The notes beneath the pieces were generated by a model. The model searched no databases. It was not told where the DNA came from and was given only the letters and a program-made list of their open reading frames with translations. A stretch of 64,000 nucleotides of DNA from an uncultured Fibrobacteraceae bacterium (GTDB lineage Bacteria > Krumholzibacteriota > Krumholzibacteriia > LZORAL124-64-63). The stretch lies in the NCBI GenBank assembly GCA_964607825.1, contig CAZSNA010000003.1, positions 552 to 64,551 of the forward strand, written 5' to 3'. The position numbers and the translations under genes were made by a program. Of the stretch, positions 1 through 64,000 are shown piece after piece. The number at the start of each line of letters is the position of its first letter. Within the stretch, counting starts at the first letter, position 1.

Positions 1-689
1 GGCTCGAGCACGACGACGACGACGCGGCCGCCCCCGGCCCCGGGACCGAGGCCGCCCCGCCGCGCACCTGGGAACCCTGCGGTTGGCGACCCCTGGTGGA
101 GATCTCATCGCCCAGCCGGGCCCCGGCCCCGCCTCTGCCCGAGGACACACTGAACGAGGATCGGGTCGCCGCCCGCGAGACCGCGGACGGCGCCGTCGAT
201 CCGCCCTCTCCCGATCCCGCCGCCCGCGAGGCCGCCCGGGCCCACGGCGTGGCCGTCCACGCCTGGCTGGAACGCGCGGCCGAGACCGGTGCGATGCCGC
301 CGGGCGACGGCCCCGCCCGCGCCGAGGCCCGCGCCGTCTTCCACAATCCCGCCTACGCCTGGATCTTCCGCCCCGACGACGGCGAGGCCCTCTGCGAAGC
401 GCCGATCATCGCGCGCGGGGCCGCCGCGTCGGACGGCGTCGAGACCCGCACCCTCGGCATCGTCGACCGCCTGCTCCTGCGCGACGCCGAGACCGTGATC
501 GTCGACTACAAGTCCAACCGCGTCGCCGAGACCGACCTGCCGGCGGTCGTCGCGCACTACCGTCCCCAGATGCACGCGTACCGGGACGCTCTCGCGGCGA
601 TCCGGCCGGACCGCCCGGTGCGGCTGCACCTGCTGTTCACGGGATTGGAAGGGCCGGACGGCCCCGGTCGGCTGATCGAGATCGACTAG
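1..689 (+). CDS. Partial CDS running in from upstream: C-terminal PD-(D/E)XK (RecB-type) nuclease domain of a UvrD/AddA-like helicase-nuclease
   Basis: Frame 0 is open from the window edge. The motif 'GIVDRLLL...IVDYKSN' matches RecB-family nuclease motifs II/III (DYK[ST]). The gene ends at TAG 687-689. Confidence 0.5.
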   Translation, partial: LEHDDDDAAAPGPGTEAAPPRTWEPCGWRPLVEISSPSRAPAPPLPEDTLNEDRVAARETADGAVDPPSPDPAAREAARAHGVAVHAWLERAAETGAMPPGDGPARAEARAVFHNPAYAWIFRPDDGEALCEAPIIARGAAASDGVETRTLGIVDRLLLRDAETVIVDYKSNRVAETDLPAVVAHYRPQMHAYRDALAAIRPDRPVRLHLLFTGLEGPDGPGRLIEID

Positions 690-1669
690 GGCACGATCAC
701 CGCCGCCCCCTCGAAGCGACCGTGCCTCAGATCCTCCAGCGCCGCGTTGGCATCCTCGAGATCGTAGGCGGTGACCGTCGTGCGCACCGGCACCCGGGGC
801 GCCACGGCCAGGAACGCCTCCCCGTCGCGCCGCGTGAGGTTGGCCACCGAACGCACCGTGCGCTCCATCCACAACAGTTCGTAGGGGAAGGCGGGGATCT
901 CGCTCATGTGGATGCCGGCGCAGACCACGACGCCGCCCCGGTCGACGGCGCGCAGGGCCGCGGGCACCAGCTCGCCCGCCGGCGCGAAGATGATCGCCGC
1001 GTCGAGGGGTTCCGGCGCCGGAGCGTCGGACGGCCCGGCCCAGACGGCGCCCAGCCCGCGGGCGAAGGCGCGGCTCGCCTCGTCGTCGGCGCGCGTGAAG
1101 GCGTAGACCTCCCGCCCCTCCCAGACCGCCACCTGGGCGATGATGTGCGCGGCCGACCCGAAACCGTAGAGACCGAGGCGGCGGGCGTCGCCGCACATCC
1201 GGTAGGCGCGCCAGCCGATCAGGCCGGCGCAGAGCAGGGGCGCGGCCTGCAGGTCGGAGTAGTCGTCGGGCAGGGGGAAGGCGAAACGGGCGTCCGCGAC
1301 GCAGGCCTCGGCGAAGCCGCCCGGGCGCTGGTAACCGGTGTAGACCGCATCCGCGCAGAGGTTCTCGCGGCCCGCGCCGCAGAAGCGGCAGTCCCCGCAG
1401 CTCCCCCCCAGCCAGGGCACGCCCACGCGGTCGCCGGGCGCGAAATCCGCGACGCCTTCGCCCAGCGCCTCCACGCGTCCGACGATCTGATGTCCGGGCA
1501 CCAGGGGCAGGACGGGATCGGCCAGCTCGCCGTCGAGCACGTGCAGGTCGGTGCGGCACACGCCGCAGGCGGCCACGCGCAACCGCAGTTCGCCGGGCCC
1601 CGGTTCGGGCACGGGCAGGTCGGCGGGACGCAGCGGCCCGCCGGGCGCGTTCAGGATCATGGCGCGCAT
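686..1669 (-). CDS. Zinc-dependent alcohol dehydrogenase (MDR family)
   Basis: 327 aa. 'GVCRTDLHV...GHQIVGRV' catalytic-zinc motif, a 'GSCGDCRFCGAG' structural-zinc Cys cluster, and a Rossmann 'GLYGFGSAAH' motif. Confidence 0.85.
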   Translation of the reverse strand: MRAMILNAPGGPLRPADLPVPEPGPGELRLRVAACGVCRTDLHVLDGELADPVLPLVPGHQIVGRVEALGEGVADFAPGDRVGVPWLGGSCGDCRFCGAGRENLCADAVYTGYQRPGGFAEACVADARFAFPLPDDYSDLQAAPLLCAGLIGWRAYRMCGDARRLGLYGFGSAAHIIAQVAVWEGREVYAFTRADDEASRAFARGLGAVWAGPSDAPAPEPLDAAIIFAPAGELVPAALRAVDRGGVVVCAGIHMSEIPAFPYELLWMERTVRSVANLTRRDGEAFLAVAPRVPVRTTVTAYDLEDANAALEDLRHGRFEGAAVIVP

Positions 1670-1737
1670 GGGGAGACCTCCTCGCGGAGGCCATCATGGC
1701 TCAGGGGGCGGGCGAACTCAACCGCGGGGAACGAGAC

Positions 1738-1767
1738 GCGACGGTCCACCCCGGCGGGTGGACCGTC
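1738..1767. other. GC-rich hairpin with a perfect 12-bp stem (gacggtccaccc cggc gggtggaccgtc) between the ADH and the downstream hypothetical gene
   Basis: Seen directly. There is no T-tract, so it may be a terminator for the minus-strand gene 1802..2373 or a stability element. Confidence 0.35.
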
Positions 1768-1801
1768 TCGAATCTATGAGTGCTGCTCGCGAACCGGCCG
1801 T

Positions 1802-2373
1802 CTAGGCCCGTTCGTCCAGGCCGCCGCTCAGGATCTCGTCGGGCGTCATCGCGCCGACCTCGGGCATCTCCACCTCGGGCGGGTAGTCCACCCTGGGCGG
1901 CTCCGGAGGCACGGACGGAAGCACGCCTTCCAGGCTGAACTTCAGACTGCGGGCGAGCTTGTTCACCGCCTCGAACACACCCTTGGACACGAAGTCGACG
2001 TCGACGGGCGACTCGGTCCCCTGCTGGGTCCGATCACGGATCGACTGGACGTCGGCCTTGAACGTCGCCTCGGCCCGGTCGATCTCCTCGACGGAGAGGA
2101 TCTCGGTGATCTTGTTGTCCTCCCGGGTCTGCTGGACCTGGGACGTGACGCTCTCCTCGAACTTGGAGAGGAACTGCTGCATCCGACTCTGATGGTCTCC
2201 CGACACGTAGGACTCGAGCGAGTTGCCCTGTCCCTGAGTGGCGGTCTGCTCGGTCTCGGGCGCTGCTTGGATGCTTCCGGCTTGCACGTCTTGGGAGTTG
2301 GCGCTTTCCCTAGCCTGCTGCGCCGGAGGGAGCATCATCTGGGACCGGGCCCCAATTGCCTCGATGGCCATGA
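1802..2373 (-). CDS. Hypothetical Gln/Glu-rich protein of about 190 aa
   Basis: Coding-like composition. An RBS GGAAAGGAGACGATC precedes the ATG (MAIEAIGARS...). I recognise no domain. Confidence 0.5.
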
Positions 2374-2549
2374 TCGTCTCCTTTCCGACCTTTCCTGCCT
2401 GCCTAACCCCGCGCCTTCCATGGCGCTCATGCACTCTATCGGCAGCCGGTCCAGAGAACTTGAGCCCGAATTAACAGATGATTCGAAAAAAACCGTTCAG
2501 GAAAACACTGAGTCGCCGTCGGGAAACGACTGGGAACGATGGGGAACGA

Positions 2550-3542
2550 TCAGGGAGCCAGCGGCAGCTTGAGACCCACCGGGAGGTGGTCGCTCAGATT
2601 GGTCTCGTAGCCGTTCCAGCCGGTGTCGAGGTAGTCGTCCAGGGGAAAGGTGATCACCTCGACCCCGGGAGAGGCGAAATCCGCGAAGAGCTCGTCGGTC
2701 AGGAGGATGTGGTCGATGTGGCTGCTGTATCGGAAGGACCAGCTTCCGCTCGATCCCTCGGCCAGGTCCATGTCGGCGAAGACGTAGTCGTCGGTCGCGT
2801 CGAGGAAGACGTTGAAGACGTTGTCGTCGCGGGCGTCGGTCAGGCGGTCGTTCAGGTCGCCCAGCAGGATGACGGCCTCGTCGGGATGCTGCTCGCGGAT
2901 CCATTCCTCGAGCTGCACGACGGCGTTGAGGCGACGGGTCTCCTCGTCGTCGATGTCGCCGTCGTTGTCGTAATCCGGGTCCTCGGCGATCTCGCCGTCG
3001 CCGCAGCACTTGAGGTGGTTGTTGATCAGGATCAGCGGACGACCCTGGAATTCGCACTCCAGGACCAGCGGGCTGCGCGGGAAGGAATTCCAGTCCCCCG
3101 TGAAGATCTCGTAGGGTTCGCTCGTCATCGTAACCGTCTCGGAATTCCAGAGATAGGCCAGCTCATGCCACCCCGTGTACTGGGAGGCGCGGCGGCCTTC
3201 CCAGCCGTCGAGCGCTTCGAGCACGTCCTCGAATGACCGGTTGCTGGTGATCTCCTGGAGGGCGATGACGTCCGCGTCGAAGGCGCGTACGGCGTCCACC
3301 ACGTGGTCCACGCGGGTTACGCGGTGCATGTCCTCCTCGTCGGACCACGGGTCGTACGTGAAGTTCTCGATGTTCCAGGTGATGACGTCGAAGGTCTCCG
3401 GCGTGCCGAAGGAGAGATCGGTGAACAGGGTGTCGGGCGGCGTGGGCACGACCACGCGCGTGGTCTCGGACGTGCCGCAGCCGCCGGCCGCCAGGGCCAG
3501 CGCCGCCGCGCCGATCAGAATGAGAGCCCGTTTCCCGATCAT
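2550..3542 (-). CDS. Endonuclease/exonuclease/phosphatase (EEP) family lipoprotein
   Basis: Signal peptide plus lipobox 'LAAGGC'. EEP-like motifs 'ITWNIENF', 'DVIALQE' and 'LSDHLPV' near the C-terminus. Confidence 0.75.
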   Translation of the reverse strand: MIGKRALILIGAAALALAAGGCGTSETTRVVVPTPPDTLFTDLSFGTPETFDVITWNIENFTYDPWSDEEDMHRVTRVDHVVDAVRAFDADVIALQEITSNRSFEDVLEALDGWEGRRASQYTGWHELAYLWNSETVTMTSEPYEIFTGDWNSFPRSPLVLECEFQGRPLILINNHLKCCGDGEIAEDPDYDNDGDIDDEETRRLNAVVQLEEWIREQHPDEAVILLGDLNDRLTDARDDNVFNVFLDATDDYVFADMDLAEGSSGSWSFRYSSHIDHILLTDELFADFASPGVEVITFPLDDYLDTGWNGYETNLSDHLPVGLKLPLAP

Positions 3543-3754
3543 CGTATCCGCCTTTCCGGCTTCGAAGCCAGGATCAGAATGTCGGATCTGTCGATCCGGA
3601 TCGCAAGTCCCGTTCCCCCGGAAAGCCAAAAAAGGCATCGACTGGCCGTCCGGATTTATATATCTTGGACTCGACCGCGGTACGGAGATCGCTCGCCCTT
3701 CCAATGGTCACGACAACCCGGGGGATCGCAGAGGGCATGGAAAGGACACTGAGC

Positions 3755-4405
3755 ATGACGACCACCATCCTGCTGGCCGACGACCACCAACTCATGCGCG
3801 AAGGGCTGCGCGCCCTGATGTCGAAAGAGGACGAGGTGGACGTCGTCGGCGAGGCGACCAACGGTCTCCAGGCCTTCGAGATGGCTTGCGCCCACAAGCC
3901 CGACGTGGTCGTCATGGACATCAACATGCCCGAGCTCAACGGCATCGAGGCCGCCCGCAAGATCACCAAGCACTGCCCGGGCGTGAAGGTGCTGGCCCTG
4001 TCGGTCCACAGCGACCAGAACGTGGTGCTCGACATGCTCCGCGCCGGCGCCGCCGGCTACCTGCTCAAGGACTGCGCCCTCGACGAGCTGGCCCTGGCCA
4101 TCCGCATGATCATGGAGGGCAAGTACTACCTCAGTCCAGCCATCACCGGGACCGTGCTGGAGGACTTCCTCCACGACCGCGGCGAGCTGAGGACCAGCCT
4201 CTCGCTGCTGACCGTCCGCGAACGGGAAGTGTTGCAGATGATCGCCGAGGGCAAGTCCACCCGCGGCATCGCCGAGTCCCTCGGAATCAGCGCCAAGACG
4301 GTCGAGACCCACCGCCTGCGCCTGATGAAGAAGCTCGGGCTGCACAACGTGGCGGACCTGACGAAGTTCGCCCTGCGCGAAGGCCTCACCACCCTGGACT
4401 TCTAG
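3755..4405 (+). CDS. NarL/FixJ-family response regulator (REC domain plus LuxR-type helix-turn-helix)
   Basis: 'ILLADDHQLMREGL', 'DVVVMDINMPELNG' and a C-terminal 'LTVREREVLQMIAEGKSTRGIAESLGISAKTVETHR'. No adjacent histidine kinase. Confidence 0.85.
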   Translation: MTTTILLADDHQLMREGLRALMSKEDEVDVVGEATNGLQAFEMACAHKPDVVVMDINMPELNGIEAARKITKHCPGVKVLALSVHSDQNVVLDMLRAGAAGYLLKDCALDELALAIRMIMEGKYYLSPAITGTVLEDFLHDRGELRTSLSLLTVREREVLQMIAEGKSTRGIAESLGISAKTVETHRLRLMKKLGLHNVADLTKFALREGLTTLDF

Positions 4406-5934
4406 GCCCCGTCCGACCCCTCGGTCCGGCTGCGCCCGCCCGGGAGCAGGTCCCGCAGCATGCCCAGGTCCGAGCGATCCACGGCCTTGAACACGAACAT
4501 CAGTCCCACGTAGAGCAGCCCCGTCGCGGCCGTCAGGCCGATCATGAGCGGCAGGTCGTCGGCCGGCAGCGCGCGCCAGTCGACGTCGCGGCCCGGCAGC
4601 AGCAGTCGCCCGATCCAGACCGTGACGAACCAGGCCGCACCCAGCGCCGCGAGCGTGGTGAACCAGCCGCGCCGCGTGGCCACGCGCAGTCCGGCGCGCC
4701 GCACCTGCACCCGGTGCAGGACGTAGCCCACCAGCAGACTGAACACCGTGGTCATGGCCGCACCGTTCCACTTCCAGACCGGGATCAGCGCCAGGTTCAT
4801 GATCACGTTGGTGAACATGACGATCAGGGCGATGCGCATGAACACGCGCTCCCGCCCCGCCGACATGATCAGCCGGTTGTAGACGTGGTTCTGGGCCTGG
4901 AACGGCAGGGCGAGGATGCAGATGCGGAACACGACGATCGACGGCTCCAGGTTCGAGCTCTCGGCGATCAGCCGGATGACGAATTCCGCGGAGAGGATGC
5001 AGAGCAGCGTCAGCGGCAGGATCAGCAGGTTCAGGTAACGGAGCGACCGCTCCCCCATGCGCTCCACGTCGATGTTGTCCGTCTCGACCGCCTGCTCCCG
5101 GTAGCGTTGCAGCGACGGGAAGAGCGCCATGGCGAAGATGTTGGGGATGATCAGGAACAGGTCCAGGGGCCGGTGCCCGATGGCGTAGATGCCGGCGCCG
5201 ACCTTGCCCAGCATCTCCATGATCATCACGGTGTCGATCTTGTAGGAGATGATGCCGAAGGTCGTGGCCAGGAACATGGGGAAGCCCAGCCGCGCCATCC
5301 ACATCAGCCCGACGCCCTCGCCGGGCGCGCCGCGCCGCCAGGGCCCGCAATGGCGGATCATCAGCGGCACGATCACCACCAGCCGCGCCAGACGGCTCAG
5401 GACGTTGGCCCACACCACACCCATCAGGCCGTACCCCGCCTCGAGCCACCACCAGCCCAGGACGAAGTAGACGACCGCCGAGACGAGCTGGCTGGTGGTC
5501 TGGTGCTCCACCTTCTCGTGACCCTGGAGCACCGAGTCGCAGGCCATGCCCGTGGCCTCGAGGATCACGCCGAGGGCCATGATCAGGATCGCCTCGCGGG
5601 TCGGGGCGTCGTAGCCGGTGGCGTGGGCGTAGACCACGAGCACGCCGAAGATGGCCGCGCTCAGCAGCCAGCGGATGCGCAGCGCGGCCCACAGGATGGG
5701 CCAGGTGCCGGCCGGGTTCTTGACCACCTCGCGGGTGATCAGCACCACCAGCCCGAAGTTGGCCACGATCAGCGCGATCGAGGACAGGTCGACGGCCACG
5801 GCATAGACGCCCACGCCGTCGGTGTCGACCGCACCGGTCAGCTTGCGGAAGATGAAGAACGCGAGGATGCGGCCGACGAAGAGGCCGACCGTCATCAGCA
5901 CGGTGTTCTTGGCCACGAAGCGCGAGGCGCGCAC
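4402..5934 (-). CDS. Polysaccharide biosynthesis flippase (MOP superfamily, Wzx-like)
   Basis: 510 aa and polytopic (about 12-14 hydrophobic helices), with the typical N-terminal 'NTVLMTVGLFVGRILAF' segment. Confidence 0.75.
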   Translation of the reverse strand: MRASRFVAKNTVLMTVGLFVGRILAFFIFRKLTGAVDTDGVGVYAVAVDLSSIALIVANFGLVVLITREVVKNPAGTWPILWAALRIRWLLSAAIFGVLVVYAHATGYDAPTREAILIMALGVILEATGMACDSVLQGHEKVEHQTTSQLVSAVVYFVLGWWWLEAGYGLMGVVWANVLSRLARLVVIVPLMIRHCGPWRRGAPGEGVGLMWMARLGFPMFLATTFGIISYKIDTVMIMEMLGKVGAGIYAIGHRPLDLFLIIPNIFAMALFPSLQRYREQAVETDNIDVERMGERSLRYLNLLILPLTLLCILSAEFVIRLIAESSNLEPSIVVFRICILALPFQAQNHVYNRLIMSAGRERVFMRIALIVMFTNVIMNLALIPVWKWNGAAMTTVFSLLVGYVLHRVQVRRAGLRVATRRGWFTTLAALGAAWFVTVWIGRLLLPGRDVDWRALPADDLPLMIGLTAATGLLYVGLMFVFKAVDRSDLGMLRDLLPGGRSRTEGSDGA

Positions 5935-5944
5935 ATCAACCTCT

Positions 5945-7603
5945 CTAGAAGAAGCCGCCGGTGGCGGCGGTGAGCTTGGGACCGCCGTCGCCGAGCGGCC
6001 AGCTCAGGTCGAGCCGGGCCACGTCGGCGCGGGCCGACCGGGTGGGTCCGAAGCGCAGTCCCAGGCCCAGCTCGTGACGGGTGCGGGCGAAGGCGGGCGT
6101 GAGCCCGTCCCACCAGGTCGAACCTCCGGCGTAGAAGCCCGCCAGCCCCACCGTGTAGAAGCCGAGCAGCTCGCCCGGCAGCAGGTGGGCGTGCTCCGCG
6201 TTCCAGCGCACGAGGCGGTCGCCCACCCGGGCGTCATACTCCAGCGAGCGCAGGCCGCGTGTCAACCCGAGCACGAAGGCCTCGGTTCCCTCCAGGTGCT
6301 CGCCGTAGGCGGCCTCGACGGTGAGACGCGTCAGATCGCGGCGCCCGCTGTGCAGGAACCAGCCCGCCATGGCGTCGAGGGACAGGAAGCGGTTGCGCGC
6401 CGAGCCGTGGCTGCCGTCGCAGGTGAGGTCGGCGAGCAGCCAGCCGTCGCCCAGACGCGACCAGTCGCGCAGACGGCCCTCGAAGAGCAGACGCTCCCGG
6501 TCGCTGCCCAGGCCCGCCAGGGCGGGCCCCACGCGCAGGACCAGCCACGGATCCAGGAAGAGATCCTCCTCGGGACCGTAGCGCATGACGTGGGTCGCCT
6601 CGGCCCAGTTCCGCCCGCGGGTCTCCAGGGTCAGCATGGGCTGCATCAGGCGTCCGCTCTCGCGCGGCAGCGCGCCGCCGTGGGCGTTTCCGACGCAGGC
6701 GTAGGGCACGACCCGGCCGTCGGACAGCGTCGTGGTCGCCGGCCGGGCGTAGCGGCGCACGCGGTTGAGCAGACCCAGACCGACCCGCCAGATGCGCCCC
6801 CGCCCCTCGGGACTCAGGCGACGCGTCAGCTCCGCCGCGAAGCCGTCCTCGCGGCGCCACAGCTTGGCGTAGAGCCGGTCCGCGCCGCTGCAGCCCAGGT
6901 AGTAGCGGGGCTCGCTGCGGGTGTCCCAGCCGGAGGCCTCCAGGCTCCACGGGTCGTCGTCGCGCAGGAAGGGGCGGTCGATCCTGAGGGTCTTGGCGTG
7001 GCCGTCGCTGAAGTCGGCGTAGTTCGCGCGCAGGCTCAGGGTCGAGCCGAGCAGGCGGCGGTTGGCGAAGACCAGGTTGCGGAAGCTGCGGTCCTCGTCC
7101 TCGCCCAGGCCCGCCTGCAGGGTCGCGCCGTAGCCCAGGAAGTTCTTGTCCGAGCCCAGGACGTACCAGCGATCGCCGCCGCTCGAGCGGGAGTAGGCGA
7201 GCTGCGTGGTCAGGGACCAGGTCTCCTGGACGCGCACCGCCACGGGCACGCGACCGTCGGGCAGGGTGTCCAGGGGCGTCACCGACACGTTGGTCAGGTA
7301 GCCGAGGCCGCGCAGGTTGCGCTCGGTCTCGCGCAGGACGTCGGGATCGAGGGGATCGCCGGGCGCGAAGAGCAGCTCCCGGCGGAGGATGCCGTGCCGC
7401 GTGCCGGTATGGACCGTGTTCATGGCCCCGCGCACGAAACGGATCAGGCCGTGGGCGTTCTCCAGCTCCTCGCGACCGTATATATCGGTCACCACGAGGT
7501 TCACCTCGCCGACCCGCAGATCCGACGTCTCGGCGGACGCGAGCGATCCGGCCGCCAGGAGCGCGAGCAGGAACAGGAGGCGGTGCTGGGGGCGACGTGT
7601 CAT
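5945..7603 (-). CDS. Omp85/BamA-family outer-membrane protein (POTRA plus surface antigen D15 beta-barrel)
   Basis: Signal peptide, beta-strand-rich C-terminal half with alternating hydrophobics, and a C-terminal aromatic 'GGFF'. Confidence 0.7.
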   Translation of the reverse strand: MTRRPQHRLLFLLALLAAGSLASAETSDLRVGEVNLVVTDIYGREELENAHGLIRFVRGAMNTVHTGTRHGILRRELLFAPGDPLDPDVLRETERNLRGLGYLTNVSVTPLDTLPDGRVPVAVRVQETWSLTTQLAYSRSSGGDRWYVLGSDKNFLGYGATLQAGLGEDEDRSFRNLVFANRRLLGSTLSLRANYADFSDGHAKTLRIDRPFLRDDDPWSLEASGWDTRSEPRYYLGCSGADRLYAKLWRREDGFAAELTRRLSPEGRGRIWRVGLGLLNRVRRYARPATTTLSDGRVVPYACVGNAHGGALPRESGRLMQPMLTLETRGRNWAEATHVMRYGPEEDLFLDPWLVLRVGPALAGLGSDRERLLFEGRLRDWSRLGDGWLLADLTCDGSHGSARNRFLSLDAMAGWFLHSGRRDLTRLTVEAAYGEHLEGTEAFVLGLTRGLRSLEYDARVGDRLVRWNAEHAHLLPGELLGFYTVGLAGFYAGGSTWWDGLTPAFARTRHELGLGLRFGPTRSARADVARLDLSWPLGDGGPKLTAATGGFF

Positions 7604-7854
7604 GTCAGGGCGGCTTTCGGGTGTGTCATGTCTGTCGTTTTGTCAGCTCTTCGTGTCAGACACGGGGGGCTCCTCGTCTGGATGTGCGCGTGGCTCTTCT
7701 GGCCGCGCACCTCGTATCTTTATGATCGTGAATCAGTTACGAAAAAGCAACCTCGGGCCGCCCGCGTGTGGCACGGACATTGTCTATTGCCGGGCGAGTT
7801 CAGTCCAAGAGCCGCCGCGGCGGCGGAACCATAGAGACCACAGGAGGACCCGAA

Positions 7855-8271
7855 ATGACGACCACCACCCTGATGCCCCTGAGCCGCATGCTGGATTCCT
7901 TCTTCGCGCCGAGCGCCTGCCGCGCCGAGACCGACGCGCCCCTGCGCCGCGTCCCCCGCGCCGAGATCCTCGAGGGCGAGAAGGACTACATCATCCGCAT
8001 GGACCTGCCCGGGGTCAACCGCGAGAACCTCGACATCGAACTCGAGGACGAGACCCTGACGGTCAAGGCCGTCCGCGACGTCGGCGCCCCCGAGGGCTAC
8101 CGCGCCCTGCGCCGCGAGACCGTCGGCGGCAAGGTCGACTACGAGCGCGCCTTCACCCTGGGCCGCACCGTCGATCCCGCCGACGTGAGCGCCCGGCTGG
8201 AGAACGGCACCCTCACGCTGACGCTGCCCAAGTCGGACCAGGCCGTGGCCCGTCGGATCGAAGTCGAATAA
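7855..8271 (+). CDS. Hsp20 / alpha-crystallin small heat-shock protein
   Basis: The ACD region 'DYIIRMDLPGVNRENLDIELEDETLTVKA...GTLTLTLPK'. RBS GGAGG sits 7 nt upstream of the ATG. Confidence 0.85.
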   Translation: MTTTTLMPLSRMLDSFFAPSACRAETDAPLRRVPRAEILEGEKDYIIRMDLPGVNRENLDIELEDETLTVKAVRDVGAPEGYRALRRETVGGKVDYERAFTLGRTVDPADVSARLENGTLTLTLPKSDQAVARRIEVE

Positions 8272-8356
8272 GGACGCCTCGACCGCACGGAGGCGAGCGG
8301 CACCAGAGGCGAAAAGGCCGGGACATCGTCCCGGCCTTCGTCTATCTTGTCGAACC

Positions 8357-9232
8357 ATGAAACTCGTGACCTTCGCCCATCCCGCGGGCCCCCGGCCCGG
8401 CGTCGCCCTGAGCGACAAGATCTTCCTGGACCTGCTCGCCGCGGATCCCGAGCTGCCCGGCGACTGGCCCCGTCTCTTCGCGCACCTCGACCGCGTGGCC
8501 GAGCTCGCCGCCCGCTGGCGGGACCCGGGCGGCGTCATCGACGGCGTGCCCCTGATCTCCAGCAACAAGCATCCGCTGCTGCCGCCGATCACGGCGCCCT
8601 CGAAGATCGTGGCGGTGGGCCTGAACTACCGCGACCACGCCGAGGAACAGGACAAGCAGCCGCCCGCCCAGCCCATGCTCTTCAGCAAGGCCAGCACCTG
8701 CCTGCAGGCCCACAACGGGCCCATCGTGCTCGAGCCCGACCTGACCCGCGTGGACGCCGAGGCCGAGCTGGCCGTGGTGATCGGCCGGCCCGGCCGCGGC
8801 ATCTCCCGCGAGAACGCCCACGAGTACATCGCCGGCTACATGTGCCTCAACGACGTCTCCGACCGCGAGGCGCAGCGTATCGACAAGCAGTTCTTCCGCG
8901 CCAAGAGCCTCGACACGGGCGGCCCCTGCGGCCCGTGGCTGGTCACGCCGGACGAGGTGCCGCCCCTGGCCCACGGGCTGTCGGTGCGCGGCCTGCTCAA
9001 CGGCGAGGTCGTCCAGGACGGCAACACCGAGGACCTCATCTTCCCGATCGATGAGCTGATCCGCTTCGCCAGCCGTCACATGACCCTGCTGCCCGGCGAC
9101 ATCCTCGCCACCGGCACGCCCGCCGGCGTGGGCGTCTTCCGCGATCCGCCGCGCTTCCTGCGGGCGGGAGACGTGTACGAGGTCGTGATCGAGGACGTCG
9201 GCCACCTCGTCAACCCCGTCATATCGGTCTAG
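8357..9232 (+). CDS. Fumarylacetoacetate hydrolase (FAH) family protein (2-keto-4-pentenoate hydratase / HpcE-like)
   Basis: 'VGLNYRDHAEE', 'LFSKASTCL' and 'ELAVVIGR' are typical of the FAH fold. Confidence 0.85.
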   Translation: MKLVTFAHPAGPRPGVALSDKIFLDLLAADPELPGDWPRLFAHLDRVAELAARWRDPGGVIDGVPLISSNKHPLLPPITAPSKIVAVGLNYRDHAEEQDKQPPAQPMLFSKASTCLQAHNGPIVLEPDLTRVDAEAELAVVIGRPGRGISRENAHEYIAGYMCLNDVSDREAQRIDKQFFRAKSLDTGGPCGPWLVTPDEVPPLAHGLSVRGLLNGEVVQDGNTEDLIFPIDELIRFASRHMTLLPGDILATGTPAGVGVFRDPPRFLRAGDVYEVVIEDVGHLVNPVISV

Positions 9233-9529
9233 CCTCCGTCCAGGGCCCCTCTCCCGTCGTCATCAACGCCTGTTCGGCTAGTGCCTTTCGTTGCGAATCC
9301 TCGTCGTAGCTACGGCTACGACTGCGGTTCGCGCCTCAGTCACGAGCCGACCAGGCGCTCCCGGCTCGGTCCGAGGGTCCTTGGACGGAGCCTAGACCGA
9401 TGCCCCCCCCCTCGCAGACTGGATCCGGCTATCAAGGGTCGCGGATGACGGCCGATACCCCTCCTGACAGCGACCACTCCAGCCGACAACGCACGGAGGA
9501 TCGCGGGGGATCCTCCGGAGGTAGCCAGT

Positions 9530-10066
9530 ATGAAAGAGGCCGCGACGATCACTCCGTCACAGATGACCAGGATCTTCCTCTCTCTGCCGCCCTACCATTT
9601 CTACGGCCACGACCAGTCGGCCGTGAAACACGAGCAGATGTTCCGGCTCTCGCTGGCCCAGATGCTCCAGGAGGTCGCCGAGCGGCTGCTGAACACCTCC
9701 GAGCTGCGCGGCACCGCCATGAGCCACGAGCAGCACGAGACGCTCGAGGAGGTGGTCGAGGACATCGGAACCCTGATCGCCCACCTGAACCGCCGCGGCC
9801 AGGTCCGGATCGCCGGCTCGACGACCGAGACCATCGACGAGCTGCGCGACCTGGACAACAAGCTCATCATGCTGCTCGAGCAAACCTGGCACATGTCGAT
9901 GGTGGTGCTGCGGCCGGACTGCCCGGCCGAGCGTTTCGACGAGGGGGCCCATTACCTCTCGCTCATGCTGCAGGCCTTCGCCGACACCGCGGAGGAGCGC
10001 AACGCGCGTCTCGGGCTGGGCTGGGAATCGGAGTTCGGCATGAGCCCCATGCCGCGGAAGGAGTAG
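9530..10066 (+). CDS. Hypothetical acidic, helical protein (178 aa)
   Basis: RBS GGAGG precedes the ATG. Good coding composition, whereas the overlapping frame of ORF 9400.. is Arg/Gly-rich junk. No known domain. Confidence 0.5.
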   Translation: MKEAATITPSQMTRIFLSLPPYHFYGHDQSAVKHEQMFRLSLAQMLQEVAERLLNTSELRGTAMSHEQHETLEEVVEDIGTLIAHLNRRGQVRIAGSTTETIDELRDLDNKLIMLLEQTWHMSMVVLRPDCPAERFDEGAHYLSLMLQAFADTAEERNARLGLGWESEFGMSPMPRKE

Positions 10067-10068
10067 GG

Positions 10069-10746
10069 GTGCACTGTCTCGATCTGTCCTCGTCTTCGGT
10101 GACCCGTCGCGCCTGGGAGCAGTCGAGCGACCAGGAAGCGCCCCTCGAGTGGCGCATCGATCCCGCGCAGGGCGTGATCCAGGGACCGCTGGATCTCTGC
10201 TTCCTGGACGGGCGCACCATGCACCTGACGCTCGCGCCGGGCCAGGTGGCCCTGCTGGCCGCGCGGGGCGAGAAGCGCGCCTTCTTCCCCGACGGCACCT
10301 ACCTGCTGCAGGTCTGCGAATCCTGCCTGCCCTCCCACGGGCTCATGTACTTCATGCACATCGACCGCAGCTTCCGCATCGCCTGGAACCAGGTCATCCC
10401 CGTGCCCCACGCCGGCGAGGACCAGGCCGCCACGCGCCACGCCTCGGGCGATTTCCACGTGTGCATCGACTCTCCCGTGCGCTTCTACGAGGAGATCCTG
10501 CGCCACCACGCCGGCGAGGGCGAGGCCATCTGCAAGCGGCTGCTCTCGAAGATCATGCCCACGCTGCTGACCATCCGGCTGGCGCAGTCCTGCGCGCCCG
10601 GCTGGACCGTCGAGGAGCAGCGCGCGGTGCTGGCGTCCCTGCGGCCCGGCGACCTGGACGCCGACCTCGAGCCCTACGGCCTGAGCTGCACGGCCCTGTC
10701 CATCGACGAGACCTTCCTGAACAGCGACAGTCCGCAATCGGTCTGA
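10069..10746 (+). CDS. Hypothetical Cys-containing protein (225 aa, GTG start 3 nt after the upstream stop)
   Basis: This is the C-terminal two-thirds of ORF 9400..10746, which has real protein composition ('CESC', 'HVC'). It is translationally coupled to 9530..10066. Confidence 0.45.
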   Translation: MHCLDLSSSSVTRRAWEQSSDQEAPLEWRIDPAQGVIQGPLDLCFLDGRTMHLTLAPGQVALLAARGEKRAFFPDGTYLLQVCESCLPSHGLMYFMHIDRSFRIAWNQVIPVPHAGEDQAATRHASGDFHVCIDSPVRFYEEILRHHAGEGEAICKRLLSKIMPTLLTIRLAQSCAPGWTVEEQRAVLASLRPGDLDADLEPYGLSCTALSIDETFLNSDSPQSV

Positions 10747-10844
10747 CCCGCCTTGTCGCACGCGATCCCGTCGTGTAACCTGTGCGCCACGCGCCGGAGG
10801 GCGCGCTGACGCGTCCACGACCAACACGTAGGGAGCGTGCCGGG

Positions 10845-12098
10845 GTGACCGACTACCGATTCAGACGACTCGCGGGCGCGGCGGCGCTCGCGCTGCTCTG
10901 CCTGGCGGCGCCGGGGGGCGTCGCCGCCTTCGAGAACGCCGTCTTCGGCGAGATCGCCGTGGAGGGCAACACCTCCACCCGCACCGACCTGATCCTGCAC
11001 GAACTGGGCTTCGCCGAGGGCGATCCCTTCGACTTCGCCCGGCTCGACGCGTCCTGGGAGCACCTCGAGGACCTGGGCTGGTTCGCCTTCGTGGACATGG
11101 ACTACGACGACACCGACCCCGACCGGATCGCGGTGACCGTGATCGTGGAGGAGGACGCGACCACCCGCTACTACCCCGTCATCGACTACGACCCGCGCTG
11201 GGACGTGCTCCTCGGCGCCCGCGTCTACGACATCAACTTCCGCGGCCGCGGCGAGCGGCTGTCCCTCGGCGCCACCTGGTACGCGCGGCACGGCTACGAG
11301 CTCGACTGGTCCCACCCCTGGCTCTTCGGCGTGGACGGCCTGAGCTGCGGCGTCGGCCTGACGTGGGAGCGGGCCGCATTCGAGTTCCTCGACTTCGACT
11401 TCCGGCGCTGGGCCGCGGGCGGGCACCTGCGCTGGGACTTCGCACGCCCCTTCTTCGCGGAGGCCGGCGTCACCCTGCACGACTTCGAGCAGGAGACGGC
11501 CACGGCCGAGCTGCCCGTCGCCTTCGGGGCCGAGGCGCGCAACCGCACCATCCTGCGCCTCGGCGTCGGCGTGGACAGCCGCGACCTGGTCCACTACCCG
11601 ACGAGGGGCGTCTACGGCCGCCTCGCGGTCGAGCGCGTGGACCGGCCCGCCTTCTACGAGACCCGCACCCTGCTGACGGGCGACCTGCGCGGCTTCGTGC
11701 CCCTGCCCTGGGAGCACGTGCTGGCCCTGCGCGCCTGGGGCCGCCGCGTCGACGGCCCGCTCTGGCCCGAGGACATGCTCTTCTGGGGCGGCGCCGACAC
11801 CATCCGCGGCTACGACTACGCCTCGCTGGCCGGCGAGGAGGGCTTCCTGCTCAGCGCCGAGTACCGCTGGCCCCTGTTCCTGATGACCATCTCCGGGGAC
11901 GGCCGCGTGATCGGGATCGGCCTGCACGCCTTCGCCGACGCGGGGTCGAACTGGTGGGACGAGGAGACACGTTCCACCCTTTACAGCTGGGGCGGCGGCG
12001 CGCACTTCGGCATCTCCGACCACCAGTTCCGCTTCGAGGTCGCCGTCGACGACGACGGCGGGGCCTCGTTCCAGTTCATGGACCATTTCAACTTCTGA
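10845..12098 (+). CDS. Omp85-family outer-membrane protein (single POTRA plus D15 barrel); start could be the ATG at 10782
   Basis: Signal peptide 'RRLAGAAALALLCLAAPGGVAAFE', beta-barrel-like repeats, and the gene ends in an aromatic 'HFNF'. Confidence 0.7.
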   Translation: MTDYRFRRLAGAAALALLCLAAPGGVAAFENAVFGEIAVEGNTSTRTDLILHELGFAEGDPFDFARLDASWEHLEDLGWFAFVDMDYDDTDPDRIAVTVIVEEDATTRYYPVIDYDPRWDVLLGARVYDINFRGRGERLSLGATWYARHGYELDWSHPWLFGVDGLSCGVGLTWERAAFEFLDFDFRRWAAGGHLRWDFARPFFAEAGVTLHDFEQETATAELPVAFGAEARNRTILRLGVGVDSRDLVHYPTRGVYGRLAVERVDRPAFYETRTLLTGDLRGFVPLPWEHVLALRAWGRRVDGPLWPEDMLFWGGADTIRGYDYASLAGEEGFLLSAEYRWPLFLMTISGDGRVIGIGLHAFADAGSNWWDEETRSTLYSWGGGAHFGISDHQFRFEVAVDDDGGASFQFMDHFNF

Positions 12099-12117
12099 TC
12101 GACGACGGGAGGTGAGC

Positions 12118-13164
12118 ATGCTGCCGGGCGAGAAGGTGTACCTGACGAAGTTCGCCAAGAGCGCCGGCTGAGCGGCCAAGCTGGGCCCGGGGGGCCTGGA
12201 CGAACTGCTGGCCGTGCTGCCGGACACCCGTCACGACGATCTCCTGGTCGGCACCGAGACCGGGGACGACGCCGCCGTCTGCCGCGTGGCCGCCGGGTTG
12301 GCCGTGGTCTCGACGGCCGACTTCATCACGCCCATCGTCGACGACCCCCACACCTTCGGCGCCCTCGCCGCGGCCAACTCCCTGAGCGACGTCTACGCCA
12401 TGGGCGGCCGCCCCGTCATGGCGCTCAACCTGCTCGGCTACCCCCAGGACGAACTGCCCCTCGAGGCGGTGGCCGGGATCCTGTCCGGCGCGGCGGACAA
12501 GTGCCACGAGGCCGGCGCGGCCGTCGGCGGCGGCCACACCGTGCGCGACGTCGAGGTGAAATACGGCATGGCGGTGACCGGCGTGGTCGATCCCGAGCGC
12601 GTGCTGCGCAACCGCGACGCCCGGCCCGGCGAGCGTCTCGTGCTGACCAAGCCCCTGGGCACCGGAGCTCTGGCGGCCGCCTTCAAGAAGGGCGTGCTGA
12701 GCGAGTCGCATCCCGACTACGCCGCGTTGACCGGGACCATGTGCGCCCTGAACGCCTGCGGCGCCGTGCTGCCGGACCTCGGCGTGCGCTGCGCCACCGA
12801 CGTCACCGGTTTCGGCCTGACCGGCCACGGCCTCGAAGTGGCCCGGGGCAGCGGCGTCACCCTCGCCATCGAAGCCGCGCGCCTGCCGCTGCTGCCCGAC
12901 GCGGCGGGGCTCTGCGGGCGCGGCTTCACCTGCGGCGGCACCAAGGCCAACCGCGGCCACACCGACGCCGACGTCGACTACGGCGATCTCGCCGAGGACA
13001 TGATCGGCCTGGTCAACGACCCCCAGACCTCCGGCGGACTCCTCTTCAGCGTCGCGCCCGAACGCCTGGACGAGGCCCGCGAGGCGGTCCTGGCCGCCGG
13101 CGCCCTCTGCGCGGCCGAGATCGGCGAGGTGCGCGAGGGCGTACCGGGCCTGCTCTTCGCCTGA
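12118..13164 (+). CDS. selD: Selenide, water dikinase SelD (selenophosphate synthetase), a selenoprotein with in-frame UGA (Sec) at 12169-12171
   Basis: The RBS GGGAGGTGAGC-ATG at 12118 gives MLPGEKVYLTKFAKSAG-U-AAKLGPGGLDELL, which matches the SelD Sec/Cys active loop. The same frame continues as ORF 12214..13164 with the AIR-synthase-like SelD body. Confidence 0.85.
12172..12215 (+). promoter_or_regulatory. SECIS-like nested stem-loop starting immediately 3' of the selD UGA
   Basis: The outer stem is ggcca (12174-12178) paired with tggcc (12209-12213). The inner hairpin is ctgGGCCC-ggg-GGGCCtgg at 12181-12199. This fits the expected position of a bacterial SECIS element. Confidence 0.45.
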
Positions 13165-13367
13165 TCCCCGTCACTCGCTCCGGTTTTTTTCGCAAATATC
13201 AAACATATCCGTGTCTTTTGGCCTCAAGCCTCCACCCCTGTGGCCGATATCTTGCACGATTGAGGAACGCAGCCGTCGACGTTGCGCGTCGCGGAGCCGG
13301 AGGATCGCTCTCCGGACGCGGGCGCGAACTCGGCCAGACCTACAGGCAGGGATCGAGGAGGAGCCTC

Positions 13368-14249
13368 TTGTCCACCGCTACTTCCATGTCGCTGAAGAAG
13401 ATGCAGGCGCGGGACCTGAAGCTGATCGTCAAGGAAGTGCCCACGCTTCCCATCGTCTATCAGCAGCTCTTCAGCAAGATGAGCAACCCGAATGTCTCGG
13501 TGCCCCAGTTGGCCGAGGTCGTCTCCCGTGACCAGTCGCTGGCCACGAGGATCCTCAAACTGGTCAACTCGGCCTTCTACGGCTTCAAGAAGGAGATCAA
13601 CACCATCAGTCGCGCGATGGTGATCCTGGGGTTCCGGACCGTGCGAAACGCGGCCCTCGCCATCAGCGTCTTCGACTACGTGTCGGGCGCCGAGGAGGAC
13701 AGCCGCTTTCCCGTCGAGGACTTCTGGAAGCACAGCCTCTGTGCGGCGAGCGTCGCCAAGGTGGTGGGCCAGCATACCGGCGTGAAGCAGCAGGAGGAGA
13801 CCTTCGTGTCCGGCCTGCTCCACGACATCGGCAAGATGATCATGCTGAAGTACTTCGCCGAGGACTTCAAGGAAGTCTGCAGCCTGGCCATCGACAAGGG
13901 CATCACCTGGAACGAGGCCGAGAAGGAGCTGCTGAACGTGGATCACACGGCCGTCGCCAAGGCCGTCCTGCGCAGCTGGAACTTCCCGCCCAACCTCGTC
14001 GAGGCGATCCAGTTCCACCACTCCCTGAGCTCGGGCAGCTCCTACCCCAGCCTGGTCGCGCTGACCCACGTGTCGGACTACGTGTCCTACGAGATGGGCA
14101 TGGGCTCCCCCGCGAGCCGGGTGGGCGAGTCCTGCAATCCTCAGGCGCTGAAGGAGCTCGGCACCTCGATGCCCGAGATCATGAAGCTGCAGGAGACCAT
14201 CGCCGAGGAGACGAAGATGGCCCTGGAGATCCTCCAGATCATCGAGTAG
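13368..14249 (+). CDS. HDOD-domain signalling protein (start TTG 13368 or ATG 13386)
   Basis: 'LPTLPIVYQQLFSKMSNPNVSVPQLAEVVSRDQSLATRILKLVNSAFYGF' and 'GLLHDIGKMIM' are HDOD hallmarks. Confidence 0.75.
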   Translation: MSTATSMSLKKMQARDLKLIVKEVPTLPIVYQQLFSKMSNPNVSVPQLAEVVSRDQSLATRILKLVNSAFYGFKKEINTISRAMVILGFRTVRNAALAISVFDYVSGAEEDSRFPVEDFWKHSLCAASVAKVVGQHTGVKQQEETFVSGLLHDIGKMIMLKYFAEDFKEVCSLAIDKGITWNEAEKELLNVDHTAVAKAVLRSWNFPPNLVEAIQFHHSLSSGSSYPSLVALTHVSDYVSYEMGMGSPASRVGESCNPQALKELGTSMPEIMKLQETIAEETKMALEILQIIE

Positions 14250-14303
14250 TCGCGGCGAATCGAGAGGTATCGCGGCGCGGCCCGGATGGGCCGCGCCGTT
14301 TTT

Positions 14304-15578
14304 CTATGCGTCCTCGGCGGCGGCCTCGCGAAGGTCCGGCTCGGCGTCCGGCCCGGTCGACGTCAGCTCCGGCGCCTGGATCTCCCGCACCGACGTCTCG
14401 ATGGGCGCCGGCTCGGGGAGCTCCTTCCCGCTGCTCGCCCCGTGTTCGGCGATCTTGCGGGTCTGGGGCAGGACCTGGCGCTCCAGCGAGCCCAGCGCGT
14501 CGTTGTAGCTCTTCACGGAACGATCGAGGTTCAGGCCCACCTTGCCGAAGTGGTCGGCCAGGGTGCGGATGCGCTTGTGGAGGTCGCGGCCGAGCTGGCT
14601 GATCTTCTCGGCGTTCTCGGCCAGACGCTGCTGGTTCCAGCCGTAGGCCACCGAACGGAGCAGGGCGATCAGGGTGGTGGGCGAGGCGGGGACGACCTTC
14701 TCGTCCACGCCCTTCTCGATGAGCGACGGGTCCTGGGCCAGGGCCTGGCCGAAGATGTTCTCCCCGGGCAGGAACATGACCACGAACTCGGGCGCCTGGT
14801 CGAACTCGCGCCAGTAGGTCTTCTGGCCCAGCTTCTTCATGTGGTCGTGGATGTGGCGGGCGTGATCGTCGAGCAGGGCGCGGCGCTCCTCGTCGCTGCC
14901 GGCCTCGACCGAGGCGAGGTAGGCGTCCAGGGGCGCCTTGGCGTCGACGATCACCTGCTGGCCGCCGGGCAGCTGGATGATCATGTCCGGACGCAGACGG
15001 CCGGCGTCGCCCTCGACGGTGGTCTGCTCGACGAAGTCCACGTGGTCGAGCATGCCGGCCATCTCGACGACCTTGCGCAGCTGCAGCTCGCCCCAGCGGC
15101 CGCGCACCTCGGGACGGCGCAGAGCCCGCACGAGGTTGCCGGTCTCCTTCTGCAGGGCGCGCTGGTTCTCGTCGACCAGGGAGATCAGCTGCTCCAGGGA
15201 GGAATGCGACGAGATGCGGCGCTTCTCCATCTCGCCGATCTCGCGGTTCACCTTGTCCAGCGACTCGCCGATGGGCTTGACCAGCTCCTGCACGGCGCGC
15301 TCGCGCCTGGCCAGCTCGGCGCCGGCGTCGGCCTGCCGCTTGTCCAGGATGCTGCGGGCCAGCTCGAGGAAGTTCTCGTTGTTGGCGTGGAGGGCGTCGG
15401 CGGCCAGGGCCTTGAAGGCGTCGCGTTGCTGGACGTCGGCCTCGCGCAGGTGCGCGAGCTCCGTCTCGATCCGCGCGGCGCGTTCACGCCGGACGGACTC
15501 GCGTCCGCGCAGCACGAGCGCCGCGATCAGGGCGCCGATCAGCAGCCCGGCGGCGAGTCCGACAAGAGCGGTGGTCAT
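14304..15578 (-). CDS. rmuC: DNA recombination protein RmuC
   Basis: N-terminal membrane anchor, a long coiled coil and a conserved C-terminal 'FVVMFLPGENIF...ALLRSVAYGW' segment. Confidence 0.85.
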   Translation of the reverse strand: MTTALVGLAAGLLIGALIAALVLRGRESVRRERAARIETELAHLREADVQQRDAFKALAADALHANNENFLELARSILDKRQADAGAELARRERAVQELVKPIGESLDKVNREIGEMEKRRISSHSSLEQLISLVDENQRALQKETGNLVRALRRPEVRGRWGELQLRKVVEMAGMLDHVDFVEQTTVEGDAGRLRPDMIIQLPGGQQVIVDAKAPLDAYLASVEAGSDEERRALLDDHARHIHDHMKKLGQKTYWREFDQAPEFVVMFLPGENIFGQALAQDPSLIEKGVDEKVVPASPTTLIALLRSVAYGWNQQRLAENAEKISQLGRDLHKRIRTLADHFGKVGLNLDRSVKSYNDALGSLERQVLPQTRKIAEHGASSGKELPEPAPIETSVREIQAPELTSTGPDAEPDLREAAAEDA

Positions 15579-15590
15579 CGATAGCCTCGC

Positions 15591-15968
15591 TCAGCTGTTC
15601 TTCTTGATGAAATCGGTCAGGCCGACCTGATCCTCCAGCCGCTCGAGCAGGATGTCCCGCGTCAGGTGGCAGGCGTCGGTGATCTTGTGCGAACGCAGGC
15701 TGTAATAGACGTTGATGCCGTCCTTGCGCGTGTTCACCACGCCGGCCTGGCGCAGCACCGCCAGGTGCTGGGACGTGTTCGCCTTGGGGATCTCCAGACG
15801 CTCGGCCAGGTTGTTGACGGAGATCTCCTGCTCCTCGCGCAGGATATCCAGGATCTCCAACCGCTTGGGATTGGACAGGGTCTTGCACAGTTCGGCCTGC
15901 ATCTCGTAGAGCTTCTTATCCACGGCGATTCCTTTTCGCATGCGGGGTCTGACGGTGTCCTCCAGCAT
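15591..15968 (-). CDS. ArsR/SmtB-family metalloregulatory transcriptional repressor
   Basis: 'ELCKTLSNPKRLEILDIL' and 'ISVNNLAERLEIPKANTSQHLAVLRQAGVV' form the winged helix-turn-helix. A TTGACG-16-TTAACT promoter sits about 10 nt upstream of the ATG. Confidence 0.75.
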   Translation of the reverse strand: MLEDTVRPRMRKGIAVDKKLYEMQAELCKTLSNPKRLEILDILREEQEISVNNLAERLEIPKANTSQHLAVLRQAGVVNTRKDGINVYYSLRSHKITDACHLTRDILLERLEDQVGLTDFIKKNS

Positions 15969-16046
15969 CGGTCGATGTCATCAAGTTAACACCATATACC
16001 TATATCGTCAAAATCAAATTTCTGCTTAGTTGCATAGACAATTCGG

Positions 16047-17006
16047 TTATTGATGTTCGCCGCCGCGGAGCTCCGGGGGCAGGTCGAACTTCACATCTTC
16101 TTCCATGACAACGCATTCCTCCGTCTCCCACCCCTCCGACCGGAAATGGTCGACGATGGCCTGGACGAGGTGTTCCGGGGCCGAAGCGCCGGCCGTCAGA
16201 CCGACGCGGCCCAGTCCGGCGAGGTCCCCGTGCGGCAGATCCGCCTCGCCGCCGACCAGATCGGCCGGCACGCCCGCGATGCGGGCCACCTCGCAGAGCC
16301 GCCGCGAATTGCTGCTGTTGGGCGAACCCACCACCAGCAGGCGCTCGACGCCCTTCTCCACAAGCACCTTGACGGCGTCCTGCCGGTTCTGGGTGGCGTA
16401 GCAGATGTCGCTGTGCGCCGGCCCCTCGATGTCGGGCCGCAGCTCCCGGAGCCTCTCGATGATGCCGTGGGTCTCGTCGACGCTCAGGGTGGTCTGGGTG
16501 ACGTAGTAGAGCTCGGCGTCCGCGGGCAGGTCCAGGCCCGCCACGTCCTCCTCGCCCCTGATCAGGGTGATGTGGCCCGGCGCCTCGCCCATGGTGCCGA
16601 CCACCTCGTCGTGCCCCTCGTGGCCGATCAGCAGCACATGCTTGCCCTGGGCGCTGTTGCGCGCGACCTGGCGGTGGACCTTGGTGACCAGGGGGCAGGT
16701 GGCGTCGATCACGCGCAGGCTGCGGCGTGCGGCGTCCTCGCGGACCGCGGGCGAGACCCCGTGGGCGCTGAAGACCACGGTGCCGCCGTCGGGCACCTCG
16801 TCCAGCTCGTCCACGAAGACCACGCCGCGGCTGCGGAAATCGTCGACCACGGCCCGGTTGTGCACGATCTCCTTGCGCACGTAGAGCCGGCCCTCGACGG
16901 TCCCGAGCAGGTGATCGACGGTGGCGATGGCGCGCTCCACGCCGGCACAGAAGCCGCGGGGGCGGGCGACGAGGAGCTGCTTGGGCGATGTATCTGGCGA
17001 GGTCAC
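16047..17006 (-). CDS. ispH: 4-hydroxy-3-methylbut-2-enyl diphosphate reductase IspH (GTG start)
   Basis: 'VARPRGFCAGVERAI', 'HNRAVVDDF' and 'VIDATCPLVTKVH' carry the three conserved Cys of the 4Fe-4S site. Confidence 0.9.
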   Translation of the reverse strand: MTSPDTSPKQLLVARPRGFCAGVERAIATVDHLLGTVEGRLYVRKEIVHNRAVVDDFRSRGVVFVDELDEVPDGGTVVFSAHGVSPAVREDAARRSLRVIDATCPLVTKVHRQVARNSAQGKHVLLIGHEGHDEVVGTMGEAPGHITLIRGEEDVAGLDLPADAELYYVTQTTLSVDETHGIIERLRELRPDIEGPAHSDICYATQNRQDAVKVLVEKGVERLLVVGSPNSSNSRRLCEVARIAGVPADLVGGEADLPHGDLAGLGRVGLTAGASAPEHLVQAIVDHFRSEGWETEECVVMEEDVKFDLPPELRGGEHQ

Positions 17007-17105
17007 AGGGATCTCCGGAGGTTGGCGTCCTGACGTACGATAGACGCACAACCCCATGTGCGCAATCGATGCTGAAAACGAACACGAAAAATGCATACTG
17101 GTACC

Positions 17106-17133
17106 TTGACATCGAGCCGAACAAGATTATAAT
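17106..17133 (+). promoter_or_regulatory. Near-consensus sigma70 promoter TTGACA-16-TATAAT
   Basis: ttgacatcgagccgaacaagattataat lies in an AT-rich spacer upstream of DUF2892 and the efflux operon. Confidence 0.6.
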
Positions 17134-17195
17134 AGCTGCGAAACTGCTTAATTAATTGATCAAGATCCCCGATGGTCCGAGAAAGGTGGCTCGAC

Positions 17196-17402
17196 ATGAC
17201 CATTCACCGCATCCTCCGCATGGCCGCAGGCTTCTTCGTACTGCTGAGCCTTGTCCTCGCCCACTACGTCAGTCCGAAATGGTTGTGGTTCAACGCGTTC
17301 GTGGGGCTGAACCTGCTCCAGTCCGCGTTCACCGACTGGTGTCCGCTGATGACGATCCTCCGCAAGGCGGGGGTGTCCGAGTCGGTGGCCAAGAGCTGCT
17401 GA
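17196..17402 (+). CDS. DUF2892 (YgaP-like) small inner-membrane protein
   Basis: About 68 aa with two transmembrane segments and a 'LSLVLAHYVSPKWLWFNAFVGLNLLQSAFTDWCPL' signature. Confidence 0.6.
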   Translation: MTIHRILRMAAGFFVLLSLVLAHYVSPKWLWFNAFVGLNLLQSAFTDWCPLMTILRKAGVSESVAKSC

Positions 17403-17451
17403 TCAGCGCAGTCGAACCGCAGACGTCGACCCGTTTCGAAAGGCGATTTCC

Positions 17452-18894
17452 ATGATGACACCCGGTTTCGCGGTCGGGAGGCGATTCCCGATCCTCTGGC
17501 TCCTGCTCGCCGTGATCTCGGCGACGGGCGGCGTCTCCCGCGCGGAGACCGCCGGCGCCCTGCTCGAGCGGGGCGTGGTGCGCAACGACACGCTCCTGGT
17601 CACCCGCGACGACGTGGTGCAGGCGGCGCTGGCGAGCAACGAGATGCTCGCGGCCAGCGGCGCCATGCGCGACGCCGCCGGAGCCGACGCCCTGGGCGCC
17701 TGGCGCGGCTTCCTGCCGCGGCTGAGCCTGGGCGCCTACCGCATGCGCACCGACGACGCCCTCTACGGCTTCGGCTTCAAGCTCAACCAGCGCCGCGCCA
17801 CGCAGGCCGATTTCTCGGCGCCGCCCATGGAGGGCATGCCCGCGCCGGCGCCCTTCGGCGACGCCCTGAACCACCCGGGCGTGAGCGAGAACAACATCGC
17901 GCAGGTCAAGCTGCAGCAGCCCGTCTTCAACGGCGGCATGGCCATCTGGGGCAAGCAGGCCGCGAACGCCATGTCCCGCGCCGCGCAGAACGACCATCGT
18001 CGCGCCGAGGACACCATCCGCTTCCACGCCGTGCAGGCCTACGAGGGCCTGGTGCTGGCCCGCGCCTGGCTGCACGTGATGGAGACGGCCCTGGCCACGG
18101 CCGACGCCCACGTCGATCGCGCCCAGACCATGTTCGACAACGAGATGGTCACCGAGGCCGACCTGCTCCAGGCCCGCGTGCATCGCGCGGCGGTGGCGCA
18201 GCGCCTGATCGAGGTGCGCAACATGGCCTCGGTGGCCGGCGAGCACATCAAGCTGCTGACCGCCGGCGAGACCGCCCTGGTCGTGGCGCCCGCGGAGCCG
18301 AGCGAGACGCGGGATCCCGCGGAGGCGCCCCGCTTCGTCGACCGGCCCGACGTGATGTCGAGCCGCCAGCAGGCCGAGGCCGCCTCGGACATGGTCAAGG
18401 TGGCCCACGGCCGCATGCTGCCCCACCTGAACCTGGCCGCCGAGAAGAACTGGTTCCACCGGGACGAGTTCCTCGGCAGCGAGGCCGACAGCTGGACCTT
18501 CGGCATCTACGCCACCTGGGACCTCTTCTCCGGCCTGGAGAACGTGGGCGCCCTCAAGAAGGCGCGCGCGCAGAGCCGCGCCGCCGAGCACATGAGCGAC
18601 TTCGCGACGCGGCGGGCCCGCGTCGAGGCCACGCAGGCCGAACTCGAACTGGCCGCCGCCGCCGAGATGCTGCGCGTGGCCGAGGACGCCGTCGTCGCGG
18701 CCCGCGAGGGCCTGCGCATCGTCGACACCATGTACCGCGAGGGCCTGGTGTCCATGGTCGACCTGCTCGACGTACAGACGCGGGCGACCGCGGCCGAGGC
18801 CGGACTGGTCCAGGCCCGACACGATTACAACGTCGGCGCGGCGCGCGTGGAGTACGCGGGCGTCGTGGCGCATGCAGCGGAGGATATCCGATGA
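17452..18894 (+). CDS. TolC-family outer-membrane efflux protein (OMF)
   Basis: Signal peptide, two tandem coiled-coil/beta-barrel repeats, and a four-base overlap with the downstream adaptor gene. Confidence 0.8.
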   Translation: MMTPGFAVGRRFPILWLLLAVISATGGVSRAETAGALLERGVVRNDTLLVTRDDVVQAALASNEMLAASGAMRDAAGADALGAWRGFLPRLSLGAYRMRTDDALYGFGFKLNQRRATQADFSAPPMEGMPAPAPFGDALNHPGVSENNIAQVKLQQPVFNGGMAIWGKQAANAMSRAAQNDHRRAEDTIRFHAVQAYEGLVLARAWLHVMETALATADAHVDRAQTMFDNEMVTEADLLQARVHRAAVAQRLIEVRNMASVAGEHIKLLTAGETALVVAPAEPSETRDPAEAPRFVDRPDVMSSRQQAEAASDMVKVAHGRMLPHLNLAAEKNWFHRDEFLGSEADSWTFGIYATWDLFSGLENVGALKKARAQSRAAEHMSDFATRRARVEATQAELELAAAAEMLRVAEDAVVAAREGLRIVDTMYREGLVSMVDLLDVQTRATAAEAGLVQARHDYNVGAARVEYAGVVAHAAEDIR

Positions 18895-19958
18895 AGAAGA
18901 TCACGATCGCCGTCCTGGTCCTGGCGCTGGGCGCCGGCCTGGCCGGCTGCGGCAAGAAGGGCGCCGAGGTGCGCCCCGTCGGCGAGGAGATCCGCGGCGT
19001 CACCGCGACCGTGCGCACCGACGCCCTGCCCGTGGCGGTCAGCGCCACCGGCAGCGTGGAGCCCGAGGTGCGCGTGCACGTCAGCACCCGCATGATGGGC
19101 TGGGTGAGCGCCCTGCACGTGGCCGAGGGCGACCGCGTGAGCGAGGGCCAGCGCCTGCTGACCATCGACGACCAGGACATGAAGGCCAAGCGCGCCCAGG
19201 TGGACGCGGGCATCCGCGAGGCGGAGGCCGTGGTGGCCAACGCCGAGACCATGGCCGCGCGCTTCGAGAACCTCTACGCGGCCAAGGCCGTGTCGAAGGC
19301 CCAGTACGACGAGGTCATGACCGGCCTCGAGCGGGCCCGCGCCGGGCTCGCGCAGGCGGAGGCCGCGCGCGCCGAGCTGGACGTGCACCTGGGCTACCTG
19401 GACATCCGCTCCCCCGCCGACGGCGTCGTGACCCGGCGCATGGTCGAGGTGGGCGACATGGCGGCGCCGGGACACCCCCTGCTCTTCGTGGACCGCCTGG
19501 ACCGCATGAAGATCGTCGCCCGTCTGGGCGAGAAGGACGTCAACTCAGTTCGCGCGGGCGATACGGCTCATGTCGACGTGAGCTCTCTCGACCGAGCCAC
19601 CTTCGAGGTCGAGGTCGCCCGCGTGATCCCCTCCGCGAACCCCGGTTCGCGCACCTACGACGTGGAGATGTACGTGGACAACGCCGACGGCCGCCTGCGG
19701 CCGGGCATGTTCGCCCGGGTCGACCTGGCCGTGGGCGAACGGCGCGGCGTGCTGGCGCCCCGCGCGGCCCTGGTCGAGCGCGGATCGTTGACGGGCGTGT
19801 TCACCGTGGACGCCGAGGGCGTCGCCCACCTGCGCTGGGTGCGCGTCGGCGAGAGCTTCGGCGACGAGGTGGAGATCATCTCCGGCCTCGCCGGCGGCGA
19901 GACCGTCGTCGTGTCCAGCGACAAGCCGCTGGCCGAGGGCGACAAGGTGGTGAGCTGA
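18891..19958 (+). CDS. Efflux RND periplasmic adaptor subunit (MFP/HlyD family), lipoprotein
   Basis: Lipobox 'LAGCG', biotinyl/lipoyl-like segments ('RLLTIDDQD...', 'DIRSPADGVV') and a coiled-coil hairpin. Confidence 0.85.
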   Translation: MKKITIAVLVLALGAGLAGCGKKGAEVRPVGEEIRGVTATVRTDALPVAVSATGSVEPEVRVHVSTRMMGWVSALHVAEGDRVSEGQRLLTIDDQDMKAKRAQVDAGIREAEAVVANAETMAARFENLYAAKAVSKAQYDEVMTGLERARAGLAQAEAARAELDVHLGYLDIRSPADGVVTRRMVEVGDMAAPGHPLLFVDRLDRMKIVARLGEKDVNSVRAGDTAHVDVSSLDRATFEVEVARVIPSANPGSRTYDVEMYVDNADGRLRPGMFARVDLAVGERRGVLAPRAALVERGSLTGVFTVDAEGVAHLRWVRVGESFGDEVEIISGLAGGETVVVSSDKPLAEGDKVVS

Positions 19959-19959
19959 C

Positions 19960-22900
19960 ATGGCCGTCGAGGAGACCCGCTACGGCTTCGCGGCCCGGCT
20001 GTCGCAGTCGTTCATCAACTCCAAGCTGACGCCGCTGCTGATCCTGGCCACGATCCTGCTGGGCCTGTTCTCGCTGTCGCTGACGCCGCGCGAGGAGGAG
20101 CCCCAGATCATCGTGCCCATGATCGACATCATGGTCATGTACCCCGGCGCCTCGCCCGAGGAGGTCGAGACGCTGATCACCAAGCCGCTCGAGCAGATCC
20201 TCTGGGAAGTGGAGGACATGGAGTACGTTTACTCCAGCAGCTTCCACAGCTTCGCCCTGGTGACCGCGCGCTACGTCGTGGGCACCGACATGGAGGACGC
20301 CTCGGTCCGGCTGATGAACAAGATCAACACCAACTACGACCGCATGGCGAGCGGCACCCTGCCGCCGCTGGTCAAGGTGCGGTCCATCGACGACGTGCCC
20401 GTGCTGGGCCTGACCCTCTGGAGCGATGACTACGACGGCTTCCAGCTGCGCCAGCTGGCCGGCGAGCTCAAGGAGGAGCTGCAGAGCATCGTCGACGTGT
20501 CGACCATCGAGATCATCGGCGGCCGTCCGCGCACGCTGCGCATCGAGCCCGACCCCCAGCGCATGGCCGCCTTCAACGTCACCACCCTGTCGATCCTGCC
20601 CGCGCTGCAGGCGGCCAACGCCAACCTGCCGGCCGGCATGTTCGCCCAGGGCAACCAGCAGTTCGCCGTGGAGGCGGGCACCTTCCTGCGCGACGCCGAC
20701 GACGTGCGCTCCCTGGTGGTCGGCTCGTTCATGGAACGCCCGGTGTTCCTGGGCGACGTGGCCACGGTGACCGACGGCCCCGCCGAGATCGACACCTACA
20801 CCTTCCTGGGCGTGGGTCCCGCCGGCGAGCGCAACGGGATCGACCTGGACACGCACCCCCGCGGCAGCGAATACCAGGCGGTGACCGTGTCGATCGCCAA
20901 GCGCATCGGCAGCGACGCCACGCGCGTCACCGGCGCCGTCAAGGAGAAGCTCGAGGGCCTGCGCGGCCGGCTGATCCCCGAGGACGTCGAGATCACCGTC
21001 ACCCGCGACTACGGCAAGACCGCCGCCGACAAGGCGTCGGGCCTGATCCAGAACCTGGGCCTGGCGATCTTCCTGGCGGTGGTGGTGATCTTCCTCGCCA
21101 TGGGCTGGCGCGGCGCGCTGATCATCTTCCTGTCCATCCCCACCACCTTCAGCCTGACGCTCTTCGTCTACTACATGAACGGCTACACGCTCAACCGCGT
21201 GACGCTGTTCGCGCTGATCCTGGTGACCGGTATCGTGATCGACGCCACGATCATCGTGGTGGAGAACATGCACCGGCACTTCCGGATGGCCGGCAACACG
21301 AAGCTCGCCACGGCGCTGCGCTCGATCCAGGAGGTGGGCAACCCGACCATCATGGCGACCCTGACGGTGATCGCCTCGATGATGCCCATGGCCTTCGTGC
21401 GCGGCCTGATGGGCCCCTACATGAAGCCCATGCCCATCGGCGCCAGCCTGGCCATGGCCTTCTCGCTGCTGGTGGCGCTGGTGATCACGCCCTGGCTGGC
21501 GATCCGTCTGCTGAAGGCCAAGGGCGACGACGAGGGCGGCTCGAGCTACGACCTGCACGACACGCCGATCTACCGCGTCTACAACAAGCTGATGCGGCCC
21601 CTGGTCGACACCCCCCGCAAGGGCGTGGCGGCGCTGCTGATCGTCTTCCTGCTGACCGTCGCCGTGTGCGGGCTCTTCGTCACGCGCACGGTGCAGGTCA
21701 AGATGCTGCCCTTCGACAACAAGAGCGAGTTCCAGGTGGTCATCGACACCCCCGAGGGCACCACCCTGGAGACCACCACCCAGCTCGCCCGCGAGATCGG
21801 CGACTACCTGAGCACCCAGCCCGAGGTGACCGACTACGAGGTCTATGCGGGCACCGCCTCGCCGGTGAACTTCAACGGCCTGGTCCGCCACTACTTCCTG
21901 CGGCAGGGACCGAACGTGGCCGACCTGCAGGTGAACCTGGTGGACAAGTCGGAGCGGAGCGACCAGAGCCACGCCATCGCCAAGCGCGTGCGCGGGCCCA
22001 TCAAGGAGATCGCCGACCGCTACGGCGCGTCGGTCAAGGTCGCCGAGGTGCCGCCCGGACCGCCGGTGCTCTCGACCCTGGTCTGCGAGATCTACGGTCC
22101 CGACCACGAGGGGCGCCTGGAGATCGCGCGGCAGGTGAAGGAGGTCTTCGAGACCACGCCCGGCGTGGTGGACATCGACTGGTTCGTCGAGGACGACATG
22201 ACCCTGCACAGGTTCCGCGTCGACAAGGAGCGCGCCGCGGTGCGCGGGGTGAGCGTCCAGCAGGCGGCCCAGACCCTGGCCGTCGCCCTGAACGGCTACG
22301 ACGCCGGGCTGCTCCACGAGGACGTGGCCACCGAGCCGGTGCCGGTCAACCTGCGCCTGCCCCTGGCCGACCGTTCGAGCGTGGAGGCCCTGCAGGACGT
22401 GTACGTCTACTCGCAGGCCGGCGCGCTGGTGCCGCTGTCGGACGTGGTGGTCGTCGAGGAGTCGACCATCCCCCACGGACGCCACCGCCGCAACCTGAAG
22501 CCGGTGATCTACGTCACCGCCGACGTGGCCGGCGAGCTGGAGTCCCCCGTCTACGCCATCCTCGACATGCGCGAGCGCATCGCGGAGATCGAGCTGCCCA
22601 GCGGCCTGGAGATCAGCCAGAACTTCCGCGAGCAGCCGGTCTTCGAGGAGGAGTACGCGCTGAAGTGGGACGGCGAGTGGCACATCACCTACGAGGTGTT
22701 CCGCGACCTGGGCGTCGCGTTCGCGGTGGTGCTGGTGCTGATCTACCTGCTGATCGTGGGCATGTTCCAGAACTTCACGGTGCCCCTGCTGATGATGATC
22801 CCCATTCCCCTGACTCTGGTGGGGATCGTGCCGGGGCACCTGATGTTCGGCGCCTTCTTCACTGCGACCTCGATGATCGGCGTGATCGCGCTGGCGGGCA

Positions 22901-23169
22901 TCATGGTCCGCAACAGCGTCCTGCTGATCGACTTCATCGAGGCGCGGCTGGCCGACGGCCTGGAGCTCAAGGACGCCTGCATCGAGGCGGGCGCGGTGCG
23001 CTTCCTGCCCATCGCCCTGACCGCGGGCACCGTGGTGACCGGCTCGCTGGTGATGGTCTTCGACCCGATCTTCCAGGGCATGGCCATCTCGCTGATGATG
23101 GGGACGCTGCTCTCGACCGTGCTGACGGTGGTGGTCATCCCCCTGGCCTACTTCCTGTACAAGCGATGA
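19960..23169 (+). CDS. Efflux RND transporter permease (AcrB/CzcA family)
   Basis: 1069 aa and 12 transmembrane helices, with 'FINSKLTPLLILATILLGL' at the start and a duplicated transmembrane/periplasmic architecture. Confidence 0.9.
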   Translation: MAVEETRYGFAARLSQSFINSKLTPLLILATILLGLFSLSLTPREEEPQIIVPMIDIMVMYPGASPEEVETLITKPLEQILWEVEDMEYVYSSSFHSFALVTARYVVGTDMEDASVRLMNKINTNYDRMASGTLPPLVKVRSIDDVPVLGLTLWSDDYDGFQLRQLAGELKEELQSIVDVSTIEIIGGRPRTLRIEPDPQRMAAFNVTTLSILPALQAANANLPAGMFAQGNQQFAVEAGTFLRDADDVRSLVVGSFMERPVFLGDVATVTDGPAEIDTYTFLGVGPAGERNGIDLDTHPRGSEYQAVTVSIAKRIGSDATRVTGAVKEKLEGLRGRLIPEDVEITVTRDYGKTAADKASGLIQNLGLAIFLAVVVIFLAMGWRGALIIFLSIPTTFSLTLFVYYMNGYTLNRVTLFALILVTGIVIDATIIVVENMHRHFRMAGNTKLATALRSIQEVGNPTIMATLTVIASMMPMAFVRGLMGPYMKPMPIGASLAMAFSLLVALVITPWLAIRLLKAKGDDEGGSSYDLHDTPIYRVYNKLMRPLVDTPRKGVAALLIVFLLTVAVCGLFVTRTVQVKMLPFDNKSEFQVVIDTPEGTTLETTTQLAREIGDYLSTQPEVTDYEVYAGTASPVNFNGLVRHYFLRQGPNVADLQVNLVDKSERSDQSHAIAKRVRGPIKEIADRYGASVKVAEVPPGPPVLSTLVCEIYGPDHEGRLEIARQVKEVFETTPGVVDIDWFVEDDMTLHRFRVDKERAAVRGVSVQQAAQTLAVALNGYDAGLLHEDVATEPVPVNLRLPLADRSSVEALQDVYVYSQAGALVPLSDVVVVEESTIPHGRHRRNLKPVIYVTADVAGELESPVYAILDMRERIAEIELPSGLEISQNFREQPVFEEEYALKWDGEWHITYEVFRDLGVAFAVVLVLIYLLIVGMFQNFTVPLLMMIPIPLTLVGIVPGHLMFGAFFTATSMIGVIALAGIMVRNSVLLIDFIEARLADGLELKDACIEAGAVRFLPIALTAGTVVTGSLVMVFDPIFQGMAISLMMGTLLSTVLTVVVIPLAYFLYKR

Positions 23170-23315
23170 TGTGCGAGCGCCCGAGGAGGGTCGTCGAACA
23201 TGATGTGGACGGACGGGCCAATTGACCGTTGCTTATTCGGGAGGGATTGACTAGACTTCTTTGTCATATGGCAAGTCGGTTTTCTCCCTCCAACCCCCGC
23301 CGACTTGCCGCCCGG

Positions 23316-23349
23316 CCGGTCGAGCTCAATGCTCGACCGGCTTTTTTTT
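23316..23349 (+). terminator. Rho-independent terminator (ccggtcgagc-tcaat-gctcgaccgg followed by T8)
   Basis: A perfect 10-bp stem followed by eight T residues, about 150 nt after the RND stop codon. Confidence 0.7.
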
Positions 23350-23475
23350 CGGGAGCGGCGATTCGAGGACCTCGGATCATCGCTCCGATACCGGACAGGG
23401 CGGGAGATACGGCCTCGATATCGCATACGGGGCCTGATTCCGGGCCCTGACGGCACGGAAGCGATTCCATCATAA

Positions 23476-23513
23476 CTGCCAAAAAGAAAGGGGAATCCCG
23501 TACAGGATTCCCC
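23476..23513 (-). terminator. Hairpin ggggaatcc/ggattcccc followed, on the minus strand, by TTTCTTTTT; oriented as a minus-strand terminator
   Basis: Seen in sequence. There is no minus-strand gene upstream of it (see the findings). Confidence 0.4.
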
Positions 23514-23905
23514 TGAAGCCCTCCTCCCCCACTGCTTCGGTACTGGCCCGGTTGAAAGCCAGCATGTCGCCCTATGAAGCTTGGAGACGGGCTCTGAAAA
23601 CCATCATGAGCTATTTTACTCCCGATTGCAACAGGAATTTTCGCATCAGCTGTCAGGATATTCCTTACAAATTTGACAAGTACATAGACGACACCGAATC
23701 GCCGCCAGGAAAATTGAGAGATAAAAAGTCGAGTTTACATATCTTATATCCCCGGTTCCATCTCCGGGCCCACATGTGGTATACTTGTCTTCCCCGTCAT
23801 GGTCCACAGGTACAGGCACCCGAAGTAACCGCCAACGGGTGGACCGCTCTCGCCATCACTCACACTCACGCCGGCCCGTACGGCCGGAGAGAAGGGGCTT
23901 ACGCA

Positions 23906-26900
23906 ATGAAGAAGGTTCTTGCCGTCGTCCTGGCGCTGCTCATGTGCGCCGGCGCAAGTTTCGCGGGCCAGGTCACGCCCGGCCTCGACGCCTTGATGAA
24001 GACCATGGACGGTCGTGACGAGATCACCGTCCTCGTCGTGATGCGCGACCGCGTCGACATCGAGGCCCTCGACTGGGAGCTGAGGGACGCCAAGGCCTCC
24101 TTCGAGATCCGCCACGAGACCGTGGTCACCAGCCTGCGCGACAAGGCCGCCGCCACACAGGCCGGCCTGCTCGCCGACCTGGAAGCCGACAAGGCCGGCG
24201 GAGTCGTCAAGGGCTACACGCCCCACTGGCTGATCAACGCCGTCGTCGTGCGCACCACCGTGGACGACGTGCCCCGGCTGGCCGCCCGCGACGACGTGGA
24301 CGTGGTCGAGCCCGACCTGAGGGTCGAGCTGATCGAGCCCGTCGGCGAGGGCCGGTCCAAGGGCCGCGCAGCCAAGGGCATCGGCACCGCGCCCGGCGTG
24401 GAGGACGTCGGCGCCCGCCGCGTCTGGGAAGAGCTGGGCATCGACGGCACCGGCGCCGTGGTCGGCGTGCTGGATACGGGTGTCGACGGGGCCCACGCAG
24501 CCCTGAGCGGTTCGTACCGCGGCAACCACGGCGCGCCCGACAGCGAGTGCTGGATCGACGCCGCCGGCCTCGGCGACTCGACCCCCGTGGATCAGCACTA
24601 CCACGGCACCCACGTCATGGGCACCATCTGCGGCCTCGCGGCCGACGACACCATCGGCGTGGCGCCCGGCGCCCACTGGATCGCGTCCAACGTGATCAAC
24701 ATGAGCGCCGGCGAAGCCTTCGACAACGCCGTGATCGCCTCGCTCGAGTTCATGACCGACCCCGACGGCGATCCCGGCACCACCGACGACGTCCCCGACG
24801 TCGTGCAGAACAGCTGGGGCGTCAACGAGGGCTTCACCGGCTACTACGACTGCGACTCGCGCTGGTGGACCGCCATCGACGCCTGCGAGGCGGCGGGCGT
24901 GGTCCTGACCTGGTCGGCGGGCAACGAGGGGTCCTCGAGCGGCACCATGCGCAGCCCGGCCGATCGCGCCGACAGCATCTTCAACACCTTCAGCGTCGGC
25001 TCGACCAACCACACGGCGCCTTACGCGGTGAGCGGCTTCTCCAGCCGCGGGCCCTCCGGCTGCGGCGGCACCTACGACATGAAGCCCGAGATCATGGCCC
25101 CCGGCGACGACATCTACAGCGCCGAGCCCGGCGGTACCTACCAGTACCTCAGCGGTACGTCCATGGCCGGCCCGCACATCGCGGGCGTGGTGGCGCTGAT
25201 GCGCTCCGCCAACCCCGGCCTCGACGTCGAGACCATCAAGCAGATCCTGATGGACACGGCCATCGACATGGGCGTCGCCGGCGAGGACAACGACCACGGC
25301 CACGGCTTCGTGGACGGTTACGCCGCCGTGCTGGCGGTCATGTCCGGCTACGGCACCATCGAGGGCACCGTGACCGACCTGTCCTCCGGCCTGCCCATCG
25401 CCGGCGCGTCGGTCACCCTGAGCATGGTCGGCGAGGCGGACCGCGTCCGCACCACCGATGCGAGCGGCTACTACTCGACCATGCTGCCCCAGGGCGACTG
25501 GGACATCAGCGTGAGCGCCTTCGGCTACATCGACGACTCGGCCACCGCCGTGTCCGTGGTCGAGGATCTCACCACCACCCAGGACTTCGCCCTGACGACC
25601 GCCCCCTCGGCCCTGCTCAGCGGCTACGTCTACGACGACGAGGCCGCCCCGGTCGACGGCGCGGCGATCACGATCCTGAACACCCCGCTGGCTCCGGCCA
25701 CTTCCGGCGTCGACGGGTACTACGAGATCACCATGCCCACCGGCACGACCTACGACGTGCTGGCCTCGGCCTACGGCATGGGCAGCCAGCAGGTGGCCAT
25801 CGACTTCCAGGGCGCCACGACCCAGGACTTCACGCTGCCCCAGCTGGTCTTCGAGAACTTCGAGAGCAACTCCCTGGTGGTCTTCCCGTGGGAGACCAGC
25901 GGCAACGCCGACTGGTTCACCACCTCGGACGCCGCCTACGAGGGCCTGTACAGCGCCAAGTCCGGCAACATCACCCACAACGAGGTCTCGACGCTGTCGA
26001 TCACGATCGACGTGCTGGCGGCCGGCAACCTGGAGTTCTACTACAAGGTCTCGTCAGAGAGCGGCTGGGACTTCCTGCAGTTCTCCATCGACGGCGCCCA
26101 GCAGGACTCGTGGTCCGGCGAGATCGACTGGACCCTGGCCAGCTACCCGGTGACCTCCGGCTCGCACACCTTCGCCTGGACCTATGACAAGGACGGATCG
26201 GTGGACTCGGGCGACGACTGCGCCTGGATCGACTACGTGGTCTTCCCGACCATCGCCGAGCCGACCTACCCCGAGATGACGGTCGCCCCGGCGAGCCTGG
26301 AGGAGTGGCTGCAGCCCGACGAGACGTCGACGCAGTACATCACCCTGGACAACACCGGCGAGGGCGAGCTGATCTACAACGTGAGCGTCGACCTCGACCC
26401 GCTGCCCGCCAAGGCGTCCGCCCCCGCGGAGGACGTGTACGTGGCCAAGGACGAGCCCGACACCCGCGTCGGCCAGTCGCCCCTGCTGGGCTCCGGCGGG
26501 CCCGACGCCGCCGACTACACCTGGATCGACAGCAACGAGTTCGGCGGACCGGTCTTCGACTGGGTGGAGATCAACACCATCGGCACGGCCGTGTCGCTGA
26601 CCGACGACTCCTACTCGGCGGACCTGGCCCTGGGCTTCGACTTCACCTTCTACGGCAACGTGTTCAGCACGGTGAAGATCTGCTCCAACGGTTTCCTGTC
26701 CTTCGACGGCACGGCGACCGACTACTCCAACGACCCGATGCCGAACACGGTCGCGCCCAACAACATGATCGCCCTGTTCTGGGACGACCTGAACCCCAAC
26801 GACGGCGGCAGCATCTACTACTACGCAGACGCGGCCAACTCGCGGTTCATCGTCGAGTACGAGCAGGTTCCGCACTACAGCTACAGCGGGACCGGCACGT

Positions 26901-27580
26901 ACACCATGCAGGCGATCCTGAACGCCGACGGCTCCATCGTGTGCCAGTACCTCGACATGGTGGGCGACATCGACTCGGCGACGCTCGGCATCGAGAACTC
27001 GGGCGGCGACATCGGCCTCCAGGTCGTCTACAACGCGGCCTACATGGAGAACAGTCTCGCCATCCTGTACAGCTTCGTGCCCCCGCCGCCGCCCTGGCTG
27101 GTCGTGACGCCCACCAGCGGCACGATCCCGGGCATGACGAGCGGCACGCAGCTCGAGGTGTTCTTCGACGCCACCGGCCTGGCCGTGGGCGTGTACAACG
27201 GCACCGTGACCATCGGCAGCAACGACCCGGACAACTCCCAGGTCGTGGTGCCGGTCACGCTGAACGTCAGCTCGGGCACCTCCGCCGACCAGCTGCCCAG
27301 CAGCTTCGAGCTCGGCGCGGCCTATCCCAACCCGTTCAACCCCTCGACCAAGATCGCCTACGCGGTCCCGGCCGGCGGCGGACGGGTGGAGCTGAACATC
27401 TACGACCTGTCGGGACGCCTCGTGCGCACCCTCGTCTCGGGCCATCGTCCGGCCGGCGACCACACCGTGGTCTGGACGGGCGACGACGAGCAGGGACGCC
27501 GCATGGCTTCCGGCACGTACTTCTACCGCCTGCAGGCGAACGACGTCGACACCACCCGCAAGATGGTGCTGGTGAAGTAG
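23906..27580 (+). CDS. S8 subtilisin-like serine peptidase with carboxypeptidase-regulatory-like domains and a T9SS type-A C-terminal sorting domain
   Basis: Signal peptide, the S8 triad motifs 'DTGVDGAHAAL', 'HGTHVMGTI' and 'GTSMAGPHIAGV', and a C-terminal 'YPNPFNPSTKIAY...GTYFYRLQANDVDTTRKMVLVK'. Confidence 0.85.
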   Translation: MKKVLAVVLALLMCAGASFAGQVTPGLDALMKTMDGRDEITVLVVMRDRVDIEALDWELRDAKASFEIRHETVVTSLRDKAAATQAGLLADLEADKAGGVVKGYTPHWLINAVVVRTTVDDVPRLAARDDVDVVEPDLRVELIEPVGEGRSKGRAAKGIGTAPGVEDVGARRVWEELGIDGTGAVVGVLDTGVDGAHAALSGSYRGNHGAPDSECWIDAAGLGDSTPVDQHYHGTHVMGTICGLAADDTIGVAPGAHWIASNVINMSAGEAFDNAVIASLEFMTDPDGDPGTTDDVPDVVQNSWGVNEGFTGYYDCDSRWWTAIDACEAAGVVLTWSAGNEGSSSGTMRSPADRADSIFNTFSVGSTNHTAPYAVSGFSSRGPSGCGGTYDMKPEIMAPGDDIYSAEPGGTYQYLSGTSMAGPHIAGVVALMRSANPGLDVETIKQILMDTAIDMGVAGEDNDHGHGFVDGYAAVLAVMSGYGTIEGTVTDLSSGLPIAGASVTLSMVGEADRVRTTDASGYYSTMLPQGDWDISVSAFGYIDDSATAVSVVEDLTTTQDFALTTAPSALLSGYVYDDEAAPVDGAAITILNTPLAPATSGVDGYYEITMPTGTTYDVLASAYGMGSQQVAIDFQGATTQDFTLPQLVFENFESNSLVVFPWETSGNADWFTTSDAAYEGLYSAKSGNITHNEVSTLSITIDVLAAGNLEFYYKVSSESGWDFLQFSIDGAQQDSWSGEIDWTLASYPVTSGSHTFAWTYDKDGSVDSGDDCAWIDYVVFPTIAEPTYPEMTVAPASLEEWLQPDETSTQYITLDNTGEGELIYNVSVDLDPLPAKASAPAEDVYVAKDEPDTRVGQSPLLGSGGPDAADYTWIDSNEFGGPVFDWVEINTIGTAVSLTDDSYSADLALGFDFTFYGNVFSTVKICSNGFLSFDGTATDYSNDPMPNTVAPNNMIALFWDDLNPNDGGSIYYYADAANSRFIVEYEQVPHYSYSGTGTYTMQAILNADGSIVCQYLDMVGDIDSATLGIENSGGDIGLQVVYNAAYMENSLAILYSFVPPPPPWLVVTPTSGTIPGMTSGTQLEVFFDATGLAVGVYNGTVTIGSNDPDNSQVVVPVTLNVSSGTSADQLPSSFELGAAYPNPFNPSTKIAYAVPAGGGRVELNIYDLSGRLVRTLVSGHRPAGDHTVVWTGDDEQGRRMASGTYFYRLQANDVDTTRKMVLVK

Positions 27581-27603
27581 ACGCCGAAGTACGGTTCGAC
27601 GAA

Positions 27604-27638
27604 GGCGGCGGGCTCCGAGGAGCCCGCCGCCTTTTTTT
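27604..27638. terminator. Strong intrinsic terminator (12-bp perfect stem ggcggcgggctc/gagcccgccgcc followed by T7); serves the + strand and possibly both directions
   Basis: Lies between the protease stop (27580) and the convergent gene 27660..28484. Confidence 0.8.
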
Positions 27639-27659
27639 AGTTTCGGTCGGCCTCGGCGG

Positions 27660-28484
27660 TCAGTCGGACGTGATCGACAGCCCCTTGTTCCCCTCGCGGT
27701 GCGTCGACAGGGCGAAGATCGCCGTCTCGGGGCAGAAGGCGGCCTCGAGCCGGCCGCGATAGGGCGCCAGGGCCGCGTCGATGCGGGCGGGCACGGCGCC
27801 CTGCCAGGGATAGAGGGAGCGGTCGTCGCCCAGACGCTCCAGCTCCGTCACCAGTTCCTCGATCAGGACCGGGTCGGAGCCCGCGGCGTCCCGGGCGTCG
27901 TCGAGCTGGTGGCGCAGCATGTCGCGCAGGGCGCGGCGGACGCGGGGGCTGGAGTCCTCGACCTGGACGTTGTCGTCGTCGATGTCCTCCACCTGCACCT
28001 CGAGCCAGGCGTAGTAGGCCAGGGCGTAGATGTAGGTGTACTCGCCGAGACCCATGCCGTGGTCCTGCAGCGCCTCGTTGCGGTGGACGGCCAGACGGCC
28101 CAGCTTGCCGGCCATGCCGAAGCCCTCGCGCACGGTCTTGAAGACCTCCTTGATCTTCTGCCCGCCGGAGAGCTCGTCCTCGTCGAGGGCGTCCATGCGG
28201 CGGAACTGGGCGAAGGCCTCGGCGAACTCGCCGCAATGGGCCATCAGCTCGGTCCGTACGTCCAGGAAGATCTCCATGCGGTCGGGCGCGGGCGCGCCGT
28301 CCGGGGGCGGACGGTAGTCGGCCTGGGTCCCGTAGGTCTCCTCGAGCTTCTCGCGCGCGTCGACGGCGTCCTTGAAGGGCTTCATGAGCATGAATCCTCC
28401 GCCGAACGAACAGGCGATCCCCAGCACGATCATCAGCCCGCAACCGATCGCGCAGCCCTTCAGCCAACCCATGCCCGATGCCAT
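27660..28484 (-). CDS. Hypothetical membrane-anchored protein (N-terminal transmembrane segment plus an acidic soluble domain)
   Basis: Starts 'MASGMGWLKGCAIGCGLMIVLGIACSFGGGF'. The longer in-frame upstream extension is Arg-rich junk. Confidence 0.5.
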   Translation of the reverse strand: MASGMGWLKGCAIGCGLMIVLGIACSFGGGFMLMKPFKDAVDAREKLEETYGTQADYRPPPDGAPAPDRMEIFLDVRTELMAHCGEFAEAFAQFRRMDALDEDELSGGQKIKEVFKTVREGFGMAGKLGRLAVHRNEALQDHGMGLGEYTYIYALAYYAWLEVQVEDIDDDNVQVEDSSPRVRRALRDMLRHQLDDARDAAGSDPVLIEELVTELERLGDDRSLYPWQGAVPARIDAALAPYRGRLEAAFCPETAIFALSTHREGNKGLSITSD

Positions 28485-28793
28485 GCTCTCCGCTCCCGGT
28501 CGAGGTGTGGTTCCATACGCCCCTGTCAGACGCTGAAACCGCCGTGCGTGTTGCACGGCGAGCATGCCCGCGACGGCCCGGCGCCGCAAGGACGTATCCC
28601 GCAGGGCGTTTTGCCGTCCCGGCGCGTCGGATTCTGCACGACCCGCCGTCGCGGCGCTCCCGGCGACGCGGAAGCGGCGCGGCGCCCCGTTCCCCGCCGT
28701 TCCCGGGCGTTCCCTCCGGCTCCGTCGGCACGTCCGGGCGCGCTCCATGCATCCCCGCGGTCACTCCCGGGGATGTGGGAGGAGGAGGGTCGA

Positions 28794-29468
28794 ATGAAAC
28801 ATGCCAACGTCATTTCCCTGATCATGGTGATCCTCGGCGCCCTCTGCCTGTTCGCGGGCGAGGCCGAGGCGATCATCGTCGATCTGGACGGCTTCGCGGT
28901 GGGCGCGGTGGTCGCGGGCGAGTCGCCCGACGGCACGCAGACCGCCGCCAACCTCTTCGAGGACTTCACCCTCGTCGTAGACAACTACGGGAACGGGCCG
29001 AACTCGCTGGTGGTCTGCGAATCCGTCGAGTTCATCGGACACGGCGACAAGAGCGCGGACAAGGGCCCTGGCAACGGCGGAGACCACATCATGATGATCG
29101 CCGGTAACGTCCTCGACCGGCGCCCCCCCGACGGCTTGGTGGACGACCCCGTCCACCAGCCGGAGGGCGGGTCTGTGGATGTGCTGTTCTCGGCGCCGGT
29201 GAACATGGCCTACGTCCTGCTCGACGTGACCGAAGCGGAAGGACTGACCTACAAGCTGATCGTGGATGGCGTGCCGACGGTGTCCGTGAGCGACGGCGCG
29301 CAGTGGGAGAACGGAGGGATCTTCATCGATCTGGACGGGTATCTGTCCGTCCAGACCATCCGCCTGGAACTGGGTGGCGGCGTCGGCATCGCGAGAATCG
29401 CGTACTTCCCGGAATCCGTGGCCGCGGAAGCGGCCTCGTGGGGCGCGGTCAAGACGATGTACAGGTAG
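28794..29468 (+). CDS. Small Sec-secreted protein of 224 aa ending in the decapeptide SWGAVKTMYR; a paralogue of 47448..48152
   Basis: RBS GGAGGAGGG, signal peptide 'LIMVILGALCLFAGEAEA', a mature N-terminus 'IIVDLDGF' and the shared C-terminal motif. Confidence 0.65.
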   Translation: MKHANVISLIMVILGALCLFAGEAEAIIVDLDGFAVGAVVAGESPDGTQTAANLFEDFTLVVDNYGNGPNSLVVCESVEFIGHGDKSADKGPGNGGDHIMMIAGNVLDRRPPDGLVDDPVHQPEGGSVDVLFSAPVNMAYVLLDVTEAEGLTYKLIVDGVPTVSVSDGAQWENGGIFIDLDGYLSVQTIRLELGGGVGIARIAYFPESVAAEAASWGAVKTMYR

Positions 29469-29605
29469 CGCCGGCCCATCATTGACAGGAAGAGCGGAGC
29501 CCCCCGCGGGATGCGGGGGGTTTCGCGTTGCTTGACCACAGCCATGCCAGCGCCGACAATGGCCGTCGAACCGACTCGACGGCCATGAAAGGAAGGGTCA
29601 CCGAC

Positions 29606-31273
29606 ATGACCGACTCGTCATCCTCGTCAGCCGACTCCGGCCGCAGGTACGTGCTCGTGGCCTCGCTCCTCGCGCTGGCGCTGGCCAGATTCGCCTTCCT
29701 GGGCCATGCCCCGCTCAGATTCGACGAGATCTTCCAGCTGATCCGGACTCTCAATCTCCCGGACATGGGCGATTCCTTCGCGGCGTCCCTGATGGCGTCC
29801 AAGCCCAGCGCGATCCTGCACTACGGGTCGATCCGCATCTTCGGCGCGGACGCGTTCGGCACCCGCTTCCCGATCGTCCTGCAGAGCCTGGTCATCGCCC
29901 TGGCCACCTTCGTGATCGCCCGCCATGTCTTCGACAAGCGCACGGCGATCATCGCGACCTTCGTCTCCCTGTTGCTTCCGTACAACTTCGCCTATGGGCG
30001 ATATGCCCAGTACGACATCGGCCAGACCTGCTGGTTCGCTCTCGGCGCGATGTTCTTCATCTGCAACGACCGGCGCGGCCTGAAACGGAACGTATTGAGC
30101 GGCCTGTTCTTCGCCATGGCCTTCCTGGGCAAGTTCAACGCGCTGATCCTGCAGATGATCCTGTACTTCGTGTTCGTGGTGGTCGCGATCCGGGACCTGA
30201 GGGCCTGGCGGTACTGCATCCTGAATCTCGTCCTGTTCGCCGTGTTCCTCCTGGTCCTCAAGGCGCCCTGCCTCGACGAGCTCGCGGCCTCGATGATGGC
30301 CTGGCTCGGCGCGATCTTCGTCAAGTCCACGGGCGCGACGGGCCTGTCGCTCGGCGCCGCAGCCGCGAGGGTGCTGCAGCTGGTCGTGATCGCCGTGACC
30401 CTTCCCCTGTTCGGGGTCATGCTCTACTCGGTCGTTCGCGTCCGGCGCCGTCCCGGCCTCGCGACGGTGCTCGTCCTGTCCTGCGTCCTGTACTTCCTGG
30501 TCCTCATGCTCCAGGGCCGGATCGCGCCCCGCTACCTCAACCTGGTGATGCCCTTCGCGTGCATCGTGGCGGCGGCCGGCCTGAGGGATCTCTGGGATGC
30601 GAGGGCGTCGCGGTTCGGCAAGCCGATCCTGGTCGCGCTGGCGGCGGCGACCTTCGCCCAGGGCGCCGTCAGCTACGGCGAGTACATCCGCTGGGAGCGC
30701 GAACACGAGCCGTTCGAGGCCATCGGCGACTTCGCCCGCACCGAACTCGAGCCTGCCGGCGGGCGGATCTTCCTGCCGAAGAACTTCCCTTACAACACCG
30801 TGGGCATCATGCAGATGGAGACCGCCTGGACGAACGGAGTCCATGACGAGACCCGGGCCGGGATCTACCACCTGGACTACTCGCCGCACAGCTTCCTGGA
30901 GTGGTCCCGCACGCCCACGTCCCGCATGCTGCTGGCGGAGTGGATCGAGCAGAACCACGACCGGTTGCTCGAGCTCGGCCCGGCCGGCCTGAAGCGGGAG
31001 TTCGCCGGCTTCATGGACGCCGATTCCCTGTCCGACACCGTTCACGCGTCCTACGACCTGTGCGAACTCGCGTCGAGCGGGATCCTGCGCGACGGCGACC
31101 ACGTCTTCGTGCGCGACAGGAGCGACGTGATGTACCCCTCGCTCTGGCCGTCCGATCCGCCGGCGACGGACACCTGTCTCCCGCTGGCGGGCCTCGACCA
31201 CGAGGTCGTCGAGACCTTCACGTTCGTGAATTCGGAGCGGCGCTACGGCCGCTTCGTCCGGATCGGCCGGTGA
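29606..31273 (+). CDS. GT39/GT83-type membrane glycosyltransferase (ArnT/PMT-like; undecaprenyl-phosphate-sugar-dependent)
   Basis: About 555 aa and polytopic, with 'RFDEIFQLIRT' and an aromatic-rich periplasmic C-terminal domain. RBS GGAAGGG precedes the ATG at 29606. Confidence 0.7.
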   Translation: MTDSSSSSADSGRRYVLVASLLALALARFAFLGHAPLRFDEIFQLIRTLNLPDMGDSFAASLMASKPSAILHYGSIRIFGADAFGTRFPIVLQSLVIALATFVIARHVFDKRTAIIATFVSLLLPYNFAYGRYAQYDIGQTCWFALGAMFFICNDRRGLKRNVLSGLFFAMAFLGKFNALILQMILYFVFVVVAIRDLRAWRYCILNLVLFAVFLLVLKAPCLDELAASMMAWLGAIFVKSTGATGLSLGAAAARVLQLVVIAVTLPLFGVMLYSVVRVRRRPGLATVLVLSCVLYFLVLMLQGRIAPRYLNLVMPFACIVAAAGLRDLWDARASRFGKPILVALAAATFAQGAVSYGEYIRWEREHEPFEAIGDFARTELEPAGGRIFLPKNFPYNTVGIMQMETAWTNGVHDETRAGIYHLDYSPHSFLEWSRTPTSRMLLAEWIEQNHDRLLELGPAGLKREFAGFMDADSLSDTVHASYDLCELASSGILRDGDHVFVRDRSDVMYPSLWPSDPPATDTCLPLAGLDHEVVETFTFVNSERRYGRFVRIGR

Positions 31274-31444
31274 TCCCGGCGGCGCCCCGGTGCGCCGTCG
31301 CCGACGGCCGGCCGCAGATGGCGGGGTGCCGCTTCCGGGGCGGCCTGATAGAATGGTCAGGTTGCACGACCACCAGCCGATAACCGGACGAAGGCACCCG
31401 GAAGACGTTGCGCTCGCGAAACTTCGACAAGGCGGACGACGCCC

Positions 31445-32584
31445 ATGCAGTATCGGATCCCCTTCAACAAGCCCTTCATCGTGGGCAAGGAGCTCTATTA
31501 CATCGCCCAGGCCGTCCTGGACGGACGGATCGCCGGCGATGCGCCCTACACGAAGAAGTGCCAGTCGCTGATGGAGGCGCGCTTCGACGCGCGCAAGATC
31601 CTGCTGACCCACTCCTGCACGGCGGCCCTGGAGATGGCGGCCATCCTGGGCGGCGTGTCCGAGGGCGACGAGGTGATCCTCCCCTCCTACACCTTCGTCT
31701 CCACCGCCAACGCCTTCTACCTACGCGGCGCGCGGCTGAAGTTCGTCGACGTGCGGCCCGACAACCTGAACATGGACCTGGGCTCCCTCGAGGCGGCGAT
31801 CACGCCGCAGACCAAGGCCGTGGTGCCGGTGCACTACGCGGGGATCGGCTGCGAGATGGACGAGATCATGGCGCTGGCCGACGCGCACGACTTCCTGGTG
31901 ATCGAGGACGCGGCCCAGGGCGTCAGCGCCACCTACAAGGGGCGGCACCTGGGTACGCTGGGGCACTTCGGCACCTACAGCTTCCACGAGACCAAGAACT
32001 ACATCTGCGGCGAGGGCGGCGCGCTGGTCATCAACGACGAGCGCTTCGTCGAACGCGCGGAGATCATCCGCGAGAAGGGCACCAACCGCAGCCAGTTCTT
32101 CCGCGGCGAGGTGGACAAGTACACCTGGGTCGACCTGGGCTCCTCGTTCCTGCCCTCGGACCTGCTGGCGGCGTTCCTGTACGCCCAGCTCGAGAACATG
32201 GACAAGATCAACGCCCGTCGGGGCGAGATCTACGCCTACTACCGGGCCGCCCTGCAGCCCCTGGCCGACCAGGGCCGGCTGATGCTGCCCGCGGACCATC
32301 CCGACTGCGTGGGTAACCACCACCTCTTCTACGTGATCCTGGAATCCGAGGAACTGCGCGACGGGCTGATGGACCACCTGAAGTCCCACGGCATCCTGGC
32401 GGTCTTCCACTACCTGCCGCTGCACCTGTCGCCCGTCGGCCGGCGCATGGGCGGAGAGCCCGGCTCGCTGCCGATCACCGAGTCGGTGGCCGGACGGCTG
32501 CTGCGGCTGCCATTCTACTACGAGCTGACGAGGGCGGAGCAGGAAGAGGTCGTCGAGCGCATCGAAGAATTCTTCGCCGGCTAG
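31445..32584 (+). CDS. wecE: DegT/DnrJ/EryC1-family sugar aminotransferase, closest to dTDP-4-amino-4,6-dideoxygalactose transaminase WecE/RffA
   Basis: N-terminus 'IPFNKPFIVGKELYYIAQAVLDG...CQSLMEARFDARKILLTHSCTAALEMAA...ILPSYTFVSTANAF' is nearly collinear with E. coli WecE. Confidence 0.85.
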   Translation: MQYRIPFNKPFIVGKELYYIAQAVLDGRIAGDAPYTKKCQSLMEARFDARKILLTHSCTAALEMAAILGGVSEGDEVILPSYTFVSTANAFYLRGARLKFVDVRPDNLNMDLGSLEAAITPQTKAVVPVHYAGIGCEMDEIMALADAHDFLVIEDAAQGVSATYKGRHLGTLGHFGTYSFHETKNYICGEGGALVINDERFVERAEIIREKGTNRSQFFRGEVDKYTWVDLGSSFLPSDLLAAFLYAQLENMDKINARRGEIYAYYRAALQPLADQGRLMLPADHPDCVGNHHLFYVILESEELRDGLMDHLKSHGILAVFHYLPLHLSPVGRRMGGEPGSLPITESVAGRLLRLPFYYELTRAEQEEVVERIEEFFAG

Positions 32585-32913
32585 ACGGAAAAGACGACGA
32601 TCCCCGCCACGATCAGGCCCGCCCCGGCCACCATGCGGCCGTTGAGCTCCTCCTTCAGCACCCAGCGCGACAGGATCATCGTGGCCACGTAGGTCATGGA
32701 GATCCAGGCCGTGACTGTCTTCAGGGGGATGACCTGCATGGCGTAGACGTTGAGCACCGTCACCAGCAGGAACAGGCCATAGCCGACGATCGTGTGCGGG
32801 TTGAGGAAGCTTCCGAGCAGGCTGGACTTGTTCCGCGCCCCGCTGCGCAGGAGCACCTGCGAGACGGCGGTCAGGACGATGCCCAGTCCCAGCGCGGCGG
32901 CGTGGAGGCTCAT
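32581..32913 (-). CDS. Small DMT/SMR-like transporter subunit (ArnE/ArnF-like), 110 aa
   Basis: Four transmembrane helices and an ATGA overlap with the upstream partner. The long upstream extension of the ORF is an artefact. Confidence 0.6.
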   Translation of the reverse strand: MSLHAAALGLGIVLTAVSQVLLRSGARNKSSLLGSFLNPHTIVGYGLFLLVTVLNVYAMQVIPLKTVTAWISMTYVATMILSRWVLKEELNGRMVAGAGLIVAGIVVFSV

Positions 32914-33284
32914 GTCCGCGCCTCCCCTCGTCCCTGGCTGGCCCCGATCAGGAACACCCCGCCCACGATCAGCAGGATGCCGCCGATCTGGTTCAGGTGC
33001 ACGGTTTCGCCGAACACCGTGGCGGCCGTCGCCAGGTTGATCACGAAGACCAGGCTCAGGAAGGGATAGGCCACGTTCAGGGGCAGATGGCGCAGGGTCA
33101 GGATCCACCACACCGACTGCAGGAAGAGCGAGAGCAGGGCCCCCAGGTACCAGGGGCTGAGCAGCATGGCGGGGAAGGCGGCGTCCTGCAGGGCCGTCTT
33201 CTTGGCCAGGATCGACGCCAGCGACCGGAACACGATCGCCAGCGTGATCCACAGCAGGGCGCGGGCGCCGAATCTAGTCGCCAT
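32910..33284 (-). CDS. Small DMT/SMR-like transporter subunit (ArnF/ArnE-like), 124 aa
   Basis: Four transmembrane helices. Paired with 32581..32913, as ArnE and ArnF are. Confidence 0.6.
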   Translation of the reverse strand: MATRFGARALLWITLAIVFRSLASILAKKTALQDAAFPAMLLSPWYLGALLSLFLQSVWWILTLRHLPLNVAYPFLSLVFVINLATAATVFGETVHLNQIGGILLIVGGVFLIGASQGRGEART

Positions 33285-34194
33285 CGCAATCCGCGAAGAC
33301 CTGGAGCTGGCAGATGGCCTCGTGGCGCGCCAGGGTCTTGCGGGCAGCCTTGAGCGTGGGCGGCGAGATGAACTTGCCGTCGACGACCAGGATGCCGCGT
33401 CCCTCCTTGCGGGCCTTCTCGGCCTCCTCCACGACGCTGCGGGCGTACTCGACCGCCTCGTCGCTCGGGGTGTAGATGGCGTGCGCCGTCTCGATCTGCT
33501 TGGGCGTCATGACCAGCATGCCGTCCATGCCCAGGTCGCGGGCCTGCTGCGCGAAGGTCTTAAGGCCCTCGTTGTCGTGCACCCTCACGTAGGGGGTGTC
33601 GATGGGCACCACGCCGGCGGCGCGCGCGGCCATGACCACGTTCGAGCGCGGCGTGTGCAGGGTCTCGTAGTTGGCGCCGTAGGTGGCCTCGATCTCGGCC
33701 AGGTAGTCCTCGCAGCCGTAGAGCAGGCCCACCACGCGGTCCGAGGCGGTGGCCAGCTCGTAGGCGTTGATGGCGGCGAGCGGCGTCTCGATCAGCACGA
33801 TGATGGAGAAGTGGCCGCGGGGCAGGTCCTTGTGCACCTCGATCAGGCGCAGCTGGGCGTCGAAGTTCTTGATGTCGTCGGCGGTGTAGGCCATGGGGTA
33901 GACGAAGCCGTGCAGCTCCTTGCAGGCCACGCCCTCGAGGTCCTGCAGCGTGAGGCCGGTCTCCAGCGGGTTGATGCGCGAGAAGACGGTCTTGCGGGCG
34001 TAGAGCCCGCTCTCGAGGACCTCCCGGATCTTGACGCGGGCGTTGGCCTTCTCGTCCACCGGCACGGCGTCCTCCAGATCAAGCACCACGCAGTCGGCGT
34101 CGGTGCCGGGCGCCTTGCCGAGCATCTTGTCGATGTGGCCGGGCACGAAGAGCAGGGTGCGCAGGGACCAGGGTCCGTCGTAGGGCTTCGTCAT
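33274..34194 (-). CDS. HpcH/HpaI aldolase / citrate lyase beta (CitE)-like acyl-CoA lyase
   Basis: 'LLFVPGH...VVLDLEDAV' and 'GLLYGCEDYLAEI' are CitE/malyl-CoA lyase-like. Confidence 0.8.
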   Translation of the reverse strand: MTKPYDGPWSLRTLLFVPGHIDKMLGKAPGTDADCVVLDLEDAVPVDEKANARVKIREVLESGLYARKTVFSRINPLETGLTLQDLEGVACKELHGFVYPMAYTADDIKNFDAQLRLIEVHKDLPRGHFSIIVLIETPLAAINAYELATASDRVVGLLYGCEDYLAEIEATYGANYETLHTPRSNVVMAARAAGVVPIDTPYVRVHDNEGLKTFAQQARDLGMDGMLVMTPKQIETAHAIYTPSDEAVEYARSVVEEAEKARKEGRGILVVDGKFISPPTLKAARKTLARHEAICQLQVFADCDGD

Positions 34195-34214
34195 GGTCGG
34201 TTCCCTCCGGGGAT

Positions 34215-34686
34215 CTAGGCGGACTCCCGCGACGGCAACAGCACCCGTCGGCGGAAGGTCAGAACTTTCTCGTCGTTCTGGTTGTAGGCGCGGGTCTCCA
34301 CGTACAGGACGCCGCGGTCGGGCTTGCTGCGCGAACGGGTCACCTCGAGCACGGCGGTCTCGGCGCGCAGCGTGTCGCCCAGGAAGACCGGGCCGTCGTG
34401 GGTCACCTTCTCGTATTCCAGGTTGGCGATGGCCGCGCCGGAGACCTCCGACACGGTCATGCCCACCACCACGCTCAGCACGTAGGTCCCGACCACCAGG
34501 ACCCGGCCGTGGGTCTGGCCGGCGCAGTACTCCACGTCCAGGTGGACGGGATGGTGGTTCATGGTCAGCAGGCAGAAGAGGTTGTTGTCGCTCTCGGTCA
34601 CCGTCTTGCGCGGCCAGTGCTCGATGACCGCGCCGACCTCGAAGTCCTCGAGGTGCCGGCGGAAGGGCCCGGTCGGCGCGCTCACG
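34215..34686 (-). CDS. MaoC-like (R)-specific enoyl-CoA hydratase/dehydratase (hot-dog fold)
   Basis: 'FCLLTMNHHPVHLD' is the hot-dog hydratase motif. GTG start with RBS GGAGAAGAC. Confidence 0.75.
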
Positions 34687-35383
34687 ACGTCTTCTCCGGA
34701 TCGGAGGGATCCTCGTCGTACTGGGCGACGGTGCCGATGATCTTCGCAGGGTTGCCCACGGCGATCTCGCCCTCCCCCACGTCCTTGAGGATCACCGCGC
34801 CGATGCCGACGATGGCGTAGGCGCCGATGGTCACGTCCTCGCGCATGCTGCAGTTGGTGCCCAGGTGGGCGCCCTCGCCGATGAGACAGCGGGCGCCGAT
34901 CGCCGAGTTGTTGGCGACCCAGGCGAAGTCCTCCAGCCGGCTGTCGTGGCCGACGAAGGCGTTGCCGTAGAGGTGGTTGTGGTTGGCGACGACCGCGCCG
35001 AAGGAGAGGTTCACCTGGGCGCAGAGCAGCGAGCCATGGCCGATGCCCTCGGCGCCCGAGGTCTGGGTCGACGGGTGCACGAAGGTGGCGAAGGCCTCCC
35101 CGGGGATGCCCATCTCGCGGAAGCGGGCCAGACGCGACTTCGCGTACTTGGCGTTGCGCATGGCGTAGTGGACGAACACGCCCTGCTCGGCGAAGCCGGG
35201 GGCCTCGGCGGTGCGGCCGACCACCGGGTAGGCGCCGATCTCGGCGCCGATCTCCTCGACGTCGTTCAGGTAGCCGCGGATCTCCCACTCGGGCTCGTGG
35301 GCGTTGATGTCCTCGATCACCGAGGCGACTATCTGTCCCGATCCCAGGCCGCCCATGATGACGACCGGCTTCAATGCGCTCAT
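34682..35383 (-). CDS. Hexapeptide-repeat sugar N-acyltransferase (NeuD/PglD/WecD-like)
   Basis: N-terminal Rossmann-like 'VVIMGGLGSGQ', a C-terminal left-handed beta-helix of hexapeptide repeats, and a stop/start overlap with the GT2 gene. Confidence 0.8.
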   Translation of the reverse strand: MSALKPVVIMGGLGSGQIVASVIEDINAHEPEWEIRGYLNDVEEIGAEIGAYPVVGRTAEAPGFAEQGVFVHYAMRNAKYAKSRLARFREMGIPGEAFATFVHPSTQTSGAEGIGHGSLLCAQVNLSFGAVVANHNHLYGNAFVGHDSRLEDFAWVANNSAIGARCLIGEGAHLGTNCSMREDVTIGAYAIVGIGAVILKDVGEGEIAVGNPAKIIGTVAQYDEDPSDPEKTS

Positions 35384-36348
35384 ATGTCCTCTCTCGCGTC
35401 TGTCGTGTGCGTGGGCTGCGGCGGCGCGGACCCGCCGAGGCGGCGTCTGACGAAGAAGGCGGGGTTGCCCTCGGTGCTCTGTATGGCGCGCAGCAGGTAC
35501 TCCCCCATGATCCCCATGATCAGCATGATGGTGCCGCCCAGCAGCAGCAGGGTGGCCATCAGCGAGGCCCAGCCCTGGATGGGCACGTCCATCACCAGCT
35601 TCTGGTAGAGCACCACGAAGAACATCGCCAGGCTCAGGGCCGCGAGCCCCATGCCCAGGTAGGCGAACATGCGCAGCAGGAACGAGGAGTTGTTGATGAT
35701 CAGGTTGCTGAACAGCTTGATCATGCGGCCGAGCGAGTAGCCGCTCTGGCCGTCCTCGCGCGGCTGGTGGTCGATGTCGACGCCCACGATGTCCTTGCTG
35801 ACCTGGAAGAGCAGCGCCGGCATGAAGGGGTTCGGGGTGCGGAAGAGCTTGAGCCCCTCGGCGACGGTGCGGCTGTACAGGCGGAACGACGTGCTCTGCA
35901 GATGCTTGGGCTTGCCGATCAGCGTGTAGTCGAACCAACCCTTGAGCCAGCTCGTCGCGCGCTTGAAGACGTTGTGGCGCTTGCGCCGGAACTGGCCCAG
36001 CACGATGTCGTGGTCCGACGCGTCCAGGAACAGCGGGATGTCCTCGGGACGGTGCTGCAGGTCGTCGTCCATGGTCATCACGACGTCGCCCCGCGCCTCG
36101 GCGTTGCCGCAGAGGGTGGCCCCCTGCTGGCCGAAGTTGCGGGTGAGCTGAATGATCTTCACGCGCGGCCAGTCGTCGGCCACGGCTTCCAGCGCGGGCC
36201 AGGTGGCCGGGCTGGGCGAGCAGTCGTCGACGAAGATCAGCTCGTAGTCGTCGCCGGCGCGGTCGCGGAACACCGCGTCGACGCGGCGTGCGATCTCGGG
36301 CAGCGTCTTGGCGGTGTTGTAGACCGGGATGACGATCGAAACCAGCAT
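35380..36348 (-). CDS. GT2 polyprenyl-phosphate glycosyltransferase (ArnC/DPM1-like) with C-terminal transmembrane helices
   Basis: 'VSIVIPVYNTAKTLPEI', 'FVDDCS' and 'TMDDDLQHRPEDIP' (DxD/QxxRW-type), plus two C-terminal transmembrane segments. Confidence 0.85.
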   Translation of the reverse strand: MLVSIVIPVYNTAKTLPEIARRVDAVFRDRAGDDYELIFVDDCSPSPATWPALEAVADDWPRVKIIQLTRNFGQQGATLCGNAEARGDVVMTMDDDLQHRPEDIPLFLDASDHDIVLGQFRRKRHNVFKRATSWLKGWFDYTLIGKPKHLQSTSFRLYSRTVAEGLKLFRTPNPFMPALLFQVSKDIVGVDIDHQPREDGQSGYSLGRMIKLFSNLIINNSSFLLRMFAYLGMGLAALSLAMFFVVLYQKLVMDVPIQGWASLMATLLLLGGTIMLIMGIMGEYLLRAIQSTEGNPAFFVRRRLGGSAPPQPTHTTDAREDI

Positions 36349-36515
36349 GCACTCTCTCCTGACGTCCGCGCGAACGGGTCGGTTTCCGGCCCTTGTGGCG
36401 GATAATCTAGCACCCGCGGCGTCCCCCTGGCGAGCGGGATTCCGGTTAAAACGGCGCCGCCGGGGCCCAGAGGGGCTCCCGGCGGCGTATCAGCAAGGCG
36501 TATACCAGCTTGCGG

Positions 36516-37997
36516 CTAGAACCCCCCGAACCGTTCGATCGCCCGGTCCGCGAATTCCTTCAGCGGCGCCCACTTCACCCCGAAGTACAGCGTCGGCAGC
36601 GCCAGCACGGCCATGGTCACGTAGTGCAGCGGCGCCACGTTCACCGCGGGGGCGTCCTCGGGCGCCTTCGTGAAGAACAGGGCCTTGGCGATCTTCATGT
36701 AGTAGAAGAGGCTCACCACGCTGTTCAGCACGCCGACGATGGCCAGCCAGTACCACTCGCGCCGCATGACCTCGGCGAAGAGGTAGAACTTGCCGATGAA
36801 GCCGGCGGTGGGCGGCAGGCCGGTCAGGGAGATCAGGAACACGAACATCATGGCCGCGGCCCAGGGGACGCGGAAGCCCAGCCCGGCGTAGTCGTCGAGG
36901 TGCTCGCTGCGCAGCGAGTTGTTGACGGCCACCACGAAGAGGAACGCGCCCAGGTTCATGAGCGAGTAGACCAGCAGGTAGAAGAGGATGGCCTGCAGGC
37001 CCTCGGGCGTGAGCATCAGGAAGCCCATCATCAGGTAGCCCACGTGGGCGATGCTCGAGTAGGCGAGCATGCGCTTCACGTTGTCCTGCCGCACGGCCGC
37101 CAGGTTGCCGTAGGTCATGGTCGCCACCGAGAGGACGGCGATCAGCAGGGGGAAGTCGAGCTCGCCGACCAGCGGCGCCAGGGTCGTGTAGAAGAAGCGG
37201 ATCAGCAGGGCGAAGCCCGCGGCCTTGGGCGCCACCGAGAAGAAGCCGGCCACCGGGGTCGGCGAGCCCTCGTAGACGTCCGGGCACCAGAAGTGGAAGG
37301 GCACCATGGCGATCTTGTAGCCGAGGCCGGCGAAGATCAGCAGCGAGATGGTCAGCAGGACCAGCGGGTCGACCGCGCCGGCCATCAGGGCCGCGCGGAT
37401 GCCGTCGAAGGTCATCGCGCCGGTCAGGCCGAACACCAGCGAGAGGCCGAAGAGCATCACGCCCGAGCTGACCGCGCCGAAGATCATGTACTTGACCGAG
37501 GCCTCGGTGGCGCGCAGCGAGCCGCGCATGTAGCCAGCCATGACGTAGCTCGTCAGCGAGACCAGCTCCAGCGAGAGGTAGAGCATCAGCAGGTCGCGGG
37601 CGGCGGCCATGACCATCATGCCGCCGGTCATCAGGGCGATCAGGGCGTAGTACTCGCCCTTGTGCTCGCGGGTGCGGCCCATGATCTCCTCGCTGCACCA
37701 CGAGAGCAGCACCGTGATCAGGGCCACGAAGGCGAACAGCACCCGGAAGAAGGCGGCCATGCCGTCCACGACCACCAGCTCGCCGAGGATCGAGCGGGCC
37801 TCGCCGTCGAGGCCGGCCACCGCGAAACCGAGTGCGGCCGCCGAGCCGAGCAGCACGATCACGAAGGGCACCACCGTGCGCCGGCGGGCGATCATGTCGC
37901 CCACCAGGGCCAGCAGGAAGGCGCCGAACAGGATCGCCTCGGGGATGAATCCCCCCATGTCGGACCAGCTCGGGATTTGCAGTGTTTCCAGACTCAC
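36516..37997 (-). CDS. nuoN: NADH-quinone oxidoreductase subunit N
   Basis: 493 aa, polytopic and NuoN-like. Confidence 0.9.
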   Translation of the reverse strand: MSLETLQIPSWSDMGGFIPEAILFGAFLLALVGDMIARRRTVVPFVIVLLGSAAALGFAVAGLDGEARSILGELVVVDGMAAFFRVLFAFVALITVLLSWCSEEIMGRTREHKGEYYALIALMTGGMMVMAAARDLLMLYLSLELVSLTSYVMAGYMRGSLRATEASVKYMIFGAVSSGVMLFGLSLVFGLTGAMTFDGIRAALMAGAVDPLVLLTISLLIFAGLGYKIAMVPFHFWCPDVYEGSPTPVAGFFSVAPKAAGFALLIRFFYTTLAPLVGELDFPLLIAVLSVATMTYGNLAAVRQDNVKRMLAYSSIAHVGYLMMGFLMLTPEGLQAILFYLLVYSLMNLGAFLFVVAVNNSLRSEHLDDYAGLGFRVPWAAAMMFVFLISLTGLPPTAGFIGKFYLFAEVMRREWYWLAIVGVLNSVVSLFYYMKIAKALFFTKAPEDAPAVNVAPLHYVTMAVLALPTLYFGVKWAPLKEFADRAIERFGGF

Positions 37998-38025
37998 CGG
38001 AACTTCTCCCTAGCGACGGCCGCGG

Positions 38026-39522
38026 CTAACCCGCCACGACCTTGACCAGATGGTTCAGCGACGCCTTCATGAGGTTCAGGACCGGCATCGGGTACACGCC
38101 CAGCAGCAGCACGATCAGCCCGATGGGCACCAGCGTGAACAGCTCGCGGGCCGAGATGTCGGGCAGGTCGTCGTACTTGTCGTTCTTGGGCCCGAGGAAC
38201 ACGCGCTGGAGCATCCACAGCACGTAGGCGGCGCCGATCACGATGCCGATGGCGCTGATGATGGCGATGGTGCGGTGCACCGGGAAGGCGCCCAGGAAGA
38301 CCATGGCCTCGCTGACGAAGCCGCTCAGGCCGGGCAGGCCGACCGCCGCGAACAGCGCGAACGAGAACACCGAGGTGTAGACCGGCATCTGCAGGCCGAG
38401 GCCGCCGAAGCCGTCGATGTCGCGATGGTGGGCGCGGTCGTAGATCACGCCCACGCAGAGGAACATCATGGCCGTGATGGTGCCGTGGTTGAACATCTGG
38501 AAGACGGCGCCGTTGATGCCGGTGGAGTTCATGGCCGCCATGCCCAGCAGCACGTAGCCCATGTGGCTCACCGAGGAGTAGGCCACCAGCTTCTTCATGT
38601 CCGACTGCGCCATGGCGCAGAACGCGCCGTAGAGGATGTTCACGCAGCCCAGGATCGCCATGGGGATCATGAAGTTCACGGCCTGGTCGGGCAGGATCGG
38701 ATAGCTGATCCGCAGGATGCCGTAGGTGCCCATCTTCAGCAGCACGCCGGCCAGGATCACCGACACGGCCGTCGGGGCCTCCACGTGGGCGTCGGGCAAC
38801 CAGGTGTGGAACGGGAAGATCGGCACCTTGATGGCGAAGCCGATGAACAGGCCCAGCCAGATCAGGAAGCGCACGTTGTTCAGGTCCAGGATGCCGCCGT
38901 GGTTGGCCTGGTCGAACATGTGCAGCATGTTGAACGTGTGCCCGCCCGTGACCGGGTCGCTCACGTTGTAGTAGAAGGCGATCATCGCCAGCAGCATCAG
39001 CACCGAGCCGGCCAGCGTGTAGAGGAAGAACTTGATCGCCGCGTATTCCTTGCGCGGGCCGCCCCAGATGCCGATCAGGAAGTACATCGGCAACAGCATC
39101 ACTTCCCAGAACACGTAGAACAGGAAGAAGTCCAGGGCGCAGAAGACGCCCATCATCCCCGCCTCGAGCAGCAGGAAGAGGGCGAAGTAGCCCTTGGTCG
39201 CCTTGTCGATGTTCCAGGACGCGATGATGCACAGGAACGAGAGGAACGCGGTCAGCAGCACCATCGGTACGCTCAGGCCGTCGATGCCCATGAAGTACTC
39301 GATGTTGAAGGCCTTGATCCACTCGTAGTGCTCCACGAACTGGAAGCCCGTCATGGTCCGGTCGAAGTCCTTGAAGACCTGCACCGCCAGGATCAGGGGC
39401 ACGGCGGCCGCGGCCGCGGCCACGGTCTTGATGATTTCCTTCCTATCCCTGGGCACGAAGGCGATGACCGCCGCGCCAATGACCGGGAAAAAGGTCATCC
39501 AGGACAGAATGTGGTCAGACAT
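38026..39522 (-). CDS. nuoM: NADH-quinone oxidoreductase subunit M
   Basis: 498 aa, NuoM-like with the 'FYVFWEVMLLPMYFLIG' motif. Confidence 0.9.
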   Translation of the reverse strand: MSDHILSWMTFFPVIGAAVIAFVPRDRKEIIKTVAAAAAAVPLILAVQVFKDFDRTMTGFQFVEHYEWIKAFNIEYFMGIDGLSVPMVLLTAFLSFLCIIASWNIDKATKGYFALFLLLEAGMMGVFCALDFFLFYVFWEVMLLPMYFLIGIWGGPRKEYAAIKFFLYTLAGSVLMLLAMIAFYYNVSDPVTGGHTFNMLHMFDQANHGGILDLNNVRFLIWLGLFIGFAIKVPIFPFHTWLPDAHVEAPTAVSVILAGVLLKMGTYGILRISYPILPDQAVNFMIPMAILGCVNILYGAFCAMAQSDMKKLVAYSSVSHMGYVLLGMAAMNSTGINGAVFQMFNHGTITAMMFLCVGVIYDRAHHRDIDGFGGLGLQMPVYTSVFSFALFAAVGLPGLSGFVSEAMVFLGAFPVHRTIAIISAIGIVIGAAYVLWMLQRVFLGPKNDKYDDLPDISARELFTLVPIGLIVLLLGVYPMPVLNLMKASLNHLVKVVAG

Positions 39523-39552
39523 CGAGTCGCTCCTCTCGGAATGAATCCGGGC

Positions 39553-41748
39553 CTAAAGCGCGCGGAACACGAACACGAGCAAGAGGACGGAGAAGCAGAC
39601 GTAGACCAGGTACGTCTGGATCCGTCCGGTCTGGACGCGCCGGACGCTCTCGCCGGCTCCCTGGATCACGGCGCCGATGCCGTTGACCAGGCCGTCCACG
39701 ATGTACTTGTCCGCCAGGCCGGAGACCCAGCTCAGCAGACGCGTCAGGTAGCCCATGCCGTTGACGATGCCGTCGATCACGATGCGGTCGAAGGCGCCGT
39801 TGAGGCGGCTGAACCACAAGGTGAAGCGATAGACCGTCGCGGCATAGAGCTGGTCGAAGAAATACATGTTCTGGAGCACGTTGTGCACCTGCGGCAGGCG
39901 CTCCAGGACCCGCTTGGCGCTGATCGCGCCGCGGATGTAGGTCAGCCACGACACGAAGATGCCCAGGCCGGCGATGCCGATGGACAGCCACATGGCCGTC
40001 ACGTGGGCCTTGTGGTGCACGTCGTGGTGGTGGTCGTCGTGGTGCCCGTCGTGGGCGGCCGCGCCGTGGGCGTCGCCGTGCGCGTGCGCGTCGTCGTGCC
40101 CGTGCGCGTCGTCGTGCGCATGCGCGTCGTCCGAGGCCGCGTGGGGCTCGGCGGGCAGCAGGCCCGCGACCGGCGCGTGGTGGACCTCGCCGTGGCCGCC
40201 GCCGTGGACGGCCTCATGGCCGGCCAGGCTCGCCGGCGTGTGCTCCTCGACGATGCGCTCCAGGTCGTAGGGCGCCACGAAGCGGGCGAACCAGCCGGTG
40301 TCCGGCCCCTTCCAGCCCGAGGAGACGACGGCCAGGACCGCCAGCACCATCAGGGGCACCGACATGGTCCAGGGCGACTCGTGGGCGTGGCTGTAGCGCT
40401 CCTCGTCGCGCGGCTTGCCCATGAAGGTCTGGAACAGCATGCGGAACATGTAGAAGGCGGTCAGGCCGGCGGCGAGCAGCGCCATGATGAAGGGCACGTA
40501 GTGGGCGTCGGTCATGCCGAAGGCCAGGGCGCCCGCCAGGATGGCGTCCTTGCTGTAGAAGCCCGACAGCAGCGGCACGCCGGCGATGGCCAGCGTGGCG
40601 ATGAAGAACGTGACGAAGGTGATGGGCATCTTCTTCCGCAGCCCGCCCATCAGCGGCATCTCCTGGGTGTGCACGGCGTGGATCACCGAGCCGGAGCCCA
40701 GGAACAGCAGCGCCTTGAAGAAGGCGTGAGTGGTCAGGTGGAACATGCCCGCCGACGCCGCGCCCACGCCCATGGCCATCACCATGTAGCCGAGCTGGCT
40801 GACGGTGGAGTAGGCCAGCGAGCGCTTGATGTCGGTCTTGACCACGGCGATGGTCGCGGCCAGCAGCGCGGTGATCGCGCCGATGTAGGCGATGACCAGC
40901 AGGGCGTTGGGATCGAACAGCGGGATCAGGCGCGCCACCATGTAGACGCCCGCGGCGACCATGGTCGCGGCGTGGATCAGGGCGGACACGGGGGTCGGAC
41001 CCTCCATGGCGTCGGGCAGCCAGATGTGCAGCGGCACCTGGGCGCTCTTGCCCACGCAGCCCATGAACAGGCCGACGCCGGCCCAGGTCAGCAGCGCCCC
41101 GCCGAGGGGATCGATCTGCATGGCCGCGAACAGCTCCAGGTAGTTGAAGGTGCCGTAGGCGGTGAAGAAGATCAGGATGCCCATGAAGAAGCCGAAGTCG
41201 CCGACGCGGTTGGTCAGGAACGCCTTCTTGTTGGCCGCGGCCGCGCTGGCCTTGTGGAAGAAGAAGCCGATCAGCAGGTAGCTCGCCAGTCCCACCAGCT
41301 CCCAGAACACGTACAGGAACAGCAGGCTGTTGCTCAGCACGATGCCCATCATGGAGAAGGTGAAGAAGCCGAGGAAGGCGAAGAAGCGCTCGTAGCGCCG
41401 GTCGCCGTGCATGTAGCCGACGGAGAACAGGTGGACCATGAAGCTGACGGTGGTCACGACCACCAGCATGACCGCGGTCATGCCGTCGACGAGGATGCCC
41501 GCGTCGGCCGTGAACTTGCCCAGGTCGATCCAGCGCAGGTTGGCCTCCACCTGGAGTCCGGGATCGTTCGTCTTCCAGAAGTGGGCGAAGATGCGCAGGG
41601 CCAGGACCCAGGAGATCCCCAGCAGGGACACGCCGACCCAGTCGCCCTTGCGCGGCAGCTTCTTCCCGAAGAAGAAGAGGATCGCGTAGGACAGCAGCGG
41701 CAGGCCCAGGATCGCGAGGGCGCTGTAGATGATGGCGTTTTCGCTCAT
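39553..41748 (-). CDS. nuoL: NADH-quinone oxidoreductase subunit L, with a roughly 100-aa His/Asp-rich low-complexity insertion
   Basis: 731 aa, NuoL-like with 'LYVFWELVGLASYLLIGF'. The insertion is 'DDAHAHDDAHGHDDAHAHGDAHG...HDGHHDDHHHDVHH'. Confidence 0.9.
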   Translation of the reverse strand: MSENAIIYSALAILGLPLLSYAILFFFGKKLPRKGDWVGVSLLGISWVLALRIFAHFWKTNDPGLQVEANLRWIDLGKFTADAGILVDGMTAVMLVVVTTVSFMVHLFSVGYMHGDRRYERFFAFLGFFTFSMMGIVLSNSLLFLYVFWELVGLASYLLIGFFFHKASAAAANKKAFLTNRVGDFGFFMGILIFFTAYGTFNYLELFAAMQIDPLGGALLTWAGVGLFMGCVGKSAQVPLHIWLPDAMEGPTPVSALIHAATMVAAGVYMVARLIPLFDPNALLVIAYIGAITALLAATIAVVKTDIKRSLAYSTVSQLGYMVMAMGVGAASAGMFHLTTHAFFKALLFLGSGSVIHAVHTQEMPLMGGLRKKMPITFVTFFIATLAIAGVPLLSGFYSKDAILAGALAFGMTDAHYVPFIMALLAAGLTAFYMFRMLFQTFMGKPRDEERYSHAHESPWTMSVPLMVLAVLAVVSSGWKGPDTGWFARFVAPYDLERIVEEHTPASLAGHEAVHGGGHGEVHHAPVAGLLPAEPHAASDDAHAHDDAHGHDDAHAHGDAHGAAAHDGHHDDHHHDVHHKAHVTAMWLSIGIAGLGIFVSWLTYIRGAISAKRVLERLPQVHNVLQNMYFFDQLYAATVYRFTLWFSRLNGAFDRIVIDGIVNGMGYLTRLLSWVSGLADKYIVDGLVNGIGAVIQGAGESVRRVQTGRIQTYLVYVCFSVLLLVFVFRAL

Positions 41749-41764
41749 CGTGTTCCCGTCTCCC

Positions 41765-42073
41765 TTATCGCTTCAGCCGGTTGACGGTCTCCACGTGGAC
41801 CGTCCCGAAATTGCGGAACATGGCCAGCACGATCGCCAGGCCGACGGCGGCCTCGGCCGCGGCCAGCACGATCACGAAGGCGGCCATGATGTGGCCGTCG
41901 ACCCCCGTCGCCACGTAACGGGAGAAGGCCACGAAGTTGAGGTTCGCCGAGTTCAGGATCAGCTCCACGCCCATCAGCAGGGCGACCGTGTTGCGCCGGG
42001 TCATGACGGCGAACAGGCCGAGGGCGAAGAGGATCGCCGCGACGGTCAGGTAATGCTCCAGTCCGACGGTCAT
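41765..42073 (-). CDS. nuoK: NADH-quinone oxidoreductase subunit K
   Basis: 102 aa with 'LLMGVELILNSANLNFVAF'. Confidence 0.9.
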   Translation of the reverse strand: MTVGLEHYLTVAAILFALGLFAVMTRRNTVALLMGVELILNSANLNFVAFSRYVATGVDGHIMAAFVIVLAAAEAAVGLAIVLAMFRNFGTVHVETVNRLKR

Positions 42074-42624
42074 GACTGCACCTCCTCGGCGGGGGGCGCG
42101 TCGTCCACGGCGGTCTCCTCCGGCTCGGGCTCGGCCCGGCGCTCGCGGATCAGGATCGCCGCGCCGATCATGGCCACCAGCAGCACCAGCGAGGCGAACT
42201 CGAAGGGGAAGATGTGGGTGGTCATCAGGCGCGTGCCGATCTCCGAGATCGTCGGCACCGCCTCGCCGGGCTCCGACTCGGGCCAGCGCGTGCCGGTGGC
42301 GATCTTGTAGAGCAGCGCGAAGAGCGCCAGGGCCAGCACGCCGGCCGGCACCATGTGGTCGAAGCCGCGGCGCGGCGCGTCGCCGCGCGGCATCCGCGTC
42401 ATCATCACCACGAAGAGGATCAGGATCAGCACGCCGCCGATGTAGACGATCACCTGCGTGATCGCCAGGAAGTCCGCGCCGAGCTGTGCGAAGAGCCCCG
42501 CCACGCCGAGCAGCGTGAACATCAGGGCGAAGCCGGCGTGCACGATGTTGCGGCTGAACACGACGAAGAAGCCGGCCAGCACGGTCAACAGCGCGAAACC
42601 GTAGAAGACGAGGTCACCGGACAC
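42070..42624 (-). CDS. nuoJ: NADH-quinone oxidoreductase subunit J
   Basis: 184 aa, five transmembrane segments, ordered between nuoI and nuoK. Confidence 0.85.
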   Translation of the reverse strand: MSGDLVFYGFALLTVLAGFFVVFSRNIVHAGFALMFTLLGVAGLFAQLGADFLAITQVIVYIGGVLILILFVVMMTRMPRGDAPRRGFDHMVPAGVLALALFALLYKIATGTRWPESEPGEAVPTISEIGTRLMTTHIFPFEFASLVLLVAMIGAAILIRERRAEPEPEETAVDDAPPAEEVQS

Positions 42625-42627
42625 GTC

Positions 42628-43218
42628 TCAGTCCCCCTTTTCCGGGTCGGCGGGCTTGTCGGCAGGAGCGTCGGGCTTTTCGGCGTCCGCCTTCTCCTGC
42701 TCGGCCTTCTTGCGGGCGGCTTCCTTCTTGGCCGCGATCTTGGCCCGCTCCTTCTCGGCGTCGGGCACGTAGTAGCCCATGTCGAGGCGGGTCTCCTTGT
42801 GGCACGGCACGGGCTGCTTCGGGTCCACGAACTCGTAGACCAGCCGCTGGCGGTCGTAGAGGGCGTGGTCGTAGTCGAGGCTGTGCTGGCAGGCGTCGGT
42901 GGGGCACTCGGTGGTGCACAGGCCGCACCAGATGCACTTGTTGTAGTCGATGGCGTACCGGTGCATGAACCGGTCCTTGCCCTTGCCGACGGTCTCGATG
43001 TAGATGCAGTCCACGGGACAGACCTTGGCGCAGCGCAGGCAGGCGTCGCAACGGTGGATGTCGTTGATGACGAAGCCCTTGAAACGCTCCGGCAGCACCC
43101 AGCGCTCGTCGGGATACTGCAGCGTCACCGGCTTCTTCACCAGGTGCTTGCCCGTGATGCGCATCCCCTTGAGGGCGCTGATCAGGGCGTCCGATATGTC
43201 GCGCAGGTACTGGGTCAT
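42628..43218 (-). CDS. nuoI: NADH-quinone oxidoreductase subunit I (2x[4Fe-4S]) with a K/A/E-rich C-terminal tail
   Basis: Two CxxCxxCxxxCP motifs: 'CDACLRCAKVCP' and 'CIWCGLCTTECP'. Confidence 0.9.
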   Translation of the reverse strand: MTQYLRDISDALISALKGMRITGKHLVKKPVTLQYPDERWVLPERFKGFVINDIHRCDACLRCAKVCPVDCIYIETVGKGKDRFMHRYAIDYNKCIWCGLCTTECPTDACQHSLDYDHALYDRQRLVYEFVDPKQPVPCHKETRLDMGYYVPDAEKERAKIAAKKEAARKKAEQEKADAEKPDAPADKPADPEKGD

Positions 43219-43254
43219 GACCGCTCCCTGAAACGTTGACCTTGTCGTCCGCGG

Positions 43255-44304
43255 CTAGCCGAGCTCGCCGCTCACCATCATCCAGACGCCGGATCCCAGG
43301 ACGCAGATCAGCGTCAGGGGGATCAGCACCTTCCAGCACGTGTGCATCAGCTGGTCGACGCGCAGGCGGGGCAGCGTCCAGCGCACCCACATCTGCAGCA
43401 GCACCAGCAGCACGGCCTTGAGCACGAAGACCAGGCCGGGCAGCAACACCGGGCCGGCGACCGGATACCAGCCGCCCAGGAACACCGCCGTGGCGACGCA
43501 GGAGACCAGGAACAGGTTCGCGTACTCCGCCAGGAAGAAGAAGGCGAAGCGCATGCCCGTGTACTCGACGTGGTAGCCGGCCACCAGTTCGGACTCGGTC
43601 TCCGGCATGTCGAAGGGGCCGCGGTTCACCTCGGCGATGGACGCGATGAAGTAGACCACGAAGGCGACGAACAGGAACGGGTCGTGCAGCAGGTTCCAGT
43701 TCCAGATGCCGCCCTGCTGGTTGATCACGATGTCGTTCATGTTCAGCGAACCGGTCAGCATGACGACCGGGATGCAGGCCAGGGCCAGCGGGATCTCGTA
43801 GCTGACCATCTGGGCCGCGCCGCGCGCCGCGCCGTAGAGCGCCCACTTGTTGTTGGACGCCCAGCCCGCCATGAGGATGCCCGCCACCGCGCCGCTGCTG
43901 ACGGCGAAGATGTAGAACAGCCCCAGGTCCAGGTCCGAGGCGATGAAGCCGGGCGCGAAGGGGATCGCGGCCCAGGCCAGCAGCGAGCCGATGAAGATCA
44001 CCAGGGGCGCCAGCATGAACAGCGGCTTGTCCGCGTCGGCGGGGATGATGTCCTCCTTGCCGAGGATCTTCACCATGTCCGCCACCGGCTGCAGCACGCC
44101 GTGGAAGCGGCCCACGCGCATGGGGCCGTAGCGGCTCTGGATGAAGCCGGCCACCTTGCGCTCGGCCCAGGTGAAGACGATGGCGCACAGGGCCATCACG
44201 AGCGACATGGCCAGGGCCATCGTCAACCCGCCGACGATGAGCGTCGTCTGCGGGGACATGCCGTCGCCGAAGATCTGTCCGAAGAGGTCGGTGATGACTT
44301 CCAT
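43255..44304 (-). CDS. nuoH: NADH-quinone oxidoreductase subunit H
   Basis: 349 aa, NuoH/ND1-like. Confidence 0.9.
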   Translation of the reverse strand: MEVITDLFGQIFGDGMSPQTTLIVGGLTMALAMSLVMALCAIVFTWAERKVAGFIQSRYGPMRVGRFHGVLQPVADMVKILGKEDIIPADADKPLFMLAPLVIFIGSLLAWAAIPFAPGFIASDLDLGLFYIFAVSSGAVAGILMAGWASNNKWALYGAARGAAQMVSYEIPLALACIPVVMLTGSLNMNDIVINQQGGIWNWNLLHDPFLFVAFVVYFIASIAEVNRGPFDMPETESELVAGYHVEYTGMRFAFFFLAEYANLFLVSCVATAVFLGGWYPVAGPVLLPGLVFVLKAVLLVLLQMWVRWTLPRLRVDQLMHTCWKVLIPLTLICVLGSGVWMMVSGELG

Positions 44305-44306
44305 GG

Positions 44307-45473
44307 CTACCTGTCAATCTCCCCGAGAACGATGTCCAGCGAACCCACCGCGGCCACGAGGTCGGAAATCATCATTCCGGGTCCGACCTTCTCCAGCACG
44401 TGGAGGTTCGAGAATGACGGCGACCGCGTCTTGTTGCGGAAGGGCTTGCCGCCCCCGTCCGCGAAGAGGTGGAAGCCGATCTCGCCCTTGCTGCTCTCCG
44501 TCCGGGTGTACAGGGAGCCCTGGGGCGGCTTGACGGTCTTCTTCAGCTGGTCGGTCATGATCGGGCCCTCGGGCAGCCCGTCCACGGCCTGGCGCACGAT
44601 GCGGCAGGACTCGTACATCTCCCTCACGCGCACCATGTAGCGGTCCCAGCAGTCGCCGATGGTCCCCTTCTCCCCCTCGCCGTAGGGGATGTCGAACTCG
44701 AAGCGGTCGTAGATCGAGTAGGGGTCGTCCTTGCGGCAGTCGAAGGGCACGCCGGCGCCGCGCAGCACCGGGCCGGTGCAGCCGTAGGCGTTGCAGTCGG
44801 CGGCGTCGATCACGCCCACGTCGGCCAGGCGCTCGATGAAGATCTTGTTGTACGAGAGCAGCGTGTTGTACTCGTCGATCTTCTGCTCCATGATGTTGAC
44901 GATGTCGAGCACGTCCTCGACGAAGCCGTCGTAGGCGTCGTAGCGCAGGCCGCCGATGTCGAAGTAGTTGTAGAGCATGCGGCCGCCGCTGAGGCGCTCG
45001 AAGATGTTCAGGATCTCCTCGCGCTCGCGGAAGCAGTAGAGCAGCGGCGTCCAGGCGCCCATGTCCAGGCCGAAGGTGCCCAGGGCGATGAGGTGGCTGG
45101 CGATCCGCTGCAGCTCCGCGCAGATCACGCGGATGTGCTCGGCGCGCTCGGGCACCTCGACGTCCAGCATGTTCTCCACGGCCACCGCGTAGCCGAAGTT
45201 CATGTTCATGGGCGCCAGGTAGTCGAAGCGGTCGGTGTAGACCATCCACTGGCGGTAGTCGCAGCCCTCGGCGATCTTCTCGGCGCAGCGGTGCAGGTAG
45301 CCGAGGTAGGGCGTGACCTTGCTGACGATCTCGCCGTCGGTCTCCACCAGCAGTCGCAGCACGCCGTGGGTGGCCGGGTGCTGGGGCCCCATGTTGATCT
45401 CGAGCAGCTCGGAGTGGAAGTCGCGGGCTTCGTCCTGGCCGGACCAGCCGTGGGCGACGACGGGATCGCTCAT
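44307..45473 (-). CDS. nuoD: NADH-quinone oxidoreductase subunit D
   Basis: '[19 protein letters not shown]' is the NuoD/49-kDa signature. Confidence 0.9.
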
Positions 45474-46129
45474 GACTCACCTCCGGGCTTCTCGTCGGTA
45501 GAAACCTTGCGGGCTTCGGGCGGCGGCACGACGGCGGCGTCCTCGCCCCACTTGGCTTCGGCGTAGGACTTGCCCTCCATGGGCACGCCCTGCCACTCGC
45601 CGGGCATGACGTAGTCCTTGCGCAGGGGGTGGCCCTCCCAGGCGTCGTCCAGCAGGATGCGGCGCAGGTCCGGGTGGCCGGTGAAGCGGACGCCCACCAG
45701 GTCCCAGGCCTCGCGCTCGTGCCAGGCGGCGGTGGGCCACACCGCGGAGACCGTCGGCACCTCGGGGGCGCTGCGCGGCACGCGCGTGAAGAGGCAGAAC
45801 TTGTGGCCGTGGCGATGCGAGTAGAGGGCGTAGGCCACGCCCAGGTCGCCCTCGCCGACGCGGTCGCTGGTCTCGGGCCTGCCGAGCTCGTCGTAGCCGA
45901 GGATGGCGACGCTCTTGCCCTTGCCGCTGTCGTCGTAGCCGTCCCAGTCCAGGCCGGTCAGGCACATCAGCAGGTCGAAGTCGAGCGCGTCCTCGTCGCG
46001 CAGCGTCTGCGCGATCTCGGCGATGCGCGACGCGGCGACCTGCGCGCCCTGCTCGTGGGTGTCCACGAACTCGAGCACGTCCTCGCCGAACCGCTCACGC
46101 AACAGGTCGTGGATGGCATTGGCTTCCAT
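45470..46129 (-). CDS. nuoC: NADH-quinone oxidoreductase subunit C
   Basis: About 220 aa, 30-kDa subunit-like. Start at '[10 protein letters not shown]'; the upstream extension is Arg-rich junk. Confidence 0.8.
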
Positions 46130-46137
46130 GTCGTCCC

Positions 46138-46767
46138 TCAGCGTTTGACGTAGGGGATCTTCTTGGCGTAGTCCGCCACCCACTTGGGGGGCTTGAACTT
46201 GCCCTTGCGACCGCGGATCACGTCCTGGAGGCGCATCAGGCCGTCCAGCAGCACCTCGGGGCGCGGCGGGCAGCCGGGGATGTACACGTCCACGGGCACC
46301 ATCAGGTCGACGCCCTTGACCACGTGGTAGCCGTACTTGAAGTACGGACCGCCGCCGATGGCGCAGCTGCCCATGGCCACGACCCACTTGGGCTCGGGCA
46401 TCTGGTCGTAGATGCGGCGCAGGCGCTCGGCCATCTTGGCGGTGACGGTGCCCGAGACGATCATCAGGTCGGCCTGGCGCGGCGTGGCGCGGAAGGCGCC
46501 GGCGCCGAAGCGGTCGATGTCGTAGCGGGTGGCCGACGCGGCCATCATCTCGATGGCGCAGCAGGCCAGGCCGAAGGTCACCGGCCAGATGCTCGACAGG
46601 CGGGCCCAGTTGAAGAGCTCGTCGACGGTGGTCAGGATGAAGTTCTTCGAGTCGGTCTGGGCGAGACGCTCGAAGTCCTCGTCCAGCTTGAAGTCGAGCA
46701 TGCGCTCGCGCGCGGGATCGTATCCCTCGGGCGGCGTGGTGGACTCGACGTAGTTCCTGCGGCTCAT
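46138..46767 (-). CDS. nuoB: NADH-quinone oxidoreductase subunit B
   Basis: '[10 protein letters not shown]', 'GSCAIGGGP' and 'IPGCPPRP' are the N2 cluster ligand motifs. Confidence 0.9.
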
Positions 46768-47213
46768 TCCCCGCTCACCTCCGCCCCGTCGCGCTTGATC
46801 AGGCCCTTGACCCAGTCGAGATCGCCCTTGGCCCAGATGTAGGCCAGGCCCACGGCCAGGATGCCGAGGAACAGGGCCATCTCCACGAACAGCAGCCCGC
46901 CGATGGCCGGGAACAGCGGCTTGAACACCACGGCCCACGGGTAGATGAAGACCACTTCCACATCGAAGACGATGAAGAACAGCGCGATCAGGTAGAAGCG
47001 GATATTGAAACGCACCCACGACGATCCGCGCGGCAGCTCGCCGCACTCGTAGGTCACCTGCTTGGCCGCGCTCGGCGCGTGCGGCCGCACCAGCTTCGCG
47101 ATCCCCAGCGCCAGGTTGGCGAAGAAGATCCCGAACAGGACGAACAGCAGGACCGTCGTGTAATTGGCGTGGAGCCCCGTGGGAACGGTGGCCAGGATGG
47201 GCAGAAGACTCAT
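46764..47213 (-). CDS. nuoA: NADH-quinone oxidoreductase subunit A
   Basis: 149 aa, three transmembrane segments, 'YECGELP' motif and an ATGA overlap with nuoB. Confidence 0.85.
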
Positions 47214-47447
47214 CGGAATGCCGGCCCCCATGGCGTTGAGTGATGGGATGGCTCGGAACGGAATCCACCGGGAAGCGCGCGTCCGCGGCGCGGTTCCCGC
47301 CGCGAAAATCGCATCCGGACAAATACAGGCATCAGGGCGTGCCGTGTCAAGAAGCATGTGCCGGACATGGAGGTGGCGCGCAGGCGTCCGGTGTGGGAAA
47401 GTCGGGCCCATACAGGTTCATTCATACCCGTTCGTCGGAGGAATCCC

Positions 47448-48152
47448 ATGATCCGCTCCACCATTCTACTGCTGGTCTCGCTGCTGGCCGCGGCTCCCGC
47501 CGCCGCCGACATCATCCTGGACGTGGATTTCGAGGGGCAGCCCCTCGATCAGGTCATCGGCACGGGCGGCGCGGCCGCCGGGCAGCCCTACGACATCTAC
47601 AACTGCACCCCGATCGTGCGCGACGGGCCGATGGGCTCGTACTGCCTGGAGATCGAGGACATCGCCGACTTCGGCACGGGCAACGTGTTATTCGCATTCC
47701 TCGACGACGCCGAGATCGTCACCGGCACCGTCGAGATCGTCTGCGACCTCTGGTTCGACTACCTGGAGTTGTACCACTTCTACGTGCGCGAACAGGGCAG
47801 TTCCGGGCAGGAGTTCCTGACGGCCTACTTCCTCGATGGCGGCGCCGTGGCTTTCCACGACCAATCGGGCTTTGCGGGCTCCGCGACCTACGAGGTCGGC
47901 CGCTCCATCCGGCTGCGCGTCCTGTACGATATAGACGCGGGCACGTACGACCTGTGGTGGGACGGAACCCGGGTGATCACCGACCGCGCCCACGGCATCG
48001 TCGGCCGGGGCGTCGGCAGCATCATCGTGGGCACCGACCACGACGAGGATCTGGACGGCCTCTTCTACATCGACGATCTGCGGGTGGAGACGGACGTCTC
48101 GACGCCGACGACGGCCACGGACTGGGGTTCGCTGAAACTCCTCTGGAAGTAA
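47448..48152 (+). CDS. Small Sec-secreted protein of 234 aa ending in DWGSLKLLWK (lectin/jelly-roll-like body)
   Basis: RBS GGAGGAATCCC-ATG, signal peptide 'LLLVSLLAAAPAAAD', a mature N-terminus 'IILDVDFEG' and the shared C-terminal motif. Confidence 0.65.
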   Translation: MIRSTILLLVSLLAAAPAAADIILDVDFEGQPLDQVIGTGGAAAGQPYDIYNCTPIVRDGPMGSYCLEIEDIADFGTGNVLFAFLDDAEIVTGTVEIVCDLWFDYLELYHFYVREQGSSGQEFLTAYFLDGGAVAFHDQSGFAGSATYEVGRSIRLRVLYDIDAGTYDLWWDGTRVITDRAHGIVGRGVGSIIVGTDHDEDLDGLFYIDDLRVETDVSTPTTATDWGSLKLLWK

Positions 48153-48182
48153 GGGTTTAGCTCACGTGTCGAGTCATAAATA

Positions 48183-48211
48183 TTGACCTTTCGTGCTATA
48201 TTTGCTACACT
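48183..48211 (+). promoter_or_regulatory. Sigma70-like promoter TTGACC-17-TACACT upstream of 48258
   Basis: ttgaccttcgtgctatatttgctacact in an AT-rich spacer. Confidence 0.45.
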
Positions 48212-48257
48212 TGTGGAGTTCGGTGCATCGCCCACCCGTCACATGCCGAGGTAAGAC

Positions 48258-48980
48258 ATGAAACGTGCGTGCCTCGCGGCCTGGTTGATCCTGGTCACGG
48301 CCGTGTACGTGCAGGCCGGAAAGACGCTGCAGGTGGAGCCCCTGTCCGGCGAGCCCACGACGGTTTCCGGCTTCGGCGTCATCACAGACGGCGACGACTG
48401 CCTCGTCGGCAACGACAACGGCGTCTTCTACGCGGTCCCCAACTGGATCTGGGGCGCCGAGACCTACACCTACCTCTTCGACCCCCTGGGCACCTGCGGC
48501 TGCGACGTCGGCTTCGAGATCGACGCCGTGCACATGATCGTGCAGTTCGGCGCGGAGGACGTGCCCCAGAGCTTCAACGCCTATGCTGAGGTGGGCGCGG
48601 CGGTCTGGAACGACCAGGCCATGCGCTGGGAGCCCGGCCCAGCCCACTGCACCGGCCCGGTCACCCAGATCGAGATCACCGACGCCGGCCTCTACGACAT
48701 CGTGCTGCCCGTGGACGACTGCGGCTGCATGGAGCTGGTCCACGACTACGCCATCTCCTTCAATCTCGTCGACTTCCTGGCCTCCAGCATCGACGCGGTC
48801 ACCGACGACGTTCCAGAACCCGGCTCGAGCTGGAACGACTACGGTCTGGGCTGGTTCGACCTGGTCCAGGACTTCGGCTACCCCGGCAACCTGCTGATCT
48901 GGGCCGACGCGGACTGCTGCGAGTCCCCGGTGGCCGGCGAGCCCGCGAGCTGGGGCGAGATCAAGTCCTACTACAGGTGA
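48258..48980 (+). CDS. Small Sec-secreted Cys-rich protein of 240 aa ending in SWGEIKSYYR
   Basis: RBS GAGGTAAG, a signal peptide, eight or more Cys (CGC, CGC and CC pairs) and the shared C-terminal motif. Confidence 0.65.
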   Translation: MKRACLAAWLILVTAVYVQAGKTLQVEPLSGEPTTVSGFGVITDGDDCLVGNDNGVFYAVPNWIWGAETYTYLFDPLGTCGCDVGFEIDAVHMIVQFGAEDVPQSFNAYAEVGAAVWNDQAMRWEPGPAHCTGPVTQIEITDAGLYDIVLPVDDCGCMELVHDYAISFNLVDFLASSIDAVTDDVPEPGSSWNDYGLGWFDLVQDFGYPGNLLIWADADCCESPVAGEPASWGEIKSYYR

Positions 48981-49091
48981 TCGGCCCCCCTCGATCCTGA
49001 CTTCCGATAAAATTACCTGACTGCCCAGTTTATTGACACACGGGACGGGTCTTTGACCGATCCACTCCCAGGTTGTCAAAAAATATGCAAT

Positions 49092-49120
49092 TTGCACTAT
49101 AGATATTTTGATTGTATAAT
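49092..49120 (+). promoter_or_regulatory. Sigma70-like promoter TTGCAC-17-TATAAT upstream of 49269
   Basis: tttgcactatagatattttgattgtataat; the surrounding 280-bp spacer is AT-rich. Confidence 0.5.
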
Positions 49121-49268
49121 CGCCTGTTCATGCCCGTTTCTCCCCCTGCGGATACGTGTGGAAATCCCGGGGACCGGCATGGAGCCGCCGGACCTCGGCG
49201 ACGGATGATGGTCCCCGCCTTGCAGCAACCGCGAGGTCGGCCCCATCCACACCTTCGGGAGAGATTGA

Positions 49269-50357
49269 ATGAAGCGTCTTGCCTCGATCGCCCAGATCGC
49301 CCTCTTCGCCGTCCTTGTCCCGGCCTCGGCCGCGCCCGTCGCCGCCGAGCCGCTGACCAACCTGTTCATGCTCCACCATTCCACCGGACGCAACGTCATC
49401 GAGGAAGGCGACGTGCGCGGCTGGATCGACACCCACAACCTGTCCGAGGGCGCGGCCTTCGAGTTCTGGGACCACGACTACAACCACATCGGCCTGACCG
49501 GCCCCGACGGGACCAAGCTGGAGACGTCGTACGGCATCCCAGACGACAACACCGACCCCGACGGCCTGCTCACCCTGTGGACCACGCCCAACGACGCCCG
49601 CGACCAGATCCTCGCCAACCACGAGGTCATCGCCTTCAAGTCCTGCTACCCCGCCTCGGACATCGAGAGCGACACGGAGCTCGAGACGCGCAAGGCCTGG
49701 TACCTGGCCATGCGCGACGTCTTCGACCAGCACCCGGACAAGGTGTTCGTGGTCATGTCGCAGCCGCCGCTGCACCGGCTCAACACGAACAAGGACGCGG
49801 CCGACCGCGCCCGCGCCTTCGCGAACTGGCTCAAGTCGGACGCGTACCTCGCGGGCCACGACAACGTGGTGTGCCTCGACTTCTTCGACCAGTTCGCCGC
49901 GCCCGATGACGGCGCCGACACGGCGAACATGCTGCGCTGGGAGTACGAGCGCAGCCACTACAGTTCCGACTCGCACCCGAACACCCACGCCAACGAGATC
50001 GTGGGTCCGTGGTTCGCGGCGAAGCTGGTGGACGCGGCGTCGGCCCTCGACGCGGCCCTGACCGATGCGGGCGCGCCCCGTCTCGGCCTGGCCCTCGGCG
50101 CCCACCCGAACCCGTTCAACCCGCGGACGACCCTGTCGTTCACCCTGTCGGAGCCCGGCCCGGTCTCCCTGGCCGTCTACGACCTGACCGGCGCCCGCGT
50201 CGCCCTGCTGGCCGACCGCGTCTTCCCCGCCGGCGACCACGCCGTGAGCTGGGACGGCGGCGACGCCACCGGCCGCCCCCTCCCGTCCGGCGTCTACCTG
50301 GCGCGCGCGGCCACGCGCGACGCCGTGCAGACCCGCAGGATGACCCTCGTGCGCTGA
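49269..50357 (+). CDS. Secreted protein with a T9SS type-A C-terminal sorting domain and an N-terminal roughly 280-aa domain of unknown function
   Basis: Signal peptide and a C-terminal 'HPNPFNPRTTLSF...GVYLARAATRDAVQTRRMTLVR'. Confidence 0.75.
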   Translation: MKRLASIAQIALFAVLVPASAAPVAAEPLTNLFMLHHSTGRNVIEEGDVRGWIDTHNLSEGAAFEFWDHDYNHIGLTGPDGTKLETSYGIPDDNTDPDGLLTLWTTPNDARDQILANHEVIAFKSCYPASDIESDTELETRKAWYLAMRDVFDQHPDKVFVVMSQPPLHRLNTNKDAADRARAFANWLKSDAYLAGHDNVVCLDFFDQFAAPDDGADTANMLRWEYERSHYSSDSHPNTHANEIVGPWFAAKLVDAASALDAALTDAGAPRLGLALGAHPNPFNPRTTLSFTLSEPGPVSLAVYDLTGARVALLADRVFPAGDHAVSWDGGDATGRPLPSGVYLARAATRDAVQTRRMTLVR

Positions 50358-50429
50358 CGGATCACCCAGCGATCCGCACGAGCAGAAGCCCCGGCGACAG
50401 CGACCGCCGGGGCTTCGTCTGTATGGGGG

Positions 50430-51005
50430 TTAGCGGTAGAGGGCTTTAAGGGTGCTCCAGGTGACCGCTTCGACCGGATCCCAGATGCAGTCCGGGAAGC
50501 CGCCCATCGGATTCACGACCGCATCCGGCCAGCCGCCGCCGAACCTGCGGTGCAGGAGCACCAGCCCGTTCTGATCGTCCACGTATTCGAAGTGGTCCAT
50601 CCCGTCCGGGAGGCGGAGGTAGAATGAGACCGGGGCCGTATCGGCGGTGACGACGAGCCCCATCCGGAGCAGCAGGACCATCTCCTCGTGCACGGGGTCA
50701 CCGGTGCATGACAGCTCATAGGTCGAGCCTCCGTCTCCGTCGACCCAGCCGTCCATCACCTCGGGATCTCCGAAGTAGCCGACCGTGGTCTCGATCTCGA
50801 ACTCGAACGAGACGGCGGTCACAGGCCGGGAGGGCATGTAGATCGCGACGTAGACGTCGATCAGCTGGAATGGCGCCGAGTATGCGCAGGCCCACGGCAG
50901 AGCCGGATCGAGCGTGACGACGAACATGTCCGCCGCGTGGGATCCCGACTCATCGAACGGAACGAGACAGAGCACGATGAACAGTGCGGCGATCGCGCGC
51001 CTCAT
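50430..51005 (-). CDS. Small Sec-secreted protein of about 191 aa ending in TWSTLKALYR
   Basis: Signal peptide 'RRAIAALFIVLCLVP' and the shared C-terminal motif. Start at the second ATG, which has a GGAAAGG RBS. Confidence 0.6.
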   Translation of the reverse strand: MRRAIAALFIVLCLVPFDESGSHAADMFVVTLDPALPWACAYSAPFQLIDVYVAIYMPSRPVTAVSFEFEIETTVGYFGDPEVMDGWVDGDGGSTYELSCTGDPVHEEMVLLLRMGLVVTADTAPVSFYLRLPDGMDHFEYVDDQNGLVLLHRRFGGGWPDAVVNPMGGFPDCIWDPVEAVTWSTLKALYR

Positions 51006-51063
51006 GTGATCCATACCTTTCCGGGCGATATGATCCGAGTATACGGAAACCCCGCCCCGCCGT

Positions 51064-51330
51064 CTACCGGGCCGCCAACCCCGCGATCACCAGCAACAGC
51101 GCCAGGTTCATCCCGATCACGAAGTGGTAGAACAGCGGTCCCACGCTGCCCGTCTCGGCCTGCGTGAGCACACGGTAGCGATGCACGTACTTGATCAGAT
51201 AGAGCCTGAGGAAGACGAAGCTGATCTTCTCGCCGCGCATCTTCAGCCAGGCGACGATGCGGATGCTCGAGGCGATCCCCCAGATCGCGCTGAGCAGGGC
51301 GAGGGTGAGGAAGGTGTTGCTCGTGTTCAT
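51064..51330 (-). CDS. Small hypothetical membrane protein (88 aa, two or three transmembrane segments)
   Basis: Hydrophobic segments 'FLTLALLSAIWGIASSI' and 'FVIGMNLALLLVIAGLAA'. Sits directly downstream of the AsnB-like gene. Confidence 0.45.
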   Translation of the reverse strand: MNTSNTFLTLALLSAIWGIASSIRIVAWLKMRGEKISFVFLRLYLIKYVHRYRVLTQAETGSVGPLFYHFVIGMNLALLLVIAGLAAR

Positions 51331-51385
51331 GACCGGTCTCCGGTTGTGGGGTTCCGGAGACCAGTACGTGTTCGGAGAGCTTGTG

Positions 51386-53248
51386 TTACCCCGCCCGTGC
51401 GTCGAGGAACTGGCTGAGCGTGAACTCGGGTTCCGCGCCCGGATCCGTCTCGTAGAAGAGCACGTGCCACAGGTCGAGGGTCACCAGCTGCAGGATGCGC
51501 GTGGCGTTGGCCGGCACGTCGTCGAACAGGGCGGCCAGGGGCTCGCGGCGGCAGAGGTCGTCCAGGTAGGGCGAGGCCAGCACGCCGCGGCGTACGCGCG
51601 CCAGGAACGTCTCGTCCAGCAGGTGGATCAGGGGGTTGATGGCGCCGCCCTGCTTGGGGCGATCGACGATGTCCTCTTCCAGCAGCTCGTAGCAGAGACG
51701 CCTGTGCAGCGCCTTGTAGGTGAAATCCTCGGGCGACTCGGGCGGCGCGTGGAAGCGCAGCAAGGTGTCGAGGGCCAGGATGTGGTCGGCCACCGCGCGG
51801 TTGCAGAAGGGCGAGAAGGTCTCCAGGCCGAGCAGGTCGCCCAGGCGGCCGTTGATCTGCAGGATGCCGTGGCAGGCGTAGTCGCGGTTGAGGACGGTGC
51901 AGCCGAAGTCGTAGAGGGCCTCCAGGTCGGTGTGCGGCAGGCCGGTCAGGGGGTAGCGGTCGTCCTCCGGTAGGGGGCGGCGCAGCAGGGCGGCCAGGTC
52001 GCAGTCGCGGAAACCGTAGCGGCCGCACCAGTAGGCCGGGTCGTACGGGGCGACCAGCTTGTTCTCCACCTTGCGCGCGAAGACGTTGTGGCGGCCCAGG
52101 GGCGAGCGGGCCAGTGTGCGCACGCCGACCAGGGCGGGCTCGAGAAGAGGGCCGTACTTGCGCCGCGCAGCCGCGCGGCGACGCACCGGCGCTACGCTGG
52201 CGCCGAAGAGCTGGTCGGCGGTCTCCCCGCCCACCACGGTCTTGACCTTCTCGCCCGCCAGGGACAGGGCGCACCAGGAGAGCATCATGCCCGGCTCGTA
52301 GAAGGGCTGCTCCGAGGCGTGCACCAGGCGCGGGAGCTCCTCGATCTCGGCGCCCTCGACCAGGCGCTCGGTGTGGTCGGTGCCGTAGCGCTCGGCCACG
52401 CGGCGGGCGTAGGGGGCGTCGGTGTGGAAGTCGGTCGAGGCGATGCCGAAGGTGGGCAGCGGACGGTCGGTGCACTCGGCCGCCAGGGCCACCAGGCTGC
52501 TGCTGTCCAGGCCGCCGCTGAGCAGGAAGCCGCAGTCGGGGTCGTGGTCCATCCAGTCGGCGACCGCGCCGGTGAGGATCTCGCGGTAGTCGGCGTAGGC
52601 GGTCTCGGGGTCGGTGATCTTCTCGGCGGGACGGGTCCAGCCGTCGAAGACCTCGACGCGCGTGCGGCCGTCCTCGACCGTCAGGCGCTCGCCGCAGCCG
52701 AGCTGCTTCACGTCGGCGTAGATGGTGCGCGGCGGGGTGGTGTAGGTGTCGGCCAGGTAGTGGTGCAGGGCGCGGTCGTCGAGCCGGGCGCGCGAGCCGG
52801 GGCTGAGCCGCAGCAGCGGCTCGATGCGGTCGGACAGGTAGAGGTAGCCGTCTCGCTCGAGGTGGTAGGCGGTGGTGATGCCCGGGAAACGGTCCTGCAG
52901 CATGAGAGTGCGGTTGCGGGCCACGTCGCGGATGAAGGCGACGCAGTGGCCGTCGAGCCGGTCGGCGAAGTCGTCGCCCAGGGTCGCGTAGAGGTGCAGC
53001 AGGGCGCGGGGGTCGTCGGCGGCCAGTCCATCGGGGAGCTGTTCGAGACAGCCGGTGATCCGGCCCCAGGCGCAGGCCACCACGCCGTCGGCCGCGGCCA
53101 CGGCCGGGGCGACGTCGCGGGCGCCGAGCAGGGCCGCGTCCTCGTCGGCGTGCAGGACGGAGGAACCGCCCAGGGGGTCGACGTCGAGGTTGCCGGGCTT
53201 GGGCCGGTCGCGGTCGAGACGGATGATGGCGACGAAACGGGCGGACAT
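51386..53248 (-). CDS. Asparagine synthetase (AsnB)-family ATP-dependent amidotransferase homologue lacking the N-terminal Cys nucleophile
   Basis: PP-loop 'LLSGGLDSSSLVALA' and an AsnB C-terminal domain. The N-terminus 'MSARF' replaces 'MCGI', so the glutaminase Cys is absent. Confidence 0.75.
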   Translation of the reverse strand: MSARFVAIIRLDRDRPKPGNLDVDPLGGSSVLHADEDAALLGARDVAPAVAAADGVVACAWGRITGCLEQLPDGLAADDPRALLHLYATLGDDFADRLDGHCVAFIRDVARNRTLMLQDRFPGITTAYHLERDGYLYLSDRIEPLLRLSPGSRARLDDRALHHYLADTYTTPPRTIYADVKQLGCGERLTVEDGRTRVEVFDGWTRPAEKITDPETAYADYREILTGAVADWMDHDPDCGFLLSGGLDSSSLVALAAECTDRPLPTFGIASTDFHTDAPYARRVAERYGTDHTERLVEGAEIEELPRLVHASEQPFYEPGMMLSWCALSLAGEKVKTVVGGETADQLFGASVAPVRRRAAARRKYGPLLEPALVGVRTLARSPLGRHNVFARKVENKLVAPYDPAYWCGRYGFRDCDLAALLRRPLPEDDRYPLTGLPHTDLEALYDFGCTVLNRDYACHGILQINGRLGDLLGLETFSPFCNRAVADHILALDTLLRFHAPPESPEDFTYKALHRRLCYELLEEDIVDRPKQGGAINPLIHLLDETFLARVRRGVLASPYLDDLCRREPLAALFDDVPANATRILQLVTLDLWHVLFYETDPGAEPEFTLSQFLDARAG

Positions 53249-53373
53249 GGTCGGCCGTCCTTCGGTTGAGGGCGCGTTGGGCACACCATTACATCATCGG
53301 CGGGGATGGGGGAAGCTTGGGTTGTTTTCGGGTGGGGGGTTCGTGGTATCGCAGGTCGATTCCACAAATACAT

Positions 53374-53389
53374 GGTCCCACGTGGGACC
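53374..53389. repeat. Perfect 16-bp palindrome GGTCCCACGTGGGACC followed by GTGGTTTT
   Basis: Seen in sequence. Confidence 0.8.
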
Positions 53390-53486
53390 GTGGTTTTATG
53401 GGATCGTGAGTCGTTGCAGGTACACTTCGTAGTGATGTCGGTGGGTGGCCACCTATCGCACTTGATCTGTGTACTCATAGTCAAAT

Positions 53487-53510
53487 CCACACCACCACGT
53501 GGTGGTGTGG
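53487..53510. repeat. Perfect 24-bp palindrome CCACACCACCACGTGGTGGTGTGG
   Basis: Seen in sequence. Confidence 0.8.
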
Positions 53511-53573
53511 AATTGAGGATTCATATGGCGTATGTGATTCGCCCCTGGATATAGATGTCGGTTCGACAAAACC

Positions 53574-53593
53574 ACGGTCCCCCGGGGGACCGT
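53574..53593. repeat. Perfect 20-bp palindrome ACGGTCCCCCGGGGGACCGT; on the minus strand it is followed by GGTTTTGT, so it is probably the amidohydrolase terminator
   Basis: Seen in sequence. It shares the GGGACCGTGGTTTT half-site with the palindrome at 53374. Confidence 0.75.
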
Positions 53594-53642
53594 TTTCCTG
53601 TGGATAACCTCGGGGGCCCGGATCCGCTCGCCGCTACGGACC

Positions 53643-55283
53643 TCACCGGATTCGCCGCCCCTCCACCACCACCGCCGCCGCATGCGTCGTCAGCCACGCC
53701 CGCGGATCCTGCCGCGGGTCGTCCGCCAGCACCGTGCAGTCGAAGACGTATCCCGGCGACAGCCGGCCCAGCTCCCCCTCGCGGCCCACCGCGTAGGCGG
53801 CGGCCTCGGTGAACCCGCGCACCGCCTCCTCCCAGTCGAGACGCTGCTCGGGATACCAGCCGCCGGCCGGCTGCTCGTCGGCGTCCTGGCGGGTGACGGC
53901 CGCCCAGACGCCCGGCAACGGATTCCAGTCCTCGACCGGCGCGTCGGAGCCGAAGGGGGTGGGTACGTCCAGCACGGCGAAGGTGCGCCAGGCGTAGGCG
54001 CCCTTCACGCGCTCGGGGCCGACGCGGTCCTCGGCCCAGCGCATGTCGCTGGTGCAGTGGGTGGGCTGCATGCTGGCGATGGCGCCGAGCTTCACGAAGC
54101 GGGAGAAGTCGTCGGGGTGGACGACCTGGGCGTGCTCCACGCGGTGGCGGCGCAGCGGGTTCACCTCGCCGCGCTGGGCGTGGGCGATGGCGTCGAGGGC
54201 CATGCGGTTGCCGGCGTCGCCGATGGCGTGGATCGCCGTCTGGAAGCCGCGGCGGTGCACCTCGGCCACACGGTCGGACAGGGTTTCGGGGTCGGTGACG
54301 GGCAGGCCGCGGTGGCCGGGCTCGTCGCTGTAGTCGGCGAGCAGCAGGGCGCCGCGGCTGCCCAGGGCGCCGTCGGCGTAGTACTTGACGCCGCGCACCT
54401 CGTAGAGGGCGCCGCCGCGGTGGGTGCCGAGCACCTCGAAGGTGCGCTCGTGGCTGCCCTCGAGGTAGCCGAAGAGACGGATGGGCAACAGTCCGCGATC
54501 GGCCAGGTCCTGGGCGATGGCGGCCACCGCCGGCACCTGCCCCATGTCGTGGACGGCGACCAGCCCCGCGTCGGCGCAGGCCTCGAGTCCAGCCAGCAGC
54601 CAGCGCTCGCGCTCGGCCAGGGTGGGGTCCGGCAGGACGGGATCGAGCAGGTCGATGGCGTTGTCGATCAGCACGCCCGTGGGATTCCCCAGATCGTCGC
54701 GCATGATGCGGCCGCCCGCGGGGTCGGGCGTGTGGCGGTCGATGCCCGCCAGCTCGAGCATGGCGCGGTTCAGCCAGGCGGCGTGGCCGTCCACGCGCCG
54801 CAGGTAGACGGGTCGCGCGGTGACGCCCTCCAGATCCTCCCAGGTCGGGAACGCGCCTCCGGGCCAGCGGCTCTGGTCCCAGCCGCGGCCGCGGATGATG
54901 CGCACCTCGGGGCGGTTCAGCGCCCACTCGCGGACGGTCTGCGCGGCTTCGGCCGTCGAGGCCGCGTCGTTCAGCACGACCTGTTCCTTCAACCGGCCGA
55001 TGCCAGAGACATGCAGGTGGGCGTCGTGCAGGCCGGGCAGCGCCAGCTCGCCGGGCAGGCGCACGATCTCCCAGGGCGTGTCCCTGGGCACCACGCCGTA
55101 GAGCTCGAGCACGCGGTGGTCGCGGTCGACGGCGACGGCCTTGGCCACCGGGAAGGCCGGGTCGCCGGTCCAGAAGTCGGGGCCGGCGTAGATGCGGACG
55201 GCCGTGTCGGTGTCCTCGGGGGCCGGTTCGTCGGCGAGGGCGACGGCGGCGAGCATCGTGACGATCGCAAGGGCGCGGAACAT
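53643..55283 (-). CDS. Secreted metal-dependent amidohydrolase (Amidohydro_3 family)
   Basis: Signal peptide, 'HDAHLHVSG' metal-binding His motif, and 'HAIGDAGN', 'HAQ' and a C-terminal 'SDAP' typical of the amidohydrolase TIM barrel. Confidence 0.8.
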   Translation of the reverse strand: MFRALAIVTMLAAVALADEPAPEDTDTAVRIYAGPDFWTGDPAFPVAKAVAVDRDHRVLELYGVVPRDTPWEIVRLPGELALPGLHDAHLHVSGIGRLKEQVVLNDAASTAEAAQTVREWALNRPEVRIIRGRGWDQSRWPGGAFPTWEDLEGVTARPVYLRRVDGHAAWLNRAMLELAGIDRHTPDPAGGRIMRDDLGNPTGVLIDNAIDLLDPVLPDPTLAERERWLLAGLEACADAGLVAVHDMGQVPAVAAIAQDLADRGLLPIRLFGYLEGSHERTFEVLGTHRGGALYEVRGVKYYADGALGSRGALLLADYSDEPGHRGLPVTDPETLSDRVAEVHRRGFQTAIHAIGDAGNRMALDAIAHAQRGEVNPLRRHRVEHAQVVHPDDFSRFVKLGAIASMQPTHCTSDMRWAEDRVGPERVKGAYAWRTFAVLDVPTPFGSDAPVEDWNPLPGVWAAVTRQDADEQPAGGWYPEQRLDWEEAVRGFTEAAAYAVGREGELGRLSPGYVFDCTVLADDPRQDPRAWLTTHAAAVVVEGRRIR

Positions 55284-55293
55284 CGGGATCCTC

Positions 55294-56919
55294 CTAGTAG
55301 GGCAGATCGGTCTGCAGGCTGTCCACCTGCGCCTCCGGCAACCGGAACTGCTCCGGCCGCAACCGCAGCACGTCGCGCAGCCAGTCCTCGGGATAGCCGA
55401 CCTCCTCGGCGTGCCCGTCGACGCGCACGTACCCGTCGTTGTAGCGGGTGATCAGCGCGCCGGCCAGCTCGCGCCAGCGCTCGAAGACCCGCTCGCCGGT
55501 CGACACCGAGTAGGTGGTGAGGTACTGCGCGGCCAGGGCGGGGTCGCGCTCGAACAGGTCGGCCGCGGTGCGCTCCACCGCGGGCGCCATGGCGTCGAGG
55601 TCCGCCTCCAGCTCCGACTGGGCGGCGCGGATGTCGTCGATCATGTAGTCGTACTTCAGCGCGGCGTAGTTGGCGACCAGGTTGAACATCCACCAGGCCG
55701 AGTCCCAGGAGAACTCGGAGAGACGGCCGGTGGCGAAGGACGGCGGGATGTCCGTGACGCCGGCGTAGAGCGGGGTCCAGACCGTGGTGTAGGTGTCGTC
55801 GACGCCGTACCAGAGGCAGCCGCCGACCGGGTCCGGCAGGTCGCGGCGGGACTGGGCGATCATGGAGAAGCCGGTCTGCTGGGTGGAGATGGGGCGCTCC
55901 CAGGTGTACTTGGCGCCGTCGAGTTCGAAGCCCATCGGGCGCCAGCGGTTGGGATTGCCGAAGGGGCCGGCGTCCACGCCGGCGGTCATGTCGAAGTCGG
56001 TGTCCTCGTAGTGGTCGCGCATCAGGGCGCGCACGTCGGCGAGCGAGAGCTTCGCGTCGGGCTTCACCCACAGGGGGTAGTCGACGGTGCCGGGGGCGCC
56101 GCGGTGGAAGTCGGGCGACAGCTCGAGCGACGGCGCGGCGCGGCGCAGCAGGCTCCACACGCGCGTCGAGGTGTAGCGCTTCTTCTGGGGCGTGGCGGGA
56201 TCGTAGACGTCGCGGAAGTTGAAGGGCGCGCCCGCGTCGGGATCGTACCAGCCGTTGGCGATCGCCACCTCGAACACGTTGTCCGAGTAGAGCGTGTGCT
56301 TGTCGTCCGTGGGAAACTCGCCGATGCGCGCCATGTTCGCGTGGGCGCTGACCAGGCCGTCGGGCACCCGGCGCGCCACCCAGACCGCGCCGATCTCGTC
56401 GGCGCCGCAGCCGATCATCTCCAGGATCCACACCTCGCGCGGGTCGCAGATGGAGAACGACTCGCCGGTGGAACGATACCCGTGCTCCTCGACCAGCGAG
56501 GTGATCACCTCCACCGCCTCGCGCGCCGTGCGCGAGCGCTCCAGGGCGAGCTTCATCAGCGTCCAGTAGTGCAGCAGCGCCGAGGTGTTCTGCAGCTCGA
56601 GCCGCCCGTCGAAGGTGGTCTCGCCGATGGCCACCTGGTGCTCGTTCATCAGGTTGACGTAGGCGTAGGTGTGCGGCACCTGGGGGATCTCGCCGTGGAT
56701 GTTCCCGTCCCAGTGTCGGATCACGTACATCGACCCCGGCTCGTGGTCGGCGGCGTCGTTGCGGCGCAGCGTGGCGTGGAAGACGCCGTCGCAGGTGTAG
56801 GTGACGTAGGCCGAGCCGTCGACCGTGGCGCCGGGGGTGACCAGGAGGTTGGTGCAGGCGGCGGCGGGGGCGGCCAGGGCGAGCAGGGCGAGAGCGAGAC
56901 CCGGGATGGCTCGAATCAT
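55294..56919 (-). CDS. C69-family dipeptidase (Ntn-hydrolase, N-terminal Cys nucleophile after the signal peptide)
   Basis: Signal peptide 'LALALLALAAPAAA' followed by 'CTNLLV', with a peptidase C69-like body. Confidence 0.75.
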   Translation of the reverse strand: MIRAIPGLALALLALAAPAAACTNLLVTPGATVDGSAYVTYTCDGVFHATLRRNDAADHEPGSMYVIRHWDGNIHGEIPQVPHTYAYVNLMNEHQVAIGETTFDGRLELQNTSALLHYWTLMKLALERSRTAREAVEVITSLVEEHGYRSTGESFSICDPREVWILEMIGCGADEIGAVWVARRVPDGLVSAHANMARIGEFPTDDKHTLYSDNVFEVAIANGWYDPDAGAPFNFRDVYDPATPQKKRYTSTRVWSLLRRAAPSLELSPDFHRGAPGTVDYPLWVKPDAKLSLADVRALMRDHYEDTDFDMTAGVDAGPFGNPNRWRPMGFELDGAKYTWERPISTQQTGFSMIAQSRRDLPDPVGGCLWYGVDDTYTTVWTPLYAGVTDIPPSFATGRLSEFSWDSAWWMFNLVANYAALKYDYMIDDIRAAQSELEADLDAMAPAVERTAADLFERDPALAAQYLTTYSVSTGERVFERWRELAGALITRYNDGYVRVDGHAEEVGYPEDWLRDVLRLRPEQFRLPEAQVDSLQTDLPY

Positions 56920-57518
56920 GGACGTTCTTCCTCCGTCGTGGGTTTCAGGGGACGAATCAGGCCCAGAAGAGGACGGTAGTCGTGGTCGTCGGCCGAACGC
57001 AAGGCGGATATGTAGACGCCGCGATCGAGATTCCAATCCAGCATGGCGCATCCGTTGTAGTGGAGCAGCAGATTCGCAGCCAACCGCGCATGTCGCCCGT
57101 TTCCGTTCGAGAACGGATGGACCTGCGCCAAGCGGTGATGGAAACGGATCGCCCGCTCGGTCCAGGGATACGATTCGAACTCGTTCCAGCTCATCACGTC
57201 TGCGCAGAGTAGTGCGAGGCGCTCGGGGATCGATCTCCAATCGACGCCGATGTTGAGATCGTGCGTCCGGAAGACGCCCGCCCACGTCCAGACCCGGTCG
57301 AACATCATACGATGGAGCCTGCAGAGTCCCGGCGGCGTCAACAGCGATCGCCGCAGGCGCCGATCGTTGACGGCCGCGACCCGTGCGGACAGGATGTTCT
57401 CCGCCTCGACCTCGTTCAACTCGGTACGCGACGTGATGTGCGGTATCAACCCGGACAGGTCGTCACGATGGATGGGTGTCGTTCCCGGCTCCGTATCGCG
57501 CACTACTCCGATTCCCAT
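56916..57518 (-). CDS. Fic/DOC-family protein ('mobile mystery protein B' type)
   Basis: Fic motif 'HPFSNGNGRHARL', and a 16-nt overlap with the upstream helix-turn-helix gene. Confidence 0.75.
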   Translation of the reverse strand: MGIGVVRDTEPGTTPIHRDDLSGLIPHITSRTELNEVEAENILSARVAAVNDRRLRRSLLTPPGLCRLHRMMFDRVWTWAGVFRTHDLNIGVDWRSIPERLALLCADVMSWNEFESYPWTERAIRFHHRLAQVHPFSNGNGRHARLAANLLLHYNGCAMLDWNLDRGVYISALRSADDHDYRPLLGLIRPLKPTTEEERP

Positions 57519-57973
57519 AGCTTGGCGGGGGTGTCCTGCAGCAACCGGGCCGTCAGTTCCTCGCGCATGCGCGCGAGCTCCGCATCGTCCACTCCCTGGT
57601 CCTCGAGCTCCATGGTGGCCGAAACGTCGCGGATGCGCTTCTCGGCCAGCCGGGCGGCGCGGCGTCTGACCAGTTCGACATAGGAGCCGCTCTCGGGTAT
57701 CAAGACGTATTCCAGGCGACACCCCAACTGGCTCGCCACTCGGTTCATGGTTTTCAGGGTCACAGCCCCGTCCGCCTCAGCCTTCTCGATCCGCTGCAGC
57801 GACTGGGGCTTGATGTCGAGCCGTTTCGCCAGCTGGGCCTGCGTCATGCCCAGGATCTCCCGAACATGCTTCATCCAACCGATCGGGGGCCGATCGAGAG
57901 CATGCGAACCGATCAGCGGGGAAATCCTTCTATCCATTTGCATTCGCGCCAGTTGCAATGATTTACGCAGCAT
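57503..57973 (-). CDS. XRE-type helix-turn-helix protein ('mobile mystery protein A' type)
   Basis: 'ILGMTQAQLAKRLDIKPQSLQRIE' forms the helix-turn-helix. RBS GGAGG sits 9 nt upstream of the ATG. Confidence 0.7.
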   Translation of the reverse strand: MLRKSLQLARMQMDRRISPLIGSHALDRPPIGWMKHVREILGMTQAQLAKRLDIKPQSLQRIEKAEADGAVTLKTMNRVASQLGCRLEYVLIPESGSYVELVRRRAARLAEKRIRDVSATMELEDQGVDDAELARMREELTARLLQDTPAKLWESE

Positions 57974-58089
57974 GGGGCAGCCCTCCAATCAGCATTTGTG
58001 CTGTTTCACACCCCTAAAAAACAAGCATATATGCTGCCACTGTCAAGATATAATTCGCATTTATACTGTAATTTAACCGTGCAGCTGTG

Positions 58090-58125
58090 AAAAGAGGGCG
58101 GCCGACAGGCCGCCCCTCTCCTTCG
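58090..58125 (-). terminator. Intrinsic terminator of the cytochrome gene (gagggcggcc-gaca-ggccgcccctc, then TTTTCAC on the minus strand)
   Basis: An imperfect GC stem immediately 3' of the stop codon at 58135. Confidence 0.5.
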
Positions 58126-58134
58126 AATCGTCGA

Positions 58135-60774
58135 TCATTTCACCATCGTCATCTTCCGGATCAGCTCCTCGTCGTCGGTGCGCAGCACGTAGAAGTAGGC
58201 GCCCGAGGACACCCGCCGTCCGCGATCGTCCGCGCCGTCCCAGACGATCTCGTGTTCGCCGGCCGGACGCGTCGCCGAGAGCAGGTCGCGCACGAGGCGG
58301 CCGCGCTCGTCGTAGACCTTCAGGCTCACACGGCCGGCGGCGGCCAGGGCGTAGGCGATCTTCGTGGTCGGGTTGAAGGGGTTGGGCGAGTTCTGCGCCA
58401 GGCGCGTGACCCGCGGCGTGTCGTCGATGCCGGTCGCCACCACCTCGGTCGACGCGCTGGCCATGGCCACCGGCGCGGCGCGGCCCTGGTTGACCCAGGC
58501 GTCGTAGAGCTGCTGCCCGGCCGCGACGTCCGGATCGTTGTCGCGCAGGAACTCGATGAACTCCTTGCTGGTGGTCTGGTAGTACAGGGTGACCACGACG
58601 CTGGTCGCGTCGCCCGGCAGCTCGTAGACCGTCTCGTCCCAGTACTGACCGTCGGCATAGCTGTAGGCCACCGGCGGCGACTGGATCGTCGTGAAGGCGG
58701 CGTTGGTGAAGCCGCGCGGCGGGATGCGGTTGTCGAAGTAGACGGTGTCGTTGAGCGCCATGTTGAACGACGGCCCCGACGACACGCCGAGGATCCCCGC
58801 CAGACGCTCCGACCGGCCGGGCTTGATCTCGTAGATCTTCGCGTCCTCGTCGTGGGTGAGCACGCCGGTCGAGGCCTCGTAGGCGCCCGACTCGTACACC
58901 GGCTGCATGGCGTCGTCGTAGGCCTTCACGTTCAGCCAGACGCGGCGGCCCTCCGGATAGCCCGAGGGCAGCTTGTGGCCGGTCTCGTTGGTCACGGTGA
59001 CCCGGACGGCGGGCACGCCGCTGCCGACGATCTCCTCCACCTCCAGCGAGGCCGCCCGCTGCAGCATGCTGATGGCCCGGGCCTTGCCGCCGTCCAGGGC
59101 GGCCTGGTCGACCTCGAGGGGATAGTAGTCGGCCAGGATGTCGGGGATGAAGTGGTTGCCGCCGGTGAAGTCGTGCACGCCGATGTCGTCGCGGGTCGGG
59201 CCGCCGGCGGCGCCCTTGCCGGACTCGTCGGGCATGTGGCAGTCCTGGCAGGTCGACACGATGCCGTCGGGCTTGTTGCCGGCGAACTGCGGCGCGTAGA
59301 CGCCCGTCGCGGCGTACTCGCTCTCGCTCCACTCGCTGAAGGTGCGCTCCACCGGGAACATGTTGCGCCGGTCGCTGTCGGGGTGGGGCGCGTCGAGGGC
59401 CTGCACGACGTACTCGTCGGGCGTGGCGCCGGCGACGAAGACCGGGTTGCTCACGTCGTGGCAGGTGCCGCAGATCCCGGAGCTGAGGGTGAAGTCCGAG
59501 TGGGCGAACTGGTGGTCGGCCTGGGCGTCGGCGTAGGGGCCGCGCCGCAGGGGATCGGGATCGGTGACGAACTGGCCGTTGGCGTTGTCCAGCGGGATGG
59601 ACTCCAGCTCGGCCAGGATGTCCTCGTCGCCGGGCGGGTTGTCGCCGACCTGGTAGTGCACGTCCACGGCGCTGTGGCAGAAGTCGCACTGCACGCCCTG
59701 GCGGTCCTTGGCGTTGATCATGCCGCCGGTGGTGTCGGTGGAGCGGCCCTCCTGCCAGCCGCCCGGCGAATGGCAGCGCAGGCAGAGGTCGCCGCCGCCC
59801 GGGGCCGAGGCGTCGGTGATGCGCACCAGGGACAGGTAGAGCGGGTCGCGCATGGTGTTGCCCATCATGCTGCCGCGCCAGTTGTACCAGGGCTCGGTGA
59901 GGGTGCTGTGGTCGCCGTGGCAGGTGGCGCAGGTCTCGGCCGGGTCCTCGAGGACGGCGCCCTCGAGCGGCTGGGTGCCGGGCATCTCGAAGTCGCGCAG
60001 CGAGGTCGGGACGATGGCGCCGGCGACGGGATCGATGGTGAACGTCGCCGGGCTCTCGCCGTAGCCCTCGTTGCCCGCGTAGTCGTAGGCCTCGACCCGG
60101 ATCAGGGCGTTCGGGCCGGGATAGTTGTGCACGAACCAGTCCCACGCGCCGTCGTTGGGCAGGTCGACGGCGATGGGCTGCCACGACGCGCCCCCGTCCT
60201 CGCTGAACTCGATCTCGATCCTGGCGACGCCCGTGTCGTCGGTGGCGGTCCAGGAGATGGTCGTGACGGTGTTGGCCCCGAAGACCTCGCCGCCGAGCGG
60301 CGCCAGCAGGGTGACGACCGGGTCGACCTCGTCGGGTGCGCCCTCCGGCGTGAGGTAGGGGTCGAGGTCGGCCGTGTCCACGTTCAGGACCAGCCCCACG
60401 TTGTCCGCCTTCAGCCCGGGGAAGGTGGGCGTGTTGGCGTAGTTGACGACGTCCGTGATCTCGACGAGGTTGCTGAAGCCGTCATTGTCGGAGTCGTCGT
60501 TCTCGATGGCGAGGATCGCCTCCGAGTTGCTCAGCCCGTTGTTGAGCCCCACCTCGATGCCGACGCCGTAGGGGTTGCGCGGTCCGCCGCCGTCGAAGTC
60601 GAAGTGGCAGAGGCCGCAGTGGGACGTGCTGCTGGGCACGTCGTCGAGCTGGGTGAACTCGGCCACGGGATAGGTCGTGAAGAAGGTGCGGCGGATGGGA
60701 TTGCGGGCGAGGGCGGACGCGGCCAGGGCGACCACGAGCACGAACGCGACGGAGACGGCGAGGGGGCGACGCAT
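58135..60774 (-). CDS. Six-heme c-type cytochrome with a T9SS type-A C-terminal sorting domain (secreted, 879 aa)
   Basis: Six CxxCH motifs (CGLCH, CATCH, CLRCH, CDFCH, CGTCH, CQDCH), a signal peptide, and a C-terminal 'SPNPFNPTTKIAY...GAYFYVLRTDDEELIRKMTMVK'. Confidence 0.8.
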   Translation of the reverse strand: MRRPLAVSVAFVLVVALAASALARNPIRRTFFTTYPVAEFTQLDDVPSSTSHCGLCHFDFDGGGPRNPYGVGIEVGLNNGLSNSEAILAIENDDSDNDGFSNLVEITDVVNYANTPTFPGLKADNVGLVLNVDTADLDPYLTPEGAPDEVDPVVTLLAPLGGEVFGANTVTTISWTATDDTGVARIEIEFSEDGGASWQPIAVDLPNDGAWDWFVHNYPGPNALIRVEAYDYAGNEGYGESPATFTIDPVAGAIVPTSLRDFEMPGTQPLEGAVLEDPAETCATCHGDHSTLTEPWYNWRGSMMGNTMRDPLYLSLVRITDASAPGGGDLCLRCHSPGGWQEGRSTDTTGGMINAKDRQGVQCDFCHSAVDVHYQVGDNPPGDEDILAELESIPLDNANGQFVTDPDPLRRGPYADAQADHQFAHSDFTLSSGICGTCHDVSNPVFVAGATPDEYVVQALDAPHPDSDRRNMFPVERTFSEWSESEYAATGVYAPQFAGNKPDGIVSTCQDCHMPDESGKGAAGGPTRDDIGVHDFTGGNHFIPDILADYYPLEVDQAALDGGKARAISMLQRAASLEVEEIVGSGVPAVRVTVTNETGHKLPSGYPEGRRVWLNVKAYDDAMQPVYESGAYEASTGVLTHDEDAKIYEIKPGRSERLAGILGVSSGPSFNMALNDTVYFDNRIPPRGFTNAAFTTIQSPPVAYSYADGQYWDETVYELPGDATSVVVTLYYQTTSKEFIEFLRDNDPDVAAGQQLYDAWVNQGRAAPVAMASASTEVVATGIDDTPRVTRLAQNSPNPFNPTTKIAYALAAAGRVSLKVYDERGRLVRDLLSATRPAGEHEIVWDGADDRGRRVSSGAYFYVLRTDDEELIRKMTMVK

Positions 60775-60975
60775 GACGATCTCCTCCGGTGGGGACGGAT
60801 ATTGAGATGTGCTTCAACCGGATCCCATTGTCCCATAAATCGGGGAGTGTTTTCAACTTGATGACACTAAAAAATCAATTATGACATCCATTCGCAAATC
60901 GCGCCGCGTTTCGTCCGGACTGGATTATCGGGCCGTGACCGTCCATGATGGAGGCGACCAGCGAAAGGACCCCCG

Positions 60976-61398
60976 ATGATCCGCATCCTCGCCGTCGGCA
61001 AGCTCAAGGACCCCTCCCTGGCGACGCTCTGCGCCGATTTCGCCAAGCGCATCACGCGCTGGGCCAGGCTGGAGATCGTGGAGCTGAAGGATCAGGGCCC
61101 CGACCGCGAGGCCGAGGCCATGCTGGCCAAGCTGGGCGCGGGTCCCGTCCACGCCCTGGACGAGCGCGGCGAGACCATGTCCTCGCGCAGGTTCTCCAAG
61201 CTGCTCGCGTCGCACGGCTCGCCCACCTTCCTGATCGGCGGGCCCGACGGACTGGGCGACGCGGCCCGCACCCGCGCCGACCGTCTCCTCTCCCTCTCGC
61301 CGATGACCTTCACCCACGAGACCGCCCGCTACCTGCTGCTCGAGCAGATCTACCGCGGGCTGGCCATCGACCGGGGGCATCCGTATCACCGGGACTAG
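60976..61398 (+). CDS. rlmH: 23S rRNA (pseudouridine1915-N3)-methyltransferase RlmH
   Basis: 140 aa, SPOUT fold, with 'ILAVGKLK', 'LDERGETMSS' and 'FLIGGPDGL'. Confidence 0.85.
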   Translation: MIRILAVGKLKDPSLATLCADFAKRITRWARLEIVELKDQGPDREAEAMLAKLGAGPVHALDERGETMSSRRFSKLLASHGSPTFLIGGPDGLGDAARTRADRLLSLSPMTFTHETARYLLLEQIYRGLAIDRGHPYHRD

Positions 61399-61507
61399 GG
61401 AACCGGCTCCCGCCGGCGCTGTTGCACGATCTGGACTCCGTCGGGGCCGCACCCTATACTGTCCCCCGTCCGTCCGCCCCCGGAACCAACGAAGGCGAGA
61501 CCCGAAG

Positions 61508-62260
61508 ATGACCCCCACTTCCCGGTTCGCACGCCCACGCGCGTTGCTGGCGACGCTGGCGCTGATGGCGCTGGCCCTGCCCGCCATGGGCGGCACCCTG
61601 TTCCTGACCGGCACCCCCGGCGCCCGCGTCACCATCGACGGGCAAGACGTCGGCACGCTGCCCCTGGACGGCCCCCTGACCCTGGAGCTCGGCCGGCACG
61701 ACGTCGTCGCCGCGCTGCCGGGCATGGAGACCATGGCCGTCGAGGTGATCGCCGAGACCGAGACGCACGTCCTGAACCTGCACCTGCGCCTGACCCCCCT
61801 GAGCCGCCGGACGGCGGTGACCCAGAGCCTGATGCTGGCCGGCTCCGGCCAGCGCTACGAGGGCCGGCCGACCCTGGGCTGGATCCTCACCGGCATCGAG
61901 GCGGCGGGTCTGCTGACCGCGCTGTTGTCCGAGATGTCGGCCCAGAACCACGAGGACGAGTACCTGCTCGCGCGCCAGCTCTACGAGGAGTCCTTCGACG
62001 CCAACGACCTCGCCCACTACAAGGCGCAGATGCTCGACGAGCACGACAGCCTGACCAGGGCCCTAGACCTGCGCAACGCGGCCCTGCTCGCGGCGGGCGG
62101 GGCGGTGCTGGTCAGCGTGCTCGACGCCTGGCTGCGCTTCCCGTCGGCGGAGATGGGGCCCGGCCCGCGGCCGATCCCGCCCGGCGACAGCTACTCCATG
62201 GGCGCCGCGACGGCGCGATCCAACCGCGGCTTCCACCTGGGCTGGCGCCTGGGCTTCTAG
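61508..62260 (+). CDS. PEGA-domain-containing membrane protein
   Basis: Signal peptide, a PEGA-like 'LFLTGTPGARVTIDGQDVGTLPL...LELGRHDV' segment, and a central transmembrane helix. Confidence 0.55.
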   Translation: MTPTSRFARPRALLATLALMALALPAMGGTLFLTGTPGARVTIDGQDVGTLPLDGPLTLELGRHDVVAALPGMETMAVEVIAETETHVLNLHLRLTPLSRRTAVTQSLMLAGSGQRYEGRPTLGWILTGIEAAGLLTALLSEMSAQNHEDEYLLARQLYEESFDANDLAHYKAQMLDEHDSLTRALDLRNAALLAAGGAVLVSVLDAWLRFPSAEMGPGPRPIPPGDSYSMGAATARSNRGFHLGWRLGF

Positions 62261-62270
62261 GAGATCCGAG

Positions 62271-63770
62271 ATGACGCATCCGACCCGTCCCCACCGCGCG
62301 CTCGCCCTGACGGCGGCCCTGCTCCTCGCCGTCGCGCTCGGCTGCACCCAGGATCCCGGCGACGCCGGCCTGAGCAACCCCCTCGATCCCGACGGCCCCG
62401 GCGGCGGCGATCCCTTCGAGCTCACCGCGGGCTACTTCGGCGGCGTGGTGATGGTCTCCTGGAACAAGCTGGACATGGCCGGCGTCGCCCAGTACGACGT
62501 GCTGCACAGCCTGGTGCCCGAGGGCCCCTTCGCCATCGCGGGCACGGTGGACCAGCCGACCACCGCCTTCGCCCATGCGGAGTTCTCGCCCAGCGTCGTC
62601 AACTACTACAAGGTGCGCGCCACCGACGGGCTGGGCTCGGCCTCGGCCATCTCCCAGATCGCGGCCTTCGCCTACGACGCGCCGCCGCTGCTGACCATCG
62701 GCGACGGCGCCCCCACCGCCACGCGCCAGGTCGACCTGTTCGTGCGCTCGGCCGCGGGCGACCGGGCCGAGGTCGACTCGCTCGCCGACTTCTCCACCTC
62801 CGTCACGGCGGACCTGGACGAGAACGGCGAGGCGACGATCCCCTGGGACCTGGGCCCCGCCGCCGCCGATGAAGTGCAGAAGTACGTCTACGTGCGGATC
62901 CTCGCGGCCAAGGCGCTCGGCGACGTCCACGTCGACTCGGTCGAGGTGGCCTTCTCCCCCGACCTGCGCCTCGAGGGCGACCCCGACCTGGTCGGCTCGC
63001 TGACCCCGTCCCTGCAGATCGACGGCGACGGCGTGACCGGCATGCGCTTCGCCGCCGTCTACGAGGACCTCGAGACCCTGCCCTGGCTGGACTTCGCCAC
63101 GCCCTACGCGGGCTACCTGCTGGACGAGGCCTCGGCCGACAGCCAGCTCGTCTACGCCGAGTTCGCCTGCGACTTCGGCTTCACGAAGGTCGACAGCGTC
63201 TGGGCGGTGCCCGACAGCCTGAACGCCATCGCGTTCATGATCGACAACGGCGCCGAGACCACCGCCGACCTCGAGGTGCAGGTCGGCGCCGACGTGGCCG
63301 CCACCCAGATGCGCTTCGCCCTGACCCTCGAGGACCTGGCCGCCGCCGGCTGGCTCGACTACGCCCCCATCACCATGGTTACCCTGAACGGCTGCGAGGA
63401 CGGCCTGACCGAGGTCGTGTTCGCCCAGTTCCGCAACGACTGGTTCTCCCCCGCCCACGTGAACGACGACATCCTCTGGCTGCCGCCCGAGGTGCTGGAC
63501 GTGACCATCGACGTGCCCGACACGGTGTACAGCGAGGTGGTCGTGGCGGTGAGCGGCACCGCGATCGCCGGCACCTGCAGCGCCCCCCTCGATTCGGTGG
63601 AGTTCATGGAAGTCGGCCTCGACTGGGTCCCGGTGACGGGATTGGAGAGTTGGAGCGTGGACTGGCTGACGCCGCCTGTGGACGGCATCGCGACCCTCAC
63701 CCTCAAGGCGCGGGTGACCGCAGGGGCGGAGACGGATTCGGTGGAGGTCGAGGTGGTGGTGGTGCCTTAG
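62271..63770 (+). CDS. Hypothetical lipoprotein (499 aa)
   Basis: Lipobox 'LAVALGC' and a beta-rich, acidic body. Confidence 0.6.
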   Translation: MTHPTRPHRALALTAALLLAVALGCTQDPGDAGLSNPLDPDGPGGGDPFELTAGYFGGVVMVSWNKLDMAGVAQYDVLHSLVPEGPFAIAGTVDQPTTAFAHAEFSPSVVNYYKVRATDGLGSASAISQIAAFAYDAPPLLTIGDGAPTATRQVDLFVRSAAGDRAEVDSLADFSTSVTADLDENGEATIPWDLGPAAADEVQKYVYVRILAAKALGDVHVDSVEVAFSPDLRLEGDPDLVGSLTPSLQIDGDGVTGMRFAAVYEDLETLPWLDFATPYAGYLLDEASADSQLVYAEFACDFGFTKVDSVWAVPDSLNAIAFMIDNGAETTADLEVQVGADVAATQMRFALTLEDLAAAGWLDYAPITMVTLNGCEDGLTEVVFAQFRNDWFSPAHVNDDILWLPPEVLDVTIDVPDTVYSEVVVAVSGTAIAGTCSAPLDSVEFMEVGLDWVPVTGLESWSVDWLTPPVDGIATLTLKARVTAGAETDSVEVEVVVVP

Positions 63771-63828
63771 GGCGTCTTTTCCGTATACTCAGGCATCATA
63801 TGGACCCTCGCCCATATCGGAGGGGACG

Positions 63829-64000
63829 ATGCCCGCGGTCATCCGCGTTGTCTTCATGCTCTGCTGCTGCGTGCTGCTGCTCGTCGCCTGCGACGACGAT
63901 CCCGGCGCTCCCCCCGCAGACGAACCCCCCGCGCCCCTGATCGAGGGCGACTGGACCCTGCGCATCGACCACGACGGCGGCTTCGAGCCGCTGCACCTGC
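63829..64000 (+). CDS. Partial lipoprotein gene whose 5' end runs out of the window
   Basis: RBS GGAGGGGAC-ATG. The signal peptide 'VVFMLCCCVLLLVAC' plus lipobox are in a frame that stays open to the window edge. Confidence 0.5.
   Translation, partial: MPAVIRVVFMLCCCVLLLVACDDDPGAPPADEPPAPLIEGDWTLRIDHDGGFEPLHL

What the first reader, a model, noticed from the sequence alone, without database searches (positions are those of the whole stretch)
29606..36348. An Arn-like undecaprenyl-phosphate amino-sugar modification cluster with non-canonical composition
The cluster contains a GT39/ArnT-like transferase (29606..31273), a WecE-type 4-aminotransferase (31445..32584) and two ArnE/ArnF-like four-transmembrane subunits (32581..33284). 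It also contains a PglD/NeuD-like N-acyltransferase (34682..35383) and an ArnC-like GT2 polyprenyl-phosphate glycosyltransferase (35380..36348). This is the logic of the lipid A aminoarabinose pathway: make an amino sugar, load it on undecaprenyl phosphate, flip it, then transfer it to lipid A or a protein. Here there is no ArnA or ArnD. The aminotransferase is of the dTDP-4-keto-6-deoxyhexose type, and an N-acyltransferase is present. So the transferred sugar is more likely an N-acylated 4-amino-4,6-dideoxyhexose. The acceptor is unknown: lipid A, or a protein given the PMT-like fold of the GT39 enzyme.
Basis: inference. Interest (0 to 1): 0.55.

Follow-up and report, generated by a model that had tools for sequence, protein, structure and literature searches.

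The report
Periplasmic acylated amino-sugar decoration gene cluster
This is a real, conserved eight-gene cluster from an uncultured bacterium that most likely makes an acylated amino sugar, loads it on a membrane lipid carrier, flips it across the inner membrane and attaches it to an unknown cell-surface molecule; it follows a known type of pathway but combines parts not described together before.

Summary
Both are translationally coupled into the same minus-strand operon (GT2, N-acyltransferase, MaoC, CitE-like, two small EamA proteins). That operon converges on a plus-strand pair: the large membrane glycosyltransferase (GT-C fold) and the aminotransferase.

The aminotransferase passes the WecE equivalog cut-off. 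The GT2 matches ArnC/GtrB over its full length, including two C-terminal membrane helices. The acyltransferase is closest to VioB, PglB and PerB.

The GT-C belongs to a tiny orphan subfamily. Its nearest solved fold is ArnT, not PMT, so the GT39 label is wrong.

The six-gene operon plus the convergent aminotransferase recurs at 70-77% identity in another metagenome next to an unrelated PMT_2 GT-C. The acyltransferase-MaoC-CitE-GT2 core recurs in about six loci, once directly after rmlA. A 45%-identical GT-C sits in a classic gtrB-gtrA-GT-C arrangement.

Best reading: an Arn/Gtr-type three-component system delivering N-acylated dTDP-derived Fuc4N. The acyl group, possibly malyl- or mesaconyl-like, and the acceptor remain inferred. 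This is a new variant of a known kind, of moderate interest.

The parts
29606..31273 (+). GT-C-fold polytopic membrane glycosyltransferase (555 aa). Pfam PMT_2 type, with a C-terminal periplasmic domain. Proposed third component, which transfers the sugar from polyprenyl phosphate to the acceptor.
   Evidence: - PMT_2 38.7 bits, above cut-off; ArnT equivalog only 24 bits against 567.
- AF2 model: pLDDT 72, pTM 0.74.
- Foldseek best hits are ArnT 5ezm/5f15 (E 6e-8, TM about 0.5), then the oligosaccharyltransferases AglB/STT3; PMT1/2 score E 0.04-0.14.
- Invariant motifs: LR[YF]DE after TM1, RYAQYDIGQ, and QGR..RY.
- Only 4 clusters reach E<=1e-30 among 1.84 billion representatives.
31445..32584 (+). 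WecE-type PLP aminotransferase (379 aa). Proposed reaction: dTDP-4-keto-6-deoxy-D-glucose to dTDP-4-amino-4,6-dideoxyhexose (Fuc4N by orthology).
   Evidence: - NCBIfam PRK11706, 583 bits against cut-off 375; TIGR02379, 544 against 435.
- PDB: E. coli WecE 4piw E 2e-137, against ArnB 7e-54.
- 59-72% identical orthologues accompany the module in L013, L014, L015 and L011.
32581..32913 (-). Small membrane protein of about 4 helices (110 aa), EamA/SMR-like. Proposed flippase subunit.
   Evidence: - Pfam EamA 32.6 bits, above cut-off.
- Weak similarity to SMR transporters.
- Hydropathy profile.
- 71% identical orthologue at the same position in L013, 61% in L019.
32910..33284 (-). Small membrane protein of about 4 helices (124 aa), ArnE/ArnF-like. 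Proposed flippase subunit.
   Evidence: - NCBIfam ArnF 40 bits and ArnE 37 bits, both below their cut-offs of 99 and 92.
- Pfam TMEM234/EamA, sub-threshold.
- 76% identical orthologue in L013.
- 4-nt overlap with the next gene.
33274..34194 (-). CitE/HpcH-HpaI-family acyl-CoA lyase homologue (306 aa). Proposed to make or edit the acyl-CoA donor.
   Evidence: - Pfam HpcH_HpaI E 5.6e-41.
- Best PDB hits: malyl-CoA/beta-methylmalyl-CoA lyase 5ugr (3e-33) and 4l9y, CitE 1sgj, CLYBL 5vxc, RipC 3qll.
- All NCBIfam equivalogs are below cut-off.
- 65-75% identical orthologues follow the acyltransferase and MaoC genes in L013, L014, L019 and L020.
- Lacks the C-terminal Asp and the IHP His conserved in characterised relatives.
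34215..34685 (-). Single-domain MaoC-type (R)-hydratase/dehydratase (156 aa). Proposed to hydrate or dehydrate the acyl-CoA donor.
   Evidence: - Pfam MaoC_dehydratas 66 bits and MC_hydratase 60 bits.
- RipB/Ich 129 bits, below the cut-off of 340.
- Best PDB hits: Chloroflexus mesaconyl-CoA hydratase 4e3e (4e-22) and beta-methylmalyl-CoA dehydratase 8hgn.
- Six module-linked homologues share 78% mean column identity.
34682..35383 (-). PglD/VioB/PerB-type left-handed beta-helix N-acyltransferase (233 aa). Proposed to acylate the 4-amino group of the nucleotide sugar.
   Evidence: - TIGR03570 124.9 bits, below the cut-off of 160.8.
- PDB: VioB 7txp 6e-18, PglB acetyltransferase domain 4m98 3e-14, PerB 4ea7 8e-14.
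- Foldseek best hits are 4m98 and WeeI.
- Invariant H146-D147.
- Compact family of about 20 proteins at 53-87% identity.
35380..36348 (-). ArnC/GtrB-type GT2 polyprenyl-phosphate glycosyltransferase (322 aa) with two C-terminal membrane helices. First gene of the minus-strand operon.
   Evidence: - Pfam GT2 E 2e-28.
- Full-length PDB matches to ArnC 9hwj (1.4e-37), 9bhc and 8vxh, and to GtrB 5ekp (2e-30).
- Hydrophobic segments at 223-255 and 259-286.
- 84% and 71% identical orthologues in L016 and L013.
36349..36515 (-). Intergenic region between nuoN and the GT2 gene. It contains a G+C-rich inverted repeat (CGCCGGG...CCCGGCG) just after nuoN. This may separate the nuo operon from the glycosylation operon.
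   Evidence: Read directly from the sequence. The pattern scan found no consensus promoter here. The separation is an inference only.

Best explanation
The locus encodes a three-component periplasmic glycosylation system of the Arn/Gtr type, together with the enzymes that build its sugar.

Inferred pathway:
1. dTDP-4-keto-6-deoxy-D-glucose is supplied by rmlA/rmlB, which lie outside the window.
2. The WecE-type aminotransferase converts it to dTDP-4-amino-4,6-dideoxyhexose, most likely Fuc4N.
3. The PglD/VioB-type acyltransferase N-acylates the 4-amino group while the sugar is still nucleotide-bound. This parallels ArnA formylation before ArnC.
4. The ArnC/GtrB-type GT2 transfers the N-acyl sugar to polyprenyl phosphate.
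5. The two small EamA/ArnE-F-like proteins flip the lipid-linked sugar.
6. The GT-C enzyme transfers it in the periplasm to an envelope acceptor.

The MaoC hydratase and the CitE-like protein are translationally coupled between the acyltransferase and the flippase genes. They most likely make or edit a short hydroxy- or enoyl-(di)carboxylic acyl-CoA (malyl-, methylmalyl-/citramalyl- or mesaconyl-like) that serves as the acyl donor. No ArnD-like deacylase is encoded in the cluster or found in the window, so the acyl group is probably retained. The product would then be neutral or anionic, unlike the cationic Ara4N.

The acceptor is unknown. A glycan or LPS acceptor is more likely than a protein.

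What is shown: gene content, family assignments, and conservation of the module. What is inferred: every enzymatic step, the nucleotide specificity of the GT2, the acyl group and the acceptor.
For: **Family assignments**
- WecE equivalog passed; WecE 4piw 2e-137 against ArnB 7e-54.
- The acyltransferase is closest to enzymes that acylate the C4 amine of nucleotide-linked 4-amino-6-deoxyhexoses: VioB, PglB acetyltransferase domain, PerB.
- The GT2 aligns over its full length with ArnC and GtrB structures and has two C-terminal membrane helices.
- There are two small proteins of about 4 membrane helices, with weak ArnE/F and EamA hits.
- The GT-C has the GT-C_A fold, is nearest to ArnT, and carries a conserved DE motif after TM1.

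**Operon structure**
- Overlaps of 4 nt (three junctions) and 11 nt (one) join GT2/AcT, AcT/MaoC, CitE/EamA1 and EamA1/EamA2. This can be read directly from the coordinates.

**Conservation**
- L013 carries PMT_2 GT-C, GT2, AcT, MaoC, CitE and two EamA genes, converging on DegT. Identity is 70-77% for all except the GT-C. The locus lies inside a Wzx/Wzy/Wza polysaccharide cluster.
- MAG CSMAG_1813 keeps nuoM-nuoN-GT2-AcT-MaoC at 82-89% identity.
- The AcT-MaoC-CitE-GT2 core recurs in L014 (preceded by a true rmlA, followed by DegT), L019 (plus two EamA), L020 and L010.
- Variant loci keep AcT, GT2 and DegT next to a large polytopic membrane protein (L011: DUF6798; L015: DUF6044 plus two small EamA-like proteins). 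They swap MaoC/CitE for CapK-like ligases or for ATP-grasp plus sulfotransferase.
- L021 has a GT2 C-terminus, then GtrA (66 bits), then a GT-C 45% identical to the window's.

**Chemical precedent**
- N-(4-malyl) amino sugars occur in O-polysaccharides of Pseudoalteromonas, Vibrio vulnificus and Shewanella (PMC3210612).
- Three-component systems with variable GT-C enzymes are an established paradigm (PMC11127046).
Against: - The closest GT-C homologues (48-55% identity) are not next to any GT2, aminotransferase or flippase. They sit beside an AMP-binding ligase, a carrier protein and an AsnB-like gene.
- The window GT-C and the L013 GT-C show only remote profile-level similarity. GT-C linkage therefore rests on adjacency in two loci plus L021.
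- No rmlA or rmlB lies in the 64-kb window.
- All ArnC/ArnE/ArnF/ArnT, NeuD-family, RipB/RipC and Mcl/Mch models score below their curated cut-offs.
- The CitE-like clade lacks the C-terminal Asp. By position this is CLYBL D320, whose D320A variant is catalytically null. It also lacks the IHP His conserved in all characterised relatives. It may not be a canonical lyase.
- In a neighbour-joining tree, the acyltransferase linked to ATP-grasp (L015) nests among the MaoC/CitE-linked ones. Acyl-donor specificity therefore cannot be read from the acyltransferase.
- No ArnC/GtrB-type enzyme known to me uses a dTDP-sugar (own knowledge).
- There are no expression or biochemical data; all organisms are uncultured.
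Confidence: 0.6

Rival explanations
1. The sugar module is real, but the adjacent GT-C is not its partner. The six-gene operon plus the aminotransferase would feed polyprenyl-phosphate-sugar to a GT-C encoded elsewhere. The neighbouring GT-C would use another donor, and its position would be a coincidence or a recent insertion.
For: - GT-C homologues at 48-55% identity lie in an unrelated, conserved neighbourhood.
- In MAG CSMAG_1813 the module genes and nuoM/N are 82-89% identical to the window, but the only GT-C homologue is 48% identical and lies on another contig.
- The GT-C is on the opposite strand from the GT2 operon.
Against: - A PMT_2-type GT-C also borders the orthologous module in L013, at the other end of the module.
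- Large polytopic membrane proteins (DUF6798, DUF6044) border the variant modules.
- The GT-C lies immediately upstream of the module's own aminotransferase, on the same strand.
- A 45%-identical GT-C follows GT2 and GtrA in L021.
- Swapping of the GT-C between otherwise conserved modules is normal for Gtr systems (PMC11127046).
Confidence: 0.2
2. The acyltransferase is a plain acetyltransferase, so the delivered sugar is Fuc4NAc. MaoC and the CitE-like protein would not supply the N-acyl donor; they would serve an unrelated or accessory metabolic role.
For: - The closest characterised relatives (VioB, PglB, PerB) all use acetyl-CoA (the donor is own knowledge).
- The acyltransferase tree does not separate MaoC/CitE-linked members from the others.
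- The CitE-like protein lacks the canonical catalytic Asp.
Against: - The acyltransferase, MaoC and CitE-like genes are adjacent in the same order in at least six independent loci. In the window they are translationally coupled, sitting between the acyltransferase and the flippase genes.
- The module-linked MaoC and CitE-like proteins are highly conserved (65-78%) and keep the metal-binding and Arg motifs.
- No other acyltransferase in the operon could use their product.
- The anthrose operon is a precedent for an in-operon hydratase feeding an LbH N-acyltransferase acting on a dTDP-4-amino sugar (own knowledge).
Confidence: 0.2
3. This is a true functional analogue of Arn. The GT-C modifies lipid A or core phosphate, and the sugar is deacylated in the periplasm by an unlinked enzyme. 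The exposed amine would give resistance to cationic peptides.
For: - ArnT is the nearest solved fold.
- The organism is diderm, with BamA/Omp85, TolC-like and AcrB-like genes.
- The gene logic parallels Arn.
Against: - No ArnD-like deacetylase or deformylase was found in the window or in any related locus.
- The ArnT equivalog scores 24 bits against a cut-off of 567; TM is about 0.5 at 16-17% identity.
- The orthologous module in L013 sits in a Wzx/Wzy/Wza polysaccharide locus.
Confidence: 0.12
4. This is a protein O-glycosylation system, as the reader's PMT-like reading suggested. The GT-C would glycosylate secreted or T9SS-cargo proteins.
For: - A Pfam PMT_2 hit and a DE motif after TM1.
- A secreted 224-aa protein is encoded just upstream of the GT-C, and T9SS cargo genes lie nearby here and in L019.
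Against: - Pfam PMT proper is below its cut-off, and no MIR domain was reported by Pfam at E<=0.01.
- Yeast PMTs rank far below ArnT and the oligosaccharyltransferases in the fold search.
- PMT_2 is a broad family that includes ArnT-like enzymes.
- T9SS cargo genes are frequent in such genomes, so their proximity says little.
Confidence: 0.08

Closest known systems
Arn (PmrHFIJKLM) lipid A 4-amino-4-deoxy-L-arabinose pathway
   Same: - A sugar aminotransferase of the DegT family.
- N-acylation of the nucleotide sugar before transfer to the lipid carrier.
- An ArnC-type GT2 with C-terminal membrane helices (best PDB hits are ArnC).
- Two small four-helix subunits with weak ArnE/F similarity.
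- A GT-C whose nearest solved fold is ArnT.
   Different: - The aminotransferase is WecE-type, acting on a dTDP-hexose, not ArnB-type, acting on a UDP-pentose.
- There is no ArnA (dehydrogenase/decarboxylase and formyltransferase) and no ArnD deformylase.
- The acyl group is put on by an LbH PglD/VioB-type enzyme and is probably retained.
- Two acyl-CoA-metabolising genes are added.
- No component reaches any Arn equivalog cut-off.
- The acceptor is unknown.
Gtr-type and related three-component periplasmic glycosylation systems (GtrA/GtrB/Gtr*; GacI/J/L; CsbB/GtcA/YfhO; the GT136 pentofuranose systems; PMC11127046)
   Same: - A polyprenyl-phosphate GT2 synthase, a small flippase and a GT-C transferase encoded together.
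- The GT-C is the variable, specificity-giving part, while synthase and flippase are conserved (window against L013).
- A relative of this GT-C lies in a gtrB-gtrA-GT-C row (L021).
   Different: - The donor is a dTDP-derived N-acyl 4-amino-4,6-dideoxyhexose rather than Glc, GlcNAc, Gal or a pentofuranose.
- The sugar-building and acyl-building genes are part of the cluster.
- The flippase is a pair of EamA/SMR-like half-size proteins rather than GtrA or a MATE protein.
Anthrose operon antABCD of Bacillus anthracis (own knowledge, not retrieved here)
   Same: - A dTDP-4-amino-4,6-dideoxyhexose is made by a DegT aminotransferase.
- It is N-acylated by an LbH acyltransferase with a non-acetyl hydroxyacyl-CoA.
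- That acyl-CoA is supplied by an enoyl-CoA hydratase encoded in the same operon.
   Different: - The hydratase there is crotonase-type, not MaoC-type.
- There is no CitE-like gene.
- The sugar is used by a cytoplasmic glycosyltransferase, not loaded on polyprenyl phosphate for periplasmic transfer.
Enterobacterial common antigen Fuc4NAc branch (WecE/WecD/WecF)
   Same: The aminotransferase is a WecE orthologue by the NCBIfam equivalog cut-off and by its PDB match.
   Different: - The N-acyltransferase here is LbH (VioB/PglD-like), not the GNAT enzyme WecD.
- The product is proposed to go to polyprenyl phosphate as a monosaccharide, not to Lipid II of ECA through WecF.
MaoC + CitE-like enzyme pairs of CoA-ester metabolism: RipB/RipC (Ich/Ccl) of itaconate degradation, and Mch/Mcl of the 3-hydroxypropionate and ethylmalonyl-CoA pathways
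   Same: - Adjacent MaoC-type hydratase and CitE-like genes.
- Best PDB hits are mesaconyl-CoA hydratase / beta-methylmalyl-CoA dehydratase and malyl-CoA / beta-methylmalyl-CoA lyase.
   Different: - All equivalog scores are far below cut-off.
- There is no CoA-transferase (RipA) partner.
- The hydratase has a single domain.
- The CitE-like clade lacks the C-terminal catalytic Asp and the IHP His.
- The genes are embedded in a glycan operon.

Membership tests
Arn lipid A aminoarabinose pathway | ArnB: UDP-4-keto-pentose aminotransferase | tested here: not met
   The ArnB equivalog NF008658 scores 204 bits against a cut-off of 631. The WecE equivalog scores 583 against 375. PDB: WecE 2e-137 against ArnB 7e-54.
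Arn lipid A aminoarabinose pathway | ArnA (UDP-GlcA dehydrogenase/decarboxylase plus formyltransferase) and ArnD (deformylase) present | tested here: not met
   No formyltransferase, ArnA-type or polysaccharide-deacetylase domain was found in the roughly 50 window genes scanned against Pfam. None appears in the precomputed Pfam gene tables of the related loci either.
Arn lipid A aminoarabinose pathway | ArnC: undecaprenyl-phosphate Ara4FN transferase | tested here: inconclusive
   The architecture is the same and the best PDB hits are ArnC (1.4e-37, full length). The equivalog NF007986 scores only 143 bits against a cut-off of 529. It is a family member, not an orthologue.
Arn lipid A aminoarabinose pathway | ArnT: lipid A Ara4N transferase (GT83) | tested here: not met
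   NF009784 scores 24 bits against a cut-off of 567. A sequence search of the PDB finds nothing. ArnT is only the nearest fold, at TM about 0.5 and 16-17% identity.
Arn lipid A aminoarabinose pathway | ArnE/ArnF heterodimeric flippase | tested here: inconclusive
   There are two adjacent proteins of 110 and 124 aa, each with about 4 membrane helices. One hits ArnF at 40 bits and ArnE at 37 bits, against cut-offs of 99 and 92. The other passes Pfam EamA.
Three-component periplasmic glycosylation system (Gtr-like) | GT2 polyprenyl-phosphate monosaccharide synthase with C-terminal membrane helices | tested here: met
   Full-length matches to ArnC and GtrB structures. Two hydrophobic segments at residues 223-286.
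Three-component periplasmic glycosylation system (Gtr-like) | Small membrane protein or proteins as candidate flippase, encoded alongside | tested here: met
   A pair of EamA/SMR-like four-helix proteins lies in the same operon. The pair is conserved in L013, L019 and L015. Flipping activity itself cannot be tested here.
Three-component periplasmic glycosylation system (Gtr-like) | GT-C-fold transferase encoded alongside | tested here: met
   AF2 model with pTM 0.74; all top Foldseek hits are GT-C enzymes. The gene is adjacent to the module here. A different PMT_2 GT-C is adjacent in L013. A 45%-identical relative follows GT2 and GtrA in L021.
Three-component periplasmic glycosylation system (Gtr-like) | Demonstrated lipid-linked monosaccharide donor and modified acceptor | not testable with these tools
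   This needs biochemistry or genetics; the organisms are uncultured.
GT39 protein O-mannosyltransferase (PMT) | Match to the PMT model; luminal MIR domain; fold closest to Pmt1/2/4 | tested here: not met
   PF02366 scores 16.8 bits against a cut-off of 22.7, and no MIR domain was reported by Pfam at E<=0.01. Pmt1/Pmt2/Pmt4 score E 0.04-0.23 and TM about 0.3, far below ArnT and the oligosaccharyltransferases. A DE motif after TM1 is present, but ArnT-like enzymes share it.
WecE dTDP-4-keto-6-deoxy-D-glucose 4-aminotransferase | Scores above the curated equivalog cut-off over the full length | tested here: met
   NF008687 scores 583 bits against 375, covering residues 4-377 of 379. TIGR02379 scores 544 against 435. 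E. coli WecE 4piw: 2e-137. The stereochemistry of the product is inferred, not tested.
NeuD/PglB/VioB sugar N-acetyltransferases | Two-domain PglD architecture, catalytic His, family model cut-off | tested here: inconclusive
   TIGR03570 scores 124.9 bits against a cut-off of 160.8, over the full length. The best PDB hits are VioB, PglB acetyltransferase domain and PerB. H146-D147 is invariant in the family. Foldseek best hits are 4m98 and WeeI, but the model is mediocre (pLDDT 74, pTM 0.49). The acyl-CoA specificity is unknown.
Itaconate degradation RipB/RipC (Ich/Ccl) | Equivalog scores; RipA CoA-transferase partner; catalytic Asp in the lyase | tested here: not met
   RipB scores 129 bits against 340 and RipC 133 against 375. 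No CoA transferase lies in the cluster. The C-terminal Asp is replaced by Ser.
Malyl-CoA lyase / mesaconyl-CoA hydratase (Mcl/Mch) | Equivalog scores; fused double-MaoC hydratase; catalytic Asp in the lyase lid | tested here: not met
   NF041626 scores 70 bits against 500 and NF041625 61 against 560. The hydratase has a single domain of 156 aa, against about 350 aa. The lid Asp is absent. These remain the best PDB matches.

The most novel reading that the evidence does not exclude
This would be a modular family of three-component envelope-decoration systems in uncultured FCB-type bacteria, and the first fed by a dTDP-sugar.

An ArnC-like synthase would load an N-acyl-Fuc4N onto polyprenyl phosphate. 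The acyl group would be a C4-C5 hydroxy- or enoyl-dicarboxylate (malyl-, citramalyl- or mesaconyl-like) made by an in-operon hydratase and an atypical CitE-like enzyme recruited from CoA-ester carbon metabolism. That CitE-like enzyme lacks the canonical catalytic Asp.

The result would be a neutral or anionic mirror image of the cationic Ara4N modification. Both the acyl-building cassette (MaoC/CitE, ATP-grasp plus sulfotransferase, or CapK ligases) and the GT-C (PMT_2 subfamilies, DUF6798, DUF6044) would be exchangeable. This reading would also give a genetic basis for the N-malyl amino sugars seen in marine O-polysaccharides. I found no description of such a basis in the searches run here.
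Probability: 0.3. Interest if true: 0.7.

Novelty: new variant of a known kind. Interest (0 to 1): 0.55.

Why it matters
If the reading is right, three things follow.

- **Wider donor range.** Arn/Gtr-type periplasmic glycosylation would extend to dTDP-derived 6-deoxy amino sugars. It would also supply a candidate for the first ArnC/GtrB-family enzyme that uses a dTDP-sugar.
- **Source of unusual acyl groups.** A hydratase and a CitE-like enzyme inside a glycan operon would point to how unusual N-acyl groups on bacterial amino sugars, such as N-malyl, are made.
- **A mix-and-match design.** The acyl cassette and the GT-C appear to be exchangeable across poorly known phyla (Calditrichota, Zixibacteria and relatives). 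This would be useful for predicting surface chemistry from metagenomes and for glycoengineering.

It also shows that Arn-like gene logic need not mean resistance to cationic peptides, because the amine is probably left acylated.

Tried and rejected
- **Sequence search of the PDB with the GT-C:** no relevant hit. I used a predicted structure and a fold search instead.
- **Word-indexed homologue searches with the GT-C:** the single sequence gave 3 hits and the profile added only one, on a contig too short to show context. The exhaustive search confirmed a tiny family. Its members could not be looked up for genomic context.
- **Metagenome scan with the GT-C profile:** a single 1.75-kb locus. It turned out to be informative (L021).
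- **Genome scan with the acyltransferase profile:** 3 loci, two already known and one irrelevant at 25% identity.
- **Acyltransferase structure model:** mediocre (pTM 0.49). It only reconfirmed the PglB/WeeI-like fold and said nothing about the acyl pocket.
- **Promoter and terminator pattern scan of the cluster:** nothing above shuffled expectation.
- **Literature searches:** I searched for MaoC/CitE in O-antigen clusters and for combinations of ArnT, ArnC, WecE and VioB. No description of such a system turned up. The anthrose search returned no primary paper, so that analogy rests on my own knowledge.
- **Search for rmlA/rmlB in the window:** none found.
- **Readings considered and rejected:** GT39/PMT identity of the GT-C; O-antigen ligase or oligosaccharyltransferase identity (ArnT ranks first, and no WaaL-type hit is among the 50 best matches listed); a true itaconate-degradation or 3-hydroxypropionate-cycle role for MaoC and CitE, given their position inside a glycan operon and sub-threshold scores.

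Full report
**1. Observation**

The window is about 68% G+C, so mechanical ORF lists are full of spurious frames. I called genes from third-position G+C. In the flagged region this gives eight genes.

On the + strand:
- a 555-aa polytopic membrane protein (29606-31273);
- a 379-aa aminotransferase (31445-32584).

On the - strand, in transcription order:
- GT2 (35380-36348);
- hexapeptide acyltransferase (34682-35383);
- MaoC-like protein (34215-34685);
- CitE/HpcH-HpaI-like protein (33274-34194);
- two small membrane proteins (32910-33284 and 32581-32913).

An independent gene call on an identical public contig gives the same eight genes.

Within the minus-strand unit the genes overlap by 4, 4, 11 and 4 nt, apart from one 20-nt gap. 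This indicates translational coupling.

Upstream of the GT2 lies nuoN, the end of an 11-subunit-type nuo operon. A 167-nt spacer holding a G+C-rich inverted repeat separates the two.

**2. What each gene is**

*Aminotransferase.* It passes the curated WecE equivalog: 583 bits against a cut-off of 375. It matches E. coli WecE (4piw) at 2e-137, against 7e-54 for ArnB.

*Acyltransferase.* It is closest to VioB (7txp), the acetyltransferase domain of PglB (4m98) and PerB (4ea7). All three acylate the C4 amine of nucleotide-linked 4-amino-6-deoxyhexoses. It falls below the NeuD/PglB/VioB family cut-off: 124.9 bits against 160.8.

*GT2.* It aligns end to end with the ArnC and GtrB structures. It has the two C-terminal membrane helices typical of polyprenyl-phosphate glycosyltransferases. 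It is far below the ArnC equivalog cut-off (143 bits against 529).

*Small membrane proteins.* Both are four-helix EamA/SMR-like proteins. One gives weak ArnE/ArnF hits.

*MaoC-like protein.* It is a single-domain (R)-hydratase. Its best matches are Chloroflexus mesaconyl-CoA hydratase and beta-methylmalyl-CoA dehydratase.

*CitE-like protein.* Its best matches are malyl-CoA/beta-methylmalyl-CoA lyases, then CitE, CLYBL and RipC. Both this protein and the MaoC-like protein are far below the RipB/RipC and Mcl/Mch equivalog cut-offs.

**3. The GT-C**

The only Pfam hit above cut-off is PMT_2. PMT proper (the GT39 model) is below its cut-off, and no MIR domain was reported at E<=0.01.

An exhaustive HMMER search of 1.84 billion representative proteins finds only four clusters at E<=1e-30. 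Everything else is a weak hit to the N-terminal region. This is a very small orphan subfamily.

The subfamily has three invariant motifs:
- LR[YF]DE just after TM1, the position of the catalytic acidic residues in GT-C enzymes;
- RYAQYDIGQ;
- QGR..RY.

An AlphaFold model (pLDDT 72, pTM 0.74) was compared with the PDB:

| Match | E-value | Note |
|---|---|---|
| ArnT (5ezm, 5f15) | 6e-8 to 1e-7 | TM about 0.5 |
| Archaeal and eukaryotic oligosaccharyltransferases | 1e-5 to 1e-4 | |
| ALG9, DPY19, AftB | 1e-3 to 1.7e-2 | |
| Yeast Pmt1/2/4 | 0.04 to 0.23 | |

The protein is thus a GT-C_A enzyme. It is nearest to ArnT but not an ArnT orthologue, and it is not GT39. No O-antigen-ligase hit appears among the 50 best matches listed.

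**4. Is the cluster a functional unit? Evidence from elsewhere**

*The acyltransferase family.* It is compact: about 20 proteins at 53-87% identity. Some are named from Calditrichota and Zixibacteria. Their neighbourhoods are informative.

| Locus | AcT identity | Gene order and context |
|---|---|---|
| L013 (JGI 3300005096) | 74% | PMT_2 GT-C, GT2, AcT, MaoC, CitE, EamA, EamA, converging on DegT; every gene except the GT-C is 70-77% identical to the window; lies in a polysaccharide locus (MurJ/Wzx-like, Poly_export, Wzy_C, a 4,6-dehydratase-like gene) |
| L016 (MAG CSMAG_1813) | 82% | nuoM, nuoN, GT2, AcT, start of MaoC; 82-89% identity, so the position next to nuo is conserved in a relative |
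| L014 | 73% | a true rmlA (464 bits against cut-off 360.65), AcT, MaoC, CitE, GT2, DegT; a DUF6798 membrane protein lies nearby |
| L019 | 71% | AcT, MaoC, CitE, GT2, EamA, EamA |
| L020 | 68% | AcT, MaoC, CitE, LUD-domain protein, GT2 |
| L010 | 62% | AcT, second HpcH-like protein, MaoC, CitE, PanB, LUD-domain protein, GT2 |
| L011 | 58% | DUF6798, AcT, GT2, CapK-like ligase, DegT, CapK-like ligase |
| L015 | 69% | AcT, GT2, ATP-grasp, sulfotransferase, two small EamA-like proteins, DegT, DUF6044 |

The last two rows are variant loci. They keep AcT, GT2 and DegT next to a large polytopic membrane protein but replace MaoC/CitE. A recurring core therefore carries exchangeable acyl cassettes and exchangeable large membrane proteins.

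*The GT-C itself is less tightly linked.* Its closest homologues (55% and 48% identity) always sit in a different setting. On one side is a thiolase, HMGCS/KASIII-like and DUF35 trio. On the other is a convergent AMP-binding ligase, an 81-84-aa PP-binding carrier protein and an AsnB-like gene. No GT2 or aminotransferase lies within 10 kb.

The 48% homologue comes from the same MAG (CSMAG_1813) whose module genes are 82-89% identical to the window. It is therefore a paralogue or a diverged specificity variant, not the orthologue.

The L013 GT-C resembles the window GT-C only at profile level: hhalign probability 87%, with the DE and R..RY motifs aligned. Pairwise BLAST finds no similarity.

In favour of partnership:
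- PMT_2 GT-Cs flank the orthologous module in both loci where the flanks are visible.
- Here the GT-C sits directly upstream of the module's own aminotransferase.
- L021 carries a GT2 C-terminus, then a GtrA-family protein (66 bits), then a GT-C 45% identical to the window's. This is the canonical gtrB-gtrA-gtrC order.

A variable GT-C beside a conserved synthase and flippase is exactly what Gtr-type systems show (PMC11127046).

**5. Most likely mechanism**

1. dTDP-4-keto-6-deoxyglucose comes from rmlA/rmlB. These are not in this window.
2. The WecE orthologue aminates it to dTDP-Fuc4N.
3. The acyltransferase N-acylates the sugar.
4. The ArnC/GtrB-type GT2 transfers it to polyprenyl phosphate.
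5. The EamA pair flips it.
6. The GT-C transfers it to an envelope acceptor.

All these steps are inferred from homology and gene order.

No deacylase was found in the window or in any related locus. The acyl group is therefore probably kept, and the product would be uncharged or anionic. This is a conceptual difference from Ara4N.

The acceptor is unknown. ArnT as nearest fold, and the polysaccharide context of L013, favour a lipid or glycan acceptor over a protein.

**6. The acyl group**

MaoC and the CitE-like gene follow the acyltransferase in at least six independent loci. Here they lie between the acyltransferase and the flippase genes. The simplest reading is that they supply the acyl-CoA donor.

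Their nearest characterised relatives interconvert four kinds of compound:
- acetyl- or propionyl-CoA plus glyoxylate or pyruvate;
- malyl-, beta-methylmalyl- or citramalyl-CoA;
- mesaconyl-CoA;
- itaconyl-CoA.

N-(4-malyl) amino sugars are known in O-polysaccharides of marine bacteria (PMC3210612). L-malyl-CoA is the 4-thioester (own knowledge), so direct transfer would give that amide. The anthrose operon is a precedent for an in-operon hydratase feeding an LbH N-acyltransferase acting on a dTDP-4-amino sugar (own knowledge).

Three caveats apply.

- The module-linked CitE-like clade keeps DLED, Arg73 and the Glu136/Asp163 metal motifs. It replaces the His of 'IHPxQI' with Thr or Ser. It also replaces the Asp of the C-terminal 'Gxx[IV]D' with Ser, giving 'DGKFISPP'. 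By position that Asp is CLYBL D320, whose D320A variant is reported as catalytically null (bioRxiv 10.1101/2024.09.25.614871). The mapping of positions is my own inference.
- The MaoC clade has Asn where PaaZ and 1q6w have the hydratase Asp. The second domain of the Chloroflexus enzyme has the same Asn.
- In a neighbour-joining tree, the acyltransferase linked to ATP-grasp (L015) nests among the MaoC/CitE-linked ones.

The identity of the acyl group, and even the reaction catalysed by the CitE-like protein, therefore remain open.

**7. Comparison with what is known, and novelty**

Functionally this is an Arn/Gtr-type three-component system. It is not a member of the Arn pathway:
- the aminotransferase is WecE-type, not ArnB-type;
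- ArnA and ArnD are absent;
- ArnC, ArnE, ArnF and ArnT equivalog scores are all far below cut-off.

It meets the architectural definition of a three-component system: GT2 synthase, small flippase and GT-C, encoded together. Its activities are untested.

I found no description of a system combining a WecE-type aminotransferase, a VioB/PglD-type acyltransferase, MaoC and CitE-like genes, an ArnC-type synthase and a GT-C.

I rate it a new variant of a known kind, of moderate interest. The core logic is established. The donor sugar, the acyl-building cassette, the modular swapping and the orphan GT-C subfamily are new and testable. The organisms are uncultured, and the chemistry is entirely inferred.

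**8. Source organism**

The organism is diderm, with Omp85/BamA-like, TolC-like and AcrB-like genes. It encodes several proteins with T9SS-type C-terminal sorting domains. The nearest relatives of its genes come from unclassified MAGs and from Calditrichota and Zixibacteria metagenome bins. This fits an uncultured, high-G+C member of the FCB-type lineages. I could not assign it more precisely.

Noticed in passing
window 36516-47417 (- strand): A nuo operon in which nuoD (44307-45476) is followed directly by nuoH (43255-44304), then I, J, K, L, M and N. No nuoE/F/G lies between D and H, so this is the 11-subunit complex I type. The glycosylation operon starts 167 nt after nuoN. MAG CSMAG_1813 (L016) has the same nuoM-nuoN-GT2-AcT order at 82-89% identity.
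   Followed up: partly
L001-L003, L006-L009 (neighbourhoods of GT-C homologues P0002/P0005/P0003): The 48-55% identical GT-C paralogues always lie in the same setting. On one side is a divergent KASIII/HMGCS-like, thiolase and DUF35 (zf-ChsH2/OB) trio. On the other is a convergent AMP-binding ligase, an 81-84-aa PP-binding carrier protein, an AsnB-like amidotransferase and an LDcluster4 gene. This is a conserved but unexplained context, possibly another acyl- or aminoacyl-linked envelope modification.
   Followed up: partly
window 33274-34194 and alignment A3 (L013, L014, L019, L020, L010): The glycan-operon CitE-like clade has lost the C-terminal Asp of the GxxID motif (by position CLYBL D320). 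In most members it has also lost the His of the IHP motif. It keeps the barrel metal-binding and Arg motifs. It may have a non-canonical activity.
   Followed up: partly
window 28794-29468 (+) and 27660-28484 (-): A 224-aa protein with a signal peptide and no Pfam match, ending in ...SWGAVKTMYR, lies 137 nt upstream of the GT-C. A 274-aa N-terminally anchored protein lies divergent to it. Homologues were seen only in contigs of the same species.
   Followed up: no
window 23552-27580 (+), 49269-50357 (+), 58135-60813 (-): Large secreted proteins with FlgD_ig, Por_Secre_tail or CHU_C C-terminal domains, which mark T9SS-type cargo. They include a 1342-aa S8 peptidase and an 892-aa MtrC-like multihaem cytochrome. 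L019 also has four T9SS-tail proteins directly upstream of its AcT-MaoC-CitE-GT2 module.
   Followed up: no
L010 10001-15733; L015 2433-11054; L011 8173-15652: These are variant cassettes around the same acyltransferase family. L010 adds a second HpcH-like protein, a PanB that passes its equivalog cut-off, and a LUD-domain protein. L015 replaces MaoC/CitE with an ATP-grasp (LAL-type) ligase and a sulfotransferase, and pairs with DUF6044 (weak YfhO-like C-terminus). L011 has two CapK-like ligases and DUF6798.
   Followed up: partly
window 32581-32584: The convergent aminotransferase and small membrane protein genes overlap by 4 nt at their 3' ends. This leaves no room for an intergenic terminator between the two units.
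   Followed up: no
window 4402-6003 (-): A Wzx-type polysaccharide flippase gene (Polysacc_synt/MurJ-like) lies about 24 kb from the cluster. It is next to a POTRA-domain protein. No other glycan-assembly genes were seen around it.
   Followed up: no

Follow-up and report, generated by a model that had tools for sequence, protein, structure and literature searches.

What does a short ending shared by several exported proteins mean, when the proteins that carry it seem to have nothing else in common? The window, as we call the whole 64,000-nucleotide stretch of DNA analysed here, contains four ORFs (A-D) that an initial annotation described as ending in a common decapeptide. All four are present, each with its tag directly before the stop codon:

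47448..48152, plus strand: gene A, 234 aa; signal peptide (MIRSTILLLVSLLAAAPAAA, followed by D), concanavalin/LamG-like beta-sandwich (residues 21-215), Pro/Thr linker and C-terminal tag
48096..48149, plus strand: tag of A, last 18 codons (VSTPTTATDWGSLKLLWK); core DWGSLKLLWK at 48120..48149, then TAA
48258..48980, plus strand: gene B, 240 aa; signal peptide, Cys-rich body (9 Cys) and C-terminal tag
48924..48977, plus strand: tag of B (SPVAGEPASWGEIKSYYR); core SWGEIKSYYR at 48948..48977, then TGA
50430..51005, minus strand: gene C, 191 aa; signal peptide and body of a family of tagged proteins of ~190 aa
50433..50486, minus strand: tag of C (IWDPVEAVTWSTLKALYR); core TWSTLKALYR at 50433..50462, TAA stop at 50430..50432
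28794..29468, plus strand: gene D, 224 aa; signal peptide, body without assigned fold and C-terminal tag
29412..29465, plus strand: tag of D (ESVAAEAASWGAVKTMYR); core SWGAVKTMYR at 29436..29465, then TAG

The N-termini of all four look Sec/SPI-like by sequence reading and a heuristic. The mature bodies differ, as had been claimed: pairwise BLASTP aligns the tails only and detects no similarity among the bodies. On identical metagenome contigs an independent gene caller returned A, B and C with 234, 240 and 191 aa, respectively, and for D the start codon is set by a group of 11 orthologues, 11/11 of which begin with MK..N.

The pattern common to the four ORFs is W-[GS]-x-[ILV]-K-x-x-[YW]-[RK]-stop. 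A regular expression search of the six-frame translation of the window gave four matches, namely A-D, and a degenerate DNA pattern for "tag plus stop" was observed four times versus 0.00 expected from 100 dinucleotide-preserving shuffles, which excludes chance. As codons (GGT/GGC/AGC, AAA/AAG, CGC/AGG) and stop codons (TAA/TGA/TAG) vary among the copies, the conservation is at the protein level and does not reflect a DNA repeat. The tail is kept in 9 of 11 close homologues of A; the syntenic orthologue of B in GCA_014382975.1 ends with ETWGAVKSLYE, the tail of the C orthologue is SWSAVKSLYR, and 11/11 orthologues of D (49-79% identity) end with WGAVKxLY[RK]. No relatives of B were found in Pfam, NCBIfam or PDB. 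C was recovered with a body-only HMM of the ~190-aa tagged family (E=1e-7), as was its syntenic orthologue (5e-27).

The spread of the tag was assessed with one degenerate DNA pattern for "tag plus stop", run on a genome collection of 596 Gb; the taxonomic picture given here is a sample, taken from the matches listed. At least 120 matches were obtained, compared with ~35 expected by chance (an estimate for 596 Gb and uniform base composition). ORFs of at least 100 codons end in 101 of the 122 matches listed and 19 more matches run into the locus edge; in a phage-contig control, 18/21 matches were short out-of-frame ORFs ending in Ser. Within the loci of the matches listed, 158/165 motif matches have no more than one further residue between them and a stop codon (37/44 of those outside the probe selection are C-terminal), and signal-peptide-like N-termini were recognised by the same heuristic in 97% of tagged ORFs versus 35% of other ORFs. 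The 113 complete tagged proteins of these loci form 63 unrelated BLAST clusters. None of them is related to bodies A-D, and no single Pfam or NCBIfam family is common to all 113. Their bodies contain the Pfam domains Beta_helix, LTD, NHL, Chlam_PMP, CHRD, CBM_20 and PPC, and match NCBIfam families that bear the names of other sorting systems (ScyF PEP-CTERM, choice-of-anchor J, rhombosortase- and myxosortase-dependent M36, and ExeM GlyGly-CTERM).

The unrelated bodies of A-D, the 63 clusters and the body of A, which ends at residue 215, rule out that the tail is the final strand of a domain common to all. Nor is it limited to paralogues of the window: among the matches listed, ~100 other assemblies from several candidate phyla carry it, almost always at the C-terminus of signal-peptide-bearing proteins. 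The named records are almost all Eisenbacteria, Krumholzibacteriota, Latescibacterota, Cloacimonadota or MAGs labelled "Fibrobacteraceae". The earlier argument that a tag shared across folds points to function rather than plain paralogy is thus supported by the unrelated bodies, the spread and the C-terminal position, the sorting role itself being a candidate. The opposite reading, in which the ending has no function and stems from the ancestry of a few paralogues or from a repeated DNA element lying over gene ends, would suit the neighbouring positions of three of the four genes; besides the variation in bodies, codons, stop codons and host phyla, however, orthologues with no more than 40-60% identity in their bodies keep the tail invariant, and we consider this reading practically negligible.

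When the tails are aligned, the conserved region extends to ~18 residues: (C/G)-P-[TV]-P-[VTA]-[ER]-x-x-[ST]-W-[GS]-x-[IV]-K-x-[LM]-[YW]-[RK]-stop, or in short form P-T-P-V-E-x-x-S-W-G-x-I-K-x-L-Y-R-stop. The P-[TV]-P-[VTA]-[ER] motif, 13-17 residues from the end, is conserved though absent from the probe. W, K, Y and R are nearly invariant, with Lys invariant at -5, an L-Y-R end, and S, T or D directly before W. The tail is without a match in Pfam, NCBIfam models or PDB chains, and none was found in the literature searched.

The relation between tail and body can be seen best in A. Its body was modelled by AlphaFold with a pLDDT of ~90 as a sandwich ending at residue 215, for which Foldseek retrieved lectin-type sandwiches; a low-confidence disordered linker follows, and then a helix (226-233, pLDDT <50) detached from the body. 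In this model the tail is outside the body fold. Of 150 A-family representatives, 20 have the tag at the very end and ~29 a variant of it (~49 together), while 20 have a T9SS C-terminal domain and five a dockerin-like module. All three elements occupy the same junction, and such an exchange is the behaviour expected of a localisation module. In more distant members, up to ~8 extra residues follow the motif, and W, K, Y and R are each replaceable. That the tail is a localisation tag of some kind is, in our opinion, very probable.

The strict C-terminal position would also suit recognition of a free C-terminus by a periplasmic protease or quality-control system, and the invariant Lys five residues from the end, together with the Tyr-Arg or Tyr-Lys terminus, brings to mind a covalent peptidoglycan tether, as in Braun's lipoprotein (Lpp, ...KYRK). 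Lpp is tethered to peptidoglycan through its terminal Lys. Here, the conserved Lys lies inside the tag, which ends with Arg in 122/122 probe matches listed and in 3/4 window proteins, so the tag does not qualify as a tether of the Lpp type. Moreover, the bodies are extracellular-type enzymes and binding modules, and the swap with T9SS and dockerin-like modules points to localisation and not to turnover. Both versions of this explanation are improbable.

A localisation tag might need no dedicated machinery. The last nine residues could form a short amphipathic helix lying in the plane of a membrane or LPS layer, with W, I/V, L/M and Y on one face flanked by K and R, similarly to the C-terminal helices of PBP5 or the membrane-targeting sequence (MTS) of MinD. 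Aromatic and basic residues are typical of interfacial anchors, the S/T/D residue before W resembles a helix N-cap, and the tail is helical in both AlphaFold models, A and D. However, the confidence of the tail helices is low (pLDDT <50); the model of D is poor and places its helix (213-223) behind the final strand. The mean hydrophobic moment is highest at 100-120 degrees (0.56-0.64), but 20% of shuffled tails with the same composition attain the 0.56 found at 100 degrees, which is not significant. Nine residues are very short for a monomeric anchor, and the near-invariant W, K, Y and R with the upstream P-x-P-x-E suggest specific protein recognition rather than generic lipid binding. The MinD MTS and the PBP5/PBP6 anchors, which share with the tag a short terminal segment, its residue types and the helical prediction, conserve physical character and not sequence, in one family each, whereas the tag is conserved position by position over >60 families. 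Finally, the bodies are of extracellular type (pectate lyase, nuclease, M36 protease relatives, CBM20), and anchoring alone would leave the crossing of the outer membrane unexplained. We therefore regard a lipid anchor as unlikely.

A protein that reads the tag could belong to the T9SS (type IX secretion system), whose cargo is encoded in the same window. The three intact T9SS-type C-terminal domains reported earlier were found again, and one further ORF lies next to D:

23552..27580, plus strand: subtilase (Peptidase_S8) with a T9SS C-terminal domain; start codon approximate
27660..28748, strand opposite to D: 362-aa ORF between the S8 protease and D
49269..50357, plus strand: exported protein of 362 aa whose T9SS type A / FlgD_ig C-terminal domain is intact, between B and C
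58135..60774, minus strand: 879-aa multihaem (6 CxxCH) MtrC-like protein with a T9SS C-terminal domain

D lies ~1.2 kb downstream of the 1342-aa S8 protease with its T9SS domain. The order nuo-A-B-T9SS cargo (49269..50357)-C-88 aa-AsnB is kept in a relative that is ~51% identical. Of the two neighbours to which the initial annotation drew attention, the T9SS cargo gene indeed stands beside the tagged genes, and the AsnB-like gene shows no specific link to them.

The tag itself belongs to neither the type A nor the type B domains of the T9SS, in agreement with the first reading. The three true cargo proteins match T9SS models, whereas A-D, with a tail of 10-18 residues, match none of the type A/B models (Por_Secre_tail PF18962/TIGR04183, FlgD_ig-type, type B TIGR04131) even at E<=1. 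T9SS domains form a beta-sandwich, or at minimum a three-stranded sheet, and carry motifs B, D (GxY) and E. The tag shows no sequence similarity to them, lacks motifs B and D, is not a beta-sandwich and is predicted as helical. Its linker motif is different as well, since P-x-P-x-E precedes 0/15 of the T9SS domains of the same loci. Those domains end with [RK]-K-h-h-L-h-[KR] and have Lys at -6, whereas the Lys of the tag is at -5, a likeness shifted in register and too short for scoring. The conserved region of the tag is 18 residues long versus at least 43 for T9SS domains (43-90 in general), the shortest documented being those of 43-55 residues, as in the short CTDs of Prevotella intermedia (PMC11969387). 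Nevertheless, the 22 C-terminal residues of HBP35 can be enough for a minimal T9SS signal, and a Lys is conserved in strand beta7 (PMC11285876, PMC11969387). Extensions at the C-terminus are tolerated by T9SS (PMC11285876), while the tag is almost always exactly terminal. Tagged cargo is also much smaller, with a median of 237 versus 700 aa. Bacteroidota are the main T9SS phylum. No Bacteroidota-labelled record occurs among the 69 named matches listed, hence the core T9SS cannot suffice.

On the other hand, both tag and T9SS type A domain are C-terminal elements of Sec-exported proteins in FCB-type bacteria, to which all the named host lineages among the matches listed belong. They serve similar cargo types, occur on homologues of the A body, and, though out of register, combine hydrophobic residues and a basic end with a conserved Lys a few positions upstream. 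T9SS cargo genes adjoin tagged genes in the window and in ~30 of the 120 loci listed; apart from these, no gene family recurs beside tagged genes in the 120 loci. Of the 25 metagenome loci that include 3 kb or more of downstream sequence, 12 have a PorU-like Peptidase_C25 gene immediately downstream of the C family, as do three genome loci, a synteny limited to this one tagged family. No receptor, sorting or processing enzyme for the tag was found in the window, and none recurs in the 120 loci listed. That T9SS-related machinery reads the tag is a tentative proposal, possible though somewhat short of probable.

The same gene neighbourhood can be interpreted in another way. Arrays of 2-4 tagged ~190-aa paralogues adjoin the C25 peptidase gene and recall type V pilins, which are protease-matured. 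The tail might accordingly be a docking or donor-strand peptide, bound non-covalently by a surface receptor or scaffold in the manner of a dockerin or by strand complementation, and the receptor could be a polymer of the small PorU-linked family. Position-specific conservation fits a peptide in a groove, and dockerin-like modules stand in for the tag in some A-family members. Dockerins (type I-like, GC-type) are likewise interchangeable C-terminal modules of extracellular proteins, but they bind calcium through a duplicated loop-helix motif, span 60-70 residues and have known cohesin partners, whereas the tag is a linear peptide without a known partner, and no Pfam or NCBIfam dockerin model matches the tagged proteins. 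Against docking, no candidate receptor was found near the tagged genes of the 120 loci listed, the small PorU-linked family is itself tagged and thus looks like a client, and the outer-membrane route is again unexplained. We find this explanation rather doubtful, even more so than a lipid anchor.

Tripartite signals (LPXTG/sortase, PEP-CTERM/exosortase, GlyGly-CTERM/rhombosortase, MYXO-CTERM) resemble the tag in that many exported proteins of one lineage, otherwise unrelated, carry a short motif close to the C-terminus, and in the order of a Pro-containing motif (P-x-P-x-E in the tag), a hydrophobic stretch and a basic end; tagged bodies even match NCBIfam families named for them. Nonetheless, the hydrophobic stretch of the tag is ~9 residues long with a Lys in the middle and cannot span a membrane, and in place of a basic cluster it has a single terminal Arg/Lys. 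Genes resembling those of sortases, exosortases or rhombosortases were not found nearby in the window, and none recurs in the 120 loci listed. With no family match, 10-18 residues and no transmembrane stretch, the earlier exclusion of a PEP-CTERM/LPXTG-type signal holds. An OMP beta-signal, dismissed at the same time, was rejected by us too: the last residue is Arg/Lys instead of the usual Phe, there is no family match, and the bodies are soluble (lectin-like sandwich in A; beta-helix, propellers and LTD elsewhere).

The best reading of the tag is that of a new C-terminal signal for sorting or attachment, specific to these lineages and possibly linked to T9SS. Proteins carrying it would cross the inner membrane via Sec and lose the signal peptide to signal peptidase; the body would fold in the periplasm, with the tag hanging from its Pro/Thr-rich linker. 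A protein component of the outer envelope would then read the tag, so that the cargo is delivered or attached to the cell surface, and the tag may be cut off at the conserved P-x-P-x-E linker. As machinery, the leading candidate is a branch of the type IX secretion/attachment apparatus peculiar to these lineages, e.g. a PorU-like C25 sortase. On balance we favour such a modular ~18-residue localisation tag on Sec-exported, mostly small envelope or extracellular proteins, with the PorU-like/T9SS branch as leading candidate. It is a fair question, and one we would answer with a hesitant "perhaps", whether a hitherto unrecognised sorting pathway of Eisenbacteria, Krumholzibacteriota, Latescibacterota, Cloacimonadota and other, allied lineages without cultures uses the tag as its address label. 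Such a pathway would use a short linear C-terminal signal with neither a transmembrane segment nor a folded domain, read and possibly cleaved by a dedicated envelope machine, perhaps a PorU-like T9SS sortase branch, and would serve from tens to >100 mostly small surface or secreted proteins per genome. The tagged proteins are mostly small, with a median length of ~235 aa.

All four ORFs that the initial annotation had described as carrying a shared C-terminal decapeptide were found in the window, each ending in the tail with the stop codon immediately after it:

A, 47448..48152, plus strand, 234 aa, ending DWGSLKLLWK
B, 48258..48980, plus strand, 240 aa, Cys-rich, ending SWGEIKSYYR
C, 50430..51005, minus strand, 191 aa, ending TWSTLKALYR
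D, 28794..29468, plus strand, 224 aa, ending SWGAVKTMYR

Gene calls on identical metagenome contigs reproduced the 234-, 240- and 191-aa products of A, B and C, while the start codon of D is fixed by 11 orthologues. A six-frame regular expression search of the 64-kb window with W-[GSAT]-x-[ILVM]-K-x-[LMYFIV]-[YWF]-[RK] matched only these tails, and a degenerate DNA pattern of tail plus stop gave 4 matches in the window versus 0.00 in 100 dinucleotide-preserving shuffles. As both the codons of the shared residues and the stop codons vary between copies, the conservation is at the protein level and does not reflect a DNA repeat. At the N-terminus all four proteins start basic and continue with a hydrophobic core (10 or more residues) and a small-x-small site; these N-termini were read, from the sequence and a heuristic only, as putative Sec signal peptides. 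Pairwise BLASTP aligned the tails only, the bodies being without similarity, as had been claimed; A-D have no match in Pfam or NCBIfam. The intergenic gaps after A (105 bases) and B (288 bases) are AT-rich and promoter-like. Three ideas, i.e. a Lys-Trp crosslinked peptide, a quinone cofactor site and read-through into a downstream type IX secretion system (T9SS) domain, were set aside.

The AlphaFold model of A, based on an 11-sequence alignment, contains a beta-sandwich (residues 21-215, pLDDT about 90), whose Foldseek neighbours are concanavalin/LamG-type lectin folds (a sialidase carbohydrate-binding module, neurotoxin Hc, calreticulin and galectins), so the earlier term "lectin-like" is fair for this body. 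Beyond residue 215 the model has a linker and then a helix (226-233) with pLDDT below 50. The tail thus lies outside the sandwich and, in A, is not the last beta-strand of a domain that the four proteins might share. Its conformation is uncertain, the helix being modelled only at low confidence. The model of D also places a helix (213-223) beyond the last strand; with a mean pLDDT of 48.8 it was too poor to be accepted as evidence on the D body.

The tail is retained among orthologues. A word-indexed search found 11 relatives of A, 9 of which, with bodies 39-59% identical, keep the tail W-[GS]-x-x-K-x-x-[WY]-R; in one of the other two a T9SS FlgD_ig-type domain follows the body, and the remaining one terminates in ...FEDGFESGGTTAWSSAVP. 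The 11 orthologues of D, which are 49-79% identical, all have WGAVKxLY[RK] as their ending. Assembly GCA_014382975.1 keeps the whole block (nuo operon, A, B, T9SS cargo gene, C, 88-aa membrane protein, AsnB-like gene), with the tails TWGAVKSLYE on the B orthologue and SWSAVKSLYR on the C orthologue. An exhaustive profile search extended the A family to 562 representatives at E<=0.001, and the C-termini of the best 150 of these were classified by regular expressions.

C-terminal endings among the best 150 of 562 A-family representatives
Tag at the very end: 20
Recognisable tag variant within the last 19 residues: about 29
T9SS domain: 20
Dockerin-like module: 5
...[IVL]-F-x-[DN]-G-F-E, often followed by S-G-D-x-S-x-W-S-x-x-x-P: about 45
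Other or truncated: the rest

The tag variants show substitutions of W by F or L, K by R and Y by F, and up to about 8 residues added beyond. The same A-type body is therefore found with alternative C-terminal modules, which is how localisation modules behave. The G-F-E ending, which has no NCBIfam match, replaces the tag in representatives P0010, P0069, P0075, P0085, P0097, P0099, P0111, P0126, P0129 and about 35 others, and many of these sequences terminate exactly at G-F-E; it could be a second short tag, a domain boundary or a product of truncated gene calls.

A collection of one genome per species was searched with the DNA probe WSNTGGRGNNNNRTNAARNNNNTNTACMGNTRA, encoding [ST]-W-[GS]-x-[IV]-K-x-hydrophobic-Y-R-stop, which omits W-S, Leu, Trp-Arg and TAG variants and which, of the four window tails, D alone matches. 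It matched at least 120 loci, from about 100 assemblies among the matches listed, the chance expectation being about 35 matches in 596 Gb (both strands, uniform base composition, our own arithmetic). The tail is thus not restricted to tandem paralogues.

Taxonomic labels of loci among the probe matches listed (record titles, our own count)
Eisenbacteria: 37
"Fibrobacteraceae" or "Fibrobacter sp.": 14
Krumholzibacteriota: 8
Latescibacterota: 4
Cloacimonadota: 2
Coatesbacteria, Effluviviaceae, Limnocylindria, Margulisiibacteriota: 1 each
MAGs without a taxon in the title: 51

None of the 69 named records among the matches listed bears a Proteobacteria, Firmicutes, Actinobacteria or Bacteroidota label. 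The Cloacimonadota loci have a G+C content of 33-40%, so the tag is not confined to GC-rich genomes. Cultured Fibrobacter have a G+C content far below the 58-70% of the "Fibrobacteraceae" loci (L012, L034, L045, L051, L061, L076, L083, L094, L100, L106, L109, L125, L128 and L129), and because of this range the MAG titles "Fibrobacteraceae" and "Fibrobacter sp." are doubtful and may be taxonomically unreliable.

Of the 122 probe matches listed, 101 close ORFs with 100 codons or more and 19 are truncated at the locus edge; the other 2 are short, and one of them, the Margulisiibacteriota match, is clearly due to chance. The terminal residue is Arg in 122/122, though the probe permits Ser. When phage contigs were searched with the same probe as a control, 18 of the 21 matches were short out-of-frame ORFs ending in Ser, derived from two repeated phage sequences; the remaining 3 look like true tags. 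These IMG/VR loci (L136, L139, L144) encode long signal-peptide proteins with canonical tags, e.g. ...STWGRVKGVYR and ...STWGQVKSLYR, which may stem from host sequence included in prophage calls, or from phages that use the host tag in genes of their own. The Limnocylindria locus L126 (Candidatus Limnocylindria, Chloroflexota-labelled MAG, 70% G+C), binned into a phylum outside the FCB group, has the canonical tag ...SSTWGTIKQLYR; this contig is possibly mis-binned.

The core motif occurs at 165 sites in 841 kb of genome loci, and in 158 of them no more than one residue separates its end from a stop. The 44 sites not chosen by the probe comprise 37 terminal ones, 4 within three residues of the end and 3 internal. 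One of the internal sites comes from a 457-codon ORF (L096, frame 2) with two tandem copies of a tagged domain, in which the internal tag is decayed (ATWTDIKILF) and the terminal one canonical (TSWGGIKALYR). By the signal-peptide heuristic, 97% of tagged ORFs are positive, versus 82% of those with a T9SS domain and 35% of the rest; tagged proteins have a median length of 237 aa, T9SS cargo one of 700 aa. Once signal peptide and tail had been removed, 113 complete tagged proteins fell into 63 BLAST clusters; the bodies of A-D have no relative among them. Their Pfam domains include Beta_helix, LTD, NHL, Chlam_PMP, several propellers, CHRD, CBM_20, PPC and others, the most frequent family covering at most 6 of the 113. 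NCBIfam matched their bodies to families named after other sorting systems or extracellular enzymes (ScyF PEP-CTERM, choice-of-anchor J, rhombosortase- and myxosortase-dependent M36, ExeM, PelZ), with no model for the tail itself among these matches. Positions -17 to -13, outside the residues imposed by the probe, read P-[TV]-P-[VTA]-[ER], often with a Cys just before, which extends the conserved element to about 18 residues.

The best reading of these data is that the tail is a C-terminal signal for sorting or attachment that is lineage-specific and would be read by an envelope protein after Sec export. The initial annotation had already distinguished it from T9SS domains, PEP-CTERM/LPXTG signals and OMP beta-signals, and the tail indeed lacks features that define T9SS domains, tripartite sortase-type signals and OMP beta-signals, as well as those of dockerins and Lpp-type tethers. 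The tail might alternatively serve as an in-plane amphipathic anchor (its hydrophobic moment is not significant) or as a docking peptide. It might also be a protease or peptidoglycan-tether signal; against the tether stands the terminal residue, which is Arg and not Lys.

As for the machinery that would read such a sorting signal, neighbour enrichment in the 120 loci listed returned T9SS cargo, ABC ATPases and kinases only, with no general partner family recurring apart from T9SS cargo, and the 64-kb window contains no sortase-like gene. The AsnB-like neighbour was dropped as a lead: it is a generic asparagine-synthase homologue that scores far under every NCBIfam subfamily cut-off, that of the XrtA/PEP-CTERM-associated subfamily among them. 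In the window this AsnB-like amidotransferase (51386..53284, minus strand) is paired with an 88-aa predicted membrane protein (51064..51330, minus strand) that has no family match; the same pair occurs at L010:3873-4139 and 4198-6069, in a relative about 51% identical.

One lead came from three genome loci, in which tagged proteins of about 190 aa are encoded directly upstream of a Peptidase_C25 gene; the product of this gene has a T9SS domain, and its best-matching model is the PorU sortase, at a score well under the cut-off (130-167 bits versus 420). This tagged family was found at 79 loci in a metagenome scan; 25 of them have at least 3 kb downstream, and in 12 of the 25 (two near-duplicate contig pairs included) a PorU-like gene starts 0.3-1.8 kb downstream on the same strand. 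In two loci viewed in detail, three tagged paralogues with variant tails, e.g. NWGQVKTLFQ and TFSNVKALYR, precede the PorU-like gene. With a body-only HMM of the family, C scored E=1e-7 and its syntenic orthologue 5e-27, which makes C a divergent member. Arrays of 2-4 such paralogues abut the PorU-like gene (1400-1470 aa, with a T9SS domain) at L171:9254-15940, L167:9262-15942, L094:135-6278 and L023:96-7998, with tail substitutions of W by F, Y by F and R by Q; the L171 array, the sole annotated locus, is flanked by mltG and SpoIID/LytB-type genes. The synteny links one tagged family with the T9SS attachment enzyme; that this enzyme reads the tag is a separate and unproven claim.

A T9SS-related reader is the leading, though unproven, candidate. 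We counted in its favour the FCB-type hosts, the exchange with T9SS domains, the adjoining T9SS cargo and the PorU-like synteny, as well as reports that 22 C-terminal residues can be enough as a T9SS signal and that a Lys is conserved in the last strand (PMC11285876, PMC11969387). We counted against it that the tag has no similarity to T9SS domains, that its linker motif precedes the T9SS domain in 0/15 T9SS cargo proteins, that no Bacteroidota-labelled record is among the matches listed, and that the tail is predicted, with uncertainty, to be helical. Moreover, T9SS tolerates C-terminal extensions (PMC11285876), while the tag is near-absolutely terminal.

No model of the tail exists in Pfam or NCBIfam (copies dated 2025 and June 2026), and PDB sequence searches with the C family, the D family, B and the tail profile gave nothing useful. 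A description of the tail was not found in literature on the motif, the sorting signals of these phyla and PorU paralogues, a search with most subscription journals outside its scope. We rate the tail as belonging among C-terminal localisation signals, with an earlier description possible. Predictions of surface and secreted proteomes from sequence depend mainly on such signals, and LPXTG, PEP-CTERM, GlyGly-CTERM and the T9SS domain each revealed how a bacterial group builds its surface. What makes the tail highly interesting is its breadth, together with its occurrence in poorly known phyla, which, to our knowledge, have few or no cultured members. It sits on many proteins whose sole other annotation is "hypothetical". 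A simple profile of it would mark a large, coherent exported class in these genomes and supply a defined substrate set, from which the machinery might be sought by phylogenetic profiling. The tail would also serve as a very short portable tag for envelope-targeting tests. If T9SS-related components do read it, this would show that far less than the smallest known T9SS domain can suffice as a signal.

Further observations concern other genes of the window. Neither Pfam nor NCBIfam matches the 362-aa ORF (27660..28748, minus strand) that lies between D and the S8 T9SS protease; the long ORF opposite and overlapping it (27699..29468), which runs into D, is apparently spurious. Two separate Omp85/BamA-like genes (5945..7603, minus strand, and 10782..12098, plus strand) lie within 5 kb of each other, both with POTRA and barrel matches under equivalog cut-offs. 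Finally, the 879-aa product of 58135..60774 (minus strand) has six CxxCH haem-binding motifs, an MtrC/MtrF-like domain and a T9SS C-terminal domain, and is possibly a cytochrome for extracellular electron transfer that leaves the cell through T9SS.

Follow-up and report, generated by a model that had tools for sequence, protein, structure and literature searches.

Among the described AsnB-type amidotransferases, WbpS, WbqG and PGN_1234 (TIGR03108) make uronamide sugars from sugar carboxylates, and the sugar that anchors sorted cargo in P. gingivalis is such a product (PMC7468200). They resemble the enzyme described here in superfamily and two-domain architecture, with TIGR03108 matches of 115-135 bits, but they retain Cys1 and use glutamine, whereas the clade does neither. 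Beta-lactam and carbapenam synthetase (1jgt/1mc1, 1q15/1q19) are AsnB homologues whose glutaminase is dead; they activate a carboxylate by adenylation and then close an amide free of glutamine. The Cys-less, AsnB-like lasso (NF033535) and macrolactam (NF033561) cyclases form isopeptide or lactam bonds via acyl-AMP. The hydroxyamidotransferase TsnB9 is AsnB-like with a non-standard nitrogen donor and retains a working N-terminal nucleophile domain.

The gene described here lies in a window of 64,000 nt from an uncultured Fibrobacteraceae bacterium, at positions 51386..53248 of the minus strand, and encodes a 620-aa protein of the AsnB superfamily that begins MSARF from an ATG start. On the same strand it is followed by a gene for an 88-aa protein with two hydrophobic segments by hydropathy, residues 7-29 and 63-88 (51064..51330), and by a gene for a secreted protein of 191/194 aa that ends ...TWSTLKALYR (50430..51014, alternative ATG at 51005). 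The initial annotation had proposed this minus-strand trio, with the last gene at 50430..51005, and an ORF read of the window found all three frames, the tag ORF starting at 51014 or, from its second ATG, at 51005. They look coding, since third-position GC is 0.94 in the AsnB-like gene, 0.87 in the 88-aa ORF and 0.83 in the tag ORF. Upstream of the AsnB-like ATG the sole start codon is a GTG at 53284; an in-frame TGA lies 16 codons before the ATG, and a Met-Cys terminus from any start there is impossible. Database homologues start at the same Met, and a GAAGGA lies 9-14 nt 5' of it. Because an N-terminal Cys is absent and no alternative start is possible, the protein cannot be a glutamine-hydrolysing amidotransferase, as had been concluded earlier from the MSARF start.

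A Pfam scan of the protein returned PF00733 (Asn_synthase) alone, above the gathering score (E = 1.5e-40, 140.4 bits against a cut-off of 21) and spanning residues 233-607 of the 632-aa GTG-start translation, and no GATase domain. Together with the SGGLDSS PP-loop at residues 244-250, this upholds the original assignment to the AsnB family with an intact synthetase half. The enzyme has no signal peptide, and PADLOC gave no match for the AsnB-like, 88-aa or tagged protein. An AF2 model (pLDDT 92.5) found its best PDB matches by Foldseek in TsnB9, beta-lactam synthetase, ASNS and CarA, and full-length matches to 7ylz, 1mc1, 1ct9 and 1q15 indicate a two-domain fold; here the Ntn-like N-domain is degenerate and its glutaminase dead, while the PP-loop synthetase domain is intact.

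The best solved-structure match is TsnB9 (7ylz; profile E = 1.7e-29, fold E = 1.5e-21), but identity is 17-19%, the alignment covers mainly residues 80-390, and the window offers no polyketide context. Beta-lactam and carbapenam synthetase match in fold (Foldseek E ~3e-20 and 1e-16, TM ~0.56-0.7) at 14-18% identity, and in profile searches over the N-terminal half (E = 2.4e-16 and 2.1e-9). The window's enzyme is about 120 residues longer than these two and is without clavam or carbapenem pathway neighbours.

Family placement of the AsnB-like enzyme

Every NCBIfam score of the protein lies far under its cut-off. The best match is TIGR01536, asparagine synthase (126 bits, cut-off 267), and the second-best TIGR03108 (115 bits, cut-off 817; 135 bits for the relative P0132). 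TIGR03104, N-acetylglutaminylglutamine amidotransferase, scores 99 bits (cut-off 570), the lasso peptide cyclase NF033535 56 bits (525), PRK09431 55 bits (499) and the albusnodin/ikarugamycin-type macrolactam cyclase NF033561 52 bits (300). All 13 clade members scanned match the TIGR01536/PRK09431 models weakly, the best E-value among them being 2e-43. The kinship with named Cys-less or exosortase-associated families that the initial annotation had suggested is therefore not borne out.

In a search of 5.8 billion proteins, the relatives of the protein fall into 16 clusters at the 90% identity level, and the score drops from 417 to 220 bits between this clade and the canonical MCGI enzymes. An exhaustive search of 62,444 superfamily representatives returned about ten full-length or near-full-length ones at >=540 bits, and every one of those read is Cys-less. 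In the tree the clade is monophyletic on a long stem, and the protein is not nested within bona fide asparagine synthetases, the placement that would have told against the initial proposal. Judged by sequence comparison, it belongs to a small, monophyletic, uncurated and unnamed clade of a very large family. A broad locus search with the PP-loop peptide gave, among the matches listed, 80 loci with ordinary AsnB genes at 23-38% identity. A literature search on Cys-less AsnB homologues in general found nothing informative. A sister tier of Cys-less proteins of about 655 aa was also seen in the exhaustive search.

A macrolactam- or lasso-type RiPP cyclase, with a small peptide precursor from a nearby gene as its substrate, has to be considered here: Cys-less AsnB homologues include such cyclases, and the protein does match NF033535 and NF033561 weakly, but with scores roughly tenfold under the cut-offs. 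The precursor, B protein and transporter of lasso and macrolactam systems were not found nearby, nor was a PqqD-like or transglutaminase-like B protein among the neighbours; a precursor ORF and a B1/B2 protease, which the initial annotation had raised as possible neighbours, were both looked for and neither was found. The sole sizeable intergenic gap (53255-53640) holds only overlapping or out-of-frame ORFs and no conservation, it is reduced to a 4-nt overlap in relatives, and several lineages carry the enzyme gene as a monocistronic unit flanked by genes of the other strand. We regard a cyclase of this kind as hardly credible.

The clade is one among many uncharacterised branches of the family and has no tie to a new biological system. 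It is nevertheless new and cleanly delimited, with an intact adenylation site and a remodelled acceptor pocket, and we consider it a reasonable enzymology target because unusual amide chemistry has been found time and again in AsnB homologues with a dead glutaminase, from beta-lactams and carbapenams to lasso knots.

Active site and predicted chemistry

Residues of 20 full-length clade members were mapped onto E. coli AsnB, with the numbering validated against 1ct9. Cys1, Arg49 and Asn74 are replaced in all 20 members, Glu76 is retained in just three, and the RGPD and NGEIYN motifs are missing from the clade; the glutaminase loss first proposed for the window's protein is thus clade-wide and goes beyond Cys1. 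In the synthetase half, S234-G-G-x-D238-S-S, D351, K429 and K449 are conserved in essentially 20/20 members (S239 is T in one), G347 in 19/20, and position 348 is E or D throughout. On these alignments the clade is shown to have lost the glutaminase machinery and to have kept the ATP-pyrophosphatase (adenylation) machinery unchanged. With E. coli AsnB (1ct9) and human ASNS the window's enzyme shares PF00733, the PP-loop, the equivalents of D238, D351, K429, K449 and E348 and the overall fold, but it has lost Cys1, Arg49, Asn74 and Glu76 and carries Q for E352 and C/S for Y357. Thr322 and Arg325, considered as catalytic residues of E. coli AsnB, were dropped, these positions being Thr and Ala in the validated numbering.

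The acceptor side of the site differs from canonical enzymes. Position 352 is Q in 20/20 clade members as against E in 21/21 canonical enzymes, position 357 is C, S or A in 20/20 as against Y in 21/21, and position 387, K or R in 16/21 canonical enzymes, is mostly I, P or A in the clade. The changes at 352 and 357 and the loss of the basic residue at 387 suggest an acyl substrate other than aspartate. They weigh likewise against a housekeeping, ammonia-dependent asparagine synthetase that has dispensed with its glutaminase domain, given that 352 and 357 are invariant in canonical enzymes. Such an enzyme would account for TIGR01536 as the best NCBIfam match and for the full set of adenylation residues, and Cys1 mutants of AsnB do retain ammonia-dependent activity. 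However, the TIGR01536 score is half of the cut-off, the clade is patchily distributed and tiny for an enzyme with a housekeeping role, two relatives have disrupted copies and one lies inside an EPS operon. We consider the housekeeping role quite unlikely.

A pseudoenzyme that is catalytically inert and acts as a scaffold or regulator is quite unlikely as well. The N-domain is certainly dead and some copies are decaying, but the PP-loop, both Mg-binding aspartates, Lys429 and Lys449 are invariant, with Glu348 as E or D, across members only 34-47% identical and organisms of 37-72% GC. Invariant synthetase residues in members so diverged are the pattern expected from selection for catalysis.

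The protein is most likely an active, ATP-dependent, carboxylate-adenylating and amide-forming enzyme that works without glutamine; we infer both its activity and its substrate from residue conservation and gene context. We posit a two-domain member of the asparagine synthetase B superfamily that works in the cytoplasm, where it would bind ATP-Mg and activate a carboxylate as the acyl-adenylate. The adenylate would then be resolved to an amide by a nitrogen not derived from glutamine, supplied by free ammonia or by an amine that belongs to the substrate or to a co-substrate. The N-domain may act as a scaffold or bind the substrate, the role it has in beta-lactam synthetase and the lasso cyclases.

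Gene neighbourhood across relatives

In the window, the three genes are separated by spacers of 55 and 49 nt, and hairpins lie on both sides of the trio. The neighbours of the AsnB-like gene are Amidohydro_3, Peptidase_C69, HTH/Fic, the 2-TM protein and secreted proteins. Upstream, on the minus strand, lies the gene of a secreted, YtcJ-like Amidohydro_3 protein (53643..55283; PF07969 at 2e-90), which is the best-conserved gene upstream of the enzyme in the window's lineage. Just after its stop, a terminator-like hairpin on the minus strand (53574..53593, core GGTCCCCCGGGGGACC followed by a T-run) parts it from the AsnB-like gene in this genome; the version in locus L083 shows compensatory changes. 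A second terminator-like palindrome (53374..53389, minus strand, GGTCCCACGTGGGACC) sits in the 394-nt leader of the AsnB-like gene. Rfam at the gathering threshold gave no match in the whole window, which holds no rRNA or tRNA, so the palindromes 5' of the AsnB-like gene belong to no described RNA family. On the far side, a 12-bp G+C-rich hairpin (50385..50416) between the tag gene and the convergent FlgD_ig gene is a probable two-way terminator with no clear T-run.

The surroundings of the enzyme are heterogeneous among relatives, and only one of about nine contexts is a tight, informative operon. Amidohydro_3 lies immediately 5' of the enzyme in L083, L215, L090, L092 and L217, its stop overlapping the enzyme start by 4 nt in the last three, and it is the only upstream partner, with the 4-nt overlap, in the P0009, P0015 and P0016 lineages. 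In P0010 the enzyme is a lone gene, merely convergent with rml and GT4 genes, and in P0134 a hydrogenase cluster surrounds it, where it stands alone on the opposite strand. The P0015 copy has an internal deletion that takes out the PP-loop and the P0016 copy is frameshifted; because these copies are damaged, the enzyme function is evidently dispensable and could be decaying.

The informative operon is that of P0132, whose enzyme is 34% identical to ours and lies among glycosyltransferases within an exosortase EpsH/EpsI EPS operon, one gene from a TIGR03108-like (WbpS-like) enzyme scoring 725 bits. This operon gives a weak hint of envelope-glycan chemistry. Because its exosortase EPS locus combines glycosyltransferases with a WbpS-like amidotransferase, our favoured guess for the substrate, and the weakest step of the account, is a carboxylated envelope sugar or another envelope/EPS precursor. 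Among the window ORFs scanned, no exosortase, EpsI, EPS glycosyltransferase or Wbp gene was found near the AsnB-like gene.

The 88-aa gene follows the enzyme in one sub-branch only, where it is co-inherited with it. Its product matches no family in Pfam, NCBIfam or PADLOC, and a homology search with it retrieved only itself; homologues came from reading the loci of enzyme relatives. The copies directly 3' of the enzyme in L089 and L215 are 64% and 57% identical to it, while the gene is absent in P0004 and more distant relatives and none was called at the position in P0003, where a 195-aa gene is next after the enzyme. Its divergence is similar to that of the enzyme (57-64% against 61% identity) and it always lies 55-58 nt 3' of it. 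This could reflect a real membrane-linked partnership that a stand-alone reading of the enzyme underrates. A hairpin over the Shine-Dalgarno of the 88-aa gene was considered as a regulatory feature and rejected, since it is not conserved in L089 or L215.

Taken as a whole, the explanation we prefer, and hold to be somewhat better than an even bet, is that of a lone-acting, glutaminase-dead, amide-forming enzyme of a small clade, with the tag protein merely a neighbour. The enzyme would work alone, being in most lineages a lone gene or placed 3' of the secreted Amidohydro_3 gene, and the 88-aa gene, together with the fast-evolving genes of secreted tag proteins, would be an addition downstream of it in the window's sub-lineage. 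The tag protein would then be no substrate, and its adjacency a local accident of gene order. It is unlikely that in this sub-lineage the enzyme and the 88-aa protein form a membrane-associated, glutamine-independent amide module that makes or modifies an envelope anchor (for example a uronamide or aminoacyl sugar) holding FlgD_ig-CTD and/or WGxIKxLYR-tagged surface proteins. Such a module would parallel in function the part of WbpS in T9SS cargo anchoring, and it would make the clade a new biochemical class of AsnB-like sugar-carboxylate ligases.

Tagged secreted proteins and their C-terminal motif

Four ORFs of the window carry the pattern W[GS]x[LIVMA]Kxx[YWF][RK]-stop at their end, and no ORF does so in ~1.4 Mb of unrelated control loci (80 ordinary AsnB loci). 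Besides the protein at 50430..51014, which has a hydrophobic signal-like N-terminal segment, these are the plus-strand genes 47448..48152 (ending DWGSLKLLWK), 48258..48980 (SWGEIKSYYR) and, about 22 kb from the enzyme, 28794..29468 (SWGAVKTMYR). All four products carry predicted signal peptides and would be exported. The protein next to the enzyme shares only 25-30% identity with the proteins encoded at the same place in L089 and L215, and a consensus promoter-like site at 51066-51038, just before its gene, indicates that the gene may also be transcribed on its own.

The initial annotation had suggested, as a speculation, that the enzyme could adenylate and amidate or ligate the tagged proteins at their C-terminus, or else a small peptide; on this view the 88-aa protein would be a membrane partner. 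The arrangement in the window invites this reading, as the enzyme, 88-aa and tag genes are adjacent on one strand between hairpins, the same three-gene arrangement recurs in L089 and L215, and the enzyme has three of the window's four tag genes within 4 kb. However, the proposal fails the co-occurrence check set for it at the outset: the three genes occur together only in the P0001, P0006 and P0007 lineages. The otherwise syntenic P0004 lineage has kept an intact, 64%-identical enzyme, but its 88-aa gene is lost, as are all three of the nearby tag genes, an N-terminal remnant of a neighbouring tag gene persisting in its sibling place L084, and in five other lineages the enzyme has no tag gene within 5-22 kb. 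Conversely, tblastn of the enzyme, the 88-aa protein and Amidohydro_3 on 120 tag contigs (490 kb) found no copy, although these contigs are mostly short (median ~2.5 kb) and a genome-level partnership could lie beyond their ends. The tagged proteins are predicted to leave the cytoplasm through signal peptides that the enzyme lacks, and the tag gene has its own promoter-like site and, in L215, a 185-nt AT-richer gap ahead of it. The documented T9SS enzyme of the AsnB family, finally, acts on the anchor sugar and not on protein (PMC7468200). We therefore consider a modification of the tag C-terminus very unlikely.

The outcome is mostly negative in that the attractive but unsupported link between enzyme and tag is removed, and attention moves to the more interesting lead, the tag itself. 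It matched none of the curated models tried, and literature searches with motif strings and sorting-signal terms found nothing relevant. The tag is apparently an undescribed but widespread C-terminal motif of soil and sediment metagenomes, where the pattern matches at least 120 contigs, 116 of the 120 with an ORF that ends in it.

The three-gene arrangement and its leader

Three consecutive minus-strand open reading frames at 50430-53248 were borne out as described in the initial annotation. The gene of the AsnB-like enzyme (51386-53248) is followed by a gene for an 88-aa protein (51064-51330) that is hydrophobic in two stretches, residues 7-29 and 63-88, and by a gene (50430-51014, or 51005 from a second ATG) whose product has a signal-like N-terminus and ends in TWSTLKALYR, one form of a short C-terminal motif termed the tag here. 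We consider all three genes to be coding because their third-position GC is 0.94, 0.87 and 0.83, respectively, in a window of 68% GC. They are separated by spacers of 55 and 49 nt and bounded by a terminator-like hairpin upstream of the AsnB-like gene (53374-53389) and a 12-bp G+C hairpin 3' of the tag gene (50385-50416); another terminator-like hairpin (53574-53593) lies directly 3' of the upstream Amidohydro_3 gene. The 49-nt spacer before the tag gene holds the sole consensus promoter-like site of the region, and the tag gene may therefore have its own promoter besides. A 9-bp hairpin at 51335-51362 (GGTCTCCGG-N10-CCGGAGACC) ends 4 nt 5' of the 88-aa ATG and would mask its GGAG, but neither L089 nor L215, two loci of relatives, conserves it, and it is therefore probably not a regulatory element.

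The AsnB-like reading frame is open from 53293, with GTG 53284 and ATG 53248 as candidate starts and an in-frame TGA 16 codons 5' of the latter. GAAGGA is located 9-14 nt 5' of this ATG, and database homologues all begin at the equivalent Met. The 394-nt leader of the gene contains three perfect palindromes (GGTCCCCCGGGGGACC, CCACACCACCACGTGGTGGTGTGG and GGTCCCACGTGGGACC) within the intergenic stretch 53374-53593, to which the only two GGTCCC-N4-GGGACC sites of the window are confined. Palindrome versions of a 64%-identical relative (L083 9694-10000; GGTACCACGTGGTACC and CCACATCACC...GGTGATGT) show compensatory changes, which suggests that these elements are conserved hairpins or protein-binding sites. 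A comparison with Rfam gave no match for them.

Fold, catalytic residues and family placement of the AsnB-like enzyme

The 620-aa product begins MSARF and carries the PP-loop SGGLDSS at residues 244-250, confirming both features as first annotated. The only Pfam match was Asn_synthase (PF00733, E = 1.5e-40), with none to a GATase domain. The AlphaFold model is confident (pLDDT 92.5). Its structural matches, at 14-19% identity, are to full-length TsnB9, beta-lactam synthetase, CarA and the asparagine synthetases of human and E. coli. Catalytic residues were compared by aligning E. coli AsnB with 20 members of the clade, the small Cys-less branch that holds the window enzyme, and with 21 canonical enzymes. 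The E. coli query is identical to PDB 1ct9 over residues 2-553, so that the numbering of the literature can be used. Cys1 is present in 0/20 clade members and 21/21 canonical enzymes, Arg49 and Asn74 each in 0/20 and 20/21, and Glu76 in 3/20 and 20/21; the clade has lost the RGPD and NGEIYN motifs. As there is also no start codon able to give Met-Cys between the upstream TGA and the ATG, the earlier inference that the enzyme cannot hydrolyse glutamine is sound. S234-G-G-x-D238-S-S, D351, K429 and K449 are retained in essentially 20/20 clade members (S239 is T in one), G347 is retained in 19/20, and position 348 is E or D in all 20. In the two-domain AsnB fold of the protein the glutaminase is thus dead, and the adenylation site is intact.

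One might take such a protein for a pseudoenzyme, but its adenylation residues are strictly invariant across very divergent members. We posit that the AsnB-like enzyme is active and forms an acyl-AMP, an amide then being made with nitrogen not derived from glutamine. At two positions where the canonical enzymes are invariant, all 20 clade members differ, E352 being replaced by Q and Y357 by C, S or A; the basic residue at 387 is missing, and a Pro-Gly pair (P319-G320) stands where Ser/Ala is usual. Judging from these sequences, the substrate is probably not aspartate. The alternative that the enzyme is a housekeeping, ammonia-dependent asparagine synthetase is opposed by the remodelled pocket, by the tiny size and patchy distribution of the clade, and by two disrupted copies. 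One of these, P0015 (L090 8001-9254), has an internal deletion of ~200 residues that removed the PP-loop and is found on three contigs, while P0016 (L092 8001-9831) is interrupted by a frameshift, which comes from one contig and could be an assembly error. The function seems to be dispensable in some lineages.

According to NCBIfam, six AsnB-type models match the protein, each far under its curated cut-off: TIGR01536 asparagine synthase (126 bits, cut-off 267), TIGR03108 XrtA/PEP-CTERM amidotransferase (115, 817), TIGR03104 (99, 570), NF033535 lasso cyclase (56, 525), PRK09431 AsnB (55, 499) and NF033561 macrolactam cyclase (52, 300). A role as RiPP cyclase is further disfavoured by these scores, about ten times under the cut-off for cyclase models, and by the monocistronic genes of relatives; a precursor-peptide ORF and a B protease, for which the initial annotation had suggested looking, were both absent near the gene. 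A collection of 5.8 billion proteins held only 16 close clusters, beyond which the score falls from 417 to 220 bits and to ordinary MCGI-type enzymes. Searched exhaustively with HMMER, 1.84 billion representatives yielded 62,444 members of the superfamily, with only ~10 full-length or near-full-length representatives at ≥ 540 bits and a second tier of ~655-aa proteins at 277-375 bits; every sequence read from both tiers lacks Cys at position 2. The clade, with hosts of 37% to 72% GC, is placed on a long stem apart from the 21 canonical enzymes in a neighbour-joining tree. It is a new, uncurated variant inside a well-known kind of enzyme, and the nucleophile has evidently been lost often within the AsnB superfamily. 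Its interest is modest, as the AsnB superfamily has many unnamed Cys-less branches and the evidence gives no indication of a new system; PADLOC gave no match to a defence system.

The exhaustive search thereby returned further uncharacterised Cys-less groups (P0141, P0144-P0148, P0151, P0153, P0155, P0160 and P0161). Among them, the ~655-aa tier begins M.RG.FGI... and keeps a GEIYN-like motif without RGPD, and others begin MYGIFG, MSTIFG or MHGIFG, with Tyr, Ser or His in place of Cys.

Gene neighbourhoods of the relatives

The neighbourhoods of eleven relatives were examined. P0001 (100% identity) repeats that of the window, and P0006 and P0007 (61%) keep its order of enzyme, 88-aa gene, ~192-aa tag gene, reversed FlgD_ig gene, two further tag genes and nuoA. 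In P0003 (67%) a 195-aa gene follows the enzyme and no 88-aa gene is called. P0004 (64%) is otherwise perfectly syntenic (Peptidase_C69, Amidohydro_3, enzyme, reversed FlgD_ig, nuoA) but lacks the 88-aa gene and all three tag genes. At a sibling place with the same P0004 gene (L084), the interval from the FlgD_ig gene to nuoA still holds a 51-residue N-terminal remnant of one tag gene. It follows that the tag genes of this place were removed by deletion and that the enzyme stayed intact. In P0009 and P0015 (50%; P0015 57% over 29% of the query) and in P0016 (47%), the Amidohydro_3 stop and enzyme start overlap by 4 nt, with a reversed FMN_bind gene downstream in the former two and an unrelated gene in the last. 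P0010 (47%) is a lone gene with divergent and convergent neighbours (DUF3373/cytochrome; rml and GT4 genes), P0014 (41%) follows a DUF4397/Por_Secre_tail protein, and P0134 (44%) is a lone opposite-strand gene within an [FeFe]-hydrogenase/HydEFG cluster.

Read against the tree, these neighbourhoods suggest that the 88-aa and tag genes were gained by the ancestor of a single sub-branch, part of which has since lost them. The enzyme persists throughout. The 88-aa protein is 57-64% identical between relatives, evolving at the enzyme's rate, and is therefore a real gene product; it could be a partner of the enzyme within the sub-lineage. The tag protein evolves far faster (25-30% identity). An HTH_3/Fic pair (window 56916-57988 (-), L090 5309-6362, L215 3564-4573, L088 68-1118) precedes Peptidase_C69 in the window and L215, lies between Peptidase_C69 and Amidohydro_3 in L090 and is absent from L083, thus behaving like a mobile toxin-antitoxin-type module within the same syntenic block.

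A hint at the substrate comes from P0132 (34%; host 37% GC), which is encoded in a same-strand, tightly spaced exosortase EPS operon. Its order is exosortase EpsH, EpsI, glycosyltransferases of families 2 and 4, the Cys-less enzyme, a further GT4 glycosyltransferase, a canonical AsnB (725 bits on TIGR03108), an MBOAT/DltB-like protein, an ATP-grasp ligase, a weakly acetyltransferase-like protein and a polysaccharide deacetylase. Comparable clusters of exosortase, deacetylase and asparagine-synthase have been reported, and the TIGR03108-type enzymes WbpS, WbqG and PGN_1234 form uronamides from uronic acid sugars (PMC7468200). In Porphyromonas gingivalis the uronamide product is the linking sugar amide-bonded to the C-termini of T9SS cargo, so that in this precedent the influence of an AsnB-family enzyme on proteins sorted by their C-terminus is exerted via the anchor glycan and not via the protein (PMC7468200). 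A carboxylated envelope sugar would be the most reasonable guess for the substrate of the clade, to which we give low weight because its basis is one informative operon (P0132, 34% identity) and one convergent rml/GT4 neighbourhood. Lipid A aminoarabinose-like (Arn-type) genes at 29528-36348 of the window (PMT_2 (ArnT-like), DegT aminotransferase, EamA-family small transporter, GT2), interleaved with HpcH/HpaI aldolase and MaoC dehydratase genes, lie ~15 kb from the trio and show no sign of linkage to it.

The C-terminal tag

Four open reading frames of the window end in the tag (28794-29468 (+), 47448-48152 (+), 48258-48980 (+) and 50430-51014 (-)). Their products, each of 190-240 aa with a signal peptide, have only the last ~15 residues in common and are otherwise unrelated. 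The overall pattern is [ST]W[GS]x[VIL]Kxx[YW][RK]-stop, often with a (T/S)P motif and a Cys at a distance of 10-20 residues on its N-terminal side, and the hydrophobic positions (W, I/V, L-Y) have helical spacing. A narrow codon-level pattern, WGx[VI]KxLYR-stop, was found on at least 120 metagenome contigs from soil, sediment and rhizosphere (L095-L214). Among the matches listed, 116/120 contigs encode an ORF of ≥ 50 aa with the tag at its end, two to four such ORFs on one contig being common, with an extended consensus of C..(A/V)TP....(S/T)WGx(V/I)KxLYR and a GC of 0.52 to 0.75. No Pfam or NCBIfam model matched the tag, nothing on it was found in the literature searched, and it differs from PEP-CTERM or LPXTG signals in that no transmembrane helix follows the motif.

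The initial annotation had proposed a partnership between the enzyme and the tagged proteins, which is unsupported: P0004 keeps the enzyme without the three nearby tag genes, and the tag contigs are without the enzyme. By tblastn, three clade members, the 88-aa protein and Amidohydro_3 have no copy in 490 kb of tag contigs among the matches listed, most of which are short, so that a genome-level relationship could escape this comparison. Neither local association nor, as far as testable, genomic co-occurrence of enzyme and tag was found beyond one sub-lineage, an outcome that the initial annotation had itself named as refuting its proposal. The tag is a separate and much wider phenomenon than the AsnB-like enzyme and merits separate study.

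The organism seems to have two C-terminal signals, a T9SS-like domain of ~80 aa and the tag of ~10 aa. A FlgD_ig / Por_Secre_tail-type domain ends large secreted proteins of the window at 23552-27580 (+), 49269-50357 (+) and 58135-60774 (-), with the C-termini ...RKMVLVK, ...RRMTLVR and ...RKMTMVK; an S8 peptidase and a multihaem/Big_7 protein are among them. A large protein with such a domain is likewise encoded on at least one tag contig (L112). Of the 630-aa ORF that ends in the tag of 28794-29468, the part from 28794 onward is the real gene, the 5' two-thirds being antisense of a minus-strand gene (27576-28790 (+) against 27660-28748 (-)). Long antisense ORFs of this kind accompany most genes of the window, as expected at 68% GC.
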